A stretch of DNA of 64,000 nucleotides. Origin: Bacteroidales bacterium (GTDB taxonomy: Bacteria; Bacteroidota; Bacteroidia; Bacteroidales; UBA12077). The DNA lies in contig JAIORB010000133.1 in assembly GCA_021108325.1 (NCBI GenBank), forward strand, positions 1,937 to 65,936, given 5' to 3'. The notes below the pieces were generated by a model that ran no database searches, was not told the origin of the DNA, and saw only the letters and a list, made by a program, of their open reading frames with translations. A program made the translations under genes and the position numbers. This document shows positions 1-64,000 of the stretch, in pieces (positions within the stretch are counted from its first letter, which is position 1; every line of letters begins with the position of its first letter).

Positions 1-2684
1 CCTGGGTTAGTGCTCGTGTAACTGATGCAAAGCATTCTTCAAATACAAGTCCATCCGAATTTTTAAGTCGATATTGGACTTTATCATCTTCAGGAATTAC
101 GGCACCTAATTACGATGCTGATTTTAAATATTTACAAGCTGATGTAGTTGGTACTGAAGCTAATATTTATGCAGCCGAATACGATGGTTCAGTACGAACT
201 GTTTATTCAACAGTCGATGTAACAAATAATATTTTACCTGTAACCGGATTATCTTCTTTTGCCGATTATACCGGTGTTGATGGAACCGTGCCAACGGTTT
301 TAATATCTACAAGCGAATCAGATACAACAAATACAAATCCAATTCCGTTTACAGTAACTTTTAGTGAAGCTGTAACCGAATTTGTTGTTGGAGATATTGG
401 TATAATAAATGGTTCTGTAAGCAATTTTAACGATGCAAGCAATCCTGTATTTACATTTGATGTAACTCCAGCAAAAGATAGTACTGTAACCATTGATGTT
501 GGAGCAGGAGTTGCTCAGGATGCTGCAGGTAACGATAATACTGCTGCAACAACTTATAGAATTGAATATGATGGTACCGATCCTGTTGTTAGTACTTTAT
601 ACCCTGGAGTTGGTCAAGCAAATATTGGACTTGCCGATAATTTACAAATGACATTTGATGAGTTTGTTTATCTTAATACCGGGAATATCGAAATTAGAAA
701 AGTTACAGGAGGAACATTGGTTGAATCTATAAATGTAACAAGCCTCGATGGTGATGGAACAGAAACTATTACTATTAATCCATCTTCAGATTTTGAAAGT
801 CAGGTTGAATACTATGTTCTTGTACCTTCCGGAGCATTTATTGATGCAGCAGGAAATGAGTATGCAGGAATAAGCGGAACAACTGATTGGACATTTACTA
901 CTGTAGATATTAATAATCCTTATATAAGCTTTGTTAGTCCTGAAGATGAATCACCTGAAGTATCTGTTACATCTGATTTAGTGATAACATTTAGTGAAAA
1001 TGTAAATGCTGTGGCTGGTAAGTATATAACAATTATGAATGCAAGCACGTCATCAACGCATGAAACAATTGAAGCTTCTAATGGTATAGTAACAATAAAT
1101 AATGAGGTGGTAACTATTAATCCTTCAATTGATTTTGCCGGAGAAACAGATTATTATGTTTTGATTGATGAAGGTGCATTTGAAGATACTGAATCAAATC
1201 CATTTGCAGGAATTTCATCTGTTGTTTATTGGAACTTTACAACAGAAGATATTTCAGTACCAACAGTTACAATAACATCTACAGAATCTGATCCAACAAA
1301 TGTTTCTCCATTTGAAGTAAGTATTGAATTTAGTGAAGTGGTTACCGGATTTGAGATAGGAGATATTACAGTTGGTAACGGAGCAGCGGGTAATCTAAAT
1401 ACTTCTGATAATATAACATTTATTGCTGATATTACCCCAACAGCTGATGGACTCGTTACTGTTGATGTTGCTGCGGATGTTGCAACCGATGCAGCTGACA
1501 ATGGAAATACTGCAGCAACACAATTTAGTATTACTTATGACGGTACAGTTCCAACAGTTACGATAACATCTACAGAACCTGATCCTACATTCAACAGTAA
1601 TTTCGATATTACAATTGAATTTAGCGAAGAAGTAACAGGTTTTGAATTAACCGATATTATTGTTGGTAATGGTACAGCAGGTAATTTTAGTACTACGGAT
1701 AACACTATATTTACTTCAACTATAACACCTGACGTAGTAGGTTCTGTAACAGTTGATGTATTTGCCGGTGTTGCTTCCGATCCTGCTGGTAATGTAAATA
1801 CTGCAGCAACTCAGTTTTCTATACAATTTGATGGAATAAAACCTGATGTTACTGTTTCAACCACTGCATCAGATCCTACAAATGTATCACCAATAACATT
1901 TGATATTGTATTTGAAATTGAAGTAACAGGATTTGAATTAACCGATATTACTGTTACTAATGCAAGTGCAAGTAATCTGCAAACATCTGATAGTATTTCA
2001 TTTACTGTGGATATTACACCGGATAGTGATGGATTAGTTTCTGTGTTGGTGCCTGCCGGTGTAGCCGAAACATCAATTGGTAATGTAAATAATGCATCAA
2101 ACACAGCAAATATTACTTACGATACTACATCGCCATCAGTAACAATAACATCAGTAGAATCAGGAACTGTAACAGGTAATTTTGACATAACAATAACATT
2201 TAGTGAAGTTGTTACCGGCTTTACAAGTGATGATATTACTGTTGTCAATGGATCAGTTAATAGTTTCACGGCATCAACTGCTGATCAAATATGGACTGTT
2301 ACAATAGCACCGGTTACAGATGGAGATGTTACTGTGAATATAAGTGCCGGACTTGCTCAGGATGCTGCAGGAAATGATAACACTGCAGCCGATCAGTTCA
2401 GTATTACTTATGATTCAGGTGTTGGCTTTGAAGACCTTATTCCTTATGAAATTTCAATTTATTCATTAGAAAACAGAGTAATAGTAGAATTTACAAATGA
2501 GGGTAATTATCAATTCGAAAAGGGAATAATTGAGGTTTATAATTTACTTGGTCAAAAAATTACGAGCTCTAACATCAATGACTTTGTGAAATTTGAAACA
2601 AAAGTTGAGCATGTTTCACAAATATATATTGTTAAGGTTGTTATTGACGGTGTACCTTATACAAAGAGACTTTATATTGAATAG
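1..2684 (+). CDS. Large secreted surface protein with tandem bacterial Ig-like domains and a T9SS C-terminal sorting domain (5'-truncated)
   Basis: The frame is open from position 3, so the GTG at 288 is not the true start. Repeated ~100-aa modules (PTVTITSTE..F.I.FSEEVTGF..DI.V.NG...AQDAAGNDNTAA) and SbsA/Big_5-like units. The C-terminus IEVYNLLGQKI...IYIVKV..TKRLYIE is T9SS CTD-like. Confidence 0.85.
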   Translation, partial: WVSARVTDAKHSSNTSPSEFLSRYWTLSSSGITAPNYDADFKYLQADVVGTEANIYAAEYDGSVRTVYSTVDVTNNILPVTGLSSFADYTGVDGTVPTVLISTSESDTTNTNPIPFTVTFSEAVTEFVVGDIGIINGSVSNFNDASNPVFTFDVTPAKDSTVTIDVGAGVAQDAAGNDNTAATTYRIEYDGTDPVVSTLYPGVGQANIGLADNLQMTFDEFVYLNTGNIEIRKVTGGTLVESINVTSLDGDGTETITINPSSDFESQVEYYVLVPSGAFIDAAGNEYAGISGTTDWTFTTVDINNPYISFVSPEDESPEVSVTSDLVITFSENVNAVAGKYITIMNASTSSTHETIEASNGIVTINNEVVTINPSIDFAGETDYYVLIDEGAFEDTESNPFAGISSVVYWNFTTEDISVPTVTITSTESDPTNVSPFEVSIEFSEVVTGFEIGDITVGNGAAGNLNTSDNITFIADITPTADGLVTVDVAADVATDAADNGNTAATQFSITYDGTVPTVTITSTEPDPTFNSNFDITIEFSEEVTGFELTDIIVGNGTAGNFSTTDNTIFTSTITPDVVGSVTVDVFAGVASDPAGNVNTAATQFSIQFDGIKPDVTVSTTASDPTNVSPITFDIVFEIEVTGFELTDITVTNASASNLQTSDSISFTVDITPDSDGLVSVLVPAGVAETSIGNVNNASNTANITYDTTSPSVTITSVESGTVTGNFDITITFSEVVTGFTSDDITVVNGSVNSFTASTADQIWTVTIAPVTDGDVTVNISAGLAQDAAGNDNTAADQFSITYDSGVGFEDLIPYEISIYSLENRVIVEFTNEGNYQFEKGIIEVYNLLGQKITSSNINDFVKFETKVEHVSQIYIVKVVIDGVPYTKRLYIE

Positions 2685-2790
2685 TTTTAGAAAAATTTGA
2701 TTTAATTTAAAAAGACAAAATACTATTTTTAGTATTTTGTCTTTTTTATTTTTTATATTTATATTGTTTTTCTACTTAAATAATTTAGTT

Positions 2791-5700
2791 ATGATGAAAA
2801 AGAATATAATTCTCTTTTTGCTATTATTTATATATATCCCATTAACTGCACAAATTAATAAAAATGGAATTCCCCTTATAAAAAATTATGCACCCAACGA
2901 TTATAATGCTGCTGAACAAAACTGGACAATTTGTGAAGATAATCGGGGAGTCATATATTTTGGGAATAATGATGGTGGAATATTAGAATTTGATGGAAAT
3001 AGTTGGGAAAGAATTCCAATATCAAACGGTTCAATTATAAGATCATTAGCATATTCAGATGATGGAACTGTTTATGTAGGAGGAGTTGAGGAGTTTGGAT
3101 ATTTAACACCTGATAAAAAGGGTGAAATGTATTATCATACTTTGACTAATCAGTTAGATACTGTTGATTTTAAGGATGTATGGAAGATATATACTGTTAA
3201 TAATGAAGTTTATTTTTGCGAGGACAGGAATATATTTAAGTTCGTTGATAAAAAATTATCGAATGTATACAAAAATACCGGAGAATCATTTTTAAGCTTT
3301 TTAGTTGGAGATAAAATATATTGGGGTAGTTATGATAAAGGATTATATGAATTAATTGAAGATACAATACAATATACGAATGGGGGCGATTTTTATAAAG
3401 AGAAAGATATTTTTGTTATGTTGCCATGGTCTGAAAATGAAATTTTTATAGCAACAATTGGGCAGGGATTATATATTTATAATAGAGTGACTGGATTATC
3501 CCAAGATTTTAAATCTATGGGAGTAGAATTTCAAGAATTATACAATTTGCTTGACCAATCGCAAATATATAATGGTATAAAACTTTCTAATGATCAATAT
3601 GCTCTAGCGACATTGAATAAAGGTTGTTTAATATTTAATCAGGAAGGTGAATTAATACATAAGTTAGATAAAGAAAATGGATTACAGGACCTTACCGTAA
3701 TTAATTTGTTTGAATCAAAAGATGATCATTTATGGTTAGGATTAAATAAAGGGATATCTTTTATAGAGTATAATACTCCATTTACTAAATTTGATCAGGA
3801 ATATGGCATTGAAGGAATTGTCGTTGATGTAATACGTTATAATAATATTCTTTTTGTTTCGACAAATATTGGTTTATATTATTTAGATTATGATTCTCAA
3901 GATATGCCTGTTTTTATGAGTATACCTATGGATAGAACCGTTACTGATATGGACATCTTTAAAGATTATAGAACAGGCGAAACAAAGCTTATAATAGGAT
4001 CTAATTTTGGTGTTTGGGAATTTATATCTAAAGGTAAAGAACCTGATTATATTTCAACAACTGCTTATGAATGTGAAGTTATTTATCAATCAAGCTTATT
4101 TCCTAATAGATTATATGTTGGATGTTTAAATGGTCTGGCTCTATTAGAGTATAATAACAATGCATGGATTGATAAAGGAAATGTAAACGATGATATTTCG
4201 TCTCAAATAACGTCTATAATTGAAGATGAAAAAGGTAATATTTGGTTAGGATCTGTATTAAAAGGGGTTATAAAATTAAGTAGCGATCAAAATATAGAAA
4301 GATATGGTATTGAGGATGGTTTACCAGATATGAATGATAATAAGGTTTACTTTATTGATAATCAAGTTGTGTGTGCTACACAAAAGGGTTTATATAATTA
4401 TAATAAAGCAACAAATAAATTTGAAAAATACAAAGATTTTGGTGAGAAGTATTTTTTAAATACTGACAAAGTAAAAAGTATTGATTTTGAAAAAAAAGAT
4501 GAATATTGGATAGTTTTATCTAATTCAGTAACTAATTATGAATATATTGAGAAATTAAGAATTAGCCAGGATAGAATTGTAACTATTGAGGATATTCCCT
4601 TTAAACGTTTATTAAAAAAATCTTTTTACGAATTTACTTTTGATGGTGATAATGGCGTTTGGATTGCAACTTCGGATGCAATTTATAATTATCAGGAAAG
4701 ATTACAAGACGATTTTTCAAAGTTTTACAATAGCCTTATCCGTAAAATTGAAATGGGAATTGATTCTGTTATATTTTGGGGAACTTATTATAAAGATACT
4801 TCAAATCTTATTGTTGATTTGAATCAACCTGAAGAGCTTAAAAAAACAGTTAAGTATAAAGATAATTCATTTAATTTCTTTTATTCAACTCCATTTGTTC
4901 CAACCGATGAAATTAAATATAGTTATAAACTTGAAGGTTTTGATGATCAGTGGTCGAGTTGGAATATAGAAACAGACCGTGGTTATACTAACCTTAATGA
5001 AGGTCATTATACTTTCATGGTAAAATCGAAAAATATTTATGGTATCGAAAGTGAAGTTGTTACATATGAGTTTAGTATTAGACCACCTTGGTACAAAACT
5101 TTATTGGCTTATTTCTTTTATATTGTTTTAGCAATTTTTGTAATAATTGTTATTGTTAAAATTTACACCAGGAGGTTAGAATTAGAAAAAATTCGATTGG
5201 AACAAATTGTAAAAGAACGTACCGAAGAAGTTGTTAAGCAAAAAGATGAGATTGCTGAAAAGAATAAAAGTATTACAGATAGTATAGAATATGCGAGTCG
5301 TATACAAACAGCTATATTACCATCAAAAGAGTTTGCCGAAGAAATCCTTCCGGAACATTTTATATTATTCAGGCCTCGCGATATTGTTAGTGGTGACTTT
5401 TTCTGGATGACAAAAAAAGATAACTTAGTGGTTGTAATTGCGGCAGATTGTACAGGTCATGGAGTTCCGGGTGCTTTCATGAGTATGTTGGGTGTTTCTT
5501 TCTTAAACGAGATTGTTAACCGACACGAAGTTACTTCAGCCAATGTTATTTTAAATAACTTAAGAAGGGATATTAAGAAAACTCTTGGTCAGGAAGGTAA
5601 AGAAGGTGAAGCAAAAGATGGTATGGACATTGCCTTATGTGTTATTGATATTGAGAATATGAAAATGCAGTATTCCGGAGCTTATAATCCGCTATATTTA

Positions 5701-6021
5701 TTTCGCAACAATGAGTTAATGGAAGTAAAAGCAGATAGAATGCCAATTGGAATATATATTAAAGAAAAAGAATCATTTACTAATAATGAAATTGATCTGC
5801 AAGAGGGAGACGTATTCTATATATTCTCTGATGGTTATCAGGATCAGTTTGGTGGAGAAGACGGACAAAAATTTAAAACTAAAAACTATAAGCAATTCCT
5901 ACTTGAGATTCATCAAAAACCGATGGCTGAACAAAGGGAAATACTTGATAAAAGAATTGATGAATGGCGTGGTGATTGGGAACAGATCGATGATATTATT
6001 ATTTTAGGTATAAGAGTATAG
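2791..6021 (+). CDS. Beta-propeller/Y_Y_Y sensor fused to a SpoIIE (PP2C-type) serine phosphatase
   Basis: Signal peptide from ATG 2791; propeller repeats; YSYKLEGFD..YTNLNEGHYTFMVK (Y_Y_Y); TM after PPWY; PP2C motifs DIVSGDFF, ADCTGHGVPGA, DGMD, FSDGYQDQFGG, QIDD. Confidence 0.9.
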   Translation: MMKKNIILFLLLFIYIPLTAQINKNGIPLIKNYAPNDYNAAEQNWTICEDNRGVIYFGNNDGGILEFDGNSWERIPISNGSIIRSLAYSDDGTVYVGGVEEFGYLTPDKKGEMYYHTLTNQLDTVDFKDVWKIYTVNNEVYFCEDRNIFKFVDKKLSNVYKNTGESFLSFLVGDKIYWGSYDKGLYELIEDTIQYTNGGDFYKEKDIFVMLPWSENEIFIATIGQGLYIYNRVTGLSQDFKSMGVEFQELYNLLDQSQIYNGIKLSNDQYALATLNKGCLIFNQEGELIHKLDKENGLQDLTVINLFESKDDHLWLGLNKGISFIEYNTPFTKFDQEYGIEGIVVDVIRYNNILFVSTNIGLYYLDYDSQDMPVFMSIPMDRTVTDMDIFKDYRTGETKLIIGSNFGVWEFISKGKEPDYISTTAYECEVIYQSSLFPNRLYVGCLNGLALLEYNNNAWIDKGNVNDDISSQITSIIEDEKGNIWLGSVLKGVIKLSSDQNIERYGIEDGLPDMNDNKVYFIDNQVVCATQKGLYNYNKATNKFEKYKDFGEKYFLNTDKVKSIDFEKKDEYWIVLSNSVTNYEYIEKLRISQDRIVTIEDIPFKRLLKKSFYEFTFDGDNGVWIATSDAIYNYQERLQDDFSKFYNSLIRKIEMGIDSVIFWGTYYKDTSNLIVDLNQPEELKKTVKYKDNSFNFFYSTPFVPTDEIKYSYKLEGFDDQWSSWNIETDRGYTNLNEGHYTFMVKSKNIYGIESEVVTYEFSIRPPWYKTLLAYFFYIVLAIFVIIVIVKIYTRRLELEKIRLEQIVKERTEEVVKQKDEIAEKNKSITDSIEYASRIQTAILPSKEFAEEILPEHFILFRPRDIVSGDFFWMTKKDNLVVVIAADCTGHGVPGAFMSMLGVSFLNEIVNRHEVTSANVILNNLRRDIKKTLGQEGKEGEAKDGMDIALCVIDIENMKMQYSGAYNPLYLFRNNELMEVKADRMPIGIYIKEKESFTNNEIDLQEGDVFYIFSDGYQDQFGGEDGQKFKTKNYKQFLLEIHQKPMAEQREILDKRIDEWRGDWEQIDDIIILGIRV

Positions 6022-6035
6022 AAGGATGTCTAAAA

Positions 6036-6117
6036 AGGTGCTAAGCGGCCAATTTTATAAAATACTTCAAAACTAGCAATCTTATTATCAATTTGTTAGC
6101 AAATTCGCTAAGCACCT
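6036..6117. mobile_element. MITE-like element with AGGTGCTAAGCGG / CGCTAAGCACCT terminal inverted repeats (copy 1)
   Basis: ~82 bp; a second copy at 29064-29144 has similar internal sequence. Confidence 0.6.
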
Positions 6118-6182
6118 AATAAATTTTTTGATTAATTATTTGGTGCAAAGAAAATTACGATTACTTTTGAAAAAGAAAAAGT

Positions 6183-6347
6183 TCTGGTTTAATTTAGCGT
6201 TAAAAAAATGAAGGGCTAAAGCCCTGTTTTCATAGCATATTTATAACCCCGGCTTTATCCCGATGGCTATTGGGAGGGTTAGTTAGCACACCAGATAAGG
6301 ACTTTAGTCCAAAAATATCGAACTTAACAACGCTAAATTAAATTAGA
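6183..6347. mobile_element. MITE/REP-like element with terminal inverted repeats
   Basis: tctggtttaatttagcgtt (6183) pairs imperfectly with aacgctaaattaaattaga (6329-6347). Internal palindromes gggctaaagccc and ggactttagtcc. Confidence 0.5.
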
Positions 6348-6376
6348 GCCAAAGAAAATACTAACAGGCTTATTAC

Positions 6377-8008
6377 ATGTTATATAAGAATTCAATTTTC
6401 TTAAAAAAATATCCCCTACTTCTATTTTTGATTTTTTTATTAATATTTCAATCTATACAAGTTTATGGCCAAAATGTAAATCAAAATAATAGAGTCCTGT
6501 CAATAATAGATGTAGCAGAGCTTACACTGGAAAACAATAAAAATATATTAGTTAGTAAATCAAATGTTGAGGTTGCTGAAGGAAATATCTTAAAATCGAA
6601 ATCTGTTTTCAATTTAAAATTTAAAGGTAGTATTGATAAAACATATACTATAACACCATTAACAATTGATCAGAGGGAAAACTTATCTGATTACTCAAAT
6701 TCAAGTTATACTGAAAATGATTTATTTGATTATACCATTGGTGCTTATAAGAAATTTAAATTCGGTACAATAATAAATCCGGGTATAACTTTTACTAATT
6801 TCGGAAAGGATACTCTTTACAATTATTTATATGAAGCAGGATCTGGTGAATATATAACAAATAGAAGTAAAGTTTATCTAAATCTAAATCAACCAATTTT
6901 AAAAGGAGCCGGAAAAGAATATAATACAGCAGATCTTAGAATCAGTAAAAAAAGATACCAGCTAACAGAAGAATATTATTACCATAATATTTCAACGAGC
7001 TTATTAGAATCTTTTATTGCATATTTAGAATATATTGGGGTAAAAAAGAATCTTGAAATACAAGAAAATATTGATGATAAATTTTTATTGGTAATTCATC
7101 AAATTGAAAAATTGATTGAAATGGATGCAATACCTGCATCGGATTTAAATTATTTAAAGGCAAACTATACAGCAAGAAAATCTGAATTGGTAGATGCTCA
7201 AAATCAATTGCAAAATTATAAAATACATTTAGCTAATAAAATTGGTCTTGATAGAGAAGAAATACCTAAGATGTTTGAACCTCCAAATGAGTATATAATT
7301 TCAGATATTGAATTAGTTTCAAGAAAAGAAGATTATATTGGATACTCTTATAGACAAAGCTTAATGAATAGAAAAGATTATCTTGGTTCAGAATTATTGT
7401 TGGATGTTGAAAAAGAATTAGTTAAATACTATAAAAAGAGTTTAAAGCCAACGCTCGATTTAAATTTATCTATAGGTTATAATGGCATTTACGAGTCTGG
7501 TAATTTTGATCAATATTACAAACCTTATTTTGAAAATATCCCGGGAATAAATTATAAAGTTGGAATTTCATTTGTTATAGATGCAAATAATGACTTAAAT
7601 AATGGAAATCTAATAGTTGCAAAAGGTAATTATAATAGGCAGAAAGCATTATCACAATCCTTAGAAGAAGATATATATATTAATATTTCAAAGTTTTACA
7701 ACGATATTATTAATTACAAAGAAATAGTATTATTGTATAAAGAAACAGTAAGGTTTTATGAAGAAGCTTTAGAAAATGAGAATATAAAACTAAAACTTGG
7801 AACATCAACGGTTATTAACCTGGTTCAAATTCAAAATGATTATTATTTAGCATTAGATCTTTTGTATAGCGCTATATTAAATTTGAATATGTCAATACTT
7901 TATTATAGATATCATACAGGAACGTTGTGCTCTATTATTGATGATAATACTATTGATATTGATTATCAGAATTTATTTTCGTTACCTTTTAAATTTGATA
8001 ACTACTAA
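6377..8008 (+). CDS. TolC-family outer membrane factor of the peptide export cluster
   Basis: N-terminal signal; OEP-like pattern (TLENNKNI..., KPTLDLNLSIGY, LKLGTSTVINLVQIQNDY). The stop abuts the HlyD start (taaATG). Confidence 0.8.
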   Translation: MLYKNSIFLKKYPLLLFLIFLLIFQSIQVYGQNVNQNNRVLSIIDVAELTLENNKNILVSKSNVEVAEGNILKSKSVFNLKFKGSIDKTYTITPLTIDQRENLSDYSNSSYTENDLFDYTIGAYKKFKFGTIINPGITFTNFGKDTLYNYLYEAGSGEYITNRSKVYLNLNQPILKGAGKEYNTADLRISKKRYQLTEEYYYHNISTSLLESFIAYLEYIGVKKNLEIQENIDDKFLLVIHQIEKLIEMDAIPASDLNYLKANYTARKSELVDAQNQLQNYKIHLANKIGLDREEIPKMFEPPNEYIISDIELVSRKEDYIGYSYRQSLMNRKDYLGSELLLDVEKELVKYYKKSLKPTLDLNLSIGYNGIYESGNFDQYYKPYFENIPGINYKVGISFVIDANNDLNNGNLIVAKGNYNRQKALSQSLEEDIYINISKFYNDIINYKEIVLLYKETVRFYEEALENENIKLKLGTSTVINLVQIQNDYYLALDLLYSAILNLNMSILYYRYHTGTLCSIIDDNTIDIDYQNLFSLPFKFDNY

Positions 8009-9619
8009 ATGAATAATCAACTATTTAGAAAAGAAGCCTTAGTTAGAATTGAGTCTCCCGAGAGACTAAATGAAATGGTTAAGATTACATCTGCCAGAAG
8101 TTGGTTAATATTGACAGCTATAATTGGTGTTTTAACAGCTTTTATTCTATGGAGCATATTTGGCGAATTACCGTATACGATAAATGGTCAGGGAATTATT
8201 CAACAGCCGGGAGGTATTATCGAAATTGCATCAATTGCACCCGGAAGAATTGAAAGAACAATGGTGCTTGAAGCGGATATTATTAACGAAGGTGATGTAA
8301 TAGCTTATATTGATCAACCTGAATTGGAAATGCAAATTGAAAATGCTAAAAAAGAACTTGCTGATATTAACAAGAGATTTATGCAGATTTCTGATTTCGG
8401 TTATGAAAATTTAGAGTTGAAAAAAATATTATACGATAAAGAAGAAAAAATTTTAAATAAAACCATAAAGTTAAACCTTGATAGATTAGATTTTATAAAG
8501 GAAAGAATAGCTGCCCAGGAGGAACTTTTAGCAAAAGGCTTAATCACTAAAGAAAATTTAAATAACACTAAAGAAGAGTTTTTTAATATTCAGCAGGAGA
8601 ATGACAACCTTTCAAATGATATGAAAGAATTGCAACAAAAAATTTATGAAATTAAAGAACAAAATGAAATAGAATTAAATCAGATTAAATCAGAAATTCT
8701 TAACGTTGAAAATAGAATAAGAGAATTAGAAGCTTTACATCAACTTAATACGAAAGTTATTAGCCCTTATGCAGGAAAAATTATTGAATTAATGGTAAAT
8801 CCGGGCAAAGTAATTGAAGCAGGAAACCCGATTGTGAGTATTGAACCATTGAACTTAATAAATGACCTTCAGGCTATAATATACGTAAATCCAAAAGAAG
8901 GTAAAAAGATAGAACCCAAAATGAAAGTAAAACTTTCTCCTTCTACAATAGAAGTAGAAGAATTTGGATATATTAATGGTATTGTAGAGAAAGTTTCTGA
9001 GTATCCATCTACATTTCAGGGAATGTTGAGAACATTAGGGAGCATGGAATTAGTAAAAACATTTACACAGGAAGGGCCGCCAATAGCCATCAAAGTTTAT
9101 TTGGATAAAGACTCAACCACCTTTAGCGGATATTCATGGACATCTAAGCATGGGCCTGAATTAGAAATAAAATCGGGTACTTTATGTTCATCTAAAATCG
9201 TTACCGAAACAAGAAGGCCAATTTCTCTATTATTTCCAAAGCTTTCTAACAGAACCTCTAAATACTTAAATGAAAAATTTGAAACCAGGGAAACTAAATC
9301 AAAAAAAGAAAAAGAAGCCTATGTAATCAATCAAGAATATAATACAGAAAAGAATAAAGGATCACTGAATGATACCTTAAGTGAAAAAGTTGATATTTCT
9401 GGTTTTACAATTCAAATAGCAGCTACCAGAAGATCATTAAGTTTATATGAATTATCGACAATATATAATGGTGAAGAAAAAATTAATAAGGAATATATTG
9501 ATGATTGGTATAAATATTCAATTGGAAATTTTAGATCAAAAGATGAAGCAAAGTCATATATAAAGGAAAATAATTTAGGAGCCAGAGTATTTATAAGAAC
9601 TATAACCAATGTAAAATGA
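8009..9619 (+). CDS. NHLM/NHLP bacteriocin system secretion protein (HlyD-type adaptor) with a C-terminal SPOR-like domain
   Basis: N-terminus LFRKEAL.RIESPERLNEMVKITS is typical of the NHLM-system adaptor; TM, coiled coil, YSWTS..GP..I.SGTLC. An extra ~120-aa tail contains FTIQIAA...WYKYSIGNF.SKDEA. Confidence 0.85.
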   Translation: MNNQLFRKEALVRIESPERLNEMVKITSARSWLILTAIIGVLTAFILWSIFGELPYTINGQGIIQQPGGIIEIASIAPGRIERTMVLEADIINEGDVIAYIDQPELEMQIENAKKELADINKRFMQISDFGYENLELKKILYDKEEKILNKTIKLNLDRLDFIKERIAAQEELLAKGLITKENLNNTKEEFFNIQQENDNLSNDMKELQQKIYEIKEQNEIELNQIKSEILNVENRIRELEALHQLNTKVISPYAGKIIELMVNPGKVIEAGNPIVSIEPLNLINDLQAIIYVNPKEGKKIEPKMKVKLSPSTIEVEEFGYINGIVEKVSEYPSTFQGMLRTLGSMELVKTFTQEGPPIAIKVYLDKDSTTFSGYSWTSKHGPELEIKSGTLCSSKIVTETRRPISLLFPKLSNRTSKYLNEKFETRETKSKKEKEAYVINQEYNTEKNKGSLNDTLSEKVDISGFTIQIAATRRSLSLYELSTIYNGEEKINKEYIDDWYKYSIGNFRSKDEAKSYIKENNLGARVFIRTITNVK

Positions 9620-9635
9620 TAATGCTTTATTTTAT

Positions 9636-11792
9636 ATGAGTAAAAGAGTAAAAACCCCGGTTGTTTTGCAAATGGAAGCTGTTGAATGTGGAGCGGCCAG
9701 CCTGAGTATTGTATTATCATATTTTAAAAGATTTGTTCCCTTAGAAAAACTGCGACAAGATTGTGATGTTAACAGAGATGGAAGTAGTGCAAAGAATATA
9801 TTAAAAGCTGCTGCATTGCATGGAATGGAAGGAAAGGGATATAAGTTTGAAGTTGAAGATTTTGAAGATCAGGATTTCCCTGTAATAATTCACTGGAAGT
9901 TTAATCATTTTCTGGTTTTAGAAGGAATTAAAAATGACAAAGTTTACCTAAATGATCCGGCTGTCGGGCATCAGGTTATTACTTTGGAAGAATTCGGTGC
10001 GTCTTTTACCGGGATAATATTAGAAATAGTTCCGTCAGACAACTTTACAAAACTTGGCAAAAAAAGTAATTTATTAGCAGGATTAAAGTCAAGATTAAAA
10101 CATTACGAAAAGGATATAGCATTTATAATATTCTTAGGTTTGCTTTTGGTTGTTCCCGGAATAGTAATTCCTGTTTTCACACGTATTTTTGTTGATAATA
10201 TTTTAATTGGAAATTTAAGAGAATGGCTTTGGCCATTGGTGGCTGGCATGGCAATTACTGCAGTTTTCAGGGCTGTTGTAAATTACTTAAAATTGCATTA
10301 TTTATTGCGGACTAAGAGTAAACTTGATATGGTGACCTCTGCTAAATACTTTTGGCATGTTTTAAGATTACCAATTAGTTTTTTTAATCAAAGGTACAGA
10401 GGTGAAATAGGTAGCAGGATACTATTAAATTCTAAAGTAGCGGACCTAATAACAGGGAAATTAGCAAATAACTTTTTAGATATTATTCTTATAGCATTTT
10501 ATTTTATTATAATGCTACAATATGATGTTGTACTTACAATACTCGGTACATGTCTTTCTTTAATAAATATAATAGCCCTGAGAATAATATCTAAAAAAAG
10601 AGCAGAAGGATATTTGAATTATACTTCTGAATCAGGAAAACTCATGGGAGTAACTTTAGGAGGAATTCAAACCATTGAAACATTAAAAGCAATGGGGCGG
10701 GAAAATGATTTTTTCATTAAATGGTCGGGCTATTTTACCAAAGTTGTTAATGCCGGCCAAAAGTTAGGAATATTAACATTGTTGCTTAATTCAGTACCTG
10801 TATTATTGAAATCAATAATCACAATAGTTATATTGATAATTGGATCTTTAAAAGTAATTAATGGAGTAATTACAATGGGAATGTTGGTTGCATTTCAAAG
10901 CTTATTTGAAAGTTTTTCACAACCGATTGAGAATTTAGTAAGATTAGGAAGTGACTTACAAGAAGCGGAAGGAGATATGACCAGGCTTGATGATGTTTTA
11001 AAATCTGAAATAGATATACAGGTGTCAAGAGAGTTAAGGCTGAATAAAGATAATTATTCCGAAATTACAAAAAAATTAGATGGTTATATTGAGTTTAGAA
11101 ATGTTACGTTTGGATATTCAAATTTCTCGAAACCTTTAATAGAAAATTTAAGCTTTAAAATAGCTCCGGGAGAAAAAGCAGCCTTAGTTGGTGGTTCAGG
11201 TAGCGGAAAATCTACAATCGCTAAGTTACTAGCTGGGTTTTATGAACCCTGGAGTGGAGAAATCTTATTTGATGATAAGCCCCGGGCAGAATGGCCCCGA
11301 CAGGTTATCAATAACACGCTTTCAATGGTTGCACAAGAAGTTTTCTTATTTCAGGGAACATTTACAGAAATATTAACTATTTGGGATACAACAGTTCCTG
11401 ATCAAATGGTTATTCAGGCTGCTAAAGATGCCTGTGTACATGAGTTTATATCCGGTAAATCAAAGGCTTATGATTATGAAATAGCAGAAGGTGGAAAAAA
11501 TCTGAGTGGTGGTCAAAGGCAACGGTTAGAAATAGCCAGGGCTCTGGTTAGTAATCCATCATCGATAATTCTGGATGAAGCAACAAGTGCTCTGGATTCA
11601 TTAACTGAACAAATCGTTTTAGATAATATAGGAAAAAGAAAATGTTCTGTTTTAGTGGTTGCACATAGACTAAGTACAATTCGGGACTGTGACGAGATTA
11701 TCGTATTACAGCAAGGACAAATTATTGAGCGTGGTGTACACAAAGATTTATTGAAGAAAAAAGGAGAGTATGCAAAATTAATTGAAAACTGA
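9636..11792 (+). CDS. NHLM bacteriocin export ABC transporter with C39 peptidase domain (PCAT)
   Basis: TPVVLQMEAVECGAASL (catalytic Cys), HWKFNHFLV (His), LNDPA (Asp); ABC membrane domain; GGSGSGKST, LSGGQRQR, ILDEATSALD. Confidence 0.93.
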   Translation: MSKRVKTPVVLQMEAVECGAASLSIVLSYFKRFVPLEKLRQDCDVNRDGSSAKNILKAAALHGMEGKGYKFEVEDFEDQDFPVIIHWKFNHFLVLEGIKNDKVYLNDPAVGHQVITLEEFGASFTGIILEIVPSDNFTKLGKKSNLLAGLKSRLKHYEKDIAFIIFLGLLLVVPGIVIPVFTRIFVDNILIGNLREWLWPLVAGMAITAVFRAVVNYLKLHYLLRTKSKLDMVTSAKYFWHVLRLPISFFNQRYRGEIGSRILLNSKVADLITGKLANNFLDIILIAFYFIIMLQYDVVLTILGTCLSLINIIALRIISKKRAEGYLNYTSESGKLMGVTLGGIQTIETLKAMGRENDFFIKWSGYFTKVVNAGQKLGILTLLLNSVPVLLKSIITIVILIIGSLKVINGVITMGMLVAFQSLFESFSQPIENLVRLGSDLQEAEGDMTRLDDVLKSEIDIQVSRELRLNKDNYSEITKKLDGYIEFRNVTFGYSNFSKPLIENLSFKIAPGEKAALVGGSGSGKSTIAKLLAGFYEPWSGEILFDDKPRAEWPRQVINNTLSMVAQEVFLFQGTFTEILTIWDTTVPDQMVIQAAKDACVHEFISGKSKAYDYEIAEGGKNLSGGQRQRLEIARALVSNPSSIILDEATSALDSLTEQIVLDNIGKRKCSVLVVAHRLSTIRDCDEIIVLQQGQIIERGVHKDLLKKKGEYAKLIEN

Positions 11793-11823
11793 CACAGAAA
11801 ATTGAAATATAAAACCAGATTTA

Positions 11824-14736
11824 ATGAATACTGAAATAGTTAAATTCATAAAAGAAAATGGGAAACAAATTAAATTGGCAGATAATACACCTGTTGAATT
11901 TTCCGATCCCAATAAAATCTGGTATATACATAAAGGAAAAATAAATCTAAGTGGAGCTAAATCTGTAAATAATAAAATAACCGGAAAAGTTTATTATTTA
12001 TCAAAATTTCAAGAAGGAGAAATATTAATTGGATGCCAACAACAAGGTAAAAGTAATTTTTGTTTTATTGTTAGTCCTGAAGAAGATACTGTTATTTATG
12101 AATTTTCAGTAAGTTATACAAAACGAAAAATTAAGAAGAACAATGTTTTAATTAATAGATTAGTAGAGTTAATCGATAATTGGGTGATAAAATTATTTGA
12201 AATAACTAATAATTTTAGTACGAATGAAAAAAACAATATTGACTATTATTTAGATGAGAATATAATAAATGTAGAAAAACCCGAATCGTTTCTTTCAACA
12301 CGAAAAAGATTGATTTGGTTCAATTCAAATGAAAGTGAGAATTTTTTATTTTGTGGCCATTTGACCATAGAAAATACAGGGCCGGTTTTCTTTCCTGTTT
12401 CAAAAGAAGCTTATATAAAATTAAAAGAGCCGGTAAATTTAAAATCATATAAGACTCTCGATATATTCGATAAAAGTGAATTTTGGAACGGCCTGAATTT
12501 GTATATTGAGTTAATTCTTGAAAAGATACAGTATGAAATAAAACAACAAAAAAGGGTAACTGATGAATGGCTCGAAAGAAAATATAAAGCAAGAAACAAG
12601 GAGTTTTTTCATACAGTTGGCTTAGCAAAAACTGTTTTAGAAGATTCACACGAAGAACAAATAATTTCCAAGTTTAAGAAAAGTCCTGATAATTTATTTA
12701 ATGTTTGTTCTTTAGTTGCGGAGAACTTAGATATTAAATTGGTATTTCCTCCAAATTTAGAGAGCTGTTCGGACCCAATTGATGAAATTAGCAGATACTC
12801 GGGTATAAGATACAGGGAAATAATATTAGATGGGAAATGGTATAAAAATATTGGGAATAATGCATTAATAGCATTTATTGAAGAATCAAATAATCCGATT
12901 GCCATAATTCCAAAAAGGAATGAAATAATAGCATATGACCTTAAAGAAGGTACATCATTTGAAATAAATAAAAATTCACATGAAAAAATTGAGAAAATAT
13001 CTTATACGCTATACAAGCCTTTGCCAAATAAAAAATTGAAATTAAAAGATTTAATTAAATATTCAATTATAAAGAATAAAAGAGATATTTTCAGGTTAAT
13101 AAATTCAGGTCTTTTAACTACAATATTGGCGCTTCTTGTACCAATTATGACAGCAATATTATTTGATTCTATTATTCCAAATGCACAGAGTAGTCAATTA
13201 ATATATATAGCTTTTGCATTACTAATGGCAGCTGTTGGAGGCATATTTTTTGAAATTGTAAAAAGTATATCGGTATTAAGATTAAGAGGAATTATCGATA
13301 GCAATTTGCAAGCAGCTCTTTGGGATCGATTGCTTGAAATGCCTTCAGAGTTTTTTAGAAAATTCACTTCTGGTGACCTGGCAGATAGATCTTTAAGTAT
13401 TACTTATATTATTAATATTTTATCCGGTGTTATAATTACTTCTATAATAGGTGGTATTTTTTCAGTTTTTAATTTCTTCCTGTTATACTATTTTAGTCCC
13501 AAGTTAGCGTTAATTACTTCAGGATTAGTTATTGTGTACATTATAACAATGTATTTTCTTGGCAAGAAACAAATTATATATGAGAAAAAGATTCAATATC
13601 ACGAAGGAAAGAATTTTGGCATTATCTTACAATTGCTTACCGGTATAACTACATTAAAGATTTCAGGAACAGAAATAAAAGCTTTTATTCATTGGTTTAA
13701 AAACTATATTATATCAAAAGAATATTCAATTGCAGCCGAAAAAAATAAAAACATTCAGCGAATAATAAGTTCGTCATTTTATATAATCTCATTAACTATT
13801 ATTTATTTTTCTTTAATTAAACTTACAACAGGAATTACAACAGGTCAATTTCTGGCCTTTAATGCTGCATTGGGAGCTTTTATTCTATCAATGATAGGCC
13901 TTAGTGAAAGTATAGTTTACGCATTAGAAATAATTCCTTATTATGATCGAATGAAACCTGTATTTGATGAGTTACCTGAAAGTTTTGGTGTTAAAACAGC
14001 TCCTGAAGAATTAAAGGGAAACATTGAGTTACATAACATTATATTTCGATATAATGAAAACGCACCTTTAGTTTTAAATAATATTTCCTTTAAAATTAGA
14101 AAGGGAGAATATATTGCTCTTGTGGGGCCTTCCGGATCCGGGAAATCGACCATAATCAGATTATTGCTTGGTTTTAATAATTTGGATTCAGGAACTATAA
14201 TTTATGATGATCAAGAATTAAAAAATATTGATTTAAGGCTTTTAAGAAGACAATTAGGTGTTGTATTGCAGGATGGAAGTTTATTTGGTGGTGATATTTT
14301 TACTAATATTATTGGTTCATCACCTCATTTAACATTGAATGATGCATGGGATGCTGCCGAAGAAGCAGCTTTGGATAAAGATATTGAAAGCATGCCAATG
14401 GGAATGTTTACAATAGTAAGTGAAGATGGAGGTACACTTTCAGGGGGACAAAGGCAAAGATTAATGATAGCCAGGGCATTAGTTCATAAGCCTAAAATAT
14501 TAATTTTTGATGAAGCTACTTCTGCACTTGATAACAGGACACAGGCAATTGTGACCGAAAGTCTGGACAAACTTCAGGTGACAAGAATTGTTGTTGCTCA
14601 TAGATTAAGTACAATAAAAAATGCCGATAGAATAATATACCTTGAAGAAGGTAAAATATTGGAAGAAGGAAATTACAATGACTTAATGCTGCTTAAAGGA
14701 CGTTTCTATGGGCTTGCACAGAGACAACTTGAATAA
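11824..14736 (+). CDS. NHLM bacteriocin system ABC transporter (peptidase-less partner with long N-terminal extension)
   Basis: N-terminal cNMP-binding-like region, degenerate peptidase-like region (IRYREIILDGKWYK), membrane domain, GPSGSGKST, LSGGQRQRL, FDEATSALDNRTQ. Confidence 0.9.
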   Translation: MNTEIVKFIKENGKQIKLADNTPVEFSDPNKIWYIHKGKINLSGAKSVNNKITGKVYYLSKFQEGEILIGCQQQGKSNFCFIVSPEEDTVIYEFSVSYTKRKIKKNNVLINRLVELIDNWVIKLFEITNNFSTNEKNNIDYYLDENIINVEKPESFLSTRKRLIWFNSNESENFLFCGHLTIENTGPVFFPVSKEAYIKLKEPVNLKSYKTLDIFDKSEFWNGLNLYIELILEKIQYEIKQQKRVTDEWLERKYKARNKEFFHTVGLAKTVLEDSHEEQIISKFKKSPDNLFNVCSLVAENLDIKLVFPPNLESCSDPIDEISRYSGIRYREIILDGKWYKNIGNNALIAFIEESNNPIAIIPKRNEIIAYDLKEGTSFEINKNSHEKIEKISYTLYKPLPNKKLKLKDLIKYSIIKNKRDIFRLINSGLLTTILALLVPIMTAILFDSIIPNAQSSQLIYIAFALLMAAVGGIFFEIVKSISVLRLRGIIDSNLQAALWDRLLEMPSEFFRKFTSGDLADRSLSITYIINILSGVIITSIIGGIFSVFNFFLLYYFSPKLALITSGLVIVYIITMYFLGKKQIIYEKKIQYHEGKNFGIILQLLTGITTLKISGTEIKAFIHWFKNYIISKEYSIAAEKNKNIQRIISSSFYIISLTIIYFSLIKLTTGITTGQFLAFNAALGAFILSMIGLSESIVYALEIIPYYDRMKPVFDELPESFGVKTAPEELKGNIELHNIIFRYNENAPLVLNNISFKIRKGEYIALVGPSGSGKSTIIRLLLGFNNLDSGTIIYDDQELKNIDLRLLRRQLGVVLQDGSLFGGDIFTNIIGSSPHLTLNDAWDAAEEAALDKDIESMPMGMFTIVSEDGGTLSGGQRQRLMIARALVHKPKILIFDEATSALDNRTQAIVTESLDKLQVTRIVVAHRLSTIKNADRIIYLEEGKILEEGNYNDLMLLKGRFYGLAQRQLE

Positions 14737-14826
14737 TTACTTAATATTTGTTAAAAATGAATATTGTGTTTGTTTAATAAAATTATTTTGTTAATTTTAA
14801 TTATTATTAATCTAAAAAAATAAGTT

Positions 14827-14955
14827 ATGAAAACAAAAAAAACAAAAAAAGATCCTAAAAAGAAAAAAAAAGAAGTTAATGTAAAAGACCTGGAAAATGT
14901 AACTGGTGGTGGTAGTGTAGGTGGATTTGCAGTTAGCGGTAGAAGTCCAAGTTAG
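14827..14955 (+). CDS. Double-glycine leader precursor peptide A (42 aa): MKTKKTKKDPKKKKKEVNVKDLENVTGG|GSVGGFAVSGRSPS
   Basis: Manual translation, ATG 14827 to TAG 14953-14955. The leader ends in the C39 recognition motif DLENVTGG. Lies 90 bp after the exporter cluster; a paralog starts 437 bp downstream. Confidence 0.88.
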   Translation: MKTKKTKKDPKKKKKEVNVKDLENVTGGGSVGGFAVSGRSPS

Positions 14956-14981
14956 TTATTAGTTATAATTTAATAAGATTT

Positions 14982-15015
14982 AAAAGCCAGGTATTGTTTA
15001 CAACCTGGGTTTTTT
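14982..15015 (+). terminator. Rho-independent terminator after precursor A
   Basis: aaaagccaggt-loop-acctgggttttttt hairpin with U-tract. Confidence 0.7.
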
Positions 15016-15016
15016 A

Positions 15017-15082
15017 TATCAATTCTTCTTCAAAATACTATCCCGATTTAATCGGGATAGTATTTTGAAGTTTAGAATGGTT
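15017..15082. mobile_element. MITE-family copy (partial) containing a perfect 43-bp palindrome
   Basis: cttcaaaatactatcccgatt-t-aatcgggatagtattttgaag (15028-15070); homologous to 15448-15512 and 59648-59757. Confidence 0.6.
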
Positions 15083-15095
15083 ATATTTATTTAAT

Positions 15096-15132
15096 CCAGA
15101 ACTCCCTGCGGTCTTGCCGCATGGATGAATGG
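15096..15132. repeat. REP-like hairpin
   Basis: ccagaactccctgcggtcttgccgcatggatgaatgg, a GC-rich imperfect stem-loop in an AT-rich spacer. Confidence 0.4.
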
Positions 15133-15263
15133 TAAATTATAAATCAGAAAATTCGGTTTTGACCTTTAATATTAAAATTTGTTAAAAATGAATATTGTTC
15201 TTGTTTTATAATTTTTTTTAATTATTTTTATATTAATGGTTTAATAATCTAAAAAATGAAGTT

Positions 15264-15392
15264 ATGAAAACAAAAAAAACAAAAAAAGATCCTAAAAAAA
15301 ACAAAAAGGAAATTAATCCAAAAGATTTAGAAAATGTAACTGGTGGTGGAAAAGTTGGTGGTTTTGCAGTTAGTGGAAGAACTTCTACCTAG
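15264..15392 (+). CDS. Double-glycine leader precursor peptide B (42 aa): MKTKKTKKDPKKNKKEINPKDLENVTGG|GKVGGFAVSGRTST
   Basis: Manual translation, ATG 15264 to TAG 15390-15392. Several synonymous differences from copy A (gac/gat, ctg/tta, gta/gtt, agc/agt) with frame and length kept, consistent with coding constraint. Confidence 0.88.
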   Translation: MKTKKTKKDPKKNKKEINPKDLENVTGGGKVGGFAVSGRTST

Positions 15393-15417
15393 TAGTTAGT
15401 TATATTTAATAAGTTAT

Positions 15418-15446
15418 AAAGCCAGGTTGTAAAACCTGGTTTTTTT
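15418..15446 (+). terminator. Rho-independent terminator after precursor B
   Basis: aaagccaggtt-gtaa-aacctggttttttt. Confidence 0.75.
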
Positions 15447-15447
15447 A

Positions 15448-15512
15448 TACCAATTCTTCTTCAAAATGTCGTTCCGATTTAATCGGGATAGTATTTTGAA
15501 TAATAAACGGTA
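15448..15512. mobile_element. MITE with TACC...GGTA termini flanked by TTA
   Basis: Left end taccaattcttcttcaaa, right end tttgaataataaacggta; the same ends occur at 59648-59757. Confidence 0.65.
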
Positions 15513-16205
15513 TTATTCACCCTTAGAAGATTTAATTTTGCTTCTGTATTTCATAACTTCCGACTCCTTAAACAAAATTTTAAGTTGCAGGTAAAATACA
15601 TATCGTGAAATAATCGTCGATATGAATAAAATAATTAATAAAAAGAATATATCATTAATGATTTCGCCTATTGTAAAATTATAAAGTAATGAAATAATTA
15701 TTGCGAATATTAAAGTAAATAACAACTGACTTAAATAGACCCTTAGAGGGAAAAGGTATAAAAAACTTGTTGTTAATATAGTAATAACGGCAATATTGTA
15801 GTTTCCGTCACCATATTTTATAAAAATTACCGACTTAAAAACAGACCATAAAAGAATAAAAATCGATATAATTCCATGGACATATTTATGGTGACCTTGA
15901 ATATTCCTGTGAGTTTTTACCTGGTTAAAATATACATATATTGTAAAAACGAATGAAAATACTAAAAAAACGATATCAGCTTTAAGATGAATAAGAAACA
16001 CCTTGTAGTCTGCAAGTTTTTGTATTATAGATATATCATAAAATGTAAATGCAGAAGAGCATATAATTAAAAAAACGGTTAAATATTTTGATCTTATATT
16101 ATTTAGAAAGCATAGTCTTTTACTAAAGTCTTCGCTAAGGTTTTGTGGGTTAATAAATAATTTTTGAAAGCTTGTCATTAATAAAGTATTGATACGTTCT
16201 ATCAA
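15513..16205 (-). CDS. Hypothetical multi-pass membrane protein (5-6 TM)
   Basis: 230-aa ORF with several hydrophobic helices; convergent with the precursor genes; start uncertain. Confidence 0.65.
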   Translation of the reverse strand: MIERINTLLMTSFQKLFINPQNLSEDFSKRLCFLNNIRSKYLTVFLIICSSAFTFYDISIIQKLADYKVFLIHLKADIVFLVFSFVFTIYVYFNQVKTHRNIQGHHKYVHGIISIFILLWSVFKSVIFIKYGDGNYNIAVITILTTSFLYLFPLRVYLSQLLFTLIFAIIISLLYNFTIGEIINDIFFLLIILFISTIISRYVFYLQLKILFKESEVMKYRSKIKSSKGE

Positions 16206-16249
16206 ATTTAGTAAAAAAATACTACTTTATTAAAATTCCCTTAAATAAT

Positions 16250-16272
16250 AAAACCGCTCTTAGAGCGGTTTT
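16250..16272 (-). terminator. Terminator downstream of tRNA-Arg
   Basis: aaaaccgctct-t-agagcggtttt perfect hairpin with A/T tails on both sides. Confidence 0.75.
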
Positions 16273-16273
16273 G

Positions 16274-16346
16274 TGAACCTGGAGGGATTCGAACCCCCAA
16301 CCTCCTGATCCGTAATCAGGTGCACTATCCATTATGCTACAGGTCC
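16274..16346 (-). tRNA. tRNA-Arg(ACG)
   Basis: Minus strand GGACCTG TAGCATAATGGATAGTGC A CCTGA TTACGGA TCAGG AGGTT GGGGG TTCGAAT CCCTC CAGGTTC A folds as a cloverleaf with anticodon ACG; CCA is not encoded. Confidence 0.93.
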
Positions 16347-16579
16347 AATTTATTTTTTAAAAATTCTCTTCCGATTCCGGATTTAAAATATTTTTCTCTT
16401 TTTCTTGCTTCTTCTCTGCTAGTAACTTTTTCATAATATGCTATTTCCCATGGCTTGTAAGGAGCTGTTGATTTATTCTTACCATAATTATGTTCACTTA
16501 ACCTCCTTTCCAAATCCGTTGTAAATCCCTTGTATAACCTTCCGTCTTTAACACTTTTTATAACATAAACAAAGAACAT
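16337..16579 (-). CDS. Small stand-alone GIY-YIG nuclease (YhbQ/UPF0213-like)
   Basis: FFVYVIKS...LYKGFTTDLERRLSEHN.G..KST..YKPW...YYE...REEARKREKYFKSG.GR. The last codons and stop overlap the tRNA 5' end. Confidence 0.9.
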   Translation of the reverse strand: MFFVYVIKSVKDGRLYKGFTTDLERRLSEHNYGKNKSTAPYKPWEIAYYEKVTSREEARKREKYFKSGIGREFLKNKLDL

Positions 16580-16592
16580 ATTATTGTTTTTA

Positions 16593-16649
16593 CTGTAGTT
16601 AGGTGCACCCTGCCTGCCGGCAGGCAGGTATCCATTATGCTACAGGTCC
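16593..16649 (-). pseudogene. Disrupted 5' half of tRNA-Arg (duplicate) interrupted by a 20-bp palindrome
   Basis: GGACCTGTAGCATAATGGATA[CCTGCCTGCCGGCAGGCAGG]GTGCACCTaactacag is identical to the tRNA 5' end apart from the insert and diverges in the anticodon arm. Confidence 0.85.
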
Positions 16650-16659
16650 AATTGCGGTG

Positions 16660-16667
16660 CAAATATA
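16660..16667 (-). promoter_or_regulatory. Bacteroidota -7 promoter box (TATATTTG) upstream of the tRNA fragment/GIY-YIG/tRNA unit
   Basis: Minus strand tatatttgcaccgcaatt immediately precedes the tRNA 5' copy; matches the TAnnTTTG consensus. Confidence 0.65.
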
Positions 16668-16727
16668 TATAAAAAACCTCAAATTATAGCTTTTTGTATA
16701 AAGCTTTCAATTTAAATATTAATGACC

Positions 16728-16760
16728 AGCCCTGCTAGGGTTTTAAACCCTGGCAGGGCT
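16728..16760. repeat. REP-like palindrome with GTTTTAAAC centre
   Basis: agccctgctagg-gttttaaac-cctggcagggct; related arms at 26734-26815 and the same architecture at 28158-28192. Confidence 0.55.
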
Positions 16761-16893
16761 TTGGCGAATAATATCAAAATATCAGATTTATGTAAAAAAT
16801 TTTAATTTTAATTACGCGATTTATAATTTTAATCTCATCTATTATTTAGTAAATTTGAATAATATTTTAATTTCTAATATAAAAATCCATATC

Positions 16894-19755
16894 ATGAAAA
16901 AGATAATTAAATGGTTCTTTCGAATTTTTCTCATCCTTATCGGTTTGATTATTATTTTATTAATAGTTATTCCAATGTTTTTTAAAGATGAGATGTTAAC
17001 CAAAGTTAAAGAAGAGATTAATAACAACGTAAATGCAAAAGTTGAATTTGCCGATTTTAAATTATCAATATTTAAGTCTTTTCCCGATTTAAATCTGGGT
17101 TTGCATGAAGTTTTAGTTACAGGTATAGATCATTTTGAAGGTGATACTTTAGTTTATTTCAAGTCATTTAATGTTCAGGTTGATTTGGTAAGTGCCATTA
17201 AAAAGAATGTTGTTGTTAAAGGAATTGTGCTAAACGAGCCATTTATTAATGGTATGGTTCTGGAAGACAGTACTGCTAACTGGGATATTACTAAACCTGT
17301 TGAAGAAATTCCGGACACAATAGCAGTTGAAGAAGAAGTAATTGAAGTGGATACGACGGCTGAAACAATGGATTACCGTGTTGATTTACAAAAGTTTCAA
17401 ATAAAAGATGCCATAATTAAATATAATGACGAAACATCAAACATGACAGCATCAATTGAAAATCTTAATTTTCTGGTTAAAGGAGATTTAGGGGTGGATT
17501 ACTCGGATATAACTATTAATACTTCCATCGATGCCATTAATGTTAAAATGGACGGAATTCGATACATGAAAAACGCTTCCTTTGGTTTTGATGCTACCAT
17601 TGGTGCCGATATGGAGAATATGATATTTACTTTTAAGGATAATTTATTTTCCTTGAATGATATAGCATTAGGTTTCGAAGGTGTAGTTGAAATGCTTGAA
17701 GAAGATATTAATGTAGATGTTAAATTTGGTACTAAAAAAACAAGTTTTAAATCATTACTATCGATGGTTCCTGCAATTTATATGAAAGGATTTGAAGAGC
17801 TAAAAACCTCAGGAAATCTTGCTTTAAGCGGTGATATAAAAGGGACATATAATGAAACACAAATGCCATCGGCTAATATCCGACTGCTTGTTGAAAATGC
17901 TATGTTTCAATATCCTGATTTGCCAAAATCAGTAGAAAATATAAATATAGACCTTGCTATATTTTACGATGGTGTTGTAGATGATAATACGAAAGTCGAT
18001 TTAAATATATTCCATGTTGAGCTGGCTGATAATCCTTTCGATATTGCCATGCACATTCGTACTCCATTTAGTGATCCGCATATTGAAGGTTCTGTTGATG
18101 CACATGTTATTTTAAATACTTTAACAGATGTATTGCCTTTAGAAGATATGAGTCTTGATGGAGAGATAACTGCCGATATTGATATTGCTGGTAATATGTC
18201 GACTATTGAAAACGAAAATTATGAAGATTTTAAAGCAACAGGTCAGTTGCAATTGAAAGATTTTATTTTCGAAAGCGATGATTTGCCGGCTGCTGTTAAG
18301 ATTATCGAAACGACATTTAATTTCACGCCTCAATATCTTGAACTAAAATCTTTTAAATCAGAAATAGGAGAGAGCGATTTTTGGTTAAATGGTAAAATTG
18401 AGAATTATATTTCGTATGCATTAAGCGATGGTACCCTAAAAGGTGATTTGTATTTTAAATCCACAAACATTAATGCTAATGAATTTATGACAGAAGAATC
18501 AGATACTGAAACTGATGTTACTGCAGAAGCCCAAAAATCAGAAGATATAGTTGCAGATACAACATCAACAATGGGTATAATTGAAGTGCCTGATAGAATT
18601 GATTTTAGATTAGTATCTACCCTGGATAAAATCCTTTATGATGACATGGAGATAACAAATTTAAAAGGCACATTCCTGGTGAAAGATAAGAAGGTAATTA
18701 TGGATAACTTAAATATGAATCTGTTGGATGGTAAGTTAGGTGTAAGTGGGGAATATAATACTCAGAATATTGAAAAGCCATCGACTACAATGGCATTAAA
18801 TATTCAGAATATCGAGATTGAGTCGGCTGTTAATTCTTTCAGTATGATCGAGAAATTAGCACCTATTTTAAAGAATTGTAAAGGAAAAGTATCTATTAAA
18901 TTTGATTATACCAGCTTACTTGATTCTACAATGAGTCCTATATTAAGCACAATTGAAGGTTATGGCAGAGTACAATCAAAAAGTATTCAGGTTGTAGATT
19001 CAAAAACATTCGATAAACTGGCTGATTTATTAAAATTAGGCGACAAGTTTAACAATGAGTTTGAAGATGTAAATATTAGTTTTAAAATTAAAAATGGCCG
19101 TATTACAGTCGAGCCGTTTGATATAAAAGTTGATGACATTAATATGCTTGTTGGTGGATCGCATGGTATTGATCAAACTCTGGATTATAACCTTGTTTTA
19201 ACTGTTCCTCGAAAATATTTTGGAACAGCGGCAAATGATGCTTTGGAAAGCCTGCTTGATGAAGCTGCTAAGAAAGGAGTGAAAATTGATGTATCTGAAA
19301 ATATAAAAGTAAAAGCTAAAGTTATAGGAACAACTACTGATCCTAAAATTACTTTAAACTACACAGATGATTCTGGAGATGCAGAACAAAGTTTAAAAGA
19401 TGAATTAAAGAAAAAAGCAAAAGAAGAATTAGAAAAAGAAGCAAGAAAGGAACTTGAAGCACAAGCACAAAAAGTTATTGATGATGCAGAGAAAGAAGCT
19501 GCTAAAATTAAGCGTGAAGCTCGTGTTGCAGCAGATAAAGCTTTAGCTGAAGGTAATAAACAGGCCGATGCATTAGTGAAAAAAGCTTCTAAAGAAGGTA
19601 TGTTGGCAAAAATTGCTGCTGAAAAAACTGCTGATGAACTAAAAAAGAAAGCAAAGAAAAAAGCAGATGACATTATAAAAGTTGCTGATAAAAAAGCTGA
19701 TAATATTGTAGCTAAGGCGAGAGTAAAAGCAGCTAATATTAAAAAAGGACAATAG
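16894..19755 (+). CDS. AsmA-family protein (N-terminal TM anchor, AsmA-like C-terminal region, Lys/Ala-rich helical tail)
   Basis: N-terminal TM; LSIFKSFPDL, GSHGIDQTLDY motifs of Bacteroidota AsmA-like proteins; start moved to ATG 16894. Confidence 0.8.
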   Translation: MKKIIKWFFRIFLILIGLIIILLIVIPMFFKDEMLTKVKEEINNNVNAKVEFADFKLSIFKSFPDLNLGLHEVLVTGIDHFEGDTLVYFKSFNVQVDLVSAIKKNVVVKGIVLNEPFINGMVLEDSTANWDITKPVEEIPDTIAVEEEVIEVDTTAETMDYRVDLQKFQIKDAIIKYNDETSNMTASIENLNFLVKGDLGVDYSDITINTSIDAINVKMDGIRYMKNASFGFDATIGADMENMIFTFKDNLFSLNDIALGFEGVVEMLEEDINVDVKFGTKKTSFKSLLSMVPAIYMKGFEELKTSGNLALSGDIKGTYNETQMPSANIRLLVENAMFQYPDLPKSVENINIDLAIFYDGVVDDNTKVDLNIFHVELADNPFDIAMHIRTPFSDPHIEGSVDAHVILNTLTDVLPLEDMSLDGEITADIDIAGNMSTIENENYEDFKATGQLQLKDFIFESDDLPAAVKIIETTFNFTPQYLELKSFKSEIGESDFWLNGKIENYISYALSDGTLKGDLYFKSTNINANEFMTEESDTETDVTAEAQKSEDIVADTTSTMGIIEVPDRIDFRLVSTLDKILYDDMEITNLKGTFLVKDKKVIMDNLNMNLLDGKLGVSGEYNTQNIEKPSTTMALNIQNIEIESAVNSFSMIEKLAPILKNCKGKVSIKFDYTSLLDSTMSPILSTIEGYGRVQSKSIQVVDSKTFDKLADLLKLGDKFNNEFEDVNISFKIKNGRITVEPFDIKVDDINMLVGGSHGIDQTLDYNLVLTVPRKYFGTAANDALESLLDEAAKKGVKIDVSENIKVKAKVIGTTTDPKITLNYTDDSGDAEQSLKDELKKKAKEELEKEARKELEAQAQKVIDDAEKEAAKIKREARVAADKALAEGNKQADALVKKASKEGMLAKIAAEKTADELKKKAKKKADDIIKVADKKADNIVAKARVKAANIKKGQ

Positions 19756-19771
19756 AGTAGAATATGTATAT

Positions 19772-19816
19772 AAAAAAAACCTTCCAGTCCCGATATCGGG
19801 AGGAAGGTTTTTTTTA
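19772..19816. terminator. Bidirectional terminator between AsmA and rplS, with a TCCCGATATCGGGA palindrome in its loop
   Basis: aaaaaaaaccttcc-ag[tcccgatatcggga]-ggaaggtttttttt. Confidence 0.8.
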
Positions 19817-19833
19817 TATGATAGAAATTAGAT

Positions 19834-20181
19834 TTAGAATCTCTTTTCTTTAATTCTTGCTTTTTTACCGGTTAAACTACGTAGGTAGAAAATTCTTGCT
19901 CTACGAACTCTACCATGTTTGTTAACTTCAATTTCTTCAATAAATGGAGAATTTACCGGAAATATTCTTTCAACACCAATACCTCCTGAAATTTTTCTTA
20001 CTGTAAAAGTTTCATTATGTCCGGGACTTCTTCTTTGAAGAACTACACCTTTATAATTTTGGATTCTTTCTTTGTTACCCTCTTTAATTTTATAGTGAAC
20101 AGTAACAGTATCGCCAGCTTTAAATTCAGGAAATTCCTTTTTTACAGCGAATTCATTTTCAACAACTTTCATTAAATCCAT
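19834..20181 (-). CDS. rplS: 50S ribosomal protein L19
   Basis: [25 protein letters not shown]...[18 protein letters not shown]...[12 protein letters not shown]. Confidence 0.98.
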
Positions 20182-20665
20182 CCTGATATACTATTTTTAA
20201 ATTTTGTATTCGATTTTAACAGAGCGCAATATTACGAATATTTTTTGATAATTAATAATTTTTTTATTTAAAAATTGCCAGATATTTCAAAATATCTATC
20301 GCTTTGCAAAATACAAATATCTTAATAATTTAATAATCAGCAAAATATTATCTGGATTAATATTTTAACTTCATTAATGTTTTGATATATAGTAATTTGT
20401 AGTATTGTAAGTAATTTGCGAATAGGGCTTGAAAATAAGAATCTTTGAAATATTCTTAATTGACTATAAATGACTTTTTGTTATATATTGAAAATTGTTG
20501 TGGAATGTTGGAAGGATGGAATATTGAAGGGAGTGAGTGTAATTGTTAATAGTATTCTTTCCATGATTCCTCCCGAAAACTTTTGGGATTCCATTATTCC
20601 CATTCTTGAGATGTTTTTATGAATATACCTTTTTAGAGGGTAGGTTGGTTATTGATATTTACATT

Positions 20666-21673
20666 TTACTTTATTGGAAAATATACTCTTGTTTCCCATT
20701 TACTTTGATCAGGCTCTTGCATTGGATCTGTGATATAAACTTCCCAGGGCGAACCAATAATTTCAAGACCATTTTCGGTTATATACTTTTGCAATGCTCC
20801 GTAAGTTGTTTTTACAGTATTGAAATGTCCAAAATGAGATGCCACTATAGTTTTGCTGGCAGGTAATTCAATAAATTTTATATTTTCTTTTCCTGTTATT
20901 TCTTTATTAATAGGAAGTCCGCATTCAAGCATTGTATGTCCTTCAACTTTGCACGCATGGTAAATAGCAAACGGAGATCCTGTCATTTCAATATTATTAT
21001 TCTTTAAATAAGCCATAAGAGTTGTGTACATATCAAACATTTTACTGCTTAATTTATCCATTGCACATTGCTCTTTTATTGTTACAGCAAGTAAGCCTTC
21101 AAAATAGGTTTCCTTAATTTTACCAGTTCGTCCGGTCAAATCCGGTAAGCTTTCAACTAGTGATTTAAAATTGCTTAAACCTTTTTCAAACTGCGAACCT
21201 AAGGATTTATCCATAAATAATCCAAACCATTTTTCTATAGGATAAGATAAGGTTCTTTCAAGAGCCCAAATTATTTTAGTGCCTTTATCTGTTTTAATAA
21301 AGTTCCATATAACATCCGATTCCATACTTTGAGGCGCAATAAATTCAATTTTAGATTTTATTAGTTCATTTGGTACAAACTCTTTAATTGTAATTTTACC
21401 TTCTCCGATTATTTCTCCTTTCCATGAATATCCGGAACCTATTACTTTAGGTGTCATTTGAACATTCATTTCTGCTTCAGGATCTGTCTCAATCCATGGA
21501 TCCCATTTGGCTCTTTGGTTCATATCGACAGCAGTTTGAAAAACAATATTAACTGGTTTTTCTACAACAGTAGATCTTTCAATATGAAAATTTGATGGTA
21601 AAAACAAAGGAATAATTAAGAAAAGGGCAATAATAATTAATATAATTATGCCAAGCCATTTTAAGAATTTCAT
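20666..21673 (-). CDS. SRPBCC (polyketide cyclase-like) plus GyrI-like small-molecule-binding domain protein
   Basis: N-terminal TM, FHIERS...WDPW...GSGYSWKG...FEKGLSNFK (SRPBCC); C-terminal HFGHF...WEVYITDP...WETRVYFPI (GyrI-like). Confidence 0.85.
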   Translation of the reverse strand: MKFLKWLGIIILIIIALFLIIPLFLPSNFHIERSTVVEKPVNIVFQTAVDMNQRAKWDPWIETDPEAEMNVQMTPKVIGSGYSWKGEIIGEGKITIKEFVPNELIKSKIEFIAPQSMESDVIWNFIKTDKGTKIIWALERTLSYPIEKWFGLFMDKSLGSQFEKGLSNFKSLVESLPDLTGRTGKIKETYFEGLLAVTIKEQCAMDKLSSKMFDMYTTLMAYLKNNNIEMTGSPFAIYHACKVEGHTMLECGLPINKEITGKENIKFIELPASKTIVASHFGHFNTVKTTYGALQKYITENGLEIIGSPWEVYITDPMQEPDQSKWETRVYFPIK

Positions 21674-21752
21674 GATTTATGGATTTAAAAGGTTTTTATC
21701 AAATTTACTAATATTAATAACAAAAATCCAGTATAAATTGTTTGGGGTAAAC

Positions 21753-21784
21753 AAAAAAAACCGCTGATTTTCAGCGGTTCTTTT
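21753..21784 (-). terminator. Rho-independent terminator after the dipeptidase
   Basis: aaaaaaaaccgctga-ttt-tcagcggttctttt. Confidence 0.75.
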
Positions 21785-21844
21785 ATATTATATATTTTAC
21801 GGTATTTAATCAGTCATTAGTCTAACCCTTAAAACTTAAACCTT

Positions 21845-23518
21845 CTAGTGTCCGGCTTCACCTTTTACTTTAAATTTATCTCCTGTTTCCTGTATAATGA
21901 GTTTATACCATTCTTCTCCATAACCAGGATATTGCACCTTAGGAGTAATATATATATTACTTTCAGGAACAGGTCTTGCTTCTTTTAAATTACCATCTAA
22001 GAATTTGGTAAATAAGTGAGCATAAAGCTTTTTCCATGTATATACAGTTTTATTTCCCTGATCAACTGAATAATTTGTAATAAATGCAACAGCTTGTTCA
22101 GGATTGCTTTTATACATTTCTGCAGCTGCTTTATCAATACCTTTTACTTGTTCAATATATCCTAATTCAAGTTTGTCTTGTACTTTCTGAATATCAGGAA
22201 GCATTGCTGAATATCTTGTATATGCAAAATTAGAAACCTGGTTAAATACCCAGAAAGCAGCATTATCGCTATACTCCATTATTGATCCATTACCTACAGC
22301 ATAAGTTTCAGGAACTTCAGTCATACCACAATACATTGGGTTGTAAACAGTTGAATAAGCATCATCAACACTAAACCAAATAATTCCTCCAATAGGATCT
22401 GGTAACCAGTTACGGCTTTGTGTTACAAATGAAAAACCTGTTTGCTGTGTTGAAGTTGCTCTTTCGTTAAAATATTGTTGTCCTTCAACTTTCCAGTATA
22501 AAGGTCTCCATCGAACGATTGAATTATACGGACCGGCTCCAACATCTTTTGTCATGTCCATTGGAGTATTTTGATAGTAATCTCTCATTAAACCCATTAC
22601 ATCACGAACAGATAATTTTTTATCAGGTTTAATCCATAATGGCATTCTGTTCTCAAGATTTTCTCCCATTGCATAATCAAGATATTGACTCATGTTGCTA
22701 TTTACTCTGTTGAAAGCAGCAAAAACGCGAGCTTCACAAAATCTAGCACCACCAAAATCTAGTGGAGCATAGATATCAGAGAAACTAAAATCTTTATCTT
22801 TTCCATCAAAATATCCCATTTCACGCGCAAATGATATTACATCAGGAGAATGATATGTTGTTTGATTTGGATCGTTAAAGTTATTTTCTTTCTTGAAAGG
22901 GAAAGTCGTTATACGTGCATGGTTAGCATGACCTGAAATATATCCGTCAGGAATCTGACGAGCAACCCATACAGCTCCTGTAATACCGGGGCCTTTTCCG
23001 ATTAATTCCATAATCCAAACTTCGTTAGGATCAGAAATTGAGAATGATTCTCCTGTACTGGCATAACCATATCTTTTTACAAGATTCGCCATTATTTTGA
23101 TAGCTTCTCGTGCAGTTCTTGCTCTCTGTAATGCAATATAAATTAAACTTCCATAATCAACTATACCAGTGGAATCTTGTAATTCTTTTCGCCCGGTATA
23201 AGTTGTTTCACCTATTGCCACTTGATTTTCATTAATATTTCCAATAACATTATAGGTATGTTCAACTTGTTCAATTTCACCTAAGTATTTACCGGTATCC
23301 CATTCGTAAACTTTTAACATTGTACCTTTAGGATAATCTGCTGCAGGCCAATGGTATAATTCTCCGTATAAAACATGAGAATCAGCAGCATAGGTAATCA
23401 TGGTTGAGCCATCTGCTGAAGCACCCTTGGTGATTAAGAAGTTTGTACAAGCAAAGCTTGTATTTATCAGTAGAACTGATAGTAGAGTTAACGTAATAGT
23501 TAAAAATGTTTTTTTCAT
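21845..23518 (-). CDS. Peptidase family C69 dipeptidase (Ntn hydrolase)
   Basis: Signal peptide followed by the N-terminal nucleophile ACTNFLITKGASADGS..YAADSH; NENQVAIGETT; RFCEARV. Confidence 0.92.
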   Translation of the reverse strand: MKKTFLTITLTLLSVLLINTSFACTNFLITKGASADGSTMITYAADSHVLYGELYHWPAADYPKGTMLKVYEWDTGKYLGEIEQVEHTYNVIGNINENQVAIGETTYTGRKELQDSTGIVDYGSLIYIALQRARTAREAIKIMANLVKRYGYASTGESFSISDPNEVWIMELIGKGPGITGAVWVARQIPDGYISGHANHARITTFPFKKENNFNDPNQTTYHSPDVISFAREMGYFDGKDKDFSFSDIYAPLDFGGARFCEARVFAAFNRVNSNMSQYLDYAMGENLENRMPLWIKPDKKLSVRDVMGLMRDYYQNTPMDMTKDVGAGPYNSIVRWRPLYWKVEGQQYFNERATSTQQTGFSFVTQSRNWLPDPIGGIIWFSVDDAYSTVYNPMYCGMTEVPETYAVGNGSIMEYSDNAAFWVFNQVSNFAYTRYSAMLPDIQKVQDKLELGYIEQVKGIDKAAAEMYKSNPEQAVAFITNYSVDQGNKTVYTWKKLYAHLFTKFLDGNLKEARPVPESNIYITPKVQYPGYGEEWYKLIIQETGDKFKVKGEAGH

Positions 23519-23607
23519 AGTTAATTTATTATTTGTTATTTATTTATAGTTAAAACATAAGTCTGACAAAAATAGAAAAATAATTAAACTAAAAAAGTTA
23601 AAATGAT

Positions 23608-24747
23608 TTACATCATTAACTCAACAATTTTAATTCTGTCTTCATCAGAAAACTCATGATACATACCATTAATTTTTGTTTTAAGCATTTGTTCAGTAAT
23701 TTTCTTTTGCTTTTCTTTTCCAATGTTAATATCTGATAGTTTTACAGGGCAGTCAATAGATTTAAAAAACTTTTCAAGATTTTCAATAGTTTCATCTACA
23801 GAGTTTGTTCCGAATAACTGATTTCCTAATTTTTTAATTCTTTCAGGAATTCTTTCTTTTTGAAGTTTTAGCCATGCCGGATAAGCAATAGAAAGTGTCG
23901 CACCGTGAGGTGTATCATAAAGATACGAAATATTATGGCCAATATCATGTACACCCCAGTCACCATTTTTTCTTCCGTAATTGGTCATCCCGTTTAAAGC
24001 TGTTGTTGCTGCCCACATAATATTTGCACGATACTCATAGTTTTCAAGATCTTTTAAAAGCAAAGGCCCGTATTCCATAGCCTCTTTTATAATTACTTCT
24101 ACAAAACGATCGGATAGGGAGGCTTCACCTTCACCAAAGTACGCTTCTAAGGTGTGAGCAATTAAATCAACAATACCGTAAGCTGTATAATTTTTTGGCA
24201 CCGAGTAAGTAAATTCAGGATCAAGAAACGAATGTTTAGGGTAATTTAATGATGACACATATCCGATTTTTTCGCCGGTTTCGTGATTTTGCAATACTGC
24301 TGCACCATTCATTTCAGTACCCGTTGCAGCCAATGTTAAAACTGCAATTAAAGGTTTTGTTATTTCAGGTTTTGCTTTATATTTCATTATCGCCCACGGA
24401 TCAGTACTATTTGCAATTGCTAAAGCGGTTATTTTAGCCGAATCAATTACACTGCCTCCACCTACAGCAACAATAACATCAATATTGTTAAGTATACCAA
24501 TTTGTGCTGCTTCTGAAACATCATCAACCAGTGGGTTTGGTTTAATTCCTGAATACTCGAAAACTTCAGCATTAATCGATTTTAACTGAACTATTATTTT
24601 ATTGTAAATGCCATTTTTTTGAATTGAACCTTTTCCATACATTAATAATACCCGTTTACCGTATTCCAGTACAGTTTCACCAAGACTGTCAGTTACATTT
24701 CTACCAAAATGGAGTTTTGTTGGATTATATGCAGTAAAATTTTCCAT
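23608..24747 (-). CDS. Iron-containing alcohol dehydrogenase (NAD(P)H-dependent butanol dehydrogenase/YqhD-like)
   Basis: NFTAYNPTKLHFG, AVGGGSVIDSAK, LTLAATGTEMN, metal ligands D..H, H.IGH, PHGATL. Confidence 0.92.
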   Translation of the reverse strand: MENFTAYNPTKLHFGRNVTDSLGETVLEYGKRVLLMYGKGSIQKNGIYNKIIVQLKSINAEVFEYSGIKPNPLVDDVSEAAQIGILNNIDVIVAVGGGSVIDSAKITALAIANSTDPWAIMKYKAKPEITKPLIAVLTLAATGTEMNGAAVLQNHETGEKIGYVSSLNYPKHSFLDPEFTYSVPKNYTAYGIVDLIAHTLEAYFGEGEASLSDRFVEVIIKEAMEYGPLLLKDLENYEYRANIMWAATTALNGMTNYGRKNGDWGVHDIGHNISYLYDTPHGATLSIAYPAWLKLQKERIPERIKKLGNQLFGTNSVDETIENLEKFFKSIDCPVKLSDINIGKEKQKKITEQMLKTKINGMYHEFSDEDRIKIVELMM

Positions 24748-24857
24748 GTTATTTAATGTTCTGTTTTATAAATGATCAATTGAAAGTTTATTTGTAGCAA
24801 TTTTAGTTTAGATATTCTATAAGACAAAATATCAACGGAAAAGTTTAAGATAAGATT

Positions 24858-25913
24858 TTATGATAAGTGAATTAATCCTGAAGAAGAATCTTTTCTGGCT
24901 CCAGTTACTGATGATAAACAATTTACCTGATTTTTAAATCTGAGAATTCCCAAAAAAGCAAAAATTAGTGCTTCTTTATATTCAATAATATTTTTATCAG
25001 GAATTATGATTTCAGATTTTGTCTTTTGTGTTATTAATTCAACTAAGTAACTATTGTAAGCGCCACCTCCGGTTATCAGGGTTTTATATTTACTCTCGTT
25101 AGGTAATGCTCCGGAAATTTGTTGAGCTATATGTTCATATACAGTACTGAGCTGGTCAATCAAAGGAACTTTAGATTTTGCAAGAACAGGAATAAATGTG
25201 GAATCGAGCCATTCTTTTCCCAATGATTTGGGATAGGGGTGTTCGTAGTAATTAATACTGTTTAATTTTTTTAATAGCTCCTGACTTACATTTCCTGATT
25301 GTCCTAATTTACCATCTTTATCGAATGTATGATTTAATTTCTGTGCTAAAAAATTGAGAATAATGTTAGCCGGACAAATATCATATGCAAGCCGGGTATT
25401 GTTTTCACTAAAAGAAATATTTGCGAATCCACCAATATTTAAACAATAGTCATATTCCGGAAAAAGTAATTCGTCGCCAACCGGAACCAGAGGGGCTCCT
25501 TGTCCGCCTAAAGCAACATCTAATGATCTGAAATCAGAAATAGTTGTAATACCTGTTACAGCGGCAATTTCTGCTCCATCACCAATTTGTAATGTAAGTT
25601 TTTTCGCTGGTTGATGAAAAACGGTATGTCCATGCGATGAAACAAAATCAACTGTTTCATTAGTATTATCCATAAATTGATTAATGGATTGTCCAATAAA
25701 TCGACCGTATTCTTTATGAAGTAGGAGTAAGTCTATACCTGATAATACCTGTGCTTTAGAAAGGTTTTCTTTCCAGTATGCATTATATTCAATTGTTTCC
25801 GATTCAAGAATTTCAAATTCCCAGTTATTGTTAAAAACAAACTTACATAAAACAATGTCAAGTCCATCTAATGATGTGCCTGACATAACTCCAATAACCT
25901 GATACGATTGCAT
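24858..25913 (-). CDS. anmK: Anhydro-N-acetylmuramic acid kinase
   Basis: IGVMSGTSLDGLD, SHGHTVFHQP, DFRSLDVALGGQGAPLVP, LNIGGFANIS, GGGAYN, KEALIFA; start at ATG 25913. Confidence 0.95.
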   Translation of the reverse strand: MQSYQVIGVMSGTSLDGLDIVLCKFVFNNNWEFEILESETIEYNAYWKENLSKAQVLSGIDLLLLHKEYGRFIGQSINQFMDNTNETVDFVSSHGHTVFHQPAKKLTLQIGDGAEIAAVTGITTISDFRSLDVALGGQGAPLVPVGDELLFPEYDYCLNIGGFANISFSENNTRLAYDICPANIILNFLAQKLNHTFDKDGKLGQSGNVSQELLKKLNSINYYEHPYPKSLGKEWLDSTFIPVLAKSKVPLIDQLSTVYEHIAQQISGALPNESKYKTLITGGGAYNSYLVELITQKTKSEIIIPDKNIIEYKEALIFAFLGILRFKNQVNCLSSVTGARKDSSSGLIHLS

Positions 25914-25914
25914 A

Positions 25915-26616
25915 TTATTTGTTGTAGTGATCTTGAATGGCATTATGAATTGCACGATCAAGCATTAAATAAAGATTGTCTGTTTGTTGATCTTCTGCAG
26001 GTAAAATAGTCATTTCAGTATTATCAAATCCTTTAAGTAAATACTCATTTATTGCCAGTGGATATTTAGGAGTTGTTACGCCAATCCATTTTGCAACGGG
26101 TATAATACCTTCATTATTATATACTGTAATTTCAATACTTAATTGTGGATAAGTAACAGAGTAATCAATGTCTTCAAATATTTCGGGGTTTTCATCTTTT
26201 TTCTTTTTGGTTAGCGATTCGAGATGAGCCTCAACTTTAAAATAAAATCGCGAATTGCCTTTTCGTAAAGCTTCCCTTATGTTGGAATTTGGATAGCCAT
26301 AATCATCATATTTAACATTTCGCATAAAAGTATTAATTGGAAGAATCTCCATTTCAAGTTCTTGTCCAAGTTTTTCTTTTAGGTTATAGTAAATGATATG
26401 AACTAAAATAGCTTTTAATTTTTCATTGCCAGGGTCATTGTATGTTTTAATATTATCAATAAATGATTCAAGTTCATTAACTTCCTCGGCAAAATCTTTT
26501 GATACTGATAAATTGTAATTAAAAAGGGCAAATTGTTTATTCTTTATATTTTGTGCATAAACACTAACACTTAGAAAGAAGACAAGAAAAAATAATACGT
26601 ATTTTTTAGTAAACAT
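25915..26616 (-). CDS. Hypothetical secreted protein
   Basis: 233-aa ORF with signal peptide (VYA|Q); lies directly upstream of anmK. Confidence 0.7.
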   Translation of the reverse strand: MFTKKYVLFFLVFFLSVSVYAQNIKNKQFALFNYNLSVSKDFAEEVNELESFIDNIKTYNDPGNEKLKAILVHIIYYNLKEKLGQELEMEILPINTFMRNVKYDDYGYPNSNIREALRKGNSRFYFKVEAHLESLTKKKKDENPEIFEDIDYSVTYPQLSIEITVYNNEGIIPVAKWIGVTTPKYPLAINEYLLKGFDNTEMTILPAEDQQTDNLYLMLDRAIHNAIQDHYNK

Positions 26617-26733
26617 AAGATAAAATTTAGCTTGTTAAAATAACGGATTAATTAAGGTATAGTACAAAGTTATAAATTAAACAATTACTTTCTTTTAAAA
26701 ACTAAATTTTTTTATCAATGGATTCAGTCTAAA

Positions 26734-26815
26734 AACCCTGCCAGAGTTTTACTAATAGATTGCAATTTACATTATCTAAATTAAGAGCTTTAACAAAAAT
26801 AACTCTGGCAGGGTT
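26734..26815. repeat. Inverted repeat aaccctgccagagtt / aactctggcagggtt (REP-like)
   Basis: Perfect 15-bp arms about 52 bp apart; arms resemble 16728-16760. Confidence 0.55.
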
Positions 26816-26882
26816 AGTAATCTGAATTTCTTTTGTTTATACTAACTTGTCAAATGTAAATCAGCAATAACAAATTATCATT

Positions 26883-28133
26883 TTAAAAATTATATTTAAG
26901 TTTTGCATATATCATAGAATTATCCTTGTATTGTCCGAAGCGGCCATCAGAATCTCCAACAAAAATATTTGATCCTAAAAGGATTGAAAAACTATCGTCA
27001 AAATCGTATGATATTTTCGGACGAATTAAAGCATCATTGTATGTTAATCCAATATATGAGAATAATTCAAGATGAAGAGTTTCACGTAATAAATCGTATC
27101 TGGCTAAAAATGTCATTGTATTCTCAGCTTCTTCATTTAAAATATTTTTATCATAATCGAGTATTGTTTGTTGTATAAACTGTGTGCTTAAGTTTACACC
27201 ACCGATAATAAAATCTAAGCCGACTAAATAGTGCAAATAATCTTTCTGAATAATTGATTCTAATTGTAACGGATCTTCAGTCTGGAAATATTTGCCATTA
27301 TAGTAAGCAGCTTCTCCGCGTAAGATAATACCTTTAATTTCAGTACTAAAAGAACCTCCTCCAACAGATAAACGATGATGTTCAGGAGTGATATTTAATC
27401 CTGTTAAAACAGGACTTCCAGATGACATATCAAACTGTTTTTCGACATGCATTGTTGGATAATCATCCCAGGTGTATGCTCCCATAATTTCAAAATCAAT
27501 TTTTGATGTCATAGTTGAGTATTTTACAAATATTTCACTGTTTTCGAGACTTGGGTCTATATCCTGTTTTGAATAATCAAAACTTGGAGCTACCGGAAAA
27601 TCAGGTGCTACATACCATATTGAACTTGTAGAAGGAGTTTCTGTAGGAGTAATTATTGGCATCCAGATAACCTCAAATGTACTATTTCCAATGTAATAGT
27701 CGAACTTAGTTGCAATAACTCCGGTTCTTATTTCGTCAAAATCGGGTAAAAGAAATTCGGTAAGATTCAAAGGAGAAACAATATCTGTAATAAAAACACC
27801 ATCGGCTTTTCCCCAAACAACTTGTTGTTTACCAATACGTAAATCGAAATTTGTAAAATACAAATCCAGATAAAGTTCTCTTAATCGTAAATCTAAACTA
27901 TCTGCATTATAATGATAAAGCATCGGATTTGCTTTAAAAGCAATCTTATCTCCTGATTTGGTAATATTCAGATTTAGGGTGTTTTGCAGTATAGCAAAAT
28001 CTCCGTTATCGTATAAAACACCTGTATAGTTCCTTACAAATCCTGAAAGATCGGGATTTTGAGCTATTGTAAATTGACTTGCTATTAAAAGTAATATCAG
28101 TATTAGTCCTTTTGTTCTCATTTTATTTATCAT
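26883..28133 (-). CDS. Outer membrane beta-barrel protein (DUF1302-like)
   Basis: Signal peptide; LRELYLD...DLRIGKQQVVWGKADG...D; C-terminal KLKYNF. Start at 28133 or 28121. Confidence 0.75.
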   Translation of the reverse strand: MINKMRTKGLILILLLIASQFTIAQNPDLSGFVRNYTGVLYDNGDFAILQNTLNLNITKSGDKIAFKANPMLYHYNADSLDLRLRELYLDLYFTNFDLRIGKQQVVWGKADGVFITDIVSPLNLTEFLLPDFDEIRTGVIATKFDYYIGNSTFEVIWMPIITPTETPSTSSIWYVAPDFPVAPSFDYSKQDIDPSLENSEIFVKYSTMTSKIDFEIMGAYTWDDYPTMHVEKQFDMSSGSPVLTGLNITPEHHRLSVGGGSFSTEIKGIILRGEAAYYNGKYFQTEDPLQLESIIQKDYLHYLVGLDFIIGGVNLSTQFIQQTILDYDKNILNEEAENTMTFLARYDLLRETLHLELFSYIGLTYNDALIRPKISYDFDDSFSILLGSNIFVGDSDGRFGQYKDNSMIYAKLKYNF

Positions 28134-28157
28134 GTTTTTGATTTGTAGGTTTGATAT

Positions 28158-28192
28158 TAGCTTTTCCAAAGTTTTAAACTTTGAAAAAGCTA
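28158..28192. repeat. REP-like palindrome with GTTTTAAAC centre
   Basis: tagcttttccaaa-gttttaaac-tttgaaaaagcta. Confidence 0.5.
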
Positions 28193-28224
28193 CAAATATT
28201 CAATAATCATTAATAAATAATCAA

Positions 28225-29010
28225 TTAAAGTCCTCTCATCATCATTCTTTCAGTGAATTTCGAAACAGAAATACCAGTGTTTATTTGCACATTGTCTAAC
28301 ACCATGCTTGTTTTATGATTTTTCTGAACGTTTTTCATTTCCGAATTAGTTATAATCAAAAGACCTGAAATTTCCTCGTATTTTTTTATGCTTAATATTT
28401 TCAAAAGATCCTCATCTTCATCGTAAAACTCTTTTTTTAATCCGATGAAATTGTCTTTTATAATCCATGTAATGGTTTTCGTATACATGTAATCTTCATC
28501 TTTAGACACACTTTCAACAACATAGCATTCTTTGCCATCAATGGTTTCTTCACGTAACAATTTGTGAGTATCATCATCAAGTTTGCGATCACCTAAGTCA
28601 TCGTAAGTGAAATCAGAACCCATAAAGTAATCACTTTTGCTATCGCTTGAAATACGTTTTGTCTTTTTCAAAGCAGGTAGATAAATCCACTGGTCATCAC
28701 TTTTGTCGGAATCATATGACCAACTCATGAAAGATGTATTTTTTACATCTGCAGGCGAAAGAAAAAACATAATGCTTTTTTCAACTTCACCCATATCTTT
28801 TGTGAATTGTTTGATTTTTCGTACTCTTTGATTTCCGCTTTTATTAACAAGTGTCATGGTTAAGTCAGAAGTCTGATCATCTCCGGTATCACGGTTATAA
28901 GCTTTCTCAACGATTTGCTTGCCGGTTAAACTTTGACCCGAAACTTTTGGACTGAATCCTATTGCAAAAAATATTGCAATTAAAACTGATGTGATTTGTA
29001 ATTTTTTCAT
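28225..29010 (-). CDS. Outer membrane lipoprotein-sorting protein (LolA-like)
   Basis: FLSPADVKNTSFM...DDQWIYLPALKKTKRISS...YFMGSDFTYDDL, typical of MMPL-associated LolA-like proteins. Confidence 0.88.
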   Translation of the reverse strand: MKKLQITSVLIAIFFAIGFSPKVSGQSLTGKQIVEKAYNRDTGDDQTSDLTMTLVNKSGNQRVRKIKQFTKDMGEVEKSIMFFLSPADVKNTSFMSWSYDSDKSDDQWIYLPALKKTKRISSDSKSDYFMGSDFTYDDLGDRKLDDDTHKLLREETIDGKECYVVESVSKDEDYMYTKTITWIIKDNFIGLKKEFYDEDEDLLKILSIKKYEEISGLLIITNSEMKNVQKNHKTSMVLDNVQINTGISVSKFTERMMMRGL

Positions 29011-29063
29011 AATTTTTTCTCCTTTTATTTTATTTTTTAGATTTTATAGAGTTTTCTCTAAAA

Positions 29064-29144
29064 AGGTGCTAAGCGGTTATTCTATAAAATGCTTCAAAAT
29101 TATATATCTTGTTATCATATTGTTGGCTAATCCGCTAAGCACCT
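29064..29144. mobile_element. MITE-like element (copy 2 of 6036-6117)
   Basis: aggtgctaagcgg ... ccgctaagcacct. Confidence 0.6.
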
Positions 29145-29145
29145 A

Positions 29146-31593
29146 TTATTTATTTTTATTTTTAAAATAGATATTCGATACTTTTAATAATACAAGCATT
29201 ATGGTTACTGTTCCTACAAAACTTGTAAACATATTAAGCGATACTAATGCACCAAGTTCCCTGTTTGGAGGAAATACGGAAAATAACAGAACCATAAAGC
29301 CTGCAATTACTACAACTGCATTAAAGCTAATTGCTCTGCCTGAATGTGCCATGGTTTTTTGTGCAACAAGCAACATATCATCTGATTTTGAAGCATTATT
29401 GCGATATTGCTCAATAAAATGTACTGCATAATCAATTCCTATACCAATTGCGATACTGGAAAGTAGTGCTGTTGTAGTATTTAATGGAATATCAAGGAAC
29501 CCCATGGTTCCAAAACTTATCAATGCAGTAATGGTGATTGGGACGGCTCCGATTAATCCTATTTTATAGTTTTTGAACATTAACGATAGAAGTACAATTA
29601 CTATTATTAATGATAGTATTAAGCTCATTATTTGTCCTTCTAATATTAAGTCTGTAAATATTAAGCCTTTATATCCGCTTCCTGCATAATTCATTGAAAT
29701 CCCTTGTTTTTCGAAATCCTCTACGTAGGAATCAATTATTGCAATTGCAGAATTTATTGCTTTGGAGTTATCGCTTTTTAACTGGAAAGTAACATTCAGT
29801 TTAGCATAATCGTAATCAACAACTTTATTCAGATTTTCGGGATCGCCCGACATTTCGTAAAGTAATAAATACTGTGCTATCATTTTCTGAGCTAATGAAT
29901 CCTGTGGTTCCGAATCCAGAATTGCTAGTTTAGCGGTCAATTCCTTAGCTAATGAACTCTGACTTGTTAAATCCAGACCTGCCAAAAGCTGAGCTATTGA
30001 ATCACGCTCAGCCAAATGCTGGGCTATCAAATACTGGTTATCAGGGATTGCATTAAACTCTTCTTTATCAGCATTCATTACCTTGTTCATACGTTTGGTA
30101 TAATCTGTAAGAGTAAAAGAATTCCCAACAACTTCGAGATCATTTTCCAGTTGATCTTGCATCTGATCTACTAATTTTAATACATCAGGGTTTTTGAAAA
30201 CATCTTTTTTATCTTCTGAATCTAAAATAAGGTTAAGTGTTGTTGTTCCTCCAAAATGATCATTAATAAATTTGTCGGTAAGTACAATCTCGCTGTCTTT
30301 CTCAAATTTATCAAGGAAACTGGAATTGATCCATATTTTCTGCATTCCAATAATTGATAGAATAATAACAGCAGCAGTAATAAATATAGAAACACTTTTA
30401 CGCTTTATTACTTTTGCAGCAAAACTATAAGCAAGATTAGTTTCTTTGTTTGTTTCATTATTTTTGGATTTTTTAACTTTAGGTAAGCCAAAAACCATAA
30501 TACCTGCTGGAATTAATACCAAAGAAAATACCATAGCCATCAATACACCGAAAGCTGTAAAAATACCGAAGTATTTAATTGGATAAACCTGAGATGTAAG
30601 TAGCGAAATAAATCCTACAGCTGTTGTAATAGATGTCATTACCACAGGTTTCCACATATGTTGAAGCATATCGAGTGTTGCTTCTTTTTTTGATGCATCC
30701 GGATTTTTACGCAAAAATAGTTGTAAATGACTGTATAAATGTATTCCGTCTGCAACCCCGATAGCAATTAGCATTACCGGGATCATTGTTGAAACTGCAT
30801 ATATTGGAATATCTACGGCTGCCATGAGGCCAAATGCCCATACAGTACTGAAAAATACAACTGCCATTGTAAGCAATGTGCTTTTTACGCTTCGTAACAT
30901 TAAAAACAAAACTAAAGTAATAACCAGCAATACGATTGGCACCATCTTTTTCATATCGGCAGGGCCAAGAAGAGCCATAGTACCTTCAACAATAGGGCGG
31001 CCTGCAACATGAATTTTAATATCATCTGTTTTGTATGAATCTGCAAGAGCAAGTATCTCCTCATAAAATTCCTGGGTAAATACATCGTCTCTTATTTCTG
31101 CAATTATTACTGTCACTGTTTTATCAAATGATACTAAACGGCCAAAAGTCATTTCGTTATTTTCAACATTATGTTTTAGTTCATTTAGTTTTTCTTCAGA
31201 TTTAGGTACACGTTTATAAAAAGCTTTAACATCCATTCCTTCTTCAGTACCAATAATGTTATCGGCCGTATATAAAGATGTTACATCAGCTTTTTCAATC
31301 TCGTCCATCTTCTGCAATCTTTTAGTAAGCTGTTTTAGGGTATCTAAAGTTGCAGTATTAAATATTCCATTTTTATTTTCAATGGCTACAATTATGCCAT
31401 CATTAATTCCAAACCATTCTTCGGCCTGGTCGCTGTAAACAAATGCCGGATGATCCTGTGGCATATACTTATCAAGATCCGTTTCCATTCTTGAATTTTT
31501 TTTCATTTGCATGAAAAACATTGCACTAATAATAATAGTTACTGCAAGTACAATCCAAGGTGCTTTTAATAGTTTCTTTAAAAAGTTTTCCAT
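29146..31593 (-). CDS. MMPL/RND-superfamily transporter
   Basis: Two repeats with IAIGVADGIHL and IAIGIGIDYAVHF motifs, about 12 TM segments. Confidence 0.92.
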   Translation of the reverse strand: MENFLKKLLKAPWIVLAVTIIISAMFFMQMKKNSRMETDLDKYMPQDHPAFVYSDQAEEWFGINDGIIVAIENKNGIFNTATLDTLKQLTKRLQKMDEIEKADVTSLYTADNIIGTEEGMDVKAFYKRVPKSEEKLNELKHNVENNEMTFGRLVSFDKTVTVIIAEIRDDVFTQEFYEEILALADSYKTDDIKIHVAGRPIVEGTMALLGPADMKKMVPIVLLVITLVLFLMLRSVKSTLLTMAVVFFSTVWAFGLMAAVDIPIYAVSTMIPVMLIAIGVADGIHLYSHLQLFLRKNPDASKKEATLDMLQHMWKPVVMTSITTAVGFISLLTSQVYPIKYFGIFTAFGVLMAMVFSLVLIPAGIMVFGLPKVKKSKNNETNKETNLAYSFAAKVIKRKSVSIFITAAVIILSIIGMQKIWINSSFLDKFEKDSEIVLTDKFINDHFGGTTTLNLILDSEDKKDVFKNPDVLKLVDQMQDQLENDLEVVGNSFTLTDYTKRMNKVMNADKEEFNAIPDNQYLIAQHLAERDSIAQLLAGLDLTSQSSLAKELTAKLAILDSEPQDSLAQKMIAQYLLLYEMSGDPENLNKVVDYDYAKLNVTFQLKSDNSKAINSAIAIIDSYVEDFEKQGISMNYAGSGYKGLIFTDLILEGQIMSLILSLIIVIVLLSLMFKNYKIGLIGAVPITITALISFGTMGFLDIPLNTTTALLSSIAIGIGIDYAVHFIEQYRNNASKSDDMLLVAQKTMAHSGRAISFNAVVVIAGFMVLLFSVFPPNRELGALVSLNMFTSFVGTVTIMLVLLKVSNIYFKNKNK

Positions 31594-31603
31594 CTTTATT
31601 TAT

Positions 31604-31623
31604 GTTTGTTAATATTCACTAAT
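31604..31623. promoter_or_regulatory. Putative TetR operator upstream of the MMPL operon
   Basis: gtttgttaatattcactaat matches 32246-32265 at 15/20; imperfect palindrome. Confidence 0.5.
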
Positions 31624-31657
31624 GTATATTGTAAAAAAAATCTAAGAAATGACATTC

Positions 31658-32233
31658 TTACTTAGCCATTTTTAATATTGTTAAAAATAGTTCGTTCCCT
31701 TTAACCAGTAAATCGAAGTTGTGTTCTGAATATTTCCACTTACGTACTAACAGGCGAACAGATCCAAAGAATATTAGAGTAAATGTTTCAATGTCTAGTT
31801 CTTCTGAAATTTGTTTTGATTTTTGTAAGTCCCTGAAAACAGAGCTAACTATCTTCTCATTCATTGCATGTATCTCGTTCACTTTGTCAGAAAGAAGTTT
31901 CTCATTCTGAAAAATTTCTTCAGAAAAAATTACGGATATCAAAGCAGGGTTTTCAATAAATTTCAAAAATAATTTATTGAAGAATAATTTCAATTTAGTT
32001 AAAGGATCAACACCATTTTTGGCAAAAGCTTTTTGATTTTCAATCAGATTTTGTTTAAATGAATCTAAAATTTCGTTAAGAATAGCAAATTTGCTTTCAA
32101 AATGCCGGTAAATACCAGGTTCCGAAATACCAATTTCTTTAGACAGATTTTTTATTGTAAATCCTTGTATCCCTTTGTTATCAATCAATTTGATTGACTC
32201 TTCAATTATTTGTTGTTGTCTTTCACTTAACAT
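31658..32233 (-). CDS. TetR/AcrR family transcriptional regulator
   Basis: ERQQQIIEESIKLI...GFTIKNLSKEIGISEPGIYRHFESK; start at ATG 32233. Confidence 0.92.
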   Translation of the reverse strand: MLSERQQQIIEESIKLIDNKGIQGFTIKNLSKEIGISEPGIYRHFESKFAILNEILDSFKQNLIENQKAFAKNGVDPLTKLKLFFNKLFLKFIENPALISVIFSEEIFQNEKLLSDKVNEIHAMNEKIVSSVFRDLQKSKQISEELDIETFTLIFFGSVRLLVRKWKYSEHNFDLLVKGNELFLTILKMAK

Positions 32234-32245
32234 TTGTTCAAGCAA

Positions 32246-32272
32246 GTTAGTTAGTATTCGCTCACAAATATA
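32246..32272 (-). promoter_or_regulatory. -7 promoter box (TATATTTG) with adjacent putative TetR auto-operator
   Basis: Minus strand tatatttGTGAGCGAATACTAACTAAC just upstream of tetR. Confidence 0.55.
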
Positions 32273-32695
32273 TGACGAGAATTTACTTATTCCAAATAAA
32301 AAGTGAATTATTTTAATTCATGAAGTGCAAGTATCAGTAAGAGAGTATGATAAAATTCAAAATATGAATAATTCAGGTTGGAGCAATAAATACAAATTGT
32401 AAAATCAGTGATAATAACAATTGCGTAGCAATGATACTATGGTAGAAAATTACCGTAAATAATTTTGAAGCTGCGTAGCTGCGATAGTTTTCTTTCGTTC
32501 TTACAGAACTTTATTGCTAATGATTTCTATTATACTACCATACTGTTGTCCTTAACAGGACAACGAATAATTCAAAAATGAAACATATTAAATAGGCTCA
32601 GATTAATAGAAACCAATTGTGCTTTTAGGTAATATTAATAAAAGAATGAGAGTAAATTAAACTAAAAATTTCTTGATTTTAGTATTAAAATTTTC

Positions 32696-32730
32696 TATCT
32701 TTGACCAAATGGTTAAACCAATTAGTTTAA
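32696..32730 (+). promoter_or_regulatory. -7 promoter box (TATCTTTG) and palindromic putative operators
   Basis: tatctttg followed by accaaatggtt and aaaccaattagttt upstream of the second tetR. Confidence 0.5.
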
Positions 32731-32753
32731 TAAATTAGTTAAGTATTTAAAAA

Positions 32754-33377
32754 ATGGTAGATCAACAAAAAGATACAGAGCAAAAAATTATGGATGCTGC
32801 AAAGGAAGTTTTTCAGCAAAAAGGTATGACAGGTGCAAGAATGCAGGAGATAGCCGATAAGGCAGGCATAAATAAGGCATTGTTACATTATTATTACCGG
32901 ACTAAAGAAAAACTTTTTGATAAAGTATTTGAGATTGCTTTTTCAATTTTTATTCCAAGGATGCAGGAGATAATGTTATCGGAGAAACCTGTTTTTGAGA
33001 AAATAGAATTTTTCATTGAAAATTATATGGACTTACTTACAAAGCATCCATATATCCCCATATTTGTAATTAATGAACTAAATAGAAATCCACAAATCCT
33101 GGTGAATATCTTTGAAAAGAATATTGATATAAAGGAGAATAAATTATTTGAAAAAATTGATGCTCAAATTCAGGCTGAAGTTCAAAAAGGTATTATTAAA
33201 CCAATAGACACAAGAAATTTAATGACTAATGTTATTGGTTTAATTGTATTCCCTATTGCGGCAAGGCCAATAATTCAGGGGATTATGTTTGAAAATGATA
33301 AAAAGCAATATGATGCTTTTCTTAAACAAAGAAAAGATTTTGTTAAAGATTTTATTATTAATTCAATTAAACCGTAA
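32754..33377 (+). CDS. TetR/AcrR family transcriptional regulator
   Basis: TEQKIMDAAKEVFQQKG..GARMQEIADKAGINKALLHYYYRTKEKLF. Confidence 0.93.
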   Translation: MVDQQKDTEQKIMDAAKEVFQQKGMTGARMQEIADKAGINKALLHYYYRTKEKLFDKVFEIAFSIFIPRMQEIMLSEKPVFEKIEFFIENYMDLLTKHPYIPIFVINELNRNPQILVNIFEKNIDIKENKLFEKIDAQIQAEVQKGIIKPIDTRNLMTNVIGLIVFPIAARPIIQGIMFENDKKQYDAFLKQRKDFVKDFIINSIKP

Positions 33378-33408
33378 CCGGTGAGCTATAAACCATAAGC
33401 CATAATAT

Positions 33409-34698
33409 ATGAATAAATTAAATAAATATAAACAGATGATAAGATTAGTAGTAGTTTTATTTTTCATAACAAATATGGTAATCGCTCAGGAAAACACGAT
33501 TCGTTTACAGAATTGCTATGAAAATATGCTGATTAACTATCCATTATCTAATCAGGGCGAAATCTTTGCGCAAACTAATCAGTTAAATATTAAAAATCTG
33601 AAAACAGGTTGGTTACCAAATGCCGAACTTAATGCTCAGGCTACATATCAGTCTGATGTTTTTGCACTTGAGATTGATTTGCCTATTTCGATTGACTTAC
33701 CTGAAGTGCCTAAAGATCAGTATAAAACCACTGTTGATATTAATCAATTGATTTATGATTGGGGAAGAATAAAATCTGCAAAGCAATTAGAAAATACCAA
33801 TCTTAAAGTAAATCAACAGAATACACAAGTTGAACTTAATAAAATTAAAGAACAGATTAATAAATTTTATTTTGCTATTTTAATTCTGCAATGTAACGAT
33901 GAATTGCTTAATGTAATGCTTAATGATTTGGAATCCAAAGAAAAAACTGTTGAATCAGGTGTTAAAAACGGAATGTTGCTGAGTTCAGATTTAAGTGCAT
34001 TAAAAGCTGAAAAACTCAAAGTCGGGCAGAGTATTACTGAAATAAAAAATCAAATATTTGCGGCAATTGATATATTAGCGGAAATTACGGGTATGAATAT
34101 AGATTATGAGTCAGAATTTGAGATTCCTGAATATGATATAGATAATTCGGGAAATTTAAGCAGGCCGGAATTAATATTATTTGATTATCAAAGAGAAAAG
34201 CTTGATGCTACATCAAAGATTGTTTCAAAACAGAACAAACCAACTGTATTTGCATTTACCCAATTAGGTTATGGAAAACCGGGTTTAAATATGACTAGTG
34301 AACAATTTGATTCATATTATTATGTTGGACTTGGGTTGAACTGGAAATTTTGGGATTGGAATAAAACAAACAGAGAAAAACAAATCATTTCATTAAATAA
34401 AGACTTGGTTTATACACAAGAAAGTACTTTTAATAAACAAATAAATGTTGCATTAAAAAATGAAAGTGCAAAAATTAAGATATATCAGGATGCAATTGAA
34501 TCTGATTTGGAGATTATTAAATTGCGTGAAGAAGTAACAGAAAGTGCTCGCTCAAAACTCGACAATGGAGTAATTACATCAACTGATTACATAACTGAGT
34601 TAAGTAAGGAAACACAGGCAAAAATTAATTACGAAACAAATAAAATTCAGTTAGTTCAGTCGAAAGTAAATTACTTATATATAAAAGGAGATATTTAA
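33409..34698 (+). CDS. TolC-family outer membrane efflux protein
   Basis: WLPNAELNAQATYQSD, GYGKPGLN, NGVITSTDY; operon context. Confidence 0.85.
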   Translation: MNKLNKYKQMIRLVVVLFFITNMVIAQENTIRLQNCYENMLINYPLSNQGEIFAQTNQLNIKNLKTGWLPNAELNAQATYQSDVFALEIDLPISIDLPEVPKDQYKTTVDINQLIYDWGRIKSAKQLENTNLKVNQQNTQVELNKIKEQINKFYFAILILQCNDELLNVMLNDLESKEKTVESGVKNGMLLSSDLSALKAEKLKVGQSITEIKNQIFAAIDILAEITGMNIDYESEFEIPEYDIDNSGNLSRPELILFDYQREKLDATSKIVSKQNKPTVFAFTQLGYGKPGLNMTSEQFDSYYYVGLGLNWKFWDWNKTNREKQIISLNKDLVYTQESTFNKQINVALKNESAKIKIYQDAIESDLEIIKLREEVTESARSKLDNGVITSTDYITELSKETQAKINYETNKIQLVQSKVNYLYIKGDI

Positions 34699-34784
34699 GA
34701 TTAAAGTAAAAAGTAAAAAGACAAAAGTATAAAGGAACAAGAAATCTAAAACTTGAAATTAGAAATTTGAAACAAGATAAGGTT

Positions 34785-35663
34785 ATGAAAACAAAATTAA
34801 TACTATGGATATTTCCAATTCTATTGGCAGCATGTTCTGGAAATGATAATGGTTCTGATGCATACGGAAATTTCGAAGCAAAGGAAGTTATTGTCAGTGC
34901 CGAAGCACAGGGCAAAATTATTGAGTTTAATATTGAAGAAGGAGAGAAGTTGAAGAAAGGCCAGTTCCTTGGTTTTATTGATACTGTGCCTCAGTCAATT
35001 CAAAAAGAACAGTTATTGGCTCAAAAGTATGCAATAGCTTCAAAAACAGCTAATGTAAGAGCTCAAATTAACGTTCAGGAAGAGCAAAAAATAGTTCTCG
35101 AAACAGAGAAGAACAGAATAGAACAATTATATAAAGATAATGCTGCAACAAAACAACAGTACGATGATATAAAAGGGAAATACGATATTCTGGAAAAACA
35201 AATTATTGCAACCAGAACACAAATTTTGTCAATAACTAAAGAAATGGAAGTTGTTGATAAACAAGTGAAGTTAATAAATGAGCAAATTAGCAGGGCTAAA
35301 ATTATTAATCCTATTGATGGAATCGTTCTTGAAAAATATCTTGAAGAAAATGAGATTGCAATTATGGGAAAAGCGCTATATAAAATTGCACGATTGGACG
35401 AAATTGAGTTGCGGGTTTATATTAGTGGTGCTCAATTACCAAATGTAAAAATTGGGCAAAAAGTAAAAGTTTATATCGATAAGGATGCAGAATCTAATCA
35501 GGAGTACAATGGCGAAGTGTTTTGGATATCTGATCAGGCAGAGTTTACGCCCAAAATAATACAAACAAAGGAAGAACGTGTAAATATGGTTTATGCTGTG
35601 AAAATAAGGATTAAAAATGACGGCAAATTGAAAATAGGAATGCCTGGGGAAGTTGTTTTTTAG
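34785..35663 (+). CDS. HlyD-family efflux adaptor (YbhG-like lipoprotein)
   Basis: Lipobox LAAC; DAYGNFEA; ISDQAEFTPKIIQTKEER..VYAVKI; LKIGMPGEV. Confidence 0.92.
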   Translation: MKTKLILWIFPILLAACSGNDNGSDAYGNFEAKEVIVSAEAQGKIIEFNIEEGEKLKKGQFLGFIDTVPQSIQKEQLLAQKYAIASKTANVRAQINVQEEQKIVLETEKNRIEQLYKDNAATKQQYDDIKGKYDILEKQIIATRTQILSITKEMEVVDKQVKLINEQISRAKIINPIDGIVLEKYLEENEIAIMGKALYKIARLDEIELRVYISGAQLPNVKIGQKVKVYIDKDAESNQEYNGEVFWISDQAEFTPKIIQTKEERVNMVYAVKIRIKNDGKLKIGMPGEVVF

Positions 35664-35859
35664 TTTCAGGTTTAAAGTTCAAAGTTTAAAGTTCAAAGTT
35701 AAAAGTTAAAATGAATACCTATGCTAATTGTTTATATTAGTGTTAATTAAATCGAATTTAACATTGTGAATTTTGTGCATGCATTGTGCGCTTTGTGGTT
35801 AAATAGAACAATAGAAAAGAAGCTAATAGCAAATGTCTAAAAGCTAACAGCCTAAAATT

Positions 35860-36774
35860 ATGAATGAGATAGCAGTAGAAGTTCAAAATTTAAAAAAATC
35901 ATACGAAAAAGAGGAAGCCGTAAAAGGTGTAAGCTTTTCAGTTTCCAAAGGAGAGTTGTTTGGGCTAATTGGCCCTGATGGTGCCGGTAAAACAAGTATT
36001 TTAAGGATTATTACAACACTGTTGTTTCCAACAGAAGGAAAAATAACTGTATTAGATTCGGATGTTGTTAAAGATTACAAAAAAATCAGAACTAATATTG
36101 GATATATGCCACAACGATTTTCCTTGTATCAGGATTTATCGGTTGAAGAAAACCTAACTTTTTTTGCTCGAATTTTTGGAACTACTATCGAAGAAAATTA
36201 TGATTTGATTAAAGATATTTATAGTCATATTGAGCCTTTTAAAGATCGCTTAGCAGGAAAACTTTCCGGAGGGATGAAGCAAAAGCTGGCTCTTTCATGT
36301 GCTTTAATTCATAGTCCCGATATATTAATATTAGATGAACCAACAACAGGTGTTGATGCTGTTTCCAGAAAAGAATTTTGGGAAATGCTTATCCGTTTAA
36401 AAGAAAAGGGTATTACAATTCTGGTTTCAACTCCATATATGGATGAAGCGAATTTATGTGATCGTGTGGCACTGATTCAAAACGGGGATATCATGTCTAT
36501 TGACACTCCGGAAAAAATTATTGGTGATTTTGGGCAAAAGCTTTGGGCTGTAAAATCAAACAATATTTATCAATTAATTAATGATTTAAGAAGACTTGAT
36601 TTTATAGATACAGTTTTTCCTTTTGGCGAGTTTCTGCATGTAACTTCAAATACAGAAGACTTAAATATAACCGAACTTAAATCAATTTTAAATGAGAAGA
36701 ATCATCTAGGGATTAAAATTCAACAAGTTGAAGCAAATATAGAGGATTGCTTTATGCAGTTAATGACAAAATAA
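35860..36774 (+). CDS. ABC transporter ATP-binding protein
   Basis: GPDGAGKT, LSGGMKQKL, LDEPTTGVD. Confidence 0.95.
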   Translation: MNEIAVEVQNLKKSYEKEEAVKGVSFSVSKGELFGLIGPDGAGKTSILRIITTLLFPTEGKITVLDSDVVKDYKKIRTNIGYMPQRFSLYQDLSVEENLTFFARIFGTTIEENYDLIKDIYSHIEPFKDRLAGKLSGGMKQKLALSCALIHSPDILILDEPTTGVDAVSRKEFWEMLIRLKEKGITILVSTPYMDEANLCDRVALIQNGDIMSIDTPEKIIGDFGQKLWAVKSNNIYQLINDLRRLDFIDTVFPFGEFLHVTSNTEDLNITELKSILNEKNHLGIKIQQVEANIEDCFMQLMTK

Positions 36775-36844
36775 GACATGAAGCCAAAAGCTGCATATAA
36801 GATAGTTGAAGATTAAAAATTGTAAAAGTTGATTTTTAAAACAT

Positions 36845-37576
36845 ATGCTGAAACACACAGACAACATAATCGAAGTTAAAAATCTGGTGAAAAAATTCGG
36901 AAGCTTTGTTGCTAACGATAATTTAACTTTTAATGTTAAAAAGGGAGAAATATTTGGATTCCTGGGAGCAAACGGGGCAGGGAAAACAACTGCATTAAGA
37001 ATATTATCAGGTTTATCTTACCCAACATCAGGCGAGGTAACAGTTGCAGGATTTGATGTTTATAAAGAAGGTGAAAAAGTAAAGAAAAACATTGGTTATA
37101 TGAGCCAGAAATTCTCGCTATACGAGGACCTGACAGTTCGTGAGAATATTCGATTTTATGGTGGCATTTATGGTTTATCGAACAAATACATTAAAGAAAA
37201 AACTGAATCTTTACTTGAACGCCTGAAAATGAAAGATATTCAAAATTCATTAATAAAATCATTGCCATTAGGCTGGAAGCAAAAAATTGCATTTTCGGTG
37301 GCCATTTTCCACAATCCTAAAATTGTATTTCTCGATGAACCAACAGGAGGTGTAGATCCTATCACTCGACGTGATTTTTGGGAAATGATTTATGAAGCAT
37401 CTGATTCGGGAATAACTGTTTTTGTAACAACACATTACATGGATGAGGCAGAATATTGTGACAGGGTTTCTATTATGGATCAGGGCAGGATAGAAGGGCT
37501 CGATACTCCGGGAGAATTAAAGAAACAATTTAATGCAAAAAACATGGACGAAGTATTTATAAAAATAGCAAGATAG
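36845..37576 (+). CDS. ABC transporter ATP-binding protein
   Basis: GANGAGKTT, LPLGWKQK, LDEPTGGVDP. Confidence 0.95.
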   Translation: MLKHTDNIIEVKNLVKKFGSFVANDNLTFNVKKGEIFGFLGANGAGKTTALRILSGLSYPTSGEVTVAGFDVYKEGEKVKKNIGYMSQKFSLYEDLTVRENIRFYGGIYGLSNKYIKEKTESLLERLKMKDIQNSLIKSLPLGWKQKIAFSVAIFHNPKIVFLDEPTGGVDPITRRDFWEMIYEASDSGITVFVTTHYMDEAEYCDRVSIMDQGRIEGLDTPGELKKQFNAKNMDEVFIKIAR

Positions 37577-37685
37577 TTTCAAATTTCAAATTGAAATCTC
37601 ATAATCAAAAACTTTAAACTAGAAACTTGTATAAAAAAGTGATAAAGAAGAAATTAAGTAGAATAGTTTATAAAAGCAAGAAAGC

Positions 37686-38792
37686 ATGAGTAGATTCCTC
37701 GGTTTTGTAAAAAAAGAATTTCATCATATTTTCAGAGATCCTCGGACAATGCTCATATTGTTTGGAATGCCTATAGCACAAATCCTGATTTTTGGTTATG
37801 TTGTTTCGAATGAGATTACAGACGTTAAAATTGGCGTTTACGATAAATCAAAAGATCATGTAACACACGAAATCACAAATAAAATAACTTCATCGGGATT
37901 TTTTATTTTAAGTGAAAATTTAAATTCTGATCAGGAAATTGAAGATGTATTTAAAAAAGGAATAATTCGTGAAGTGATTGTTTTCGAATCAAATTTTGCA
38001 GAAAAACTGGAACGTGATGGATCAGCAGGAATACAAATAATTGCTGATGCTTCCGATGCTAATACTGCGAATATTGTTACCAATTATACGCAGTCCATAA
38101 TAAACAATTATGTAAAAAATGAACTTTTAGCTCAGGGCTTACCTTACGAAATTGTACCTGAAGTTAGAATGCTTTATAATGATGAACTTAAAGGAGTTTA
38201 TATGTTTGTTCCCGGTACTATGGCATTAATTCTTATGCTTGTTTCAGCAATGATGACATCCATATCGATAGCGCGCGAAAAAGAAATGGGTACAATGGAA
38301 GTTTTATTGGTATCACCTTTAAAACCACTACCAATTGTAATTGGGAAAGTAATCCCTTATATGGTATTATCATTTATTAATGCAGTAGTAATTATTGCAT
38401 TAAGCTATTTTGTTTTCGAAATGCCAATACAGGGAAATCTGGTTTTTCTTTTACTCGAAACACTATTATTTATTTTTATGGCTCTTTCACTGGGAATACT
38501 AATATCAACAGCTAGTAACAGTCAATTAGTAGCCATGTTTATTTCAATGTTTGCACTAATGTTACCAACAATGTTATTATCAGGATTTATCTTTCCGATT
38601 GAGAATATGCCAAAAATATTACAATGGTTTAGCACTATTATGCCAGCCAGGTATTTCATTGTTATCGTTAAGAACATAATGATAAAAGGATCGGGCATTG
38701 GAATTGTTTGGAAAGAAACATTAATTATTGCAGGAATGACTGTTTTCTTTTTAGTAATGAGTATAAAAAAGTTCAAAGTAAGACTAGAATAG
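37686..38792 (+). CDS. ABC-2 type permease (YbhS-like)
   Basis: KKEFHHIFRD, SIAREKEMGTMEVLLVSP, LLSGFIFPIENMP. Confidence 0.92.
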   Translation: MSRFLGFVKKEFHHIFRDPRTMLILFGMPIAQILIFGYVVSNEITDVKIGVYDKSKDHVTHEITNKITSSGFFILSENLNSDQEIEDVFKKGIIREVIVFESNFAEKLERDGSAGIQIIADASDANTANIVTNYTQSIINNYVKNELLAQGLPYEIVPEVRMLYNDELKGVYMFVPGTMALILMLVSAMMTSISIAREKEMGTMEVLLVSPLKPLPIVIGKVIPYMVLSFINAVVIIALSYFVFEMPIQGNLVFLLLETLLFIFMALSLGILISTASNSQLVAMFISMFALMLPTMLLSGFIFPIENMPKILQWFSTIMPARYFIVIVKNIMIKGSGIGIVWKETLIIAGMTVFFLVMSIKKFKVRLE

Positions 38793-38896
38793 CTTTTGGC
38801 CTTTAGCCTTTAGAAAAAGTTAATAGCCAAAGGCTAACAGCTAATAGCCTATTAATTAGAATGATGAAATTGATATTATATTAATTTTTGATTAGA

Positions 38897-40015
38897 ATGA
38901 GAAAGATAAAATACATATTACAAAAAGAATTCATTCAGATTTTCAGAAACAAAACCATGTTACCAATGATTTTCGGAATACCTATTCTTCAGTTGGTGGT
39001 ATTAGTGCATGCTGCAACTTTGGAAATGAAATCTATTGATATGTATGTAGTCGATAAGGATTTATCCTCATTATCGCATAAATTGATCACTAAATTTGAT
39101 TTCTCGCCGTTTTATAATTTTTCAGGAGTTTCTTTTTCAATTGATGAAGCAAACGAAGCTATAGAAAAGAATCAAGCTGATTTTATAATTCACATTCCTT
39201 ATGGTTTTGAACGCGATTTAATACGTGAAAACTCGACCAAAGTGCAATTACTTATTGATGGAATTAACGGAATGGCTGCAAGCTTAATATATGCATACTC
39301 TTCAACAGTTATTTCAGACTTTAACCGAAATATTATTGTGGATTTAACACAAATGCCTGCCATAAAAGATTTGAATCCAATTGCGGTAGAAACATCATAT
39401 TGGTATAACCCGGAACTGAATTATAAAACTTATATGCTTCCTGGTATACTGGTAATTCTTGTAACAATTATAAGTATGTTTTTGGCAGCAATGAATATTG
39501 TTCGAGAGAAAGAAATTGGAACCATTGAACAGTTAAACGTAACGCCCATAGGTAAAATAGAATTTATAGTTGGGAAATTAGTTCCATTCCTGATTATCGC
39601 CCTGCTTGAGCTTGCATTTGGATTGGTTGTTGGTAAAATCTTTTTTCATATACCTATTATTGGTAGTTTGTGGTTATTGTTCGGATTTACAATTGTTTAT
39701 TTATTAGTGGTTTTAGGAATTGGATTGTTTATCTCAACAATTTCGTCAACTCAGCAGCAGGTCATGTTTATATGCTTCTTTTTTATGCTTGTTTTTATTC
39801 TGATGAGTGGAATTTTTACTCCAACGGAAAGCATGCCAACCTGGGCACAAAAAGTTAATATTATTAATCCGTTCTATTATTTTATGCGTGTTATCCGTAT
39901 GATCTTATTGAAAGGATCTGGATTCTGGGATATTTCACACGAATTTTTCAGCTTGCTTATTTATGCAACAATTATGTTAAGTTTATCGGTTTGGCGATAT
40001 AGAAAGGTAGCATAG
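38897..40015 (+). CDS. ABC-2 type permease (YbhR-like)
   Basis: KEFIQIFRN, NIVREKEIGTIEQLNVTP, MSGIFTPTESMP. Confidence 0.92.
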   Translation: MRKIKYILQKEFIQIFRNKTMLPMIFGIPILQLVVLVHAATLEMKSIDMYVVDKDLSSLSHKLITKFDFSPFYNFSGVSFSIDEANEAIEKNQADFIIHIPYGFERDLIRENSTKVQLLIDGINGMAASLIYAYSSTVISDFNRNIIVDLTQMPAIKDLNPIAVETSYWYNPELNYKTYMLPGILVILVTIISMFLAAMNIVREKEIGTIEQLNVTPIGKIEFIVGKLVPFLIIALLELAFGLVVGKIFFHIPIIGSLWLLFGFTIVYLLVVLGIGLFISTISSTQQQVMFICFFFMLVFILMSGIFTPTESMPTWAQKVNIINPFYYFMRVIRMILLKGSGFWDISHEFFSLLIYATIMLSLSVWRYRKVA

Positions 40016-40147
40016 CTCGTTGCAAGCTATTCTCTGTTGAAAGTATTCAGAAAAATGACTATTTTTGATATTGATAGGATAAGTTTAAAAAAAGATAATG
40101 AAGTATAAAAGCCCGAATTCAATATTATAATTAAAATTTATACAGAC

Positions 40148-41134
40148 ATGAAAAGAATTACAATTTACTACCTGTCGTTGTTTGTAATGGTATTTACATT
40201 GCTATTGACAAGCAGTTGTGAAAATGATTATCCTAATCTTGCACCGGGTAATATAATACTAATTTCGCCATTCTATTCTGCTATAGATATTTCATTGGAT
40301 GTATCGTTGTCATGGCAGGCAGCATCCGACCCCAACGGAAACGTCGTAACTTATGATGTTTATTTTGGTACTGAAACCACTCCTGTGACAGTTGTAAGTA
40401 GTAGTCAAACAGGTACGACTTATAGCCCGACACTTGCAGCTAACACGACTTACTACTGGAAAGTAGTTGCTAAAGACGGTAAAGGAGGAACAAGTGAAAG
40501 TGCAGTATGGAGTTTTACAACAGAAATTATTGTATGGAGTGATGCTACTCATGGCACCTTTACCGACCCTCGTGATAATAATAAATATGATGTGATAAAG
40601 ATAGGCGACCAGATATGGTTTGCCGAAAACCTGTCTTATGAGATTGCCGGCAAAGAAATAACTGATTATACACAATGGAGAACCAACTCCGCTTATGACG
40701 GATGGTGTTATTACAATAACGACAAAATTACTAATGGTAACATCTATGGTATATTGTACCAGTGGGAAGCGGCAAAAGTTGCCTGTCCTGTAGGTTGGCA
40801 TTTGCCTGTTGATTCAGAGTGGACAACACTAACCGATTATTTAGGAGGAGAAAGCGAAGCAGGGGGCAAACTAAAAGAATCTGGTACAATACATTGGAAT
40901 GCCCCCAACACCGGAGCAACAAATAGTAGTGGTTTTTCAGCTCTTCCTGGTGGCTACCGCTACAATCTTCTTGGTTCGTTCGATAATCTTGGTTACTTTG
41001 GCTTTTGGTGGTCGGCTACCGAGCATGACGAAACCACCGTTTGGAATCGCCACTTGGATTACGATAATGCAGAAACCAATCGATATTTCGAAAATAAGAT
41101 GACAGGGTGTTCTATTAGATGTATAAGGGATTAA
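40148..41134 (+). CDS. Lipoprotein with FN3-like domain and Fibrobacter succinogenes major paralogous (FISUMP) domain
   Basis: Lipobox TSSC; YDVYFG..L.ANTTYYWKVVAKD; FTDPRD..Y..IKIGDQIWFAENL, YG.LYQW, CPVGWHLP, SGFSALPGG, SIRCIRD. Confidence 0.9.
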   Translation: MKRITIYYLSLFVMVFTLLLTSSCENDYPNLAPGNIILISPFYSAIDISLDVSLSWQAASDPNGNVVTYDVYFGTETTPVTVVSSSQTGTTYSPTLAANTTYYWKVVAKDGKGGTSESAVWSFTTEIIVWSDATHGTFTDPRDNNKYDVIKIGDQIWFAENLSYEIAGKEITDYTQWRTNSAYDGWCYYNNDKITNGNIYGILYQWEAAKVACPVGWHLPVDSEWTTLTDYLGGESEAGGKLKESGTIHWNAPNTGATNSSGFSALPGGYRYNLLGSFDNLGYFGFWWSATEHDETTVWNRHLDYDNAETNRYFENKMTGCSIRCIRD

Positions 41135-41171
41135 TTTATTTTATTTTTTAATTAAATTCAATTCCAAATTT

Positions 41172-41283
41172 TTGCCCAAACAATACTTTAGTAATTATCA
41201 GCATGTTTGATAGTTTTTAAAATAATTTGTAGATTCACTACTTAATTAAATAGAAGGAACTTTTTACTTCTATTGACTAGTTA
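41172..41283 (+). repeat. 112-bp direct repeat A, putative attI-like/promoter segment ending at the G|TT crossover (41280)
   Basis: 107/112 identical to 58276-58387; identity stops immediately after ctaGTTA. Confidence 0.75.
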
Positions 41284-41301
41284 GCGGTAAATTTTATTGA
41301 A

Positions 41302-42216
41302 ATGAAAACACTTGAGCAAGAAATACAAAAAGCAACTTCAAAAATTGAAGATAAAAAAAGTATAATTGATAACGAGATTCAAAATCTGAATTCAAAGATA
41401 AATATCTATACTAAGTGGGCGTGGACATTTGTTTGGGTTGGTATTATTGTTACACTTTTTGCAATAATTTTTTATATTTCTGAAAATAATGAGACTGGAT
41501 TTGGTCTCAATTTATTAGGCGATTTTATGGCAGGGACAGTTGCATCTGTTTGGTCACTTGCAGGATTATTTTTTATATATGTAGCATTTTTAGGACAAAA
41601 ACAACAATTGCTTAACCAGCAATTAGAGATTATGTTTAGCCAATTAGAAGTTAAGTATACAAGATTGGAATTAGCAGGACAAAAGGAAGAAATGAAAGAA
41701 CAAAATGCTACTTTAAAACAGCAAAAATTTGAAAATACGTTTTTCCAATTATTGGCAAATCATAATACAATTGTAAATTCTCTTGATTTATCAGGGAGCG
41801 GGAGTCAAAGAGCAATAATAGCAACAGGGAGAGATTGTTTTGTTGTTTTTTACTCACGATTAAATGCAAAATTGCCAGGGGGTGTAACGCTTACTCTAAA
41901 TATGGTAATTAATTCATACTTAGCTTTTTTTAAAGAAAATGTTGCAGATTTAGGACATTATTTTAGAAATCTTTATCATATCATAAAGTTTGTTGACACA
42001 TCGGATATTGAAGACAAAAAGCAATACACAAATTTTGTTAGAGCTCAATTATCTGCTGGAGAATTAATAATCTTATTTTATAACTGCTTATCTGAATATG
42101 GTTTTGAGAAATTCAAGCCACTTATTGAGAAATACTCCTTATTAAAGAATATTGATGATTCATTAATTTTTAATTTGGCGGATAAGGATGTATATGAAAA
42201 AACTGCTTTTCACTAA
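41302..42216 (+). CDS. Putative phage abortive infection protein (putAbiC-like, 2 TM), cassette 1
   Basis: QQKFENTFFQLL, LGHYFRNLYHIIKFVD, YTNFVRAQLS..EL..LFYNCL, FKPLIEKYSLLKNI. Confidence 0.8.
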   Translation: MKTLEQEIQKATSKIEDKKSIIDNEIQNLNSKINIYTKWAWTFVWVGIIVTLFAIIFYISENNETGFGLNLLGDFMAGTVASVWSLAGLFFIYVAFLGQKQQLLNQQLEIMFSQLEVKYTRLELAGQKEEMKEQNATLKQQKFENTFFQLLANHNTIVNSLDLSGSGSQRAIIATGRDCFVVFYSRLNAKLPGGVTLTLNMVINSYLAFFKENVADLGHYFRNLYHIIKFVDTSDIEDKKQYTNFVRAQLSAGELIILFYNCLSEYGFEKFKPLIEKYSLLKNIDDSLIFNLADKDVYEKTAFH

Positions 42217-42223
42217 AATCAAC

Positions 42224-42355
42224 CGCTAACAGCGGGTCAAACTAAAGCTGGGGTTTTGTGGTTTGCATTCTTATTACTATCTTCAACTTTTATTAACGGG
42301 TGATACCGAAACAGGGCGAAAATCCCAGCCTCAGTTTACCCGCGGACCGTTAGGC
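42224..42355 (+). repeat. attC-like site 1 (132 bp)
   Basis: R'' CGCTAAC, R' GTTAGGC. Left arm gcgggt(c)aaactaaagctggg pairs with cccagcctcagtttacccgc, leaving one extra-helical C. Confidence 0.85.
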
Positions 42356-42368
42356 ATAATATTTTTAT

Positions 42369-42986
42369 ATGAAAAAAAGAACTTACATCATCATTTTTAG
42401 TTTACTTGTTTCGATTGTTTCTTGCAATGAACCTGAAGATATTGTTGAAAAAACTGATATTGACACTTTATTTGTTTCAAGTAATTTGAAAAAACATTTT
42501 TATGATATTAATACCACTTGGATATTTGAGTCTAACCAAGGAGAGAAAGATACAGTAACTCTGCTTAGAACTGAAAGAGAAATCTTAGAGCCTCAATCTA
42601 TGCATGGTGAGATACAGCTTGGGTATGTTGAAAATTACAAATTCCATTATTTGAGCACTAGAGATGGATTATATTGGGACCAATATATTGGATATGTTAT
42701 TGTTCGAAATGGTGTTGATTGGGCAAATGGAGAATATATTTATTTATCAAGTTATCAAATTGGCGATAGTTCTGACGAAGCTGAAATAGATACAATTTAT
42801 GACAGTTATAATGTTTCTGATACTACTTATAGAAATGTTGTGAGAATGCGAATTAATAATTTTGAATTCGAATTTGGTGAAAATTGGTATTATTATTTTG
42901 TTGATAGTGTTGGAATAATTAGAAAAGAGAAACTTAACGATGAGCCAAATAATGAAATTTGGAATTTAATCGATAGAAACATATAA
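42369..42986 (+). CDS. Hypothetical lipoprotein, cassette 2
   Basis: Lipobox IVSC; fills the space between attC1 and attC2. Confidence 0.8.
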   Translation: MKKRTYIIIFSLLVSIVSCNEPEDIVEKTDIDTLFVSSNLKKHFYDINTTWIFESNQGEKDTVTLLRTEREILEPQSMHGEIQLGYVENYKFHYLSTRDGLYWDQYIGYVIVRNGVDWANGEYIYLSSYQIGDSSDEAEIDTIYDSYNVSDTTYRNVVRMRINNFEFEFGENWYYYFVDSVGIIRKEKLNDEPNNEIWNLIDRNI

Positions 42987-42995
42987 AAATACAAT

Positions 42996-43128
42996 GCCTA
43001 ACAGCGGGTCAAACTAAAGCCGGGGTTTTGTGGTTTGCATTCTTATTACTATCTTCAAACTTTATTAACGGGTGATACTGAAACAGGGCGGGAAACCCGC
43101 ACAGCTTCAAACCCGCGGACCGTTATAA
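42996..43128 (+). repeat. attC-like site 2 (133 bp)
   Basis: R'' GCCTAAC, R' GTTATAA; left two-thirds nearly identical to attC1. Confidence 0.85.
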
Positions 43129-43469
43129 GTAAGGCGAAAAAAACAATCAGAATTCCGTTAAGTTAATCTCATTTTGATATTGAAATAATTGAATGTAAAA
43201 GTTCACTTTTTGAAAGGGAAGTTTCTTAATTAATAGGTTTTACTCTTATTGATAAAAACAAATTTGCTTGCCATCGCTCTTTTGCCTTACGGCAATTAGG
43301 ATAACCAACCCACACTTAAACACATTTGCTGCGCAAAAGAGCTTAAATTTTGCAATGTCTCATAGTTATATTTAATTCTTTCCCTAAAAAATATTAATTT
43401 AGACATCCTAAAGAAAAATGATAAATGAGTTTACTTCAGTCTTTCGTAGTAAAAAAATACCTGAACTAA

Positions 43470-44696
43470 ATGCCCAAAAAGAAAAAAAAGAAACCTGTAG
43501 TTTCAGCCAAAGTACAACAAGCCCAGAAATTCAATGATTTTAAAAAGCGTTTATTATTAATAGCAAAAGCCTGTGATGCTCTAGAAGAATTTAAGCTACT
43601 CCCCAAACGCGAACTGGAGTTTATGTTTTCTGCTCGATTTAAACCTTTCGATATAATTCCTTCGCAGGGGCAACAATTATCGCCAAAAAATTATAAGGAC
43701 TTAAAGCTACTTGTAAACTATTTTCTTAAAAAGGAAACCATTACATTTTTAGAAAATGGAGAAGAAATAAACTTGTATGAATATTATTATGTAGGCGATT
43801 CTTTACGTTCATGTATCCATGATTTAAAAGATGAAAAATTCAAAGGTGTAACTGAAATTATAAAAGCATTTAAACCATTATCCGACAAACACCTTGCACC
43901 CGATGGCCCACATAACCTTTTATTCGATATATCTAATCTAATGGCTGAATTATTAAGTCGTGTCAATAAAGGTTATTGGCTGTTTCATTATCATCTTATT
44001 AGCAGAAGCGAACCCTTTCCCGAATTTCGTACCTGTTTTAAAGTTGAGTTTGTAGCTCCAGAAATTATTCATATTGTAGAGAATGGTAATAAACGTCCAG
44101 CTTTTCGTGTGGGATGGACAATCTACGGTCAAAAAATAAGTTGGGCACAGATTACACCAAAGCAATTAAATATTAAAAGTGCTTTTAACGATTTAAAAAT
44201 TGATGTATATATACAAAGCCATGCTATAATAAGAATGAAAGAACGTCTCGACTGTATACCTGAAAACTTACATCACAATATCTTATCTCAGAGTATTAGG
44301 CGCTGGGAAACATCTACTAACAATCGTGCTCAAACCTTAATAGCTTATAAATTTGGCGAAACCAAATTAGGATACATGGTATATGAGTATAATCAGGGTG
44401 TTGTTTTAATCAAAACATTTTTGTTACTAACCAATAATGGCACCCCAGAGGGTAAAAAACTTAATAAGTTGCTTGGGCTTGAAAAATCAGATAAGAAATA
44501 TCTCAATATGGATAAACTTAGTCATTTTGTAAAGTCTGACATTCCTAATAACAAAGAACTTTACGCTCATTTTAAAGATGCAGGCTGTGATTGTTTATTC
44601 GAAGTTAACGAAAAGATTGTTAATCAAAACATCAATAAAAATATTCATGCTACATTAATTGAAGAATATATTAATTCGGTTGATAATGAAGAATAG
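43470..44696 (+). CDS. Hypothetical protein (cytoplasmic, Lys-rich N-terminus)
   Basis: 408-aa ORF; conserved-looking motifs VYIQSHAIIRMKERLD and IKTFLLLTNNGTPEG; function not recognised. Confidence 0.75.
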   Translation: MPKKKKKKPVVSAKVQQAQKFNDFKKRLLLIAKACDALEEFKLLPKRELEFMFSARFKPFDIIPSQGQQLSPKNYKDLKLLVNYFLKKETITFLENGEEINLYEYYYVGDSLRSCIHDLKDEKFKGVTEIIKAFKPLSDKHLAPDGPHNLLFDISNLMAELLSRVNKGYWLFHYHLISRSEPFPEFRTCFKVEFVAPEIIHIVENGNKRPAFRVGWTIYGQKISWAQITPKQLNIKSAFNDLKIDVYIQSHAIIRMKERLDCIPENLHHNILSQSIRRWETSTNNRAQTLIAYKFGETKLGYMVYEYNQGVVLIKTFLLLTNNGTPEGKKLNKLLGLEKSDKKYLNMDKLSHFVKSDIPNNKELYAHFKDAGCDCLFEVNEKIVNQNINKNIHATLIEEYINSVDNEE

Positions 44697-44923
44697 TTCT
44701 TATTTTATTTTTACATAAACATAGCCTTTAATTTACCTAACGTATTACCTGTTATTAAACAGGCTTTTTCTTGATTATATCTCACAAACATTTATTAATT
44801 TCGATTTAGAGAATTACTCTAATTAACAATTTATTAACCCATAATCTGAAAAAATATATTATTCGTAATCGATAAAGGCAGTATTGCATTTTCTATTATA
44901 AATTAATTACAATCTAAATTAAA

Positions 44924-45643
44924 ATGATTATGACAAAAAATCGAAATTACAAAGCTAAAGATGTTGATATGTTATTAGCATCAAAGACTATTGTTGAAAC
45001 TTTAAGAATGTACCAGTCAGATTTACTAATGGCTCGTAGTACTTGGACAGAAGAGTATGCAACTATATTAAGTACTAAAATTGATGATGCTATTGAAAAC
45101 CTGTTAGGCTTAGACAAAAAGAAAGAATTGAGAGATACTACAGCTCTTTTAAACTCTATTCAAGATCCAGCAAGACGTAACTTATCTTTCCTCAAAACAC
45201 AAATTGAAGTTGATTTTGGAAAGGACTCAAAAGAAATGATTAAAACATTGGGATTCAATAAATCTTTACGTGCAGTTCATCAAGGAGACCAAGAAGCTTT
45301 AATTGAATTACTTTATAGTTTCAAAAAAGGATTGTCAGAATCACTTAGAGCTAAGATGATAGAAAAAGGTACTAATCCTGAACTAATTGATAGTCTTATT
45401 GAATATGCAGATCAACTAAAACAAGCAAATTTAAGTCAAGAAAGCTTGAAAGAAACAACAAAAGTATTATCTGAAACTGCTATAAACACTTTTAATGAAA
45501 TTTATGCCGAAGTAATCGGAATTTGTAAAATTGCTTCTAGCTTTTTTCAATTTGATCCAATCAAAAAAGAGCAGTTTACTTTTACAAAAATAATAAGGAA
45601 CATGAATTCAGCAAAGAAAGTAGCAGAAACCGTTACAGAATAA
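44924..45643 (+). CDS. Hypothetical alpha-helical protein
   Basis: 239-aa ORF followed by hairpin cttcctcattc-ctcac-gaatgaggagg. Confidence 0.75.
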   Translation: MIMTKNRNYKAKDVDMLLASKTIVETLRMYQSDLLMARSTWTEEYATILSTKIDDAIENLLGLDKKKELRDTTALLNSIQDPARRNLSFLKTQIEVDFGKDSKEMIKTLGFNKSLRAVHQGDQEALIELLYSFKKGLSESLRAKMIEKGTNPELIDSLIEYADQLKQANLSQESLKETTKVLSETAINTFNEIYAEVIGICKIASSFFQFDPIKKEQFTFTKIIRNMNSAKKVAETVTE

Positions 45644-45709
45644 GCACTACAAACACTTCAAACTTCCTCATTCCTCACGAATGAGGAGGTAATTTTATAT
45701 CGATAACAA

Positions 45710-45980
45710 GTCAACACACACCGACAACAGTTCATAGAAGTACGAAGCCAATTCAGCACTGGTAGATGCCAATTCAGCTAAGATAGATAAGAGTTCAGCG
45801 AAAGCGGAAATAAATTCAGCTAAAGTAGAAGCTATTTCAGTGAAAGCGGAAGCTAATTCAGCACAGGTAGATGGAAGTTCAGCTAAGGTAGACAAGAGTT
45901 CAGTACAGGCGGAATTGAATTCAGCTAAGGTAGCTGACAATTCAGCACAGGCGGAAGCTAATTCAGCACTGGTAGATAGA
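45710..45980. repeat. Degenerate 21-bp tandem repeat (~13 units)
   Basis: TTCA recurs at 45731, 45752, 45773 ... 45962, exactly every 21 bp. Confidence 0.85.
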
Positions 45981-46188
45981 AGGACAAAACCCTTTACCAA
46001 TCGCTATTACAAACACTTTGTTAATCCCACACAATCCAAACGCAAAACCAAAGGCTTTACAATAAGTTTGTAATCCTACCCTATTTTGCACTATCGTGCA
46101 ATAAGTATTTCCTCCCTAAAACAAATTTGTTGGTTCTTCGTGGTTAGTTTTTAACAAACTGACAAGTCAGAATATCACAATGCCCAAT

Positions 46189-46321
46189 TTGTAACATTGG
46201 GTCAAATTTAAACTCGGTTTTGGTGGTTTGCAAACGTTTTCCTATCTTCAAACTTTATTAGCGGGGGATAATGAAACAAGGCGAAAAACCCGCACAGCTT
46301 CAAACCCGCGGACCGTTAACG
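46189..46321 (+). repeat. attC-like site 3 (133 bp)
   Basis: R'' TTGTAAC, R' GTTAACG; right arm cccgcacagcttcaaacccgcggaccgtt identical to attC2 and attC5. Confidence 0.8.
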
Positions 46322-46363
46322 GTAATTAATATGCACGATAAAATAAATTTAAACTATAATGAT

Positions 46364-46813
46364 ATGAAACATTCTTTTTTAATCCTATTGACAATTTTTT
46401 TCCTTGTATCTTGTAATTCAACTAAAAAGGTAGGAAGCATTGATTATGGCAGTCCAAATAAGAAACAGGAGTTATTAAATGATTTAACATTTAAAGTAGA
46501 TGCATACAGTAACGACAAAACATACGGTTATACAGAAAAGAATCCTATAATGGTTGGAGGCAATTCCGAAGGACCAAAAAATGAAAGAAGGTTTTTAAAT
46601 GCTTTATCTGGACCAAATGGTGAAAATCTTGAATATTATAGAATTGGGAGTTGTTGTATGTTTACGACAAAAAACGGTAGTTTTGGTGGTAGTGGAATGC
46701 TAGATATGTATAGTATTAATTATCCTGGTCTTGATAAGGACATAACTTTATACATTAACATGTATGACTCAGATACACTAAAAGTACCTGTAGGTTTTAA
46801 ATTGAAAGATTAA
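46364..46813 (+). CDS. Hypothetical lipoprotein, cassette
   Basis: Start ATG 46364 (MKHSFLILL..LVSC); YGYTEKNPIMVGG..GPKNERRFLNALSGPNGE..YYRIGSCC..G.LD.Y. Confidence 0.8.
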   Translation: MKHSFLILLTIFFLVSCNSTKKVGSIDYGSPNKKQELLNDLTFKVDAYSNDKTYGYTEKNPIMVGGNSEGPKNERRFLNALSGPNGENLEYYRIGSCCMFTTKNGSFGGSGMLDMYSINYPGLDKDITLYINMYDSDTLKVPVGFKLKD

Positions 46814-46817
46814 CTGT

Positions 46818-46948
46818 TGCTAACATCGGGTCTTAAAGCATACGGGGTTTTGGTGTTTTGCAAACTTTGTACGATCTTCAACTTTTTCCAACGGGGGATA
46901 GCGAAACAAGGCAAAAATCCCTGTCAAATTTTAAGCTGACCGTTAGGC
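46818..46948 (+). repeat. attC-like site 4 (131 bp)
   Basis: R'' TGCTAAC, R' GTTAGGC; homologous core ggttttggtg..ttgcaaac..atcttcaac..gaaacaaggc. Confidence 0.8.
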
Positions 46949-47000
46949 AACATAAACTCGGCAAAAAATAATCTCCTTCACATTTGGATAGTGTTAAAAA

Positions 47001-47019
47001 AGTACTTATATTTGTACTT
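47001..47019 (+). promoter_or_regulatory. TA cassette promoter (-7 TATATTTG) flanked by GTAC-core operator repeats
   Basis: agtact-tatattt-gtactt; GTAC-core palindromes are the known YefM operator type. Confidence 0.6.
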
Positions 47020-47044
47020 GAATAGATACTTAAAATAATAGATT

Positions 47045-47299
47045 ATGATAGCAGCAAATTACACAGAATTTAGAACTAAGTTGAAGGACTTTCTTGATGC
47101 TGTAGAAGCTAATAATGAGACATTAATTATTAAGCGTGGGACAGGGAAAGGAACAGTAATGATTTCTTTAGATGAATATAATTCAATTATGGAAACTGTT
47201 CATTTATTAAGTTCCAAGACAAATGCTGATAGATTGTATGAATCAATTCGTCAAATGAAAGAAGGAAATATTATTACTGAAAATTTAATTGAAGAATAA
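47045..47299 (+). CDS. yefM: Phd/YefM family antitoxin
   Basis: NYTEFRTKLKDFLD.V...VMISLDEYNSIMETVHLLSS..NA.RL..SI.Q. Confidence 0.93.
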   Translation: MIAANYTEFRTKLKDFLDAVEANNETLIIKRGTGKGTVMISLDEYNSIMETVHLLSSKTNADRLYESIRQMKEGNIITENLIEE

Positions 47300-47559
47300 T
47301 GAGAATAATATTTTCAAAAATCTCTTGGGGAGATTATACTTCATGGTTGCATGAAGATAAAAAAATACTAAAGAAAATTAATGACTTAATAAAAGACATC
47401 CAAAGAAATCCATATGAAGGAAAAGGGAAACCGGAACCTTTAAAATATGATTTATCTGGATATTGGTCTCGCCGAATAGATAGAGAACATAGATTGGTAT
47501 ATCAGGTTGATGAAAACGAAATTCGAATTTATAGTTGTAAATATCATTATGACAAGTAG
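47299..47559 (+). CDS. yoeB: Txe/YoeB family toxin
   Basis: KINDLIKDIQRNPYEGKGKPEPLKYDLSGYWSRRIDREHRLVY..CKYHY; 1-bp overlap with yefM. Confidence 0.95.
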   Translation: MRIIFSKISWGDYTSWLHEDKKILKKINDLIKDIQRNPYEGKGKPEPLKYDLSGYWSRRIDREHRLVYQVDENEIRIYSCKYHYDK

Positions 47560-47569
47560 TATTTATGTT

Positions 47570-47739
47570 GCCTAACACGCAATCAAAGTACATACGGTCC
47601 CGATAATTATCGGGATTGGTGGTATTTTGACAACCTGCTTGCCAGCAGGCAAGTTTTTGTTATCTTTAACTTTCGGTAACGGTGGACACTGAAACAAAGC
47701 GAAAATCCCGCACAGCTTCAAACCCGCGGACCGTTAAAA
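47570..47739 (+). repeat. attC-like site 5 (170 bp, lengthened by two mini-palindrome insertions)
   Basis: R'' GCCTAAC, R' GTTAAAA; inserts tcccgataattatcggga (47598-47615) and cctgcttgccagcaggcaag (47634-47653). Confidence 0.8.
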
Positions 47740-47892
47740 GCAACGGTATGACATACAAAAAAAAATAATTTTGACACATCTTGATAGTTTCTCGACTGAC
47801 AAGAACAAAAAATAAAAGTGGAGACCAGCGACCACTCAAAAAAACGGGGCAAGATCGAAAAGCCAAATGAGTAGAAATTATATTTAAATTTA

Positions 47893-48522
47893 ATGACTAT
47901 GTTTATTAAAAGGAATTTTCTCTGGATTATATTTTTTGGTTCATTGATTGGATTAAATGAAACACTTATTGGTAGCTTTAATATACCCTACCGCTCAGTT
48001 ATTTTAAGCTCAATAACTTTAACAATATTATCACTTGCTCGACTAAAAATTCCAAAAACTGGAACATCAATTTTAATTATGTTAGTTGCTATTCTTTTCA
48101 AAATAAATAGTTTTGGAGTTCATTCATGTACAACTAATATGCTTTTATGTGGACCAACAGCACTTCTTTTACTTGGAATAGCTTATGAAATATTTGCATC
48201 TTTATTTATTTCAAAAAACACATTCAAATATTTAAACTATGTATTGACCTGTAGTGTAACTTCCTTCGTAGCCTTCAGTTTTTTTGCAGTAATGAATACT
48301 TACATCATTAGCGTTTGGGATACGTCCAGACTATTTGAGTATATCTTTGTCAGAGCGACATTAACAGCTGTTTTATCAAGTGCTATTAGTATATTTGGAT
48401 TATACTTAGTAAGAACTTTTGAAAAAGAGCATTTTTTAAGACTTAATCCGTTTGTTATTAATAGTATATTAGGCTGCGTGATTATTGCACTTTGGTTGTT
48501 TGGGTCTTATGTGAAATTTTAG
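47893..48522 (+). CDS. Hypothetical multi-pass membrane protein, cassette
   Basis: 209 aa, about 6 hydrophobic segments; bounded by attC5 and attC6. Confidence 0.75.
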   Translation: MTMFIKRNFLWIIFFGSLIGLNETLIGSFNIPYRSVILSSITLTILSLARLKIPKTGTSILIMLVAILFKINSFGVHSCTTNMLLCGPTALLLLGIAYEIFASLFISKNTFKYLNYVLTCSVTSFVAFSFFAVMNTYIISVWDTSRLFEYIFVRATLTAVLSSAISIFGLYLVRTFEKEHFLRLNPFVINSILGCVIIALWLFGSYVKF

Positions 48523-48609
48523 AGACAATATAACTTTTTATTATTGGAATGCTCTTTAAATAATAGATTGAAAGTTTATTAAAACAAAACCTGAGTAAAA
48601 CTAAACCAG

Positions 48610-48745
48610 CCCATAACAGCGGGTCTTAAAGCATGCGGGATTTTGGTAGGATTTTGACAACCTGCTTGCCAGCAGGCAAGTTCTTGTTATCTTTAACTTT
48701 CGGTAACGGGGTCCCAATAGTTATGGGATGAAACAGGGCGAAAAA
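48610..48745 (+). repeat. attC-like site 6 (truncated; right arm and R' missing)
   Basis: CCATAAC agcgggtcttaaagc... is homologous to attC4/5 up to gaaacagggcgaaaa, then no ggaccGTT follows. Confidence 0.7.
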
Positions 48746-48854
48746 ATGAAATTAGGGAAATCTTATCTCACTTTGCAAACATAGGAGCTTAAATTTTGCC
48801 TTCTCTTCACTTATCGGTTTTGGAAAAAATCATTGTATCCTACTGATTTTACTT

Positions 48855-49964
48855 TTAAGAAATCTGTGGTATTGTGAAAATGAATTTACTACCTTTCTTA
48901 ACTTCACTTTCAACCCAAATTTTCCCACCGTGTTTTTCAACAAACTCTTTACACAATATTAAGCCTAAGCCTGTTCCTGCTTCTTCTTCGGTTCCTTTGG
49001 TTGAAATGTTTTCTGTTATTTTAAATAATTTGCTTTGTATTTCGGGTGGAATTCCCACTCCGCTATCTTTTACAGATATTTCTGCAAATTTTTGATTATT
49101 ATTATCTGTTATTGTATGTGATTTTATAGTAATATCGCCTCCTTTGGGTGTAAACTTTATTGCATTCGATATTAAATTTCGTATTACTGTATCTATCATA
49201 TTTTTATCGGCATTCACAAACAAGCTGTTGTCTGTATTTGCTATTAGTTTTATTTCCTTATTTTCAGCAGTTTCTGTCAATAATAAAATTATTTCATTTA
49301 TTAATGTTTCGATATTGATTTTTTCTGGTGTGAATTCAATTCGCCCTGATTGAGATTGTGCCCATGTAAGCAAATTTTCTAGTAATTTGAAAGTTTTTAT
49401 TGAACCATCATTAATAAACTTGATATATGTTTCACGCTCTTCATCATCAATTGTTGCATGACTTTCTAATAAGAGATTCGAAAAACCCAACAATGCAGTG
49501 AAAGGGCTTTTTAAGTCGTGTGCAATTATCGAGAAAAATTTGTCTTTTGTTGCATTTAAAAGTTTAATTTCTTTATAACTTTCTGATAATTTTAACATGG
49601 AATATACTCTTGCCGATAATTCAGTTTTATCTATTGGTTTTCGTATATAGTCAACAGCTCCTGCTTCTAAGGCTGTTTTCAAATGTTCAGATGTTGTCAT
49701 TTTTCCGGTACACATGATAACAGGAATATCGGCTGTTGTTTCGAAGCGTTTTAAACATTTTAAAGTTTCAATACCATCCATTTCAGGCATTTCCCAATCC
49801 AGAATTATTAAATCAGGAAGTTTTTTTTCTGCAAGCGTACATGCAATTTTTCCGTTTGGAGCTTTAAGAATTGTTAAGGATAATTCTGTTTCCTTCAAAA
49901 AACTTGAAATGGTTTTCAAGTTGTCCTGACTATCGTCAACTACCAGTATTGAATAATTTTCCAT
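48855..49964 (-). CDS. Hybrid response regulator-histidine kinase (REC-HisKA-HATPase)
   Basis: ILVVDD, PDLIILDWEMPEMDG, DYIRKP; FSIIAHDLKSP; RNLISNAIKFT, DSGVGI, GTGLGL. Confidence 0.93.
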   Translation of the reverse strand: MENYSILVVDDSQDNLKTISSFLKETELSLTILKAPNGKIACTLAEKKLPDLIILDWEMPEMDGIETLKCLKRFETTADIPVIMCTGKMTTSEHLKTALEAGAVDYIRKPIDKTELSARVYSMLKLSESYKEIKLLNATKDKFFSIIAHDLKSPFTALLGFSNLLLESHATIDDEERETYIKFINDGSIKTFKLLENLLTWAQSQSGRIEFTPEKINIETLINEIILLLTETAENKEIKLIANTDNSLFVNADKNMIDTVIRNLISNAIKFTPKGGDITIKSHTITDNNNQKFAEISVKDSGVGIPPEIQSKLFKITENISTKGTEEEAGTGLGLILCKEFVEKHGGKIWVESEVKKGSKFIFTIPQIS

Positions 49965-49991
49965 AGTAAAAAATTTATTATCAGTTATATT

Positions 49992-52900
49992 TTAATCAAT
50001 TAAATGAATCAGCTTTTTATACTTTTCTTCATTTAAGGCATCAATGGCATTAACTATTTCTGCTTTCCACTTTTGTAAATTTTCAGTTTTGCTGCAATCT
50101 AATTGTTCTATTATTTTTTCAACTTCTGTTGATTCATATACTTCCAGTTCTTGTAGTTTCAATAAAAATGGTTTTAGAATTTCTTTCTCAGTTGATGTTA
50201 ACTCAATAGCTTTTTCTTCTATTACTTCTTCTTCGATAGTTATTTCTTCATCTCCCTGATAGCCTAATGGTAAAGTAAACCAGAAAATACTACCCTCGTT
50301 TTCTTCTGATTCTACATTTATTTCACCTCCGTGAGCTTCTACGAATAATTTACAAAAAGTAAGTCCAATACCTGTTGATCTTCCCAATCCTGATTTTCTG
50401 GCTATTACTTGTTCAAATTTACCAAAAACTGTATGTAATTTTTCTTTTGGTATTCCTTGTCCGGTATCCGTTACTTTAATCCGAATAAAATCAGGTGAGT
50501 ATTCTTCAGAATCAAGCGTAATAGTTCCATTATTGGGAGTGTATTTTATTGCATTTGTGAGTAAATTAATAAAAACCCGTTCGATTATTTCAGGGTCGAT
50601 ATCAACATAATAATTTTGAATGCGATTTATTAATTTAATACTTTTTTGGTGGTAAAGTAAATCAACTTGCGACAGCGCTAATTTTGATAATTCGTATATA
50701 GAAGTATTTGATGTTTGTATTTTTATTTCGGTATTTTCGAATTTATTAACATCCAGAATATTCATTATCATATTTAGCATTTGCTTACCCGATTGTTTTA
50801 CAATATCGCTTTCTGCTAAACCGATAATTGCATTAAGCGGGTTTTTTAAATCGTGAATTATCATTCCTGTTAATTCTTCTTTAAATTGGTCTAACTCTAT
50901 GAGTTTATCGTTTGCTGTTTGTAGTTCTTCTGCCTGTGAAGATATTTCTTCTTTTTGTAGTTCAATACAATGGAATGCATCTGCATTTTCAAGGGCTATA
51001 GATGTGTAAACAGCTATATTTTTCAGAATGTTTAAATGATAATCAGTAAATGCATTTATTTTTGGATTTTGTATTGTAATTACACCTATTTTTTTTGTGG
51101 TTGTAAGGGGTAAATATATTAAAGACTCATGAATCGCATTTTTTTTGTAAAACAATTTATCAGAAACATATTTTTTATATTCTTTTGAATAATTGTTTAA
51201 AAGAATTTCTTTTTGATTTTCAAAACACCAGACCGATAAAAGGTTTTTATTTTCTAATAAGTCTGAACTTTTAAGTATATCTCCATCCAGCCTTTCAAGA
51301 CCAAAAAAGTCTATGCTTTCTTTCTCAGGATTATGAATACCGATAGAAAATATTGGTGTTTCTATTAAATCATTAACATTTTCATACGTTGTTTTTAAAA
51401 TCTTCTCAACTGACAAATTTGCAATTATCTGCTGGCCTATTTGGCTCAACAACTGAACATTGTGATATGATTTTATTATTTTTTCTTTTTGTTGTTCCAA
51501 TTTTATACTTTTTTCTTCAATATCATCCTTCTGCGTTAAAATTTCATTAGTTCTTTCTTTTACTTTTTCTTCTAAGTATTCTTTTTCCTTTATCAAATTC
51601 TTTTCTCTGATCTTTATATAAAGTGCTATTAATAAAATAATTGTTATTATTATTATAGTAATAAACCACCAAGATTTATAGAAGGGCGGTATAATCTTTA
51701 TTTTAAGTTCCGTTGAAGTTTCATTCCAGACTTTATCGTTGTTACTTCCTTTTACTTTAAAAGTATATGTGCCTGGATTAAGATTTGTAAATGTTGCTGA
51801 CTTCATATTCTGAACATCAATCCAATCCTCATCTAAGCCTTCCAGCATATATTTATATTGATTTTGTTTAGGAGATGTATAATCTAAAGCGGCAAACTCA
51901 ATAGTAAAGAAATAGTCCTTTTTTGTTAATACAATTTGTTTATAATTAGCATTAAAATACAGATATGGAGAAACATAGCTATCCCAAACAGATTTATTAA
52001 GAATTTTAAAATCAGTAATATTAACCTTAGGAAGATAAGGGTTGCCTATTACTTCAAGTGGATTAAAATACGTTAATGCCTGATTACTCCCGAAGTACAT
52101 TATTCCGTCATCAGATTTAAAAACGGCATTTCTGGAAAACCCGCTACTCTCAATTCCTTCAATAAAAGTATAGTTAATTAGTTTGTTGTCTCCAGCTGAA
52201 TATTTTGATAAACTTCTGGATGTACTTATCCACAAATTACCTAAATCATCTTCAAGTATCCCAACTATCATATTACTTAGAAGCTCATTATTTTTCGGAT
52301 GAGCAACAAAGTTCATATTATTATAATCGAATTTAATTAATCCATTTGATTCAGTTCCAATCCAGAGATTTTCATTAAGATCTTCAAATAATATAGAAAC
52401 ATGAATATCTCTTTTAAATACAGAGTCTTTAATTTTTGAAGGATTATAATTAATAAATTCACCAGTATCAGGCTTAAATAGGAATAGTCCACCTGCATAT
52501 GATCCAACCCATAAGCGTCCATTACTGTCTAAAAAAATATCACTTATATAATTGTCAATAAATTGTTGCGATTTTTTTGTGTTATGATAGTATTTTTCGA
52601 ATATATAATCATTAGGAGTACCCTTTTTTACTAATTTATTCAATCCATATGCCGTCGCTATCCATATTGTTCCGGCTTCATCCTCGATTATCGTATTAAT
52701 AATATTATTGCTTATGCTTGAATCATTATTTTCTGTAGGCAAATATCTGGTGAAATTATATGTACCATTCCTATATTCAATTCTATTTAAGCCTCCCATG
52801 TACGTTCCTACCCAAATTATTCCATTTTTATCTACTAATACAGACCATACTCTATTTGCACTTAGTGAATTATTATCTATTGGATTTTGTTTAAAATGAT

Positions 52901-54104
52901 TAAAGTTCTTTGTTATTGGATTATATTTTGATAGTCCACCACCATCAGTACCAATCCATAAATTGCCTTTTTCGTCGCTATCAATCGCCATAACTGCTGG
53001 ATGAGGTAATGAGTTCTTATCTTTCGGGTTATGTATAATATTAAAGAATTTCTGTGGTTTTAAATCTAAAATATTTAAACCACCTCCACGAGTTGCAATC
53101 CATAAATTACGGGATGCGTCTTCAAACAAATATTCAACCCTATTATGACTAATACTTTCCGAATTTCCCAGGTCATGCTTAAAATGAGTAAATCTTTCTG
53201 TTTTTGGATCAAATCTATTTAAACCACGAGAATATGTTCCAATCCAAAAAATACCATATGAATCTCTTAAAATATATTCAACATTATTATCGCTAATACT
53301 GTTTAGATCATTCGCATTATGTTTATAATGTTTAAAAGTTTCTGTTTTTGGATCAAACTTACTAATTCCTGTTTCCTTGTATGAAATCCAAATTGTTCCA
53401 TCATCATCTGCAAAAAGGTGTTGAATACTATTAGAACTTGGACTATTTAAATTATTTGGATCATGTAAATAACAGGTAAAGTTATTATTGTCTTTATTGA
53501 ATTTGTTTAATCCATTTCCAGTTCCAATCCATAAAGTTGTATCTTTTGTTTCGCATATGCATTTAGCTCTTATACTACTATGACTACTCGGGTCATTTAA
53601 ATCTGGTTTGTAAACTGTAAACTTTTCGCTATCTCTGTTGAATTTATTCAATCCTCCATTAGCTGTTCCAACCCAAATATGATTATAGCTATCTTCAAAT
53701 ACAAACATTATTTGATTATTACTTAAACCATGCTGATGAGAGAAGTTTGTAAATGTATTTGTTTTTGGATCGAATCGATCAAGACCACCACCAAAGGTTC
53801 CAAACCAGAAAATTCCAGAACGGTCTTGATATATTTTCCCAAAATTTCCAGTTGAAAGGGAATTTGTATCGTTAATATCATGCCTGTATATGGTAATTTT
53901 ACTACCATCGTATTTGTTTAATCCATCTTGTGTACCAAACCAAAGATATCCAGATTTATCTTGAATAATTGTATATACATTATTGTGAGAAAGACCATCT
54001 TTTATTGAAAGTTTTCTAAACTTATATTCGGGATTTTGGGCTTTAACAATGAACAATGAACAATGAACAAGGAATAAGGCAAGTAACAGGCTTATTTTTT
54101 TCAT
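49992..54104 (-). CDS. Sensor histidine kinase: beta-propeller + Y_Y_Y + TM + GAF + HisKA + HATPase
   Basis: GLSHNNV..IIQDKSGYLWFGTQDGLNKYDG repeats; YKYMLEGLD; IPPFYKSWW; IIHDLKNPL; NLLTNAIKYT; STGIGL. Start ATG 54104. Confidence 0.92.
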   Translation of the reverse strand: MKKISLLLALFLVHCSLFIVKAQNPEYKFRKLSIKDGLSHNNVYTIIQDKSGYLWFGTQDGLNKYDGSKITIYRHDINDTNSLSTGNFGKIYQDRSGIFWFGTFGGGLDRFDPKTNTFTNFSHQHGLSNNQIMFVFEDSYNHIWVGTANGGLNKFNRDSEKFTVYKPDLNDPSSHSSIRAKCICETKDTTLWIGTGNGLNKFNKDNNNFTCYLHDPNNLNSPSSNSIQHLFADDDGTIWISYKETGISKFDPKTETFKHYKHNANDLNSISDNNVEYILRDSYGIFWIGTYSRGLNRFDPKTERFTHFKHDLGNSESISHNRVEYLFEDASRNLWIATRGGGLNILDLKPQKFFNIIHNPKDKNSLPHPAVMAIDSDEKGNLWIGTDGGGLSKYNPITKNFNHFKQNPIDNNSLSANRVWSVLVDKNGIIWVGTYMGGLNRIEYRNGTYNFTRYLPTENNDSSISNNIINTIIEDEAGTIWIATAYGLNKLVKKGTPNDYIFEKYYHNTKKSQQFIDNYISDIFLDSNGRLWVGSYAGGLFLFKPDTGEFINYNPSKIKDSVFKRDIHVSILFEDLNENLWIGTESNGLIKFDYNNMNFVAHPKNNELLSNMIVGILEDDLGNLWISTSRSLSKYSAGDNKLINYTFIEGIESSGFSRNAVFKSDDGIMYFGSNQALTYFNPLEVIGNPYLPKVNITDFKILNKSVWDSYVSPYLYFNANYKQIVLTKKDYFFTIEFAALDYTSPKQNQYKYMLEGLDEDWIDVQNMKSATFTNLNPGTYTFKVKGSNNDKVWNETSTELKIKIIPPFYKSWWFITIIIITIILLIALYIKIREKNLIKEKEYLEEKVKERTNEILTQKDDIEEKSIKLEQQKEKIIKSYHNVQLLSQIGQQIIANLSVEKILKTTYENVNDLIETPIFSIGIHNPEKESIDFFGLERLDGDILKSSDLLENKNLLSVWCFENQKEILLNNYSKEYKKYVSDKLFYKKNAIHESLIYLPLTTTKKIGVITIQNPKINAFTDYHLNILKNIAVYTSIALENADAFHCIELQKEEISSQAEELQTANDKLIELDQFKEELTGMIIHDLKNPLNAIIGLAESDIVKQSGKQMLNMIMNILDVNKFENTEIKIQTSNTSIYELSKLALSQVDLLYHQKSIKLINRIQNYYVDIDPEIIERVFINLLTNAIKYTPNNGTITLDSEEYSPDFIRIKVTDTGQGIPKEKLHTVFGKFEQVIARKSGLGRSTGIGLTFCKLFVEAHGGEINVESEENEGSIFWFTLPLGYQGDEEITIEEEVIEEKAIELTSTEKEILKPFLLKLQELEVYESTEVEKIIEQLDCSKTENLQKWKAEIVNAIDALNEEKYKKLIHLID

Positions 54105-54335
54105 TTTCAGGCAATACATTATCAAGATACTCTTTGGTCGCATCATTCTTCCAATTAAATAGACAAAAAGCCCTCTCGATAAAATGGTATAGTTCGACTA
54201 AATTACTGACAATTAAGTTAAAAGTCAATTTATTTGTTTAATATTTTCAGCATTTTAAAAAACAAACTTATTAACTTAGTTCTTAGAAAAGTTGTTTTCG
54301 ATTCCCACAGAAAGAGATTTTCTTATCATTTATAT

Positions 54336-57300
54336 CTAATCAATTAAATGAATCAATTTTTTATACTTTTCTTCATTTAAGGCATCAATGGCATTAACTA
54401 TTTCTGCTTTCCACTTTTGTAAATTTTCAGTTTTGCTGCAATCTAATTGTTCTATTATTTTTTCAACTTCTGTTGATTCATATACTTCCAGTTCTTGTAG
54501 TTTCAATAAAAATGGTTTTAGAATTTCTTTCTCAGTTGATGTTAACTCAATAGCTTTTTCTTCTATTACTTCTTCTTCGATTTTTATTTCTTCGTTTCCC
54601 TGCCTACCTGCCGGTAAGGTAAACCAGAAAGTACTGCCTTCATTCTCCTCTGATTCTACATTGATTTCTCCTCCGTGAGCTTCTACGAATAATTTACAAA
54701 AAGTGAGTCCGATACCCGTTGATCTTCCCAATCCTGATTTTCTGGCTATTACTTGTTCGAACTTACCGAAAACTGTATGTAATTTTTCTTTTGGTATTCC
54801 CTGTCCGGTATCTCTTACTTTAATCCGAATAAAATCAGGTGAGTATTCTTCTGATTCAAGTGTAATGGTTCCATTATTGGGAGTGTATTTTATTGCATTT
54901 GTGAGTAAATTAATAAAAACCCGTTCGATTATTTCAGGGTCGATATCAACATAATAATTTTGAATGCGATTTATTAATTTAATACTTTTTTGGTGGTAAA
55001 GTAAATCAACTTGCGACAGCGCTATTTTTGATAATTCGTGTACAGAAGTATTTGATGTTTGTATTTTTATTTCAGTATTTTCGAATTTATTAACATCCAG
55101 AATATTCATGATCATGTTTAGCATTTGCTTACCCGATTGTTTTACAATATCGTTCTCAGACAAACCAATAATTGCATTCAAGGGGTTTTTTAAATCGTGA
55201 ATAATCATGGTTGTTAATTCTTCTTTATATTTGTCTAATTCCAATAGTTTATCGTTTACAGCTTGTAGTTCCTCAGATTGTGAAAATATTTCTTCTTTTT
55301 GTAGTTCAATACAATTGAAAGCTTCTGCATTTTCCAATGCTATTGATGTGTAAACAGCTATATTTTTCAGAATGTTTAAATGATAATCTGTAAAAGCATT
55401 TTTTTGTGGATTTTGTATTGTAATTACACCTATTTTTTTTCCTTTGGTTGTAAGGGGTAGATATATTAAAGACTCATGAATCGCATTTTTTTTGTAAAAC
55501 AATTTATCAGAAACATATTTTTTATATTCTTTTGAATAATTGTTTAATAGAATCTCTTTTTGATTTTTAAAACACCATACTGATAAAAGGTTTTTATTTT
55601 CTAATAAATCAGAACTTTTAAGTATATCTCCATCCAGCCTTTCAATACCAAAAAAGTCTAAGCATTTTTTCTCAGGATTATGAATACCGATAGAAAATAT
55701 TGGTGTTTCCATTAAGTTACTTACATTTTTATAAGTTGTAATTATAATTTTTTCTACCGATAAATTTGCAATTATTTGTTGTCCTATTTGGCTCAATAAC
55801 TGAACATTTTGATATGATTTTTCGATTTCCTGTTTTTTAGTTTCTATTGCTGCTTCAGCTTTTTTTGATTCAGTAATATCTGAATCAATTGCAATTAGTT
55901 TTGATAATGTACCTTTATCATTAATAATTGGAGTAATAGTTGTTTGCATCCATATATTTTCATTTGATTCTTTTGTGAATAAAAATTCATAGTTTACTGT
56001 AATTTTTTCACTAATACATGTAGCTAACTTTTTGTTAATTTCAAGATCTTTGGAACATTCTAAAATGTTTTTACCTCTTTTTACAATAAATTCATCAAAT
56101 GTTAAATCATACATTCGTGTAAATCCTTCATTTATCCATTCAAAATTACCTTGAGCATCCATAATACTCACTGCATTGTCAGTTTTACTAGCAACTATTG
56201 ATAGTTTTTCGAGTTCGTGATTTGTATTTTCAAGTTGTTCTGCCTGGGTCTGAACTTCTTCATTCATACTTTGCAGTTCAGCGTTTATTTCTTCAATTTC
56301 TTCCTTTTGTGCCGAAAGAATGCGGTTTGCTTTACGTTTTTGTATAAAACTGCGAAGCACAACAAGAATAAGCATAAGCATTAATACAAAACCTGCAATA
56401 AAGGAATTACGTACAATTTTTTGCCGTTTTACTTCTTCTGCGTGCACAGCATCTTTTTTTTGTTGTTCTAATTCAGCTGCCTGTTTTTCTTTTTCGTATT
56501 CCAGGCCTGTTGTTTTTTTGATGTTTTCTTCGTTAAAAATGTTGTCGCTCATTTGTTTGAATAGTTTAAAATATTCAAGCGATTTTTTGTATTGCCCGGC
56601 TTGTTCATATACAGTTGCCAAACCTTCGGCTGCATCTTTCAGATTGAGAGGATTATCAATTTCATCTGCAATTTTATAGCCTCGCAACAAATATTCTTTG
56701 GCTTTTTCATATTGCTTTGTTTTTATATATAAGTTTCCTATACTGTTACATGATTGTGCAATTTCTTTACTTTCATTAATACTTTCACGTTTTTTAAGGC
56801 CTTTTAAAAAATACTCAAGGGCTTCTTCGTATTTTTGCTGCTTCATAAAAACAATTCCTTTACCGTTATATGCCCATCCTAGTACATGAGTGAAGTTAAT
56901 TTCTTCGCCTATGCTTATGCACCGGTCGTAATAATCAAGTGCCTGATCTAATTTATTTTGTTTTTCATATATTAAAGCTATATTATTTAATTCATTTGAA
57001 ATGCCCGATTTTTGTTTCAGTTCACTATAAATTTTCAAAGATTTTTGATAGTATTCAAGAGCTTTATTGTAATACTGCATTTCATAAAATATTACTCCGA
57101 AATAGTTAAAACAAACTGCAATCCCTCTTTTATCTCCTAATTCCTCTTTTATTTTTAATGATTTTTGATAGCATTCAAGGGATTTGAGATAATTGCCTTG
57201 TTCTTTGTATGTATATCCAATTTCTGCCAAACATACTGAAATTCCGCTTTTATCTCCGATTTCTTCCCTTATTTTCAATGATTTTTTAATATATTCCAAT

Positions 57301-58088
57301 GCTTTGGAATAATCACCCTGTAATTTGTAAATTACTCCAATACTATTGTAACAATTTGCAATTCCGATTTTATCGCCGATCTCCTCTTTAATTTTTAGTG
57401 ATTTTTGGTAGTATTTCAAGGCCGTTGGATAATCACCTTGTGTACTGTAAATTCCTCCAATATTATTGTAAGACCGTGTAATTCCGATTTTATCGCTTAA
57501 TTCTTCTTTGATAACTAATGATTTTTGGTAGTATTCTAAAGCTTTATGATAATCGCCACGTTTTTTGTAAATTGCTCCAATATTATTGTAGCACTTTGCA
57601 ATCCCAATTTTATCACCTAATTCATCCATGATTCTCAACGATTTTTGGTAGTATCCCATAGCATTAGGATAATCACATCGAACATGATAAATTACTCCAA
57701 TACTTTTGTAACAATTTGCAATTCCGATTTTATCGCCGATCTCCTCATTAATTATTAAAGCCTTTTGGAAACATTCCAATGATTTGGAGTAATCGGATTT
57801 TTTGCCGTAATAAGCACCCGTTAATAGCAAACTTTCAGCTTTACCTTTCGGGAAATTCAAATCATCGGCTAGCTTACCAGCCTTCTCAGAATATTGCAGG
57901 GTTTTATCATTATCAATTATATATAATTTATCGGCAACTTTGTTTAAAAGATTTACCCTAACGATATCCTTTTCTGGGTGTTGCGCCAACAGGTTTTCGA
58001 GGCTGTCAATTTCAGGGTTTTGGGCATTAACAATGAATAAAGAACAAGGAACAATGAATAGTGCTAAAAATAGGTATATTTTTTTCAT
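54336..58088 (-). CDS. Sensor histidine kinase: TPR array + TM + PAS + GAF + HisKA + HATPase
   Basis: 40-aa TPR repeats (GDKIGIA.CYNNIG.IY...GDY.KALEYYQKSL.I.EE); PAS (SIVASKTDNAVSI..WINEGF); C-terminus near-identical to 49992-54104. Start ATG 58088. Confidence 0.92.
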   Translation of the reverse strand: MKKIYLFLALFIVPCSLFIVNAQNPEIDSLENLLAQHPEKDIVRVNLLNKVADKLYIIDNDKTLQYSEKAGKLADDLNFPKGKAESLLLTGAYYGKKSDYSKSLECFQKALIINEEIGDKIGIANCYKSIGVIYHVRCDYPNAMGYYQKSLRIMDELGDKIGIAKCYNNIGAIYKKRGDYHKALEYYQKSLVIKEELSDKIGITRSYNNIGGIYSTQGDYPTALKYYQKSLKIKEEIGDKIGIANCYNSIGVIYKLQGDYSKALEYIKKSLKIREEIGDKSGISVCLAEIGYTYKEQGNYLKSLECYQKSLKIKEELGDKRGIAVCFNYFGVIFYEMQYYNKALEYYQKSLKIYSELKQKSGISNELNNIALIYEKQNKLDQALDYYDRCISIGEEINFTHVLGWAYNGKGIVFMKQQKYEEALEYFLKGLKKRESINESKEIAQSCNSIGNLYIKTKQYEKAKEYLLRGYKIADEIDNPLNLKDAAEGLATVYEQAGQYKKSLEYFKLFKQMSDNIFNEENIKKTTGLEYEKEKQAAELEQQKKDAVHAEEVKRQKIVRNSFIAGFVLMLMLILVVLRSFIQKRKANRILSAQKEEIEEINAELQSMNEEVQTQAEQLENTNHELEKLSIVASKTDNAVSIMDAQGNFEWINEGFTRMYDLTFDEFIVKRGKNILECSKDLEINKKLATCISEKITVNYEFLFTKESNENIWMQTTITPIINDKGTLSKLIAIDSDITESKKAEAAIETKKQEIEKSYQNVQLLSQIGQQIIANLSVEKIIITTYKNVSNLMETPIFSIGIHNPEKKCLDFFGIERLDGDILKSSDLLENKNLLSVWCFKNQKEILLNNYSKEYKKYVSDKLFYKKNAIHESLIYLPLTTKGKKIGVITIQNPQKNAFTDYHLNILKNIAVYTSIALENAEAFNCIELQKEEIFSQSEELQAVNDKLLELDKYKEELTTMIIHDLKNPLNAIIGLSENDIVKQSGKQMLNMIMNILDVNKFENTEIKIQTSNTSVHELSKIALSQVDLLYHQKSIKLINRIQNYYVDIDPEIIERVFINLLTNAIKYTPNNGTITLESEEYSPDFIRIKVRDTGQGIPKEKLHTVFGKFEQVIARKSGLGRSTGIGLTFCKLFVEAHGGEINVESEENEGSTFWFTLPAGRQGNEEIKIEEEVIEEKAIELTSTEKEILKPFLLKLQELEVYESTEVEKIIEQLDCSKTENLQKWKAEIVNAIDALNEEKYKKLIHLID
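57001..57800 (-). repeat. 120-bp-period tandem repeats encoding TPR units
   Basis: attccgattttatc-like motif at 57121, 57241, 57361, 57481, 57601, 57721. Confidence 0.8.
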
Positions 58089-58275
58089 ATTCAGGGATTT
58101 TGAACTGCTTAATGTACAACTATTTAATGAAAACATCAAACAAAATGATTGTTTATTCTTATTTACCAGTGCTTTATGGTACTAATTCCAAAACCCTATT
58201 ACAAACACATTGGCAAGCCTGCTTGGTCAGCAGATAAATGTCTTTCGCTTTTTTTGTTTATCAAATCCAAAATTA

Positions 58276-58387
58276 TTGCCCAAACAATACTTTAGTAATT
58301 ATCAGCATGTTTGATAGTTATTAAAATAATTTGTAGATTCACTACTTAATTGAATAGAAGGAGCTTTTTGCTTCTATTTACTAGTTA
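58276..58387 (+). repeat. 112-bp direct repeat B (attI-like), ending at G|TTAATC (58384)
   Basis: Five mismatches versus 41172-41283. Confidence 0.75.
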
Positions 58388-58457
58388 ATCGAAATATTTA
58401 CTTAAGAATAAAATTCAGATAATACAATACAAGTATCAATTAAACAAGGAGTAAATT

Positions 58458-58910
58458 ATGAATGTAAAAAAAGTTCTTTTTGCAGGTTTAATTTCAGGAC
58501 TTATCATGGGCATTGCATTGTTTTTAAGCGGTGCTATTGCATCAAGGATAGTCTATGGTCCACAAATGGTTCCTGAAGGTAAATTTGAACCTGATCAGAT
58601 CAATGCTTTTTATTTCTTTTGGACCAAATTAGTAATTGGTGGTTTTTTTGGTATTATATTTACTTTAATATACTCGAGATTAGTAAGGTATATGAATTTT
58701 GCAGGCATTCTTAAAGGTTTATTATTTGGTTTTCTACTGTGGTTAATTATTTCGCTTTGGGACATTTCTCATCCTTTGATGTATGAATCTATCGCAACTA
58801 TAAACCAATTATTCTGGAATATTTATACACTTGGCGGCTTTTTGGCTTATGGCGCTATTGTCGGCTTTATCTTTAAGAAATGGATTAAAGAAAATTATGC
58901 AAAAGAATAA
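58458..58910 (+). CDS. Hypothetical 4-TM membrane protein
   Basis: 150 aa, four hydrophobic helices, aggag before ATG. Confidence 0.75.
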   Translation: MNVKKVLFAGLISGLIMGIALFLSGAIASRIVYGPQMVPEGKFEPDQINAFYFFWTKLVIGGFFGIIFTLIYSRLVRYMNFAGILKGLLFGFLLWLIISLWDISHPLMYESIATINQLFWNIYTLGGFLAYGAIVGFIFKKWIKENYAKE

Positions 58911-59000
58911 ATTTACCGGCAGGCTTATAGTGTATTCCATTAAAGCTTGGCAATAATATTAAATAACAAAATTATTAACTAATAACAAGGAGGACTTAAA

Positions 59001-59642
59001 ATGAAAAAATTAACATTACCATTTTTAATTATTATTTTAACTGTTTTAATATGGGCTTGTAGCAGCAGTAATGAAAATCACGGTTTAATAGGTAGTTATT
59101 ATAAAGGACATACTATTAATGCATCCGGTAATATTGATATATCAGGTCTTGAAAAAGTTTTTGAACGAACTGATAGTCTTATAGATTTTTGGAATGGAAG
59201 CGCAAATCATGCATGGAACCCCGTAAAAGAAAGTACGAATGATTATACTGTTGTTTGGAATGGATATATTTATATTGAAGAGCCCGGTCAATATGGATTT
59301 GGAACTATTTCCGATGATGGTTCTGAAGTATGGATTGATGATGATTTAATTGTAGCAAATTATGAATATCAATGGTATGATTGGGAAGATAATATAAGTG
59401 AAGGTGATAATCAGGGCGAAACTTTTCCTTCGCTAATATTAGATGCCGGTTATCACAAAATATCTGTGCGATTTTTTGAAGGTGGTAGTTACGATGGTAT
59501 AATACTATACTGGTTAAAACCGGAAATGGGAGAATCAATTATTCCGTATAATGGAACACACTTTAGTGATATTCCTCCTGTTTTTAACGAAAACACAAAT
59601 TGGGAAATCGTTCCCAATTCAGTTCTGTTTACAAAAAAATAG
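59001..59642 (+). CDS. PA14-domain lipoprotein
   Basis: Lipobox IWAC; GLIGSYY, DYTVVWNGYI..PGQYGF..SDDGSEVWIDD, L.AGYHKISVRFFE. Confidence 0.85.
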   Translation: MKKLTLPFLIIILTVLIWACSSSNENHGLIGSYYKGHTINASGNIDISGLEKVFERTDSLIDFWNGSANHAWNPVKESTNDYTVVWNGYIYIEEPGQYGFGTISDDGSEVWIDDDLIVANYEYQWYDWEDNISEGDNQGETFPSLILDAGYHKISVRFFEGGSYDGIILYWLKPEMGESIIPYNGTHFSDIPPVFNENTNWEIVPNSVLFTKK

Positions 59643-59647
59643 CATTA

Positions 59648-59757
59648 TACCAATTCTTCTTCAAATGGTGTTTTGAAGATTTAGAATGGTTAATGCCGTT
59701 ATATATTCAATCCATATTTGTTTTTCACAAATATGGCAATTTGAATAATAAACGGTA
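59648..59757. mobile_element. MITE (longest copy, 110 bp) with TACC...GGTA ends flanked by TTA
   Basis: tta|taccaattcttcttcaaa ... tttgaataataaacggta|tta. Confidence 0.65.
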
Positions 59758-60022
59758 TTATTTCTAATCAGTGAAATTTCCTCGCAGGCCCTGACAATAT
59801 GTTGGGGCCTTTTTAAGTAAATCACCTAATAGACTGATAGTCACGAGGTGACTTGACAAGAAAAGATGTGCATAACAACCTTTATGTCATTTAGTCACCC
59901 CGTGACTTGCGGATTGTCAATAGAATGAATAGAATAGTCTTTTAATTACAAATTTTGTAATATTGTTTAATATAGAATACCTTTATTGAAACAGTTGATA
60001 GAATACTATTACGTTTCCTTAA

Positions 60023-61336
60023 ATGAAAAACAAAAAGATTATGAGAAAAATAAAAATATTTATAATTATTTGCCTGATTATCAATTCTATAATTGATGTA
60101 AAAGCACAATGTCCAACAAGCAAGTATGGAATTGTCCCTGTGTGGCCACAAGAATGGTCATATACTGATAAAGCAAATTGGTATCAAATGATGAATGACA
60201 AAGGAGCGGGTTATTCTCACTCTATTCTTACCTGGCCTGAATTAGAGGATATTCAAAGTAACGGACAATTATCTGCCTTTGTAAATTCTATTGCTAATCT
60301 GAAAAATGATTATGATTTAAAATATCACTTATTAATCAGAAATCCGAGTACAACAGTAAACCCTGTTCCTGCTGCCTATACCGGGTTAAATTTTGAAGAT
60401 ACTATATTAACAAATGCTTTTTATGATTTTGCAACTGAAATCATAGATTCTTTTGCTGTAGTATTGGATTACCTTACGATTGGTGGTGAATCGGATATCT
60501 ATTTCTATGCTTACCCGAATGAAATAGATGAATATGTTAATCTCCTTTCCGATATAGCAAGTTATGTGCACAGCAATTACCCTTCAATAAAATTTGCTAC
60601 TGTTCTTACTTTTGAACATGGCATCCAAACTAACGATACTTTATGGCAATTAACAAAGGGTTTTTCAGATATGCTTGCTATTACCTACTGGCCACTAAAC
60701 AGTGATTTTACTATTATTCCAACAGCAGTTAATGATGTTGAAAATAATATTGCAGATTTGTTAATTGCAGCAGATAGTAAACCGGTTATAATTAAAGAAT
60801 CAGGTTTGCCATCATCAACAGTACTAAATAGTTCTGAAACAATACAGGCTCAATTTGTTGAAGAATTATTTCATCAAACAATGAACATAAATCAGATTGA
60901 AATTGTCGGTTGGGATTTTCTTGCTGATTTCGATAAAGCAAGTGTAGATTATTGGGTTAACTTTCAACAAATATACACACCGGAATTCAGGGCTTATACG
61001 GAAACTCTCGGGCTAATGGATACTTTGGGCAATCCGAAACCAGCGTATAATACATACTTGCAAATGATGGATACAGTTTGTATGCAAACTGCTGTTATTC
61101 AAACGGAACACAATATTATTAATATAAATATTTATCCAAATCCTGCAAACAATATTTTAAATGTTGAATACAACAAAGAGTTTATTATGGAAATATATAA
61201 TATTACAGGAAAAAAAGTATTAACATCAAATTTTAAACAAACCAATATTTCAGGATTAAATCCTGAAACTTATATAATATTAATAAAAAGTAAAGATGGA
61301 AAATTGTTAAAATCAAAAAAAATAATTAAGAAATAA
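60023..61336 (+). CDS. Secreted glycoside hydrolase-like (TIM barrel, clan GH-A-like) protein with T9SS C-terminal domain
   Basis: Signal peptide; LTIGGESD, ITYWP, KPVIIKESGLPS, LGLMDTLGNPKPAY; CTD IYPNPANNILNV..YNITGK.. Confidence 0.75.
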   Translation: MKNKKIMRKIKIFIIICLIINSIIDVKAQCPTSKYGIVPVWPQEWSYTDKANWYQMMNDKGAGYSHSILTWPELEDIQSNGQLSAFVNSIANLKNDYDLKYHLLIRNPSTTVNPVPAAYTGLNFEDTILTNAFYDFATEIIDSFAVVLDYLTIGGESDIYFYAYPNEIDEYVNLLSDIASYVHSNYPSIKFATVLTFEHGIQTNDTLWQLTKGFSDMLAITYWPLNSDFTIIPTAVNDVENNIADLLIAADSKPVIIKESGLPSSTVLNSSETIQAQFVEELFHQTMNINQIEIVGWDFLADFDKASVDYWVNFQQIYTPEFRAYTETLGLMDTLGNPKPAYNTYLQMMDTVCMQTAVIQTEHNIININIYPNPANNILNVEYNKEFIMEIYNITGKKVLTSNFKQTNISGLNPETYIILIKSKDGKLLKSKKIIKK

Positions 61337-61340
61337 TAAA

Positions 61341-61543
61341 GATTAACAATGCATACTCCGCTAGCGCGCGTTTACTCGCAAGCTCGTGAGAACGCTTCGC
61401 TAAGTTATAACGCGTGTTCCATCAGGTTTGATAAGTATTTACAATCGGTAGCATTTTTTAGTTTCCAATTCTATAATTTTTAACTACTTTAGTCAACTTT
61501 ATGAACATTTTAAGTCGCAGGTCTGTTATACCAATCGTTGGCA
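61341..61543 (+). repeat. Degenerate attC-like region between the GH-like gene and fabH
   Basis: GATTAAC 4 bp after the stop; GTTGGCA at 61537; GC-rich palindromic insert inside. Not homologous to attC1-6. Confidence 0.35.
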
Positions 61544-61570
61544 GCATACATACAAATTTGAACTATAAAT

Positions 61571-62653
61571 ATGAACGGTACTATCTACAGTGTGATTACA
61601 GGAACGGGAAGTTATATCCCAACAAAATGTGTGAGAAACGAAGATTTTCTTAACAATGAATTTTATGAGATAGACGGAAAGAAGCTCGATAAATCGAATC
61701 AGGAAATAATTGATAAGTTCTTGGAAATTACTACTATTGCAGAAAGGCGGTATGTTACGGACGATTTAACAACCTCTGATATTGCTTATTATTCTGCTGT
61801 TGATGCTATTAAGTCTGCAAATATTGATAAAGAAGAATTAGATTACATAATTGTTGCACATAATTTTGGTGATGTAAAAGCTGGCAATAAGCAGTTAGAT
61901 ATTGTACCCAGTTTAGCTGCCCGGGTAAAACACAAATTAGAAATAAAAAATCCCTATACCGTAGCTTATGATTTACCTTTTGGCTGTCCGGGCTGGTTAC
62001 AGGGCATTATTCAGGCTGATTATTTCATAAAATCAGGAGATGCCAAAAAAATACTGGTTATCGGAACTGATATATTATCAAGGATTTCTGATCCGCATGA
62101 CAGAGACAGTATGTTGTACGCCGATGGTGCAGGAGCAACCATTTTGGAAGCTAAGAAGAGTGATACTCCTATTGGAATACTTGCGCATAAAACACGTTCC
62201 GATACATTTTTATATTCCAAAATGTTATTTATGGGTAAATCATATAATCCTGATATTGAAAACAAGGATGACTCTTTTTTAAAGATGAATGGTCGAAAGC
62301 TATATCAATATGCACTTGAAAATGTACCTCAAGCAATAAAAGACTGTCTTGAGAAGAGTAATACTCATCTTAGCGAAATTAAAAAAGTACTAATTCATCA
62401 GGCTAACGGAAAAATGGATGATGCAATGCTGGCAAGGCTTTACAAACTATACGATATAGCTGATCTGCCCGAAAATATTATGCCGATGACAGTTTCATGG
62501 TTAGGCAATTCATCTGTAGCAACCATACCTACTTTATTAGATCTCGTATTAAAAGGTAAGTTGGAACCATACAAAATAAACAAAGGAGATACTTTCGTTT
62601 TCGCATCCGTTGGAGCAGGAATGAATATTAATGCATTGACTTACAAGATGTAA
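61571..62653 (+). CDS. fabH: 3-oxoacyl-ACP synthase III family protein
   Basis: ITGTGSYIP, PFGCPGW (Cys), LYADGAGA, MNGRKLY, IHQAN (His), LGNSSVATIP (Asn), SVGAGM. Confidence 0.9.
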   Translation: MNGTIYSVITGTGSYIPTKCVRNEDFLNNEFYEIDGKKLDKSNQEIIDKFLEITTIAERRYVTDDLTTSDIAYYSAVDAIKSANIDKEELDYIIVAHNFGDVKAGNKQLDIVPSLAARVKHKLEIKNPYTVAYDLPFGCPGWLQGIIQADYFIKSGDAKKILVIGTDILSRISDPHDRDSMLYADGAGATILEAKKSDTPIGILAHKTRSDTFLYSKMLFMGKSYNPDIENKDDSFLKMNGRKLYQYALENVPQAIKDCLEKSNTHLSEIKKVLIHQANGKMDDAMLARLYKLYDIADLPENIMPMTVSWLGNSSVATIPTLLDLVLKGKLEPYKINKGDTFVFASVGAGMNINALTYKM

Positions 62654-62694
62654 TTAAATATTATTAAAAGAGAATTAATTTTATGTAAGAAATG

Positions 62695-63393
62695 CTATTT
62701 TGTTTGAGAATAGTATTCACATTTACTCCAGTCACCAAAGCAATTTAAATTTATAAAATCAACCGGAGTTAGTCCCTTAGTATATTCTTTGAATTTAGGG
62801 CATTTTTCAATAAAAGCACATTTCGATTGTAAGGTCTTCAATATTTCATATTCCTTTTTAAGTTTGTCAATGTTCGAACTATTATGTACCACAGTAGCAG
62901 GATGTCGTAAAGGAAGAATCTTTTTATTTTTTGCAACAAATAATTTTCCAAAGGCTGATTTTAAACCAATTCTGTTGGGAACTTTTAAATCATATAACTT
63001 AAATATGAATTTAGTTACATGATAACCTAAAGTAACTATTATTTCCGGTTTTACTAATTCGATTTCTTTTTTCAGATAAAGCTTGTAACAGGTTTCTATC
63101 TCATCTTGATGAGGTTTTCGGCATTTAGGCAAAAAACATTTAATTATATTCGACAAATAAATAGAATCTCTTTTTAAATCAACATGCGAAAGTAAATTAT
63201 CAAAAACCTTACCTGAAGGACCGATGAACATCTTGCCTTTTTTATCTTCTGTTCTCCCGGGAGCCTGTGCAATGAACATAAATTTTGAAGGGATAAGACC
63301 TTCGCCACAAACTGCATTTATTCTGGTTTCATGCAATCTGCAATATGAGCAATTTTTAATTTGCCGGTTTATTTGTTCAAACTCAATATTCAT
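62695..63393 (-). CDS. Uracil-DNA glycosylase family 4 (Fe-S) with extra C-terminal Cys cluster
   Basis: CSYCRLHETR, IAQAPGRTED..G.MFIGPSG, SNIIKC..P..R.P..EI..C, LRHPA. Start 63393 or 63402. Confidence 0.88.
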   Translation of the reverse strand: MNIEFEQINRQIKNCSYCRLHETRINAVCGEGLIPSKFMFIAQAPGRTEDKKGKMFIGPSGKVFDNLLSHVDLKRDSIYLSNIIKCFLPKCRKPHQDEIETCYKLYLKKEIELVKPEIIVTLGYHVTKFIFKLYDLKVPNRIGLKSAFGKLFVAKNKKILPLRHPATVVHNSSNIDKLKKEYEILKTLQSKCAFIEKCPKFKEYTKGLTPVDFINLNCFGDWSKCEYYSQTK

Positions 63394-63472
63394 TATAAAC
63401 AAATTTAAAGCTAATTCATTAATAGGTCATAAAGTCAATAAATCCGGGAATAAAGGTATTTATTCAATAAAC

Positions 63473-63607
63473 AAAAAAGAGGGTGTCCAAAAAGTAATCT
63501 TTAAATGTTATATTGAGCATGTCGAAATATCTCATTTTTAAATGAATAGATTCTTCGACTTCGCTCAGAATGACAACTCTCAGATCTCTTTGGACACCCT
63601 CTTTTTT
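63473..63607. mobile_element. Nested inverted-repeat element (MITE/REP-like; may act as terminator)
   Basis: Outer perfect 19-bp IR aaaaaagagggtgtccaaa / tttggacaccctctttttt; inner imperfect IR tgttatattgagcatgtcgaaatatct / agattcttcgacttcgctcagaatgaca. Confidence 0.6.
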
Positions 63608-63614
63608 AAATATA

Positions 63615-64000
63615 TTAATATAAAGTTATCTTATTGGTCAGGATTGTATTTTTATTTTGTATCGATAAAATATAAACACCTTTATCTAATCCTGATAAAT
63701 CTAATGTTTTAATACCTGTTAAGTTTTCCAGATATTCAGAATATACTACCTGGCCTGTTACATTAATAATTCTAATCCATGTGTTTTCAATTGTATTGCT
63801 AAACTCAAGTTTGAGGATACCATCTGTCGGGTTGGGATATATGGAAATATCATCCATTACCAAAGTCTCAATTGCATTAGCACTGCTGACATTTACATTT
63901 ATCATATCACTTGTAATACAATTACTTGTAGTTGAATTATTTGTAACACTTACACTATAAGTATAAGACCCGACACCCAGTGTTGTTGCGCTCACCGTTA
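63615..64000 (-). CDS. C-terminal part of a T9SS-secreted protein (5' end outside window)
   Basis: ISIYPNPTDG...IINVTGQVVY...LDLSGLDKGVYIL...TNKI; the frame is open to the window edge. Confidence 0.85.
   Translation of the reverse strand, partial: TVSATTLGVGSYTYSVSVTNNSTTSNCITSDMINVNVSSANAIETLVMDDISIYPNPTDGILKLEFSNTIENTWIRIINVTGQVVYSEYLENLTGIKTLDLSGLDKGVYILSIQNKNTILTNKITLY

What the first reader, a model, noticed from the sequence alone, without database searches (positions are those of the whole stretch)
6377..15446. NHLM-type exporter cluster with two unannotated double-glycine precursors and no tailoring enzyme: candidate new secreted peptide system
Seen: a tightly spaced TolC-HlyD-PCAT(C39)-ABC operon is followed by two 42-aa ORFs below the ORF-track cut-off. 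Each has a 28-aa, very Lys-rich leader ending DLENVTGG and a 14-aa core (GSVGGFAVSGRSPS; GKVGGFAVSGRTST) sharing GxVGGFAVSGR. Established: C39 PCATs cleave after a (D/E)LxxVxGG motif, and this adaptor-plus-two-ABC transport set normally accompanies NHLP/Nif11-leader RiPPs with YcaO, LanM or radical-SAM enzymes. Here the leaders are short and neither NHLP- nor Nif11-like, the cores lack Cys, and no modifying enzyme lies in the window. Inference: either an unmodified short peptide (signalling pheromone or microcin-like) or a RiPP matured in trans.
Basis: partly seen in the sequence, partly recalled or inferred. Interest (0 to 1): 0.88.

Follow-up and report, generated by a model that had tools for sequence, protein, structure and literature searches.

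The report
Exported peptides that copy resident proteins
A rare, inserted export gene cluster in an uncultured marine-sediment Bacteroidales bacterium is followed by tiny precursor genes whose secreted parts are near-exact copies of short stretches of the bacterium's own surface-fibre and DNA-binding (HU) proteins, a design I could not find described and whose purpose is still unknown.

Summary
Window 6377-14736 encodes a TolC-like protein and an NHLM-type HlyD, C39-PCAT and second ABC protein, all above NCBIfam cut-offs. Two 42-aa double-glycine ORFs follow at 14827-14955 and 15264-15392.

New findings:
1. The ~9-kb block from TolC to the first peptide is an insertion. Four related genomes show the empty site, and a sister genome keeps transporter plus one peptide.
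2. The peptide genes are under purifying selection: VGGFAVSGR shows 0 non-synonymous and 3-4 synonymous changes per pair.
3. The 14-aa core equals the invariant block K|GKVGGFAVSGRSPS|K of a ~40-aa stalk repeat in the genus's 'tail-fibre/YadA-head' proteins.
4. A third precursor elsewhere in the genome has the same leader fused to the last 17 residues of the genome's HU protein. HU-core peptides recur with other leaders in two further genomes.
5. A fourth core type resembles a segment of a PKD/T9SS surface protein.

No YcaO or LanC was found in the genome. The one linked rSAM cluster has its own Cys-rich precursor.

Best reading: unmodified, exported 'protein-fragment mimic' peptides. Their function is inferred, not shown. 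They could compete for, bind or poison the parent protein or its partners. This is a new variant of GG-peptide/PCAT systems.

The parts
6018..6376 (.). Left edge of the ~9-kb insertion and non-coding lead-in to the operon
   Evidence: Homology to the empty-site genome G002 stops at window ~6017, the end of the SpoIIE-type phosphatase gene. G047 matches again from 6121 onward.
6377..8008 (+). TolC-like outer-membrane factor (543 aa)
   Evidence: Pfam OEP, E 2.1e-26. TIGR01844 scores 56.4 bits, below its cut-off.
8009..9619 (+). NHLM-type HlyD periplasmic adaptor (536 aa), with an extra ~120-aa C-terminal tail
   Evidence: TIGR03794, 343.7 bits against a cut-off of 156.2, covering residues 13-413. 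The tail has only a sub-threshold SPOR hit, E 0.001.
9636..11792 (+). NHLM ABC1: C39 peptidase-containing ABC transporter (PCAT, 718 aa)
   Evidence: TIGR03796, 990.9 bits against a cut-off of 853.3. Peptidase_C39, E 1.9e-34. The N-terminal 155 aa align to PDB 6mpz_A, 'Double Glycine Motif Protease domain from AMS/PCAT Transporter', at E 2.9e-48, with the QMEAxECGAAS and HWxFNHF blocks conserved.
11824..14736 (+). NHLM ABC2: second permease/ATPase without peptidase (970 aa), with an unassigned 288-aa N-terminal extension
   Evidence: TIGR03797, 815.5 bits against a cut-off of 709.4, on residues 289-969. Residues 1-300 have no Pfam family at E<=1. The Atlas gave only a weak cNMP-binding lead, score 0.84.
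14741..14826 (+). Conserved upstream cassette of precursor A (presumed promoter region)
   Evidence: Direct repeat D3. The region is conserved in all four copies: pepA, pepB, G047 and the C132 locus (alignment A1).
14827..14955 (+). Precursor A: 28-aa Lys-rich GG leader plus 14-aa core GSVGGFAVSGRSPS
   Evidence: Translation. It is the last gene of the inserted block. The core matches the fibre repeat. Purifying selection is seen in the core.
14971..15082 (.). Resident hairpin terminator plus 21-nt perfect palindrome (15028-15070). This is host DNA at the right edge of the insertion.
   Evidence: The same sequence sits between the phosphatase gene and the 230-aa gene in the empty-site genome G002. 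Palindrome I3.
15172..15263 (+). Second copy of the upstream cassette
   Evidence: Direct repeat D3, 83% identical to the first copy. Alignment A1.
15264..15392 (+). Precursor B: same leader type plus core GKVGGFAVSGRTST
   Evidence: Translation. Tandem copy of the pepA unit: D1, 167 nt at 84% identity, spacing 437 nt.
15415..15500 (.). Second copy of terminator plus palindrome
   Evidence: Direct repeat D2, 89% identical. Terminator-like site at 15471-15489.

Best explanation
The locus is a self-contained, horizontally inserted export module.
- It encodes a TolC-like channel, an NHLM-type HlyD adaptor, a C39 peptidase-ABC transporter and a second ABC subunit.
- Its cargo is the small double-glycine precursors encoded at its 3' edge. 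One was present at insertion and was later tandemly duplicated. A third copy of the promoter+leader cassette lies at another locus.

Proposed mechanism:
- The C39 domain recognises the leader. Hydrophobic residues sit at -4 (V), -7 (L) and -12 (V/I), followed by GG.
- It cuts after Gly28.
- The four-part machine then expels an unmodified 14-mer, G[K/S]VGGFAVSGR[S/T][P/S][S/T]. The third precursor would give a 19-mer.

The exported parts are copies of short segments of larger proteins of the same lineage.
- The 14-mer is the invariant block of the ~40-aa stalk repeat of the genus's mosaic 'tail-fibre/YadA-head' surface proteins.
- The 19-mer is the C-terminus of HU.
- A related metagenomic precursor resembles a segment of a PKD/T9SS surface protein.

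I therefore read them as protein-fragment mimic peptides that act outside the producer. They would either occupy the partner that normally recognises that segment, or bind the parent protein itself. The outcome could be modulating or poisoning fibre assembly or adhesion and HU-dependent matrix, or serving as a signal.

Shown here: gene content, the insertion, conservation, selection, and the identity of cores to resident proteins.
Inferred: cleavage site, export, absence of modification, and the whole extracellular mode of action.

My sub-odds:
- Cargo of this exporter: 0.85.
- Exported unmodified: 0.6.
- Function depends on mimicry of the parent protein: 0.4.
For: **Exporter**
- Three NHLM equivalog models score above cut-off, and a C39 domain is present.
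- The C39 domain aligns to the solved GG-protease 6mpz_A at E 2.9e-48.

**Linkage**
- The true NHLM ABC1 is above cut-off in 2 of 37 genus genomes, G000 and G047.
- The NHLM ABC2 is found in 1 of 401 genomes sampled from the order, G000 only.
- G047 has one precursor 90-100 nt after ABC2.
- Four of four other genus genomes examined (G002, G008, G045, G042) have the phosphatase gene directly beside the 230-aa gene. The block from TolC to pepA therefore moved as one unit, ending just after the pepA stop codon.

**Coding and selection**
- In V31-R39 there are 0 non-synonymous and 3-4 synonymous differences in each of 3 pairwise comparisons.
- The variable core sites (30, 40-42) are the same sites that vary in the fibre repeat.

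**Peptide family**
- Four further metagenomic peptides have this leader and the fibre-type core.
- A profile search of 1.84 billion representatives gave 128 hits at E<=1e-3. They were mostly fibre proteins (2-8 stretches each) plus small peptides.
- Two of those small peptides have unrelated GG leaders but the same core type (P0215, P0224).

**Mimicry**
- The core occurs 4 times as K|GKVGGFAVSGRSPS|K in a 649-aa signal-peptide protein with YadA_head repeats, G000:C17:87-2036.
- Repeats collected from 12 loci all carry K-G-x-V-G-G-F-A-V-S-G-R-x-P-x-K. This held for 37 of 38 regex hits.
- The motif matched in 20 of 24 same-genus genomes, always inside ORFs of 217-1335 aa in the 150 rows listed. 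It matched in 0 of 16 genomes of other families.
- The repeat region was found in 0 of 400 other genomes of the phylum.
- The pepC core matches the last 17 aa of the genome's HU at 15/17 residues, tblastn E 2e-5. HU is confirmed by PF00216, E 1.5e-34. At the nucleotide level the match is 29/32, and the 3 differences are synonymous.
- P0187 carries AKNIVKFKAGSDLADAVQ, against ...AKNVVKFKAGSDLADAVQ at the end of a genus HU.
- G048 and G010 have HU-core ORFs with a different GG leader at a syntenic locus.
- The P0194 core matches one site of ~2000-aa multi-PKD, Por_Secre_tail proteins at 67-72% in 5 genus genomes.
- Shuffle control: 0 of 100 shuffles of each of the three G000 cores reach the real best score elsewhere in the genome.

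**No tailoring enzyme**
- YcaO: 0 hits. LanC-like: 0 hits, but the control was silent. The SPASM and PqqD hits lie on other contigs.
- The SPASM gene next to the genome's other PCAT has its own Cys-rich GG precursor with a different leader.
Against: - There is no expression, cleavage, export or activity data of any kind.
- Identity to resident proteins may only record where the core DNA came from (gene-fragment capture), not how the peptide works.
- The fibre repeat region is modelled at pLDDT ~30 as a monomer. I therefore have no structural rationale for what the 14-mer would compete with.
- Some family members have drifted cores, such as GARGGFAVGGLS... and GAKGGFATGGLS.... I could not compare these with their own hosts' fibres because the library carries no taxonomy or context.
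- The PKD-type match is only 67-72% over ~20 aa, at E 0.001-0.007 per genome.
- Only four tailoring-enzyme families were searched, and the LanC search had a silent control. The genome is a 160-contig MAG, so an unlinked modifying enzyme is not excluded.
- Island G+C is 29.3% against flanks at 31%. This gives no compositional support for foreign origin.
- The first 45 nt of the leader are identical in all copies and poly-A rich. That could reflect constraint on the leader or mRNA rather than on the core.
Confidence: 0.45

Rival explanations
1. These are ordinary unmodified GG peptides, either a small bacteriocin/microcin or a pheromone. In this reading, new cores arise by capture of random gene fragments behind a mobile promoter+leader cassette. 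The likeness to the fibre, HU and PKD proteins then records only the origin of the DNA. The activity (membrane attack or receptor binding) has nothing to do with the parent proteins.
For: - The promoter+leader cassette is found at three loci with two unrelated cores.
- pepC retains an HU-like 3' end followed by a 40-nt tandem duplication, which looks like a recombination scar.
- The cores are basic, with pI 9.5-11.
- PCATs are known to export both pheromones and bacteriocins (abstracts of PMC7018657 and PMC10986499 seen; passages).
Against: - The same two parent segments were recruited repeatedly. The fibre block occurs behind at least three leader types. The HU C-terminus occurs behind two leader types with four different junction points.
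- The core stays identical to the fibre motif through many synonymous changes, while the leader diverges faster: P0007 and P0146 against P0001.
- Random capture would not be expected to hit the most invariant block of a repeat, or to preserve the native C-terminus of HU.
Confidence: 0.25
2. This is a RiPP matured in trans. The Ser/Thr-rich core would be modified before export, for example by dehydration, glycosylation or epimerisation. The enzyme would be encoded elsewhere, possibly the same enzyme that modifies the fibre repeats.
For: - NHLM transport sets were defined by their correlation with NHLP/Nif11 RiPP precursors, with modification genes often unlinked (passages of PMC2887384).
- The genome holds 3 SPASM-domain hits and 1 PqqD hit on other contigs.
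- The cores have 4-5 Ser/Thr residues.
Against: - No tailoring gene lies in the 9-kb inserted block that moved as a unit.
- The leader has 28 aa and no NHLP or Nif11 similarity.
- YcaO: 0 hits.
- The rSAM/SPASM genes beside the other PCAT have their own Cys-rich precursor with a different leader.
- The cores have no Cys.
- Three unrelated core types share one leader. This would need a very promiscuous enzyme.
Confidence: 0.15
3. The small ORFs are non-functional debris: chimeric ORFs left by recombination at the edge of an insertion. They would be transcribed or translated little or not at all.
For: - pepA lies at the very edge of the insertion.
- pepC carries a tandem-duplication scar.
- No RNA data exist.
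Against: - Each of three pairwise comparisons shows 0 non-synonymous against 3-4 synonymous changes in VGGFAVSGR.
- The ORF is kept intact in the sister species.
- It is also intact in at least 10 distinct metagenomic sequences.
- The upstream region is conserved.
Confidence: 0.07
4. The functional product is the Lys-rich 28-aa leader, which stays in the cytoplasm after cleavage as a regulatory peptide. The exported core would be disposable.
For: - The first 45 nt of the ORF are identical in all four DNA copies.
- The leader holds 10-11 Lys.
- A cytoplasmic role for the retained N-terminal fragment was proposed as a working model for the PCAT HetC (passage of PMC10986499).
Against: - Across the wider family the leader varies much more than the core.
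- The core is under purifying selection.
- The poly-A identity may instead reflect gene conversion between recent copies.
Confidence: 0.05

Closest known systems
NHLM export cassette (TIGR03794 / TIGR03796 / TIGR03797) of NHLP and Nif11-type RiPP precursors (Haft et al. 2010, PMC2887384; passages read)
   Same: All three transport proteins score above the equivalog cut-offs. The leader ends in the same (E/K)DLENVTGG motif that NHLP-like precursors in metagenomes carry (L039, L041).
   Different: The precursors are 42 aa and have a 28-aa Lys-rich leader with no NHLP or Nif11 domain. No YcaO, LanM or rSAM gene is linked. A TolC-like gene is part of the operon. ABC2 has an extra 288-aa N-terminus.
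LahT-type AMS/PCAT double-glycine protease domain (PDB 6mpz; name as given by the PDB entry)
   Same: It is the closest solved relative of the C39 domain (E 2.9e-48, aligned over 134 residues), with the Cys and His blocks conserved.
   Different: Only the protease domain is compared. The substrates here are much shorter, and their cores copy resident proteins.
Unmodified GG peptides of Gram-positive bacteria and class II microcins exported by PCATs (abstracts of PMC7018657, PMC7595303 and PMC12219008 in the listing)
   Same: Both have a short ribosomal precursor, a GG leader, PCAT-coupled cleavage and export, and no tailoring enzyme.
   Different: The mature peptide here is only 14 aa, Gly-rich and without Cys. 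Neither TIGR01847 (15.1 bits against a cut-off of 15.7, pepC only) nor TIGR03949 reaches its cut-off. No immunity gene or two-component sensor lies in the inserted block. The cores are copies of resident protein segments.
Enterococcal pheromone/inhibitor peptide pairs (cCF10 / iCF10). From the abstract of PMC5552905: both peptides bind the same domain of PrgX. That cCF10 derives from a lipoprotein signal peptide is recalled, not read.
   Same: Concept only. A mobile element encodes a short exported peptide that resembles a fragment of a resident protein and competes for the same binding site.
   Different: The phylum, the export route (no PCAT/TolC), the 7-8-aa peptides and the known intracellular receptor all differ. 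No sequence relation exists.
Synthetic 'Pept-ins' and amyloidogenic antimicrobial peptides (abstracts of PMC8447941 and PMC9140876)
   Same: Concept only. A short peptide copied from a segment of a target protein is used to bind or co-aggregate with that protein and knock it down.
   Different: Those peptides are man-made. No natural, genetically encoded and exported counterpart is described in the abstracts I saw. Whether the segments here are aggregation-prone was not tested.
PatS / HetN and the PCAT HetC of Nostoc (passages of PMC10986499). That PatS and HetN share one short motif is recalled, not read.
   Same: A Gram-negative PCAT is proposed to export short regulatory peptides. A short active motif occurs both in a tiny peptide and inside a larger protein.
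   Different: The HetC substrate is still unknown according to that paper. No GG-leader gene lies near hetC. There is no sequence relation to the peptides here.

Membership tests
NHLM-type peptide export system (Haft 2010) | HlyD-like adaptor matching TIGR03794 above its cut-off | tested here: met
   343.7 bits against a cut-off of 156.2.
NHLM-type peptide export system (Haft 2010) | Peptidase-containing ABC subunit matching TIGR03796 above its cut-off | tested here: met
   990.9 bits against a cut-off of 853.3, aligned full length 6-717.
NHLM-type peptide export system (Haft 2010) | Second ABC subunit without peptidase matching TIGR03797 above its cut-off | tested here: met
   815.5 bits against a cut-off of 709.4.
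NHLP / Nif11 (N11P) precursor families | Long leader homologous to nitrile hydratase alpha or Nif11 (TIGR03793 / TIGR03798) | tested here: not met
   P0001 and P0002 gave 0 NCBIfam families at E<=0.01. The leader is only 28 aa.
Active C39 PCAT (as opposed to a degenerate C39-like domain) | Catalytic Cys and His blocks present in the peptidase domain | tested here: met
   QMEAVECGAAS and HWKFNHF align to identical blocks of 6mpz_A. Which residues are catalytic is recalled knowledge.
Double-glycine (GG) leader substrate | GG at -2/-1 with hydrophobic residues at -4, -7 and -12 | tested here: met
   V-4, L-7 and V/I-12 precede GG. The rule itself is recalled knowledge.
Double-glycine (GG) leader substrate | Cleavage after GG by the cognate C39 domain, and export | not testable with these tools
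   This needs an in vitro protease assay or LC-MS.
RiPP biosynthetic gene cluster | A leader-dependent tailoring enzyme encoded with the precursor | tested here: not met
   The inserted block holds only 4 transport genes plus the precursor. Genome-wide: YcaO 0 hits, LanC-like 0 hits (control silent), and the SPASM and PqqD hits lie on other contigs.
Class II bacteriocin / microcin models (TIGR01847 bacteriocin_sig, TIGR03949 class IIb) | Score above the curated cut-off | tested here: not met
   pepC scores 15.1 bits against 15.7 and 11.9 bits against 21.5. pepA and pepB gave no hit.
Trimeric autotransporter adhesin (considered for the fibre protein that carries the motif) | YadA head repeats together with a C-terminal YadA membrane anchor | tested here: not met
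   YadA_head is present at E 7e-18, but no anchor family was reported at E<=1. Relatives carry Peptidase_S74 or other tips and are named 'tail fiber domain-containing protein'.
HU / DNABII (parent of the pepC core) | Full-length match to Bac_DNA_binding (PF00216) | tested here: met
   E 1.5e-34, aligned 1-90 of 90, for G000:C39 (L054:718-987, minus strand).

The most novel reading that the evidence does not exclude
This would be a natural, genetically encoded class of 'interfering' peptides. In this Bacteroidales lineage, GG-leader cassettes repeatedly recruit the most conserved short segments of abundant extracellular or matrix proteins: the fibre stalk repeat, a PKD/T9SS surface protein and HU. 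PCAT-TolC machines export these segments so that they bind, cap or co-assemble with the parent proteins of neighbouring (kin or rival) cells. Possible outcomes are a dominant-negative weapon against congeners' fibres and DNABII-held matrix, or a dispersal or anti-adhesion signal. They would be the natural counterpart of synthetic target-derived peptides.
Probability: 0.2. Interest if true: 0.92.

Novelty: new variant of a known kind. Interest (0 to 1): 0.78.

Why it matters
GG-leader peptides exported by PCATs are normally read as bacteriocins, pheromones or RiPPs, and their cores as free-evolving sequences. Here the cores are copies of short, highly conserved segments of larger proteins of the same lineage. 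The same segments were recruited more than once behind different leaders.

If that identity is functional, it points to a mode of action not described for bacterial secreted peptides: molecular mimicry of, or interference with, a named parent protein. It would also give an immediately testable target for each peptide. Synthetic 14-19-mers can be tested against recombinant fibre stalk or HU, even though the organism is uncultured.

It also suggests a simple genome-mining rule that could assign targets to many orphan small peptides: compare each GG-peptide core with the producer's own proteome.

If the identity only records origin, the locus is still a clean example of how new exported peptides are born from gene fragments. 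It would also be an example of an NHLM exporter working with minimal, non-NHLP precursors.

Tried and rejected
- **Complex prediction.** I submitted the fibre stalk (residues 150-350, three copies) with the precursor as partner. The verdict was 'no answer', score 0.00 against a mark of 0.32, and the controls were not run. This is no evidence either way.
- **Expression.** No RNA holder was listed among 17 runs, all DNA metagenomes (marine sediment, cold seep and others).
- **Laying contigs of 4 runs.** No contig spans the stretch. The leader bins are far deeper than the flanks in two runs. They are poly-A-rich low-complexity sequence, so I draw no conclusion on extra paralogues or on poly-A length variation.
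- **Metagenome scan for the leader end.** I scanned for a degenerate pattern encoding KDLENVTGG and got 13 loci. None has the Lys-rich leader. They are NHLP-like or LysM-type precursors or chance matches, so no extra genomic context was obtained.
- **The search for related loci with ABC2.** It returned only the sister MAG plus 3 distant ABC hits.
- **'Longer' search with P0001.** It found 21 candidates and none scored, which is weak evidence that no fused long form exists.
- **ESM Atlas.** The best scores were 0.87 (unnamed clusters) for the peptide and 0.85 for the ABC2 N-terminus. These are leads only.
- **Monomer structure of the fibre protein.** The repeat region came out at pLDDT ~30, so no fold search was run.
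- **Island composition.** G+C does not differ usefully from the flanks.
- **Palindrome as a genome-wide REP element.** My pattern gave only 2 hits, so I rejected this idea.
- **230-aa membrane ORF (15513-16205, minus strand) as immunity or receptor gene of the system.** I rejected this. It is resident in 25 of 37 genus genomes, including those with the empty site.
- **rSAM genes on contig C85 as maturase.** This is unlikely, because they have their own Cys-rich precursor with a different leader.
- **Literature.** Searches gave no paper describing GG-peptide cores that copy resident proteins. These word searches cannot find a sequence motif, so 'not in print' rests only on them. Supplements were not available.

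Full report
**What is in the window**

Four co-directional genes run from 6377 to 14736, with gaps of 0, 16 and 31 nt.
- A TolC-like outer-membrane factor (OEP, E 2e-26).
- An HlyD adaptor: TIGR03794, 343.7 bits against a cut-off of 156.2.
- A C39-peptidase ABC transporter: TIGR03796, 990.9 against 853.3.
- A second ABC subunit: TIGR03797, 815.5 against 709.4.

This is the three-gene NHLM transport set that Haft et al. found by phylogenetic profiling with NHLP/Nif11 precursors (PMC2887384, passages read). Here it also has its own outer-membrane channel.

The peptidase domain aligns to the solved double-glycine protease 6mpz_A at E 2.9e-48. Its Cys and His blocks are intact.

They sit in a ~435-nt tandem duplication that includes upstream region, ORF, hairpin terminator and a 21-nt perfect palindrome. 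NCBIfam finds no NHLP, Nif11 or bacteriocin family in them.

**The block is an insertion and the peptide is part of it**

The window is contig C13 of a 3.70-Mb, 160-contig, 31.6% G+C genome. The only near relative with a title is a Bacteroidales MAG.
- The true NHLM ABC1 is above cut-off in 2 of 37 genomes of the genus, G000 and G047.
- The NHLM ABC2 is found in 1 of 401 genomes sampled from the order, G000 itself.
- G047 is about 95% identical in DNA over the operon. It has one precursor directly after ABC2: MKTKKTKKDPKKKKKEINVKDLENVTGG|GKVGGFAVSGRSPS. The same convergent 230-aa membrane ORF and tRNA follow.
- In G002 (about 96% identical) the end of the upstream SpoIIE-type phosphatase gene is joined straight to the terminator, the palindrome and the 230-aa gene. 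Window ~6020-14970 is missing there.
- Three more distant genus members (G008, G045, G042) show the same empty arrangement.
- The 230-aa gene is resident in 25 of 37 genus genomes.

So TolC, HlyD, ABC1, ABC2 and the precursor entered as one ~9-kb unit whose right edge is just past the pepA stop codon. The precursor unit was later duplicated in G000. Island G+C (29.3%) does not differ usefully from the flanks.

**The small ORFs are real genes**

Between pepA, pepB and the G047 gene, the segment V31-R39 (VGGFAVSGR) has 0 non-synonymous and 3-4 synonymous differences in each of the three pairs. The amino-acid changes fall at positions 30 and 40-42.

Public protein sets hold four more such peptides. 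One of them (P0007) has a clearly diverged leader but the same core.

**The unexpected part: the cores copy resident proteins**

*Fibre-type core.* A tblastn of pepA against its own genome hit four tandem sites on contig C17. They lie in a 649-aa protein with a signal peptide, a confident N-terminal domain, four ~40-aa repeats and YadA_head repeats at E 7e-18.
- Each repeat contains K|GKVGGFAVSGRSPS|K. The G047 core is identical to it over all 14 residues, and pepA and pepB differ at 1 and 3 positions.
- Repeats from 12 loci of the genus gave the consensus K-G-[KST]-V-G-G-F-A-V-S-G-R-[STN]-P-[ST]-K. This held in 37 of 38 regex hits. The sites that vary are the same sites that vary in the peptides.
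- The motif matched in 20 of 24 same-genus genomes, with up to 52 matches per genome. In the 150 rows listed it was always inside ORFs of 217-1335 aa; a further 264 rows were not listed. It matched in 0 of 16 genomes of other families.
- The repeat region was not found in 400 other genomes of the phylum at E<=1e-5.
They are named 'tail fiber domain-containing protein' and carry Peptidase_S74, YadA_head or PF26696 tips. This is a large mosaic fibre family.
- Peptide cores and fibre repeats share only 25-33 of 42 nucleotides. The identity is therefore maintained at the protein level and is not a recent copy.

*HU-type core.* A genome-wide scan for GG-leader small ORFs found a third precursor on contig C132. 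It has the same upstream cassette and leader but the core KSIVKFKAGSDLADAVNKI.
- That core matches the C-terminus of the genome's HU protein...KAKNVVKFKAGSDLADAVN, at 15 of 17 residues with E 2e-5. At the nucleotide level 29 of 32 agree, and the three differences are synonymous. HU is confirmed by PF00216, E 1.5e-34.
- A profile search of 1.84 billion representatives gave 128 hits at E<=1e-3, mostly fibre proteins. It also returned:
  - P0187: Lys-rich leader plus AKNIVKFKAGSDLADAVQ. A genus HU ends ...AKNVVKFKAGSDLADAVQ.
  - Lys-rich-leader peptides with drifted fibre-type cores (P0166, P0180, P0189).
  - Fibre-type cores behind unrelated GG leaders: P0215, which has two core copies, and P0224.
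  - P0194: Lys-rich leader plus PGGKPVDIIGTRTGGGTKK.
- In the genus, G048 and G010 carry HU-core ORFs with yet another GG leader at a syntenic locus.

*PKD-type core.* The P0194 core matches one site (..KGK|PGGKPVDMIGVRHGGGS..) at 67-72% in ~2000-aa multi-PKD proteins with a T9SS sorting domain. This was seen in 5 genus genomes.

*Control.* 0 of 100 shuffles of each G000 core reach the real best score elsewhere in the genome.

**Tailoring enzymes**

The inserted block has none. Results by search:
- YcaO: 0 hits.
- LanC-like: 0 hits, but the control genomes were silent too.
- SPASM: 3 hits, none on the window's contig.
- PqqD: 1 hit, not on the window's contig.

One SPASM gene belongs to a separate cluster on C85. 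That cluster has a Cys-rich GG precursor with a different leader, two rSAM-like genes, the genus's common PCAT and an HlyD. Pfam on 18 window ORFs between 3 and 32245 showed no RiPP enzyme. ORFs beyond 32754 were not scanned.

**Interpretation**

That these peptides are the cargo of the adjacent exporter is well supported by synteny, co-insertion and leader features, although cleavage and export are inferred. That they leave unmodified is the simpler reading.

The repeated recruitment of the same parent segments behind different leaders argues that likeness to the parent protein is what is selected. So does a core that is more conserved than its leader and tracks the fibre motif through synonymous change. 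This makes mimicry or interference my best explanation, at modest odds. The main rival is that the likeness only records how new cores are born.

I have no structural rationale. The stalk repeats are modelled at pLDDT ~30 as a monomer, and the one complex job gave no answer (listed under Tried and rejected only).

**Comparison with known systems and novelty**

- The exporter is a member of the NHLM family. All three defining models are met.
- The precursors are not NHLP/Nif11 members. This was tested and not met.
- The system works like PCAT export of unmodified GG peptides.
- The conceptual parallels share no sequence relation: the enterococcal inhibitor peptides, the PatS/HetN motif sharing (recalled), and synthetic target-derived peptides (abstracts).
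- My six literature searches found no description of GG-peptide cores that copy resident proteins. Word searches cannot find motifs, and supplements were closed.
- I rate it a new variant of a known kind, with interest 0.78.

Noticed in passing
G000 contig C17:87-2036 (L001:87-2033); related loci L004-L014: There is a large genus-restricted family of secreted mosaic fibre proteins. Each has a signal peptide, a conserved N-domain with a weak, sub-threshold likeness to the Bdellovibrio 'mosaic adhesive trimer' N-domain (NF053851, 42 bits against a cut-off of 60), and 2-8 stalk repeats of ~40 aa. The tips vary: YadA_head, Peptidase_S74 or PF26696. The genes often lie in arrays of many paralogues per genome (for example G011:C14/C34, G024:C73, G003:C10). 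Each repeat also carries a D-S-T triplet.
   Followed up: partly
G000 contig C85 (L023) 2630-13014: This is a separate RiPP-like cluster. It holds a 54-aa precursor MKKKLKLNSLNKIEKKNLAKVKGG|NCVGCMCHGG... (2630-2794), a radical-SAM/SPASM gene (2863-4227) and a second rSAM-like ORF (4208-5428). A TPR protein, an FtsX-like permease, a C39 PCAT (9262-11502) and an HlyD follow. This PCAT type, at ~450 bits below the NHLM cut-off, is the common one in the genus.
   Followed up: partly
G000 contig C132 (L002) 369-448: The HU-derived end of pepC is followed by an exact 40-nt tandem duplication of its last codons. As a result the ORF ends by reading into the second copy. This is either a recombination scar or an assembly artefact. 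The neighbours are an outer-membrane-like protein and an ECF sigma / anti-sigma pair on the other strand.
   Followed up: partly
window 14827-14871 and 15264-15308: The first 45 nt of the precursor ORFs are identical in all four DNA copies and consist largely of A-runs of up to 9 nt, encoding Lys. Contigs of two metagenome runs show 1-4-nt length differences at 15288-15290. These may come from other organisms or from low-complexity mis-laying.
   Followed up: no
window 11824-12690 and 9248-9616: ABC2 carries a 288-aa N-terminal extension with no Pfam family. The only lead is a weak Atlas likeness to cNMP-binding clusters (score 0.84). The HlyD has a ~120-aa C-terminal tail with a sub-threshold SPOR hit (E 0.001, 19.8 bits against a cut-off of 21).
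   Followed up: partly
window 2737-6021: The gene just upstream of the insertion encodes a 1094-aa sensor-type protein with Reg_prop / Y_Y_Y propeller repeats and a C-terminal SpoIIE (PP2C) phosphatase domain. It is resident and not part of the island. Its terminator now serves the peptide genes.
   Followed up: partly
window 15513-16205 (-) and 16273-16346 (-): The first feature is a 230-aa multi-pass membrane protein without any family, conserved in 25 of 37 genus genomes. It is followed by tRNA-Arg (ACG). In several genus genomes this gene lies within tens of kb of the fibre gene arrays (G008, G024:C21, G003:C10).
   Followed up: partly
L032, L035, L037, L040 (metagenome contigs): Other precursors end their leader with the same KDLENVTGG but carry LysM-domain cores of ~50-70 aa. 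L039 and L041 are NHLP-like precursors with the same leader end.
   Followed up: no

Follow-up and report, generated by a model that had tools for sequence, protein, structure and literature searches.

A single-domain GIY-YIG nuclease gene and a conserved palindrome at a tRNA-Arg gene of a Bacteroidales bacterium, a probable compact selfish cassette

The locus described here occupies positions 16250 to 16667 of a 64,000-nt stretch of a Bacteroidales draft genome (the whole stretch that was analysed, from here: the window). On the minus strand, a promoter box is followed by a dead 5′ half of a tRNA-Arg gene that contains a palindrome, by a short ORF for a GIY-YIG nuclease, by the intact tRNA-Arg(ACG) gene and by a terminator-like hairpin. 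The individual features are:

16660..16667, minus strand: −7 promoter box TATATTTG, within the block TTTTTATATATTTGCA (read from the sequence)
16629..16653, minus strand: direct repeat copy 1, consisting of 4 leader nt and dead tRNA-Arg nt 1–21 (exact 25-nt repeat)
16629..16649, minus strand: dead tRNA-Arg copy, nt 1–21 (21-nt partial tRNA copy by BLAST)
16609..16628, no strand: perfect 20-nt palindrome CCTGCCTGCCGGCAGGCAGG, at the 3′ end of the D loop of the dead copy, after GGATA
16593..16608, minus strand: dead tRNA nt 22–37 (GTGCACCTAACTACAG), ending in the anticodon loop (read from the sequence)
16580..16592, minus strand: A-rich 13-nt spacer ahead of the start codon (read from the sequence)
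16337..16579, minus strand: ORF of an 80-aa single-domain GIY-YIG nuclease (ORF call, Pfam)
16326..16350, minus strand: direct repeat copy 2, in the ORF end and the start of the intact tRNA (exact 25-nt repeat)
16273..16346, minus strand: intact tRNA-Arg(ACG) (ARAGORN; Rfam tRNA 67.1 bits, cut-off 29)
16250..16272, minus strand: intrinsic-terminator-like hairpin, then a T run

The order of promoter, dead tRNA 5′ half, GIY-YIG ORF, tRNA and terminator had been proposed in the initial annotation, and direct reading, Pfam, ARAGORN and Rfam recovered every element of it. The whole arrangement is real, it lies where it had been placed, and chance is no explanation for it. The two 25-nt direct repeat copies are exact, have a spacing of 303 nt and bound the unit, in agreement with the annotated element of about 300 bp delimited by a direct repeat of the tRNA 5′ end. 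The last codons of the ORF and its TAG stop are built from the leader and tRNA nt 1–10; the stop at 16337..16339 (minus strand) corresponds to tRNA nt 8–10, hence the annotated end of the 80-aa ORF within the first 10 nt of the tRNA is correct. A dead 5′ tRNA half is present as well, but it does not simply diverge in the anticodon arm, as had been thought: its D loop is interrupted by the palindrome, and the copy ends in the anticodon loop at approximately nt 37. Over nt 22–37 of the dead copy the initial 8 nt match the tRNA and divergence follows beyond. Position 32 is a C in the dead copy, whereas the intact tRNA has a T there, both in this genome and in the six genomes nearest to it. A stem CTGTAG/CTACAG is predicted around the palindrome; the fold of the dead half is no more stable than that of shuffled sequence (z −0.5 as RNA, −1.35 as DNA).

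Bacteroidota promoters have the consensus TAnnTTTG, and we take TATATTTG to be a promoter box of this type. The sigma-70 consensus, with which the locus was also scanned, is not suited to such promoters. The block TTTTTATATATTTGCA is kept within the genus in all eight cassette-bearing (filled) loci that were fully seen and in 20 of 20 listed empty loci, where it immediately precedes the tRNA. There is no second promoter box between the ORF and the intact tRNA. The assembly has 34 tRNA genes, and this tRNA is the only one with an ACG anticodon. Three public RNA runs contain only 4–5% of the sampled words, probably from conserved tRNA. This DNA occurs in populations of marine sediments and cold seeps.

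An absence of integrase and transposase had been noted initially, and matches to such families were indeed lacking in six larger ORFs that were scanned from 9.6 to 23.5 kb of the window. These flanking ORFs comprise two ABC transporters, one of them with a C39 peptidase domain, a DUF748 protein, a GyrI-like protein, a C69 peptidase and one ORF without any match. A tRNA intron or split tRNA was rejected as the downstream tRNA is complete and contiguous, and a group I intron with an endonuclease gene in the anticodon loop was rejected because the ribozyme would not fit in the unit. Between positions 15800 and 17200, Rfam yielded 6 matches at E ≤ 1; none is to an intron family, and only the tRNA reaches its threshold.

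The 80-aa protein is a member of the GIY-YIG superfamily by profile, conserved residues and predicted fold. It matches Pfam GIY-YIG PF01541 over residues 1–67 (E = 1.6e-16, 60.8 bits, cut-off 22.6), and Y5, Y16, G18, R26, H30, N31 and E62 are among 28 invariant columns in an alignment of 11 sequences. Work on I-TevI and UvrC has assigned roles to the two Tyr and the Gly, Arg, His/Asn and Glu residues of the motif; in the present protein these roles are putative. The structure model (pLDDT 92.4) has the GIY-YIG alpha/beta fold, for which Foldseek returned UPF0213, HIGLE, Slx1, I-TevI and UvrC GIY-YIG domains. The ORF is under purifying selection, with dN/dS values of 0.04–0.28 in 28 of 28 pairs of eight genus orthologs. 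The PADLOC models for known anti-phage defence yielded 0 families at E ≤ 0.01, and PHROGs contained no match to the protein.

Occurrence of the design elsewhere was surveyed for the best 80 of at least 595 nuclease relatives. A tRNA association of homologs had been predicted initially, and a tRNA is present in the locus of 74 of these 80; it is a tRNA-Arg in 66 of the 74, with five different anticodons. Among the same best 80 of at least 595, the tRNA overlaps or directly follows the end of the ORF in 60 cases, and a palindrome with at most 3 mismatches lies no more than 150 nt upstream in 55. In all, at least 10 tRNA types are colonised, and in each case a dead copy of the tRNA concerned is present. 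Carriers include isolates of Flavobacterium, Algoriphagus, Litoribacter, Flagellimonas and Algibacter. Stop codons that overlap the tRNA are frequent yet do not define the element: of the 60 relatives in which a tRNA adjoins the end of the ORF, 32 have the stop within the tRNA and 28 have it ahead of the tRNA, and a tRNA-internal stop is thus a frequent by-product. Throughout the order, a relative at E ≤ 1e-15 was found in 49 of 151 genomes; six matches have internal stop codons, several genomes have copies 290–690 nt apart, and tandem arrays reach up to five copies. In another family, two tandem units stand ahead of tRNA-Arg(ACG). Tandem amplification, suggested initially as a check, is therefore a fact.

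The initial annotation treated the palindrome as incidental, a view that has to be abandoned. As judged from the compared sequences, no other part of the unit is as well conserved: 39 of the best 80 of at least 595 relatives have an exact copy, although the proteins are only 54–80% identical, and the loci with the exact palindrome include some labelled Patescibacteria and Gammaproteobacteria. This exactness in the face of protein divergence makes it probably the partner site of the nuclease, for which it is our candidate. In the survey of relatives, 44 of 57 copies follow GGATA, GAATA or AGATA at the D-loop end. In the present genome CCTGCCTGCCGGCAGGCAGG occurs as a single exact copy, but a palindrome family with at most 4 mismatches has 48 copies, versus 0 in each of 10 shuffles. 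Copies with at least 4 paired flanking bases are enriched (16 of 48, compared with 636 of 5000 random windows); with at least 5 paired flanking bases the numbers are 5 of 48 and 197 of 5000. A position within an existing hairpin is thus a tendency of the palindrome, not a rule. On viral contigs, a nuclease relative lies within 600 nt of only 1 of 40 exact palindrome copies, thus the palindrome also exists apart from the gene. The exact palindrome string was absent from the literature searched.

The same genome contains further pairings of this kind. At a tRNA-Met, a nuclease with 38% identity is accompanied by the hairpin TCCCGAT..ATCGGGA, which has 29 copies in the genome versus 0–1 in shuffles. 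Moreover, repeats conforming to the published Ssn motif flank a 105-aa GIY-YIG gene, whose product is 38% identical to the window nuclease over 69 aa. An ORF-less remnant is found at tRNA-Arg(CCT).

A comparison of empty and filled alleles in close relatives had been recommended to check the initial reading. Of 37 genus genomes, 10 have a filled locus, 21 have an empty one and 6 are unclassified, and a flank-gene tree of 28 scored genomes requires at least 8 state changes. One genome (G002) has an empty allele with flanks 95–97% identical to the window. In 4 genus genomes, tRNA-Arg(TCG) carries the same design, with a nuclease 54–55% identical to the window nuclease in the alignment and about 58% in tblastn, and one nuclease copy of the genus is frameshifted. 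The nuclease clusters mirror the flank-gene clades; for this reason, old vertical inheritance with many precise losses accounts for the distribution about as well as repeated gain. Nevertheless, for the pair G023 and G034 the dS is 0.38 for the nuclease gene against 2.13 for a neighbouring gene, a hint of lateral exchange. The dead copy in the window shares changes with the copy in G020; these changes and C32 fit equally well with import together with the cassette and with a duplication older than the T32 change of the working tRNA.

Four metagenome runs from four studies contained only pieces of the filled form, and the joint of an empty site, from promoter to tRNA, was in none of their contigs. 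A 433-nt metagenome contig from another sample covers tRNA, ORF and dead copy with zero differences, and one metagenome contig has an ORF with an 11-nt deletion. Two odd joints, 16411 to 16608 (X5) and 16431 to 16637 (X4), were seen in one contig each with sides of 25–30 nt and were not relied on.

Taken together, we consider it fairly probable that the locus is a compact selfish cassette, in which a palindrome and a single-domain GIY-YIG gene are lodged in a tRNA gene via a partial tRNA duplication. The core of the initial interpretation, a nuclease-only unit behind the tRNA promoter with the intact tRNA restored downstream, is thereby upheld, with the palindrome as the part that it had misjudged. 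The promoter that directly drives tRNA-Arg(ACG) in empty alleles here precedes the dead 5′ half, and, as there is no second box, we infer one transcript, with the dead half and hairpin as 5′ leader, then the nuclease ORF and then the essential single-copy tRNA. Selection for this tRNA would guarantee nuclease expression. By analogy with Ssn nucleases, the palindrome in its hairpin form would be the cognate DNA site of the enzyme, which would probably recognise it in single-stranded DNA. The cassette may be gained by homologous recombination, with the tRNA sequence on both sides serving as portable homology arms (left, the promoter and tRNA nt 1–21; right, the whole tRNA), and it may be lost precisely by recombination between the 25-nt repeats. 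Since an intact tRNA copy remains available after filling, the cassette would be able to multiply into tandem arrays. Gain, loss and amplification would all be promoted by nuclease-made nicks or breaks at the hairpin or close to it, comparable to the action of SegB in the tRNA regions of phages. When RNase P cleaves the transcript at the 5′ end of the tRNA, the ORF would lose its stop, which could limit nuclease output, presumably as a side effect of compaction; the geometry of the locus is right for such control, which from the positions of the stops would not be a general feature.

In a possible but doubtful extension, palindrome and enzyme would constitute a new bacterial transposable element with a GIY-YIG single-strand nuclease as transposase. 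It would insert into the loops of hairpins that the DNA of tRNA genes, which are structured and heavily transcribed, forms when single-stranded, the palindrome into the D loop and the gene into the anticodon loop, and the partial tRNA duplication would regularly be made by the mechanism. This would explain why at least 10 tRNA types are occupied and why a dead copy of the respective tRNA is present in each case. A homing endonuclease of the classical, free-standing type would instead cut the intact duplex tRNA-Arg gene of an empty allele, close to the D loop or the anticodon loop; the cassette would be copied in during repair from a filled allele, and the palindrome would be a scar that destroys the target. 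Such an enzyme would suit the polymorphism of the cassette among close relatives and the tight tie to tRNA genes (66 of 74 at tRNA-Arg with five anticodons, for the best 80 of at least 595). Tandem arrays would be expected from re-cutting of the surviving intact copy, and SegB, whose cleavage sites lie in tRNA genes, is a precedent among GIY-YIG enzymes (PMC13096335). We regard this explanation as unlikely, since an 80-aa bare catalytic domain leaves no space for a DNA-binding domain such as known homing enzymes have, the score with TIGR01453, the model for group I intron endonucleases, is 15.8 bits (cut-off 56), and the modelled fold is closer to Slx1, HIGLE and UPF0213 than to I-TevI. Moreover, the intact tRNA of a filled allele would remain cuttable, and identity across phyla is not expected of a mere scar when the protein has diverged to 54–60% identity.

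A quite improbable alternative is a resident Ssn-like single-strand nuclease that is useful to the host, e.g. by limiting uptake or recombination of palindrome-bearing DNA, and that is expressed from a tRNA operon by chance, inherited vertically with many losses. The decayed copies (the frameshifted genus copy, six with stops, the 11-nt deletion and the ORF-less tRNA-Arg(CCT) remnant) speak against a host function, as do the colonisation of at least 10 tRNA types with a dead local copy in each, the tandem arrays of up to five copies and the presence of a relative in only 49 of 151 genomes of the order. It would fit with the strong purifying selection, with nuclease clusters that match the flank-gene clades of the genus, with the filled form as the sole form in 4 of 4 metagenome runs and with the modulation of natural transformation by SsnA in Neisseria (PMC11893778). 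An assembly artefact or chance repeat, conceivable for a draft genome of 160 contigs and a repeat that often breaks short-read assemblies, has a negligible probability: the same architecture is present in 8 independently assembled genomes of the genus and in dozens of named public records, including contigs of 0.3–2.9 Mb, and the difference-free 433-nt metagenome contig spans tRNA, ORF and dead copy.

Literature searches aimed at this layout and at follow-up work on Ssn returned no account of a GIY-YIG cassette that is lodged in a tRNA gene together with a palindrome. If the selfish cassette is real, it would be among the smallest autonomous selfish units known in bacteria, with one 80-codon gene and one 20-base site, and about a third of the genera that were sampled from the order, as well as several phyla, would harbour such cassettes within essential tRNA genes. 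For the recently found Ssn type of single-strand, hairpin-specific nuclease, this would add another niche and another cognate sequence, which would be attractive for a reagent that cleaves single strands. The cassettes would also account for many dead fragments of tRNAs, tandem arrays of pseudo-tRNAs and breaks of contigs beside tRNA genes in draft genomes, and the coupling of tRNA processing to stop-codon loss would be an unusual expression control.

Among solved structures, the best sequence matches are the UPF0213/YhbQ proteins 1ZG2 and 1YWL (E = 9e-8 and 4e-6), and the best fold matches of the structure model are 1ZG2 (E = 8e-4) and Slx1 (TM 0.71, rmsd 1.8 Å, 71 columns). The entries 1ZG2 and 1YWL are named only "hypothetical protein", and our literature search found no functional study of small YhbQ/UPF0213 proteins. 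Slx1 has further domains and requires Slx4.

Integrase-borne genomic islands duplicate the 3′ end of a tRNA gene and carry a tyrosine or serine integrase. The cassette resembles them in using a tRNA gene as a landing site that is rebuilt from a duplicated tRNA segment. An island of this type was rejected here: the duplicated part is the tRNA 5′ end, the unit measures 303 bp and the six larger ORFs have no integrase match. REP/RAYT and IS200/IS605 elements use HUH/Y1 enzymes and have no tie to tRNA gene duplications. They share with the cassette a small nuclease gene and a dispersed hairpin repeat that is acted on in single-stranded DNA; the enzyme of the cassette is a GIY-YIG nuclease and its action on single strands is putative. 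Both groups of hairpin-dependent elements are named in the Discussion of PMC11893778.

Homing endonucleases of the Seg and I-TevI type join a catalytic domain to a C-terminal DNA-binding domain. The protein studied here, with 80 aa in total, has no such domain; presence and absence of the element at the same site in close relatives, another feature of these enzymes, was observed. SegB of T-even phages cuts inside tRNA genes and drives the recombination-dependent amplification of a segment consisting of tRNAs and segB (PMC13096335). Both are GIY-YIG genes embedded at tRNA genes, and the tandem amplification by SegB resembles the tandem units of the cassette. However, SegB is a phage protein that acts on double-stranded DNA and has a C-terminal part whose truncation abolishes toxicity, whereas the cassette encodes a bare catalytic domain and resides in bacterial chromosomes. 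For SegB, neither a conserved palindrome nor a dead tRNA half is reported.

Ssn nucleases are site-specific and cut single-stranded DNA next to flanking hairpin repeats, named NTS/SRM (PMC11893778; Chenal et al., Nat Commun 2025). Ssn and cassette nucleases are both small single-domain GIY-YIG proteins (about 80–105 aa; about 94 aa for Ssn, 80 aa here), their genes adjoin a GC-rich hairpin repeat that is itself scattered through the genome, and different nuclease clades pair with different hairpins. The 38% identity over 69 aa to the motif-flanked GIY-YIG gene of the same genome provides an indirect link to the Ssn family (cd10448). On the other hand, the 48 hairpin copies are far below the hundreds reported for Neisseria Ssn (PMC11893778), and the palindrome is one-sided, located upstream only and without the oriented GTCATT arm, while Ssn repeats are often found on both sides. 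The published degenerate SRM motif had 0 matches at positions 16201–16760 of the window and 8 in the genome, none of them at the locus. In addition, the cassette gene lies inside a partial tRNA duplication, and the word tRNA has 0 occurrences in the main text of PMC11893778. Without a match to the Ssn repeat motif and without a homing DNA-binding domain, the cassette probably belongs to neither family. By analogy, the best reading is that it would work like the Ssn nuclease/hairpin pairs.

The cassette, a 303-base unit on the minus strand, combines a palindrome and an 80-aa GIY-YIG ORF within a partly duplicated tRNA-Arg(ACG) gene. The initial annotation had described a promoter, a dead tRNA 5′ half, the ORF, an intact tRNA and a terminator in this order, and it was correct: all parts were found on the minus strand at 16667-16250.

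Features of the cassette and their positions in the window
16667-16660, minus strand: promoter box TATATTTG (sequence read)
16653-16629, minus strand: 4-nt leader and tRNA-Arg nucleotides 1-21, belonging to the dead copy (sequence read)
16628-16609, minus-strand reading: perfect palindrome CCTGCCTGCCGGCAGGCAGG (sequence read)
16608-16593, minus strand: tRNA nucleotides 22-37 of the dead copy, the first 8 nt as in the tRNA, divergent thereafter
between dead copy and ORF, minus strand: spacer of 13 nt (sequence read)
16579-16337, minus strand: GIY-YIG ORF of 80 codons (ORF call)
16346-16273, minus strand: intact tRNA-Arg(ACG) (ARAGORN; Rfam 67.1 bits vs gathering score 29)
16272-16250, minus strand: terminator-like hairpin and T run

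The leader and tRNA nucleotides 1-10 supply the final four codons and the TAG stop of the ORF, and an exact 25-nt direct repeat bounds the cassette (16326-16350 and 16629-16653, spacing 303). The dead copy, the broken tRNA-Arg 5′ half upstream of the ORF, is present as annotated, but the annotation had underplayed that the palindrome splits its D loop and that its 3′ end lies in the anticodon loop. The promoter block found directly before the tRNA in empty alleles, which lack the cassette, stands before the dead half in the window, and there is no TAnnTTTG box between the ORF and the intact tRNA, the sole ACG-anticodon gene among the 34 tRNAs of the assembly. The scan of the region from 9.6 to 23.5 kb covered the six larger ORFs, and no integrase or transposase family matched any of them. 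The cassette is a real and non-random feature.

Some further observations concern its surroundings. At 16593-16644, the dead-copy change G36A, found in 5 of the 9 dead copies seen in the genus, makes CTACAG (nt 32-37) the perfect complement of CTGTAG (nt 5-10), and the palindrome then caps a longer, imperfect hairpin; the fold of this stretch was not significantly better than those of shuffled sequences. The interval from the DUF748 gene to the tRNA promoter contains a 31-nt near-perfect palindrome, GCCCTGCCAGGGTTTAAAACCCTAGCAGGGC (16740-16772), which also occurs in the empty allele of a close relative (G002), where two substitutions restore a perfect palindrome. Two ABC transporter genes (9636-11792 and 11824-14736, both plus strand), one with a C39 peptidase domain, are followed just downstream by a 42-aa ORF (15264-15392, plus strand) with a double-glycine-type leader motif (..DLENVTGG..); the three ORFs probably form a locus for a small exported peptide or bacteriocin.

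The 80-aa product consists of the GIY-YIG domain alone (Pfam GIY-YIG match, E=1.6e-16). An alignment of 11 homologs contained 28 invariant columns, including Y5, Y16, G18, R26, H30, N31 and E62, whose roles we take to be those assigned in work on I-TevI and UvrC. The AlphaFold model was confident (pLDDT 92.4), and its nearest solved folds were the uncharacterised UPF0213 protein BH0048, the HIGLE catalytic domain and the Slx1 nuclease domain (TM 0.71, rmsd 1.8 Å for the latter), with I-TevI and UvrC structurally much more distant. By sequence, the best solved relatives were the UPF0213 proteins EF2693 and BH0048; a literature search on YhbQ and UPF0213 returned no study of their function. The protein scored far under the cut-off of a group I intron endonuclease model and had no match in PADLOC and PHROGs searches. 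Since dN/dS was 0.04-0.28 in all 28 pairs of eight genus orthologs, the gene is maintained by selection.

The draft genome of the window (G000) was compared with 36 other genomes of its genus, and both empty and filled alleles, a comparison proposed in the initial annotation, were found. The filled architecture was seen in full at tRNA-Arg(ACG) in eight genomes (G000, G029, G020, G021, G006, G034, G025 and G023) and up to the contig end in two more, G009, with a double hairpin in its dead copy, and G005, with a variant palindrome of 16 nt. In 21 genomes, G007 among them, the site was empty, the conserved block TTTTTATATATTTGCA and a short leader being followed directly by the tRNA; six genomes were unresolved. 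G002 is empty despite flanks 95-97% identical to the window. Filled genomes are scattered over a tree of the neighbouring DUF748 gene (its first kilobase), and at least 8 changes of state among the 28 scored genomes are required. Because the nuclease sequences cluster like the flank clades, repeated gain and an old insertion with many precise losses via the 25-nt repeat are equally parsimonious. Between G023 and G034, dS was 0.38 in the nuclease gene vs 2.13 in the neighbouring gene, and the block of tRNA, ORF and dead copy was 80-95% identical vs 45-85% in the flanks. Moreover, at tRNA position 32 the dead copy of the window carries the C found in other tRNA variants of the genus, whereas the working tRNA of G000 and its six nearest relatives has T there; two further changes are common to the dead copies of the window and G020. 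The dS contrast and the dead-copy changes make us lean towards some lateral exchange; they can also be explained without transfer, by the high sampling variance of a small gene and by an old duplication.

Near-identical DNA is present in marine-sediment and cold-seep metagenome runs. Contigs from four runs of four studies hold pieces of the filled form, one of 433 nt matching without any difference and another carrying an 11-nt deletion within the ORF. None of the contigs in these four runs joined an empty site, which is no proof of absence because the contigs are fragmented. Usable RNA data were looked for and not found, three runs registered as RNA matching only 4-5% of the sampled words.

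The same design recurs at other loci. G000 encodes GIY-YIG relatives at nine places, four of them beside a tRNA. On its contig C27 (~9160-10130, outside the window; loci L003 and L004), two dead tRNA-Met 5′ copies, one with a CCTGCC..GGCAGG-type palindrome in the D loop, are followed by the intact tRNA-Met and two identical 351-bp tandem units, each with a nuclease gene 38% identical to that of the window. Both genes end with a TAG stop in the D arm of a partial 3′ copy of tRNA-Met that has the hairpin TCCCGAT..ATCGGGA in place of its anticodon arm. On contig C35 (~3580-3710, outside the window), the intact tRNA-Arg(CCT) is preceded, at a distance of 27 nt, by an ORF-less dead copy with two palindrome insertions, which resembles what is left of a cassette after loss of the nuclease gene. 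At tRNA-Arg(TCG), four genus genomes have a cassette arranged like that of the window, whose nuclease is 54-55% identical by alignment and about 58% by tblastn; here the duplication includes the promoter box, and the stop codon falls inside this box. In a genome of another family, two tandem units precede tRNA-Arg(ACG).

A wider scan of one genome per species yielded at least 595 relatives, of which the best 80 were examined. Among these 80, a tRNA was present within the 2.6-kb locus in 74, overlapping or directly following the ORF end in 60 and standing just before the ORF in 9; 66 of the 74 were tRNA-Arg with five anticodons, the others Asn, Leu, Lys, Gly and Met. The tRNA-overlapping stops and tandem amplifications that the initial annotation had suggested looking for both exist in relatives: among the 60 loci the stop codon lies within the tRNA in 32 and ahead of it in 28, and two-unit and five-copy arrays occur. 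Of 151 genomes sampled from the order, 49 had a relative at E<=1e-15, several with copies 290-690 nt apart and one with five in a row. The cassette belongs to a widespread, apparently undescribed class of tRNA-lodged nuclease-plus-hairpin cassettes.

Other tRNA-derived arrangements were noticed as well. Locus L116 (~1060-1200) holds a full-length dead tRNA-Arg(TCT) in which palindromes occupy the D loop as well as the anticodon loop, and downstream of the ORF at L108 and L094 there are palindrome-bearing pseudo-tRNA arrays that ARAGORN calls odd tRNAs. Downstream of tRNA-Ser(TGA) on G000 contig C39 (7334-9426, outside the window), its final 19 nt are found twice more, at 7537 and 9408. They bracket about 1.9 kb containing a long ORF on the reverse strand, as is usual for elements that have integrated at the 3′ end of a tRNA gene.

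The palindrome is the best conserved part of the unit. Among the same best 80 of at least 595 relatives, it occurs at most 150 nt upstream of the ORF with up to 3 mismatches in 55 loci and exactly in 39, including loci with Patescibacteria and Gammaproteobacteria labels, where protein identity to the window nuclease is only about 60%; GGATA, GAATA or AGATA, the 3′ end of the D loop, precedes it in 44 of 57 copies. A non-coding 20-mer must be under direct constraint if it remains identical next to a protein that drifts, the simplest candidate being recognition by the adjacent nuclease. In G000 (31.6% G+C) there are 48 copies of this family at up to 4 mismatches (0 in ten shuffles) and 29 of the second hairpin family, TCCCGAT..ATCGGGA (0-1 in ten shuffles). 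The hairpin also exists apart from the gene, since only 1 of 40 viral-contig stretches with the exact palindrome had a nuclease relative within 600 nt. Elsewhere in the window, two diverged copies of the palindrome family (CCTGCTTGCCAGCAGGCAAG; 47634-47653 and 48661-48680, corresponding to 49570 and 50597 of contig C13) lie ~1 kb apart in near-identical flanks, the first preceded by 20 nt by a copy of the second hairpin family (CCCGATAATTATCGGG, 47599-47614).

These features suggest a mechanism. A single transcript would carry both nuclease and tRNA, and the host would therefore be unable to silence the nuclease without loss of an essential tRNA. RNase P cleavage would remove the last two codons and the stop of the ORF and so throttle protein output, an effect that would be a by-product of compaction and not its purpose, because almost half of the relatives with a tRNA at the ORF end stop before it. 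The palindrome, folded as a hairpin and probably in single-stranded DNA, may be what the nuclease recognises. Homologous recombination would use the tRNA sequence at either side to spread or remove the cassette, which could multiply because the intact tRNA copy stays available as a landing site; nicks or breaks by the nuclease would stimulate all three processes. That palindrome and nuclease instead form a true transposable element inserting into loops of single-stranded tRNA-gene hairpins appears rather unlikely to us, and we favour the recombination route.

Two known systems offer comparisons. Ssn proteins are described as single-domain GIY-YIG nucleases of about 94 aa that cut single-stranded DNA beside NTS/SRM hairpin repeats, which flank ssn genes and are scattered genome-wide; the main text of that paper makes no mention of tRNA (PMC11893778). 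The window cassette may work like such a nuclease/hairpin pair, but it differs in its repeat, as nothing in it matches the degenerate SRM motif given in that paper. Genome-wide, G000 has 8 SRM matches, 5 of them close to the Neisseria NTS. On contig C7 (53170-53660; ORF at 1486-1800 of locus L008), TGTCATTCC..GGAATC repeats resembling the published Neisseria NTS/SRM motif stand on either side of a GIY-YIG gene encoding 105 aa, and five NTS-like matches lie elsewhere in G000. This looks like a locus of Ssn layout in a Bacteroidota-type genome, and the 105-aa protein is 38% identical to the window nuclease over 69 residues. Since the window, tRNA-Met and C7 loci carry different hairpins, three nuclease clades are present in G000, every one of them with a hairpin of its own, as a family of cognate pairs would predict. 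SegB, a phage GIY-YIG homing endonuclease, is reported to be enriched next to tRNA genes, to cut inside them and to drive recombination-dependent tandem amplification of the tRNA-plus-segB segment (PMC13096335). As described there, it provides a tested route to tandem arrays of the kind found for tRNA-lodged cassettes, but the enzyme is larger, its substrate is double-stranded DNA and no palindrome partner is described for it. Neither a description of the tRNA-lodged layout, in a search that included Ssn follow-ups, nor the palindrome string itself was found in the literature searched. By analogy with both systems, we rate the window cassette as a putative Ssn-like nuclease/hairpin pair with a SegB-like tRNA association.

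What the first reader, a model, noticed from the sequence alone, without database searches (positions are those of the whole stretch)
41280..48750. Integron-like cassette array in a Bacteroidota genome with no integrase nearby
Seen: six related 131-170 bp imperfect inverted repeats follow ORF stops and run from ..AAC to GTT.. . The start of a cassette is the reverse complement of its own downstream R'': GTTAGCGGT (41280) / ACCGCTAAC (42222); GTTAGGCAT (42349) / ATGCCTAAC (42994); GTTAGGCAACAT (46942) / ATGTTGCCTAAC (47565). attC1 has an extra-helical C in its left arm. Established: this is the signature of circular cassettes integrated at G|TT by integron integrases, and TA and anti-phage cassettes are typical cargo. 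The other three cassettes match imperfectly or not at all. No tyrosine recombinase is in the 64 kb, so any enzyme acts in trans and may be a non-canonical IntI.
Basis: partly seen in the sequence, partly recalled or inferred. Interest (0 to 1): 0.85.

Follow-up and report, generated by a model that had tools for sequence, protein, structure and literature searches.

The report
Integron-like cassette array, unusual integrase
This stretch is a row of small mobile gene cassettes separated by folded 126-base recombination sites, part of an integron-like system that seems widespread in Bacteroidia and whose likely enzyme lacks the domain that defines classical integron integrases.

Summary
Window 41280-48750 holds six co-oriented cassettes, each ending in a ~126-nt (r5: 164-nt) structured repeat running TAAC...GTTA; the sixth repeat is truncated. 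Three cassettes begin with the reverse complement of their own end. The same site family occurs 18 times in this genome and forms a 133-kb, 68-site one-strand array in a complete genome of the genus. There, own-cassette end complementarity holds in 34 of 45 cassettes, against 4 of 55 same-site pairs. In another metagenome a contig joins 41279 to 46942, skipping exactly cassettes A-D. No canonical IntI is present. A 374-aa tyrosine recombinase (contig C48) has 21 residues where VchIntIA has 64, so it lacks the IntI insertion, and it carries an extra 95-aa N-terminal part. It lies directly upstream of such arrays, on the same strand, in relatives. A covariance model of the sites hit 55 times in 54 integrase loci from across Bacteroidota, always downstream and on the integrase strand. 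Best reading: an integron-type platform with a non-canonical integrase. No recombination was shown experimentally. Eight literature searches found no description of it.

The parts
41139..41279 (+). Array 'head': a conserved ~140-nt non-coding element ending ...CTTCTATTGACTA, directly before the first cassette's GTTA. Candidate attI-like insertion point; contains a TAATTTG motif.
   Evidence: Four copies in the genome, all diverging exactly after ...TA|GTT. The C129 copy is also followed by a cassette whose start matches its own end. The last 30 nt resemble the integrase-proximal attI candidate (TAGAnGGAAC...ACTA|GTTA). A promoter role was not tested.
41280..42348 (+). Cassette A: ORF 41302-42216 (304 aa, AbiP/putAbiC-like abortive-infection protein) plus site r1.
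   Evidence: PF16872 putAbiC 2.4e-25; PADLOC AbiP 1.2e-17. Start/end inverted repeat 23 nt at 87% (I7).
42227..42352 (+). Site r1 (TAAC...GTTA, 126 nt).
   Evidence: Covariance model R1, 118.2 bits (C13:44163-44288); alignment A4.
42349..43121 (+). Cassette B: ORF 42369-42986 (205 aa, no family match) plus site r2.
   Evidence: Start/end inverted repeat 23 nt at 91% (I4). No Pfam, NCBIfam, PADLOC or PHROG match.
42999..43125 (+). Site r2 (127 nt).
   Evidence: R1, 102.3 bits.
43122..46314 (+). Cassette C, 3.2 kb and atypical: ORFs 43470-44696 (408 aa) and 44924-45643 (239 aa), a 21-nt tandem repeat at 45731-45982, flanked by non-coding segments that are multi-copy in the genus (about 43126-43353 and 46004-46190); ends in site r3.
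   Evidence: (D1). Its own ends are only partly complementary (read). No family match.
46192..46318 (+). Site r3 (127 nt).
   Evidence: R1, 84.3 bits.
46315..46941 (+). Cassette D: ORF 46364-46813 (149 aa from the second ATG; no family match) plus site r4.
46821..46945 (+). Site r4 (125 nt).
   Evidence: R1, 75.8 bits.
46942..47732 (+). Cassette E: YefM antitoxin 47045-47299 and YoeB toxin 47299-47559, plus site r5.
   Evidence: PF02604 5.6e-18, PF06769 5.2e-39, TIGR02116 2.9e-36. 15-nt perfect start/end complementarity. Homologues in at least 10 species with other neighbours; in G041 the match spans window 46940-47577.
47573..47736 (+). Site r5 (164 nt, two hairpin insertions; left and right arms poorly complementary at the L stem).
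   Evidence: R1, 42.4 bits.
47733..48747 (+). Cassette F: DUF805 RNA motif 47813-47881, ORF 47893-48522 (209 aa, no family match), and truncated site r6 (48614 to about 48747, right arm missing). This is the end of the array.
   Evidence: Rfam RF03081, 77.1 bits; (model positions 3-105 only). In run X2 one contig skips 47624-48650 while another holds it.

Best explanation
Window 41139-48750 is one array of a Bacteroidia-type integron.

Anatomy: a conserved attI-like head is followed by six co-oriented gene cassettes. Each carries, at its 3' end, a ~126-nt recombination site. The site folds as a long imperfect hairpin: an R stem TAAC/GTTA, then a spacer of 1 nt on the left and 5 nt (RRAMC) on the right, then a roughly 12-bp covarying L stem, a GC-rich stem, and a variable centre.

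Mechanism (inferred): cassettes are cut out and put in by a tyrosine recombinase that exchanges strands at or beside the G|TT of the R stem. The bases after GTT therefore travel with the next cassette and pair with that cassette's own end.

Enzyme (inferred): the likely recombinase is the 374-aa IntI/XerA-like integrase on contig C48. It has the catalytic residues but lacks the IntI-specific insertion, and it carries an extra ~95-residue N-terminal part whose first ~60-70 residues model as a compact alpha/beta domain. Its homologues sit directly upstream of such arrays, on the same strand, with a conserved attI region that ends at ...AACTA|GTTA.

Shown here: the anatomy, covariation of the site, own-end complementarity, co-location of integrase and array, and cassette-exact strain variation. 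Inferred: which enzyme acts, that a single strand folds, which strand it is, and any role of the N-terminal domain.
For: 1. Sites. There are six in the window. The covariance model finds 18 full-length sites in the genome on 11 contigs; nhmmer finds 24 hits at E<1e-3 on 12 contigs, often at contig ends.

2. Structure.
- On 52 sites of the genus, 85.7% of cells pair, against 35-39% when partners are slid. The covariation score is 0.361 against 0.05-0.08, and 0 of 500 shuffles reach it.
- On 45 sites from 28 loci of other lineages, 87.4% pair against 35-38%, the score is 0.513, 28 of 31 pairs show changes on both sides, and 0 of 500 shuffles reach it.

3. Cassette signature. In G008, 34 of 45 own-cassette pairs match at 10 or more of 14 positions, against 4 of 55 same-site pairs and 64 of 2916 other pairs.

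4. Cassettes are discrete units. The YefM/YoeB cassette recurs in at least 10 species with different neighbours. In all 10 examined the sequence before the TAAC end is shared, and in 7 of 10 a shared GTTA start follows a site-like right arm. BLAST homology runs from end to end only in G041 (window 46940-47577); elsewhere it starts about 50 nt inside.

5. Strain variation. A contig of run X3 joins 41279 to 46942, skipping 5662 nt. This equals cassettes A-D exactly. The X3 flank contig (37000-41237) differs from the window at 47 positions.

6. Array scale. In G008, a one-contig genome, 68 of 68 site hits are on one strand across 1401735-1534630. They start 2 kb after the integrase gene.

7. No canonical IntI. 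TIGR02249 finds 0 matches over its cut-off in G000, G008, G003 and G015. Only 3 PF00589 proteins are found in G000.

8. The integrase.
- Against VchIntIA (2a3v), residues 98-271 align to 6-179 and residues 293-369 to 244-320. That leaves 21 residues where IntI4 has 64. It aligns end to end with XerA (5hxy).
- R227, K252, H316, R319, H342 and Y351 are invariant in 28 homologues.
- In a quick tree it groups with 6 canonical IntIs and away from the genome's two XerC/D-like proteins, SH-aLRT 100.

9. attI. The roughly 150 nt after the integrase stop codon are conserved up to AGAACTA|GTTA (ACAACTA in G017) in 5 of 6 close genomes, then diverge.

10. Co-location across the class.
- 55 of 55 model hits in 54 integrase loci lie downstream of the integrase and on its strand, in 28 loci.
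- In 4 of 5 genomes chosen by their sites alone, a full-length integrase lies upstream on the same strand, 0.7-54 kb away.
Against: - No experiment. Recombination, folding and the acting enzyme are all inferred.
- The insertion this integrase lacks is described as essential for integron function (passages seen in PMC8138268, and in preprint 10.1101/2022.02.06.479319).
- In this genome the integrase and the arrays are on different contigs, so their linkage is not shown.
- Of 21 genomes of the genus with sites, 9 gave no integrase at E<=1e-60. Eight of these are 63-91% complete, but G016 is 97% complete.
- In the window, 3 of 6 cassettes lack clear own-end complementarity, r5's arms pair poorly and r6 is truncated. 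Part of the array may be decaying.
- RNAalifold on the first MAFFT alignment gave no structure.
- The structure counted was drawn from those same sequences, and alignment A7 is fitted to the model.
- Wobble counts do not settle the strand. The P3 stem favours the bottom strand (37 A.C against 0 G.T; 20 against 0). The central hairpin favours the top strand (63 G.T against 16 A.C; 21 against 7).
- Two of the four head copies are not followed by detected sites.
- Each joint rests on one Logan contig from a metagenome, and the 72 nt on the head side could belong to another head copy.
Confidence: 0.78

Rival explanations
1. An ordinary CALIN. The sites are normal attC sites left behind by, or served in trans by, a canonical IntI that carries the insertion and is either missing from this draft assembly or recently lost.
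For: The genome is a 160-contig draft, 98% complete. CALINs are common, and split assemblies inflate their number (passages in PMC9024848). Canonical IntI is frequent elsewhere in the phylum: 113 of 401 sampled genomes.
Against: The one-contig genome G008 has a 68-site array and no TIGR02249 match over the cut-off. Of the 59 genomes of the window's own class or order that matched at E<=1e-25, only 1 (G119) was over the cut-off. The arrays sit beside the insertion-less integrase.
Confidence: 0.04
2. The cassettes are moved by the housekeeping XerC/XerD pair or another host recombinase, as in Xer-dependent dif modules. The neighbouring integrase has another task.
For: The genome has two XerC/D-like genes (C33, C2). 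The array-linked integrase has Xer-like architecture. Nine site-bearing genomes of the genus gave no integrase.
Against: - The sites are about 126 nt, all in one orientation, and lack the short two-arm dif layout. This was judged by reading; no dif model was run.
- The integrase is linked to the sites in position and strand across the class (55 of 55; 4 of 5).
- The conserved region after the integrase gene ends exactly at |GTTA.
Confidence: 0.07
3. The repeat is chiefly a sense-strand RNA element at cassette 3' ends, acting in processing, stability or insulation. The DNA-level cassette pattern is a relic, and the array is now static.
For: The central hairpin carries many G.T pairs on the top (sense) strand: 63 against 16 A.C, and 21 against 7. 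Unpaired central motifs such as TGAAAC are conserved within the genus. In the window, r6 is truncated and r5's arms pair poorly.
Against: An RNA role does not explain why each cassette's start pairs with its own end, nor the cassette-exact difference between samples, nor the link to an integrase. It could be a second function rather than a rival. No RNA data were available: no RNA holder was listed.
Confidence: 0.06
4. The repeat is a miniature transposable element (MITE or REP-like) that spreads into intergenic regions.
For: It is multi-copy, about 126 nt, has terminal inverted TAAC/GTTA and often breaks assemblies.
Against: All 68 copies in G008 lie in one orientation within one 133-kb region. 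The flanks of one copy are not complementary to each other (4 of 55), whereas the flanks of one cassette are (34 of 45).
Confidence: 0.02

Closest known systems
Sedentary chromosomal integrons (IntI, attI, attC cassette arrays, for example the Vibrio superintegron with its VCR sites; named from recall)
   Same: - Long one-strand arrays of short, tightly packed ORFs, each followed by a species-typical imperfect palindrome bounded by ...AAC and GTT...
- Each cassette's start is complementary to its own end.
- Toxin-antitoxin and abortive-infection cargo.
- A tyrosine recombinase and a conserved junction at one end of the array.
- Sites conserved in structure more than in sequence across lineages.
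   Different: - The integrase lacks the IntI-specific insertion (21 residues against 64), scores under the TIGR02249 cut-off (209 against 265 bits), and has an extra N-terminal ~95 residues, the first ~70 of which fold as a domain.
- The site spacer is 1 nt against 5 nt, not symmetric.
- Site length is nearly fixed, at 125-132 nt.
- This genome has several attI-like heads away from the integrase.
Integrons whose attI lies downstream of intI, with intI in the cassettes' orientation (archaeal integrons; 'reverse orientation' Spirochaetota IntIs)
   Same: The integrase gene is on the same strand as the cassettes, and the attI candidate lies just after its stop codon. The preprint 10.1101/2022.02.06.479319 states that archaeal attIs lie immediately downstream of intI and that typical Spirochaetota IntIs are in reverse orientation (passages).
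   Different: According to that preprint, those integrases keep the IntI-specific additional domain.
[quoted passage not shown] 2016, as described in PMC8618304 and PMC9024848)
   Same: The window holds two or more sites and no integrase within 64 kb.
   Different: Whether IntegronFinder's attC model accepts these sites could not be tested. The array begins at its own attI-like head, and the genome does hold a candidate cognate integrase.
Archaeal XerA / bacterial XerC-XerD with dif, and Xer-dependent dif modules (the modules named from recall)
   Same: The catalytic and core-binding domains align end to end with XerA (5hxy, E 6.8e-43). NCBIfam NF040815 'site-specific tyrosine recombinase/integron integrase' scores 226 bits, over its cut-off of 220.
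   Different: There is a dedicated gene beside the arrays, an extra N-terminal domain, and 126-nt hairpin sites in one orientation rather than 28-bp dif-like sites. The genome has separate XerC/D-like genes.

Membership tests
Integron (sensu IntegronFinder / Mazel) | Integrase is a tyrosine recombinase with the IntI-specific additional domain near patch III | tested here: not met
   Against 2a3v the protein has 21 residues where IntI4 has 64. TIGR02249 matches in two pieces, 2-180 and 238-315, for 209 bits against a cut-off of 265. The homologues in G008, G003 and G015 show the same two-piece match.
Integron (sensu IntegronFinder / Mazel) | Cassettes end in attC: imperfect inverted repeats with R''...AAC / GTT...R', paired L boxes and a variable centre, conserved as structure | tested here: met
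   TAAC/GTTA are invariant or nearly so. The L stem covaries, with 11 of 12 pairs in helix 2 changed on both sides and 12 of 12. Differences: a 1-nt against 5-nt spacer, and an extrahelical base found only in this genus.
Integron (sensu IntegronFinder / Mazel) | Crossover at G|TT, so the start of a cassette is complementary to its own 3' end | tested here: met
   34 of 45 own-cassette pairs against 4 of 55 same-site pairs in G008. 3 of 6 in the window. The exact phosphodiester bond cannot be placed within GTTA.
Integron (sensu IntegronFinder / Mazel) | attI next to intI, where cassettes enter | tested here: inconclusive
   The region after the integrase stop is conserved up to AGAACTA|GTTA (ACAACTA in G017) in 5 of 6 close genomes and diverges after it. 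Function was not tested.
Integron (sensu IntegronFinder / Mazel) | Promoter Pc that drives promoterless cassettes | not tested
   The head has a TAATTTG motif at 41223-41229, which resembles the Bacteroidetes -7 box as recalled. No promoter scan suited to this phylum and no RNA data were available.
Integron (sensu IntegronFinder / Mazel) | Integrase-dependent excision and insertion of cassettes | not testable with these tools
   Indirect evidence only: one contig of run X3 lacks exactly cassettes A-D, and the TA cassette is shared among species in other contexts.
CALIN | Two or more attC sites recognised by the IntegronFinder attC model, with no IntI nearby | not testable with these tools
   IntegronFinder and its attC model were not on hand. 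Rfam has no match to the sites at E<=1. There is no integrase in the window.
Xer/dif modules | Genes flanked by short (~28 bp) XerC-XerD binding sites in alternating orientation | tested here: not met
   The sites are 125-164 nt and all lie on one strand. No dif-like model was run; the judgement comes from reading the alignment.
XerA-type recombinase (NCBIfam NF040815) | Score over the curated cut-off | tested here: met
   226.3 bits against a cut-off of 220. The model's own name covers 'integron integrase', so this does not assign a function.

The most novel reading that the evidence does not exclude
Bacteroidia, a class regarded as almost devoid of integrons, carries its own old and widespread integron lineage. 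Its integrase never had, or has lost, the IntI-specific domain that is held to be essential for recognising folded attC. Instead it uses a ~126-nt hairpin site with a one-sided 5-nt spacer, perhaps read by a new N-terminal domain. The arrays reach more than 130 kb and can have several attI-like heads per genome. If so, current integron finders miss a major reservoir of cassettes (defence, toxin-antitoxin and unknown genes) in marine, soil and gut Bacteroidia.
Probability: 0.55. Interest if true: 0.9.

Novelty: new variant of a known kind. Interest (0 to 1): 0.82.

Why it matters
Integron biology rests on one enzyme type, IntI with its extra domain, and one site type, attC. Surveys built on those two models report integrons as nearly absent from Bacteroidetes: only In0 elements and one complete integron, in Salinibacter (PMC9024848, passages seen). 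The authors call the lack of integrons in some large clades intriguing.

In the genomes sampled here:
- 58 of the 59 genomes of the window's class or order that matched the IntI model at E<=1e-25 did so without reaching its cut-off. G000's insertion-less protein matches in two pieces under the cut-off; piece structure was not checked in the other 58.
- The site model found sites in 38 of 151 genomes and 32 of 101 genera of the class, under strict filters.
- Sites and integrase are linked in position and strand.

If the system is active, three things follow. It shows that cassette capture does not need the IntI insertion. It gives a natural comparison for how folded sites are recognised. It opens a large unexplored pool of cassettes, with culturable Flavobacterium species as test beds.

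Tried and rejected
- RNAalifold on a MAFFT alignment of 16 sites of this genome predicted no pairs. The arms were misaligned. A cleaner alignment (A4) with a hand-drawn structure was used instead.
- Single-sequence DNA folds gave whole-site hairpins for r1 and r4 only. No shuffled controls were run, so I draw nothing from the energies.
- Rfam: no family matches the sites at gathering score or at E<=1.
- A BLAST self-repeat count in 54 integrase loci found arrays in only some of them. It misses diverged sites, and the covariance model replaced it.
- A crude TAAC/L-box/GTTA scanner has a background of 0.3-0.7 hits per 10 kb, and about 1 per 10 kb in the AT-rich window. It is used only as a supporting ratio.
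- N-terminal domain fold: nothing clear came back.
  - Foldseek's best hit was the SMARCAL1 HARP domain at E 0.035.
  - VIA-align gave Z of 5.2 or less (CASTOR2, T4 UvsW N-terminus, eIF2D/SUI1-type chains, XPB N-terminus).
  - These values are within the range the tool calls common. The idea of a structure-specific DNA-binding domain is a lead only.
- Expression: no RNA holder was listed for the stretch, so nothing can be said about transcription.
- Other joints come from other studies at 90-95% likeness with sides under 35 nt (for example 46914->46284 'goes back 631', and 43334->48785). They may stem from other organisms or from the repeats, and are not used.
- The X2 joint 47623->48651 lies inside a 32-nt stretch identical between r5 and r6. 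It could be homologous recombination or an assembly path.
- The tree used the quick method with only two Xer outgroups and no XerA. The canonical IntIs sit on a long branch, and their placement inside the Bacteroidia family has weak support (85-86). I claim only the split from the XerC/D-like proteins.
- Literature: eight full-text searches listed no paper describing an integron-like system with an insertion-less integrase in Bacteroidia or Bacteroidota.
  - I read passages only, not whole papers, of PMC8618304, 10.1101/2024.07.02.601686, PMC9024848, PMC13616975, PMC8138268 and 10.1101/2022.02.06.479319.
  - Supplements were closed. IntegronFinder result tables there might list CALINs in Bacteroidota.
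  - Subscription journals are not in the library.

Full report
WHAT IS THERE.
The window is contig C13:1937-65936 of a 3.7-Mb, 160-contig genome. Between 41280 and about 48750, six units lie head to tail on the + strand. Each unit has one or two ORFs followed by a repeat that starts ...TAAC and ends GTTA...:
- r1 42227-42352
- r2 42999-43125
- r3 46192-46318
- r4 46821-46945
- r5 47573-47736, with two extra hairpins
- r6 from 48614, lacking its right arm

Cargo:
- an AbiP/putAbiC-like protein (PF16872 2.4e-25; PADLOC AbiP 1.2e-17)
- a YefM/YoeB pair
- a DUF805 RNA motif before an unassigned membrane-like ORF
- four ORFs with no family match

THE SITE IS A CONSERVED STRUCTURE.
The first alignment gave RNAalifold nothing, because the arms were misaligned. 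A relative with a one-contig genome (G008) supplied 55 full-length sites of 127-132 nt. I aligned 48 distinct G008 sites with four window sites (A4). A hand-drawn structure then gave 85.7% paired cells, against 35-39% for slid partners. The covariation score was 0.361 against 0.05-0.08, and 0 of 500 shuffles reached it.

The layout is:
- R stem TAAC/GTTA
- one unpaired A on the left against five bases (GGACC in this genus) on the right
- a 6-bp L stem seen as GCGGGT/ACCCGC, TTGGGT/ACCCAA, CGCGTT/AACGCG, GCAAGT/ACTTGC and others
- an invariant unpaired C
- two further stems
- a centre with small hairpins

I built a covariance model from A4 (R1). It found 18 full-length sites in this genome on 11 contigs.

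Which strand folds is open. One stem carries 37 A.C and no G.T on the top strand, which favours the bottom strand. The central hairpin carries 63 G.T against 16 A.C, which favours the top strand. The wider set of sites shows the same mixed picture.

CASSETTES BEHAVE AS UNITS.
In G008 the 14 nt after GTT match the reverse complement of the 14 nt before the next site's AAC at 10 or more positions in 34 of 45 cassettes. The same holds for only 4 of 55 same-site pairs and 64 of 2916 other pairs. Positions 7-8 are mismatched in nearly all own pairs, which suggests a conserved 2-nt bubble. This is the pattern expected if a circular cassette is opened at G|TT.

The YefM/YoeB cassette recurs in at least 10 other species of the genus. 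In 7 of 10 its shared GTTA start follows a site-like right arm that differs between species. In all 10 the sequence before its TAAC end is shared. BLAST homology spans the whole cassette only in G041.

I laid Logan contigs of four metagenome runs on 37000-53000:
- In run X3 one contig joins 41279 to 46942. The 5662 nt skipped are cassettes A-D to the base (1069+773+3193+627). Five letters fit on either side of the joint.
- The X3 contig over the left flank (37000-41237) differs from the window at 47 positions, and X3 has almost no depth over cassettes A and C.
- In X2 one contig lacks cassette F through a joint inside a 32-nt stretch shared by r5 and r6, while another contig holds F.

So gene content between the repeats is not invariant among close strains. 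The caveat is that each joint rests on a single metagenome contig, and the head is a four-copy repeat.

THE ENZYME.
The genome gives three PF00589 matches (8 candidates scored), none on C13, and no TIGR02249 match over the cut-off. Two of the three are XerC/D-like (314 and 296 aa).

The third, C48:209-1330 (374 aa), has these properties:
- It matches NF040815 'tyrosine recombinase/integron integrase' (226 bits, cut-off 220) and TIGR02249 in two pieces (209 bits, cut-off 265).
- Against VchIntIA (2a3v) it aligns at 98-271 and 293-369. That leaves 21 residues where IntI4 has 64, so the IntI-specific insertion is absent.
- It aligns end to end with XerA, and XerA and IntI4 are also the best structural matches.
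- R227, K252, H316, R319, H342 and Y351 are invariant in 28 homologues. Reading them as the catalytic set is from recall.
- Residues 1-95 have no Pfam match. Residues 1-70 model as a confident beta-beta-alpha-beta-beta-alpha domain (pLDDT 90) with no clear structural relative.

LINK BETWEEN ENZYME AND ARRAYS.
- In G008 the homologue (1398533-1399672, + strand) is followed 2 kb later by the first of 68 site hits. All are on the + strand and run to 1534630.
- In G003 the first site lies 2.4 kb after the integrase, and in G015 7 kb after it, on the same strand.
- The roughly 150 nt after the stop codon are conserved in 5 of 6 close genomes up to AGAACTA|GTTA (ACAACTA in G017), and are unrelated beyond it. 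In G000 contig C48 ends about 55 nt after that GTTA.
- In the genus the integrase was found in 22 of 37 genomes. Many of its contigs end 70-600 nt after the stop codon, as expected before a repeat array.
- Of 24 genomes searched both ways, 12 have sites and an integrase, 9 have sites only (8 of them 63-91% complete, G016 97%), 1 has an integrase only, and 2 have neither.

BEYOND THE GENUS.
- The search for related loci returned 564 relatives, of which the best 80 loci were kept (36-67% identity). They come from Flavobacterium, Algoriphagus, Chitinophaga, Pseudopedobacter, Marinilabilia, Paludibacter, Crocinitomicaceae, an Ignavibacteria MAG and others.
- I gave model R1 54 of these loci. It made 55 hits at E<=0.1 in 28 loci. 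All 55 are on the integrase strand and downstream of the gene.
- The 45 best hits, aligned to the model, pair at 87.4% against 35-38% slid. The covariation score is 0.513, and 28 of 31 pairs have changes on both sides. This alignment is fitted to the model.
- The left A and the right 5-nt spacer (RRAMC) are conserved. The unpaired C is not: it is a gap in 40 of 45 sites.
- In a sample of the class, 38 of 151 genomes and 32 of 101 genera had a site at E<=1e-5. Filters were strict and only 22 candidates per genome were scored.
- In 4 of 5 genomes chosen from that list, a full-length integrase lies upstream on the same strand, 0.7-54 kb away. In the fifth, sites and integrase are on different contigs.
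- Canonical IntI (over the cut-off) occurs in 113 of 401 sampled genomes of the phylum. Among the 59 matching genomes of the window's class or order it occurs in only one.
- In a quick tree, 28 proteins of this family and 6 canonical IntIs split from the genome's two XerC/D-like proteins with SH-aLRT 100. The order within that group is unresolved.

THE HEAD.
Window 41139-41279 is one of four copies in this genome of a 140-nt element. The others are at window 58250-58383, on C129 and on C19. All four diverge right after ...TA|GTT.
- The C129 copy is also followed by a cassette whose start matches its own end.
- The other two copies are followed by ORFs without detected sites.
- The last 30 nt of the head resemble the integrase-proximal junction (TAGAnGGAAC...ACTA|GTTA).

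I read the head as an attI-like entry point, perhaps with a promoter. This is inference.

HOW IT LIKELY WORKS.
A folded single strand of the site would offer two duplex arms, the R stem and the L stem, on either side of a one-sided 5-nt spacer. That mimics the two-arm core site of a tyrosine recombinase. In duplex form the junction has no such symmetry. The integrase would cut at or next to G|TT and exchange with the attI-like ...ACTA|GTTA or with another site, as IntI does.

How the fold is recognised without the IntI insertion is unknown. The extra N-terminal domain is the obvious candidate, but this is untested.

COMPARISON AND NOVELTY.
It works like an integron, but its integrase fails the defining IntI test, so I do not file it as a canonical integron or as a plain CALIN.

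What the literature I could see says:
- The IntegronFinder 2 paper reports only In0 and one complete integron (Salinibacter) in Bacteroidetes.
- A 2024 preprint lists Bacteroidota among clades previously found without integrons.
- A 2021 review lists Bacteroidota among phyla where integrons have been detected.
- Smyshlyaev et al. note that the insertion is 'not fully conserved' in their integron-like subgroup.
- Eight searches listed no description of this system. Supplements and subscription journals could not be checked.

Verdict: a real and probably active integron-type array, and a new variant of a known kind.

Noticed in passing
window 47813-47881 (+): A DUF805 RNA motif (Rfam RF03081, 77.1 bits) sits inside cassette F, 12 nt before ORF 47893-48522. 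That ORF gave no Pfam match at E<=0.01, and so no DUF805 match. A candidate riboswitch-like element is travelling as cassette cargo.
   Followed up: partly
window 43126-43353 and 46004-46190; also 48780-48806: The 3.2-kb cassette C is flanked by two non-coding segments that are multi-copy across the genus. The left one holds an inverted repeat GCTCTTTTGC...GCAAAAGAGC. A similar ...AGAGCTTAAATTTTGC string follows the truncated r6 and one site on contig C3 (D10, 15). It may be a second mobile or structured element that uses the sites.
   Followed up: no
window 45731-45982: A 21-nt tandem repeat (seven copies in register, D1) lies inside cassette C, overlapped by ORFs on both strands (45695-46000 on the - strand, 45840-46073 on the + strand).
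   Followed up: no
window 58250-58383: A second copy of the array head ends ...CTATTTACTA|GTTAATCG. It is followed by ORFs 58458-58910 and 59001-59642, and no site was detected. It may be a head without cassettes, or with a cassette that has lost its site.
   Followed up: partly
L083:9836-9910 (-), Flavobacterium limicola locus: A Flavo-1 RNA (Rfam RF01705, 46.9 bits, gathering score 42) lies about 90 nt upstream of the array-linked integrase gene, on the opposite strand. It was the only Rfam hit in five integrase/array loci.
   Followed up: no
window 37686-41134 (+): Three consecutive ORFs (368, 375 and 328 aa) precede the array. The last has a FISUMP / Fib_succ_major domain (TIGR02145 2.1e-40). 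In the 95%-identical relative G002 about 1.3 kb is inserted between this gene and the head.
   Followed up: no
L035:5875-7166 (G008, between the attI candidate and the first site): Two ORFs (136 and 233 aa) lie between the attI-like junction and the first cassette. They were not annotated here and could be an insertion sequence.
   Followed up: no
G561:C1: This one-contig genome of another family has two full-length integrase genes. One lies upstream of a site array on the same strand (about 16 kb from the nearest listed site); the other has a single site 2 kb downstream. It also has several shorter or stop-containing integrase-like frames inside or near the array region (4338394, 4372467).
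   Followed up: no
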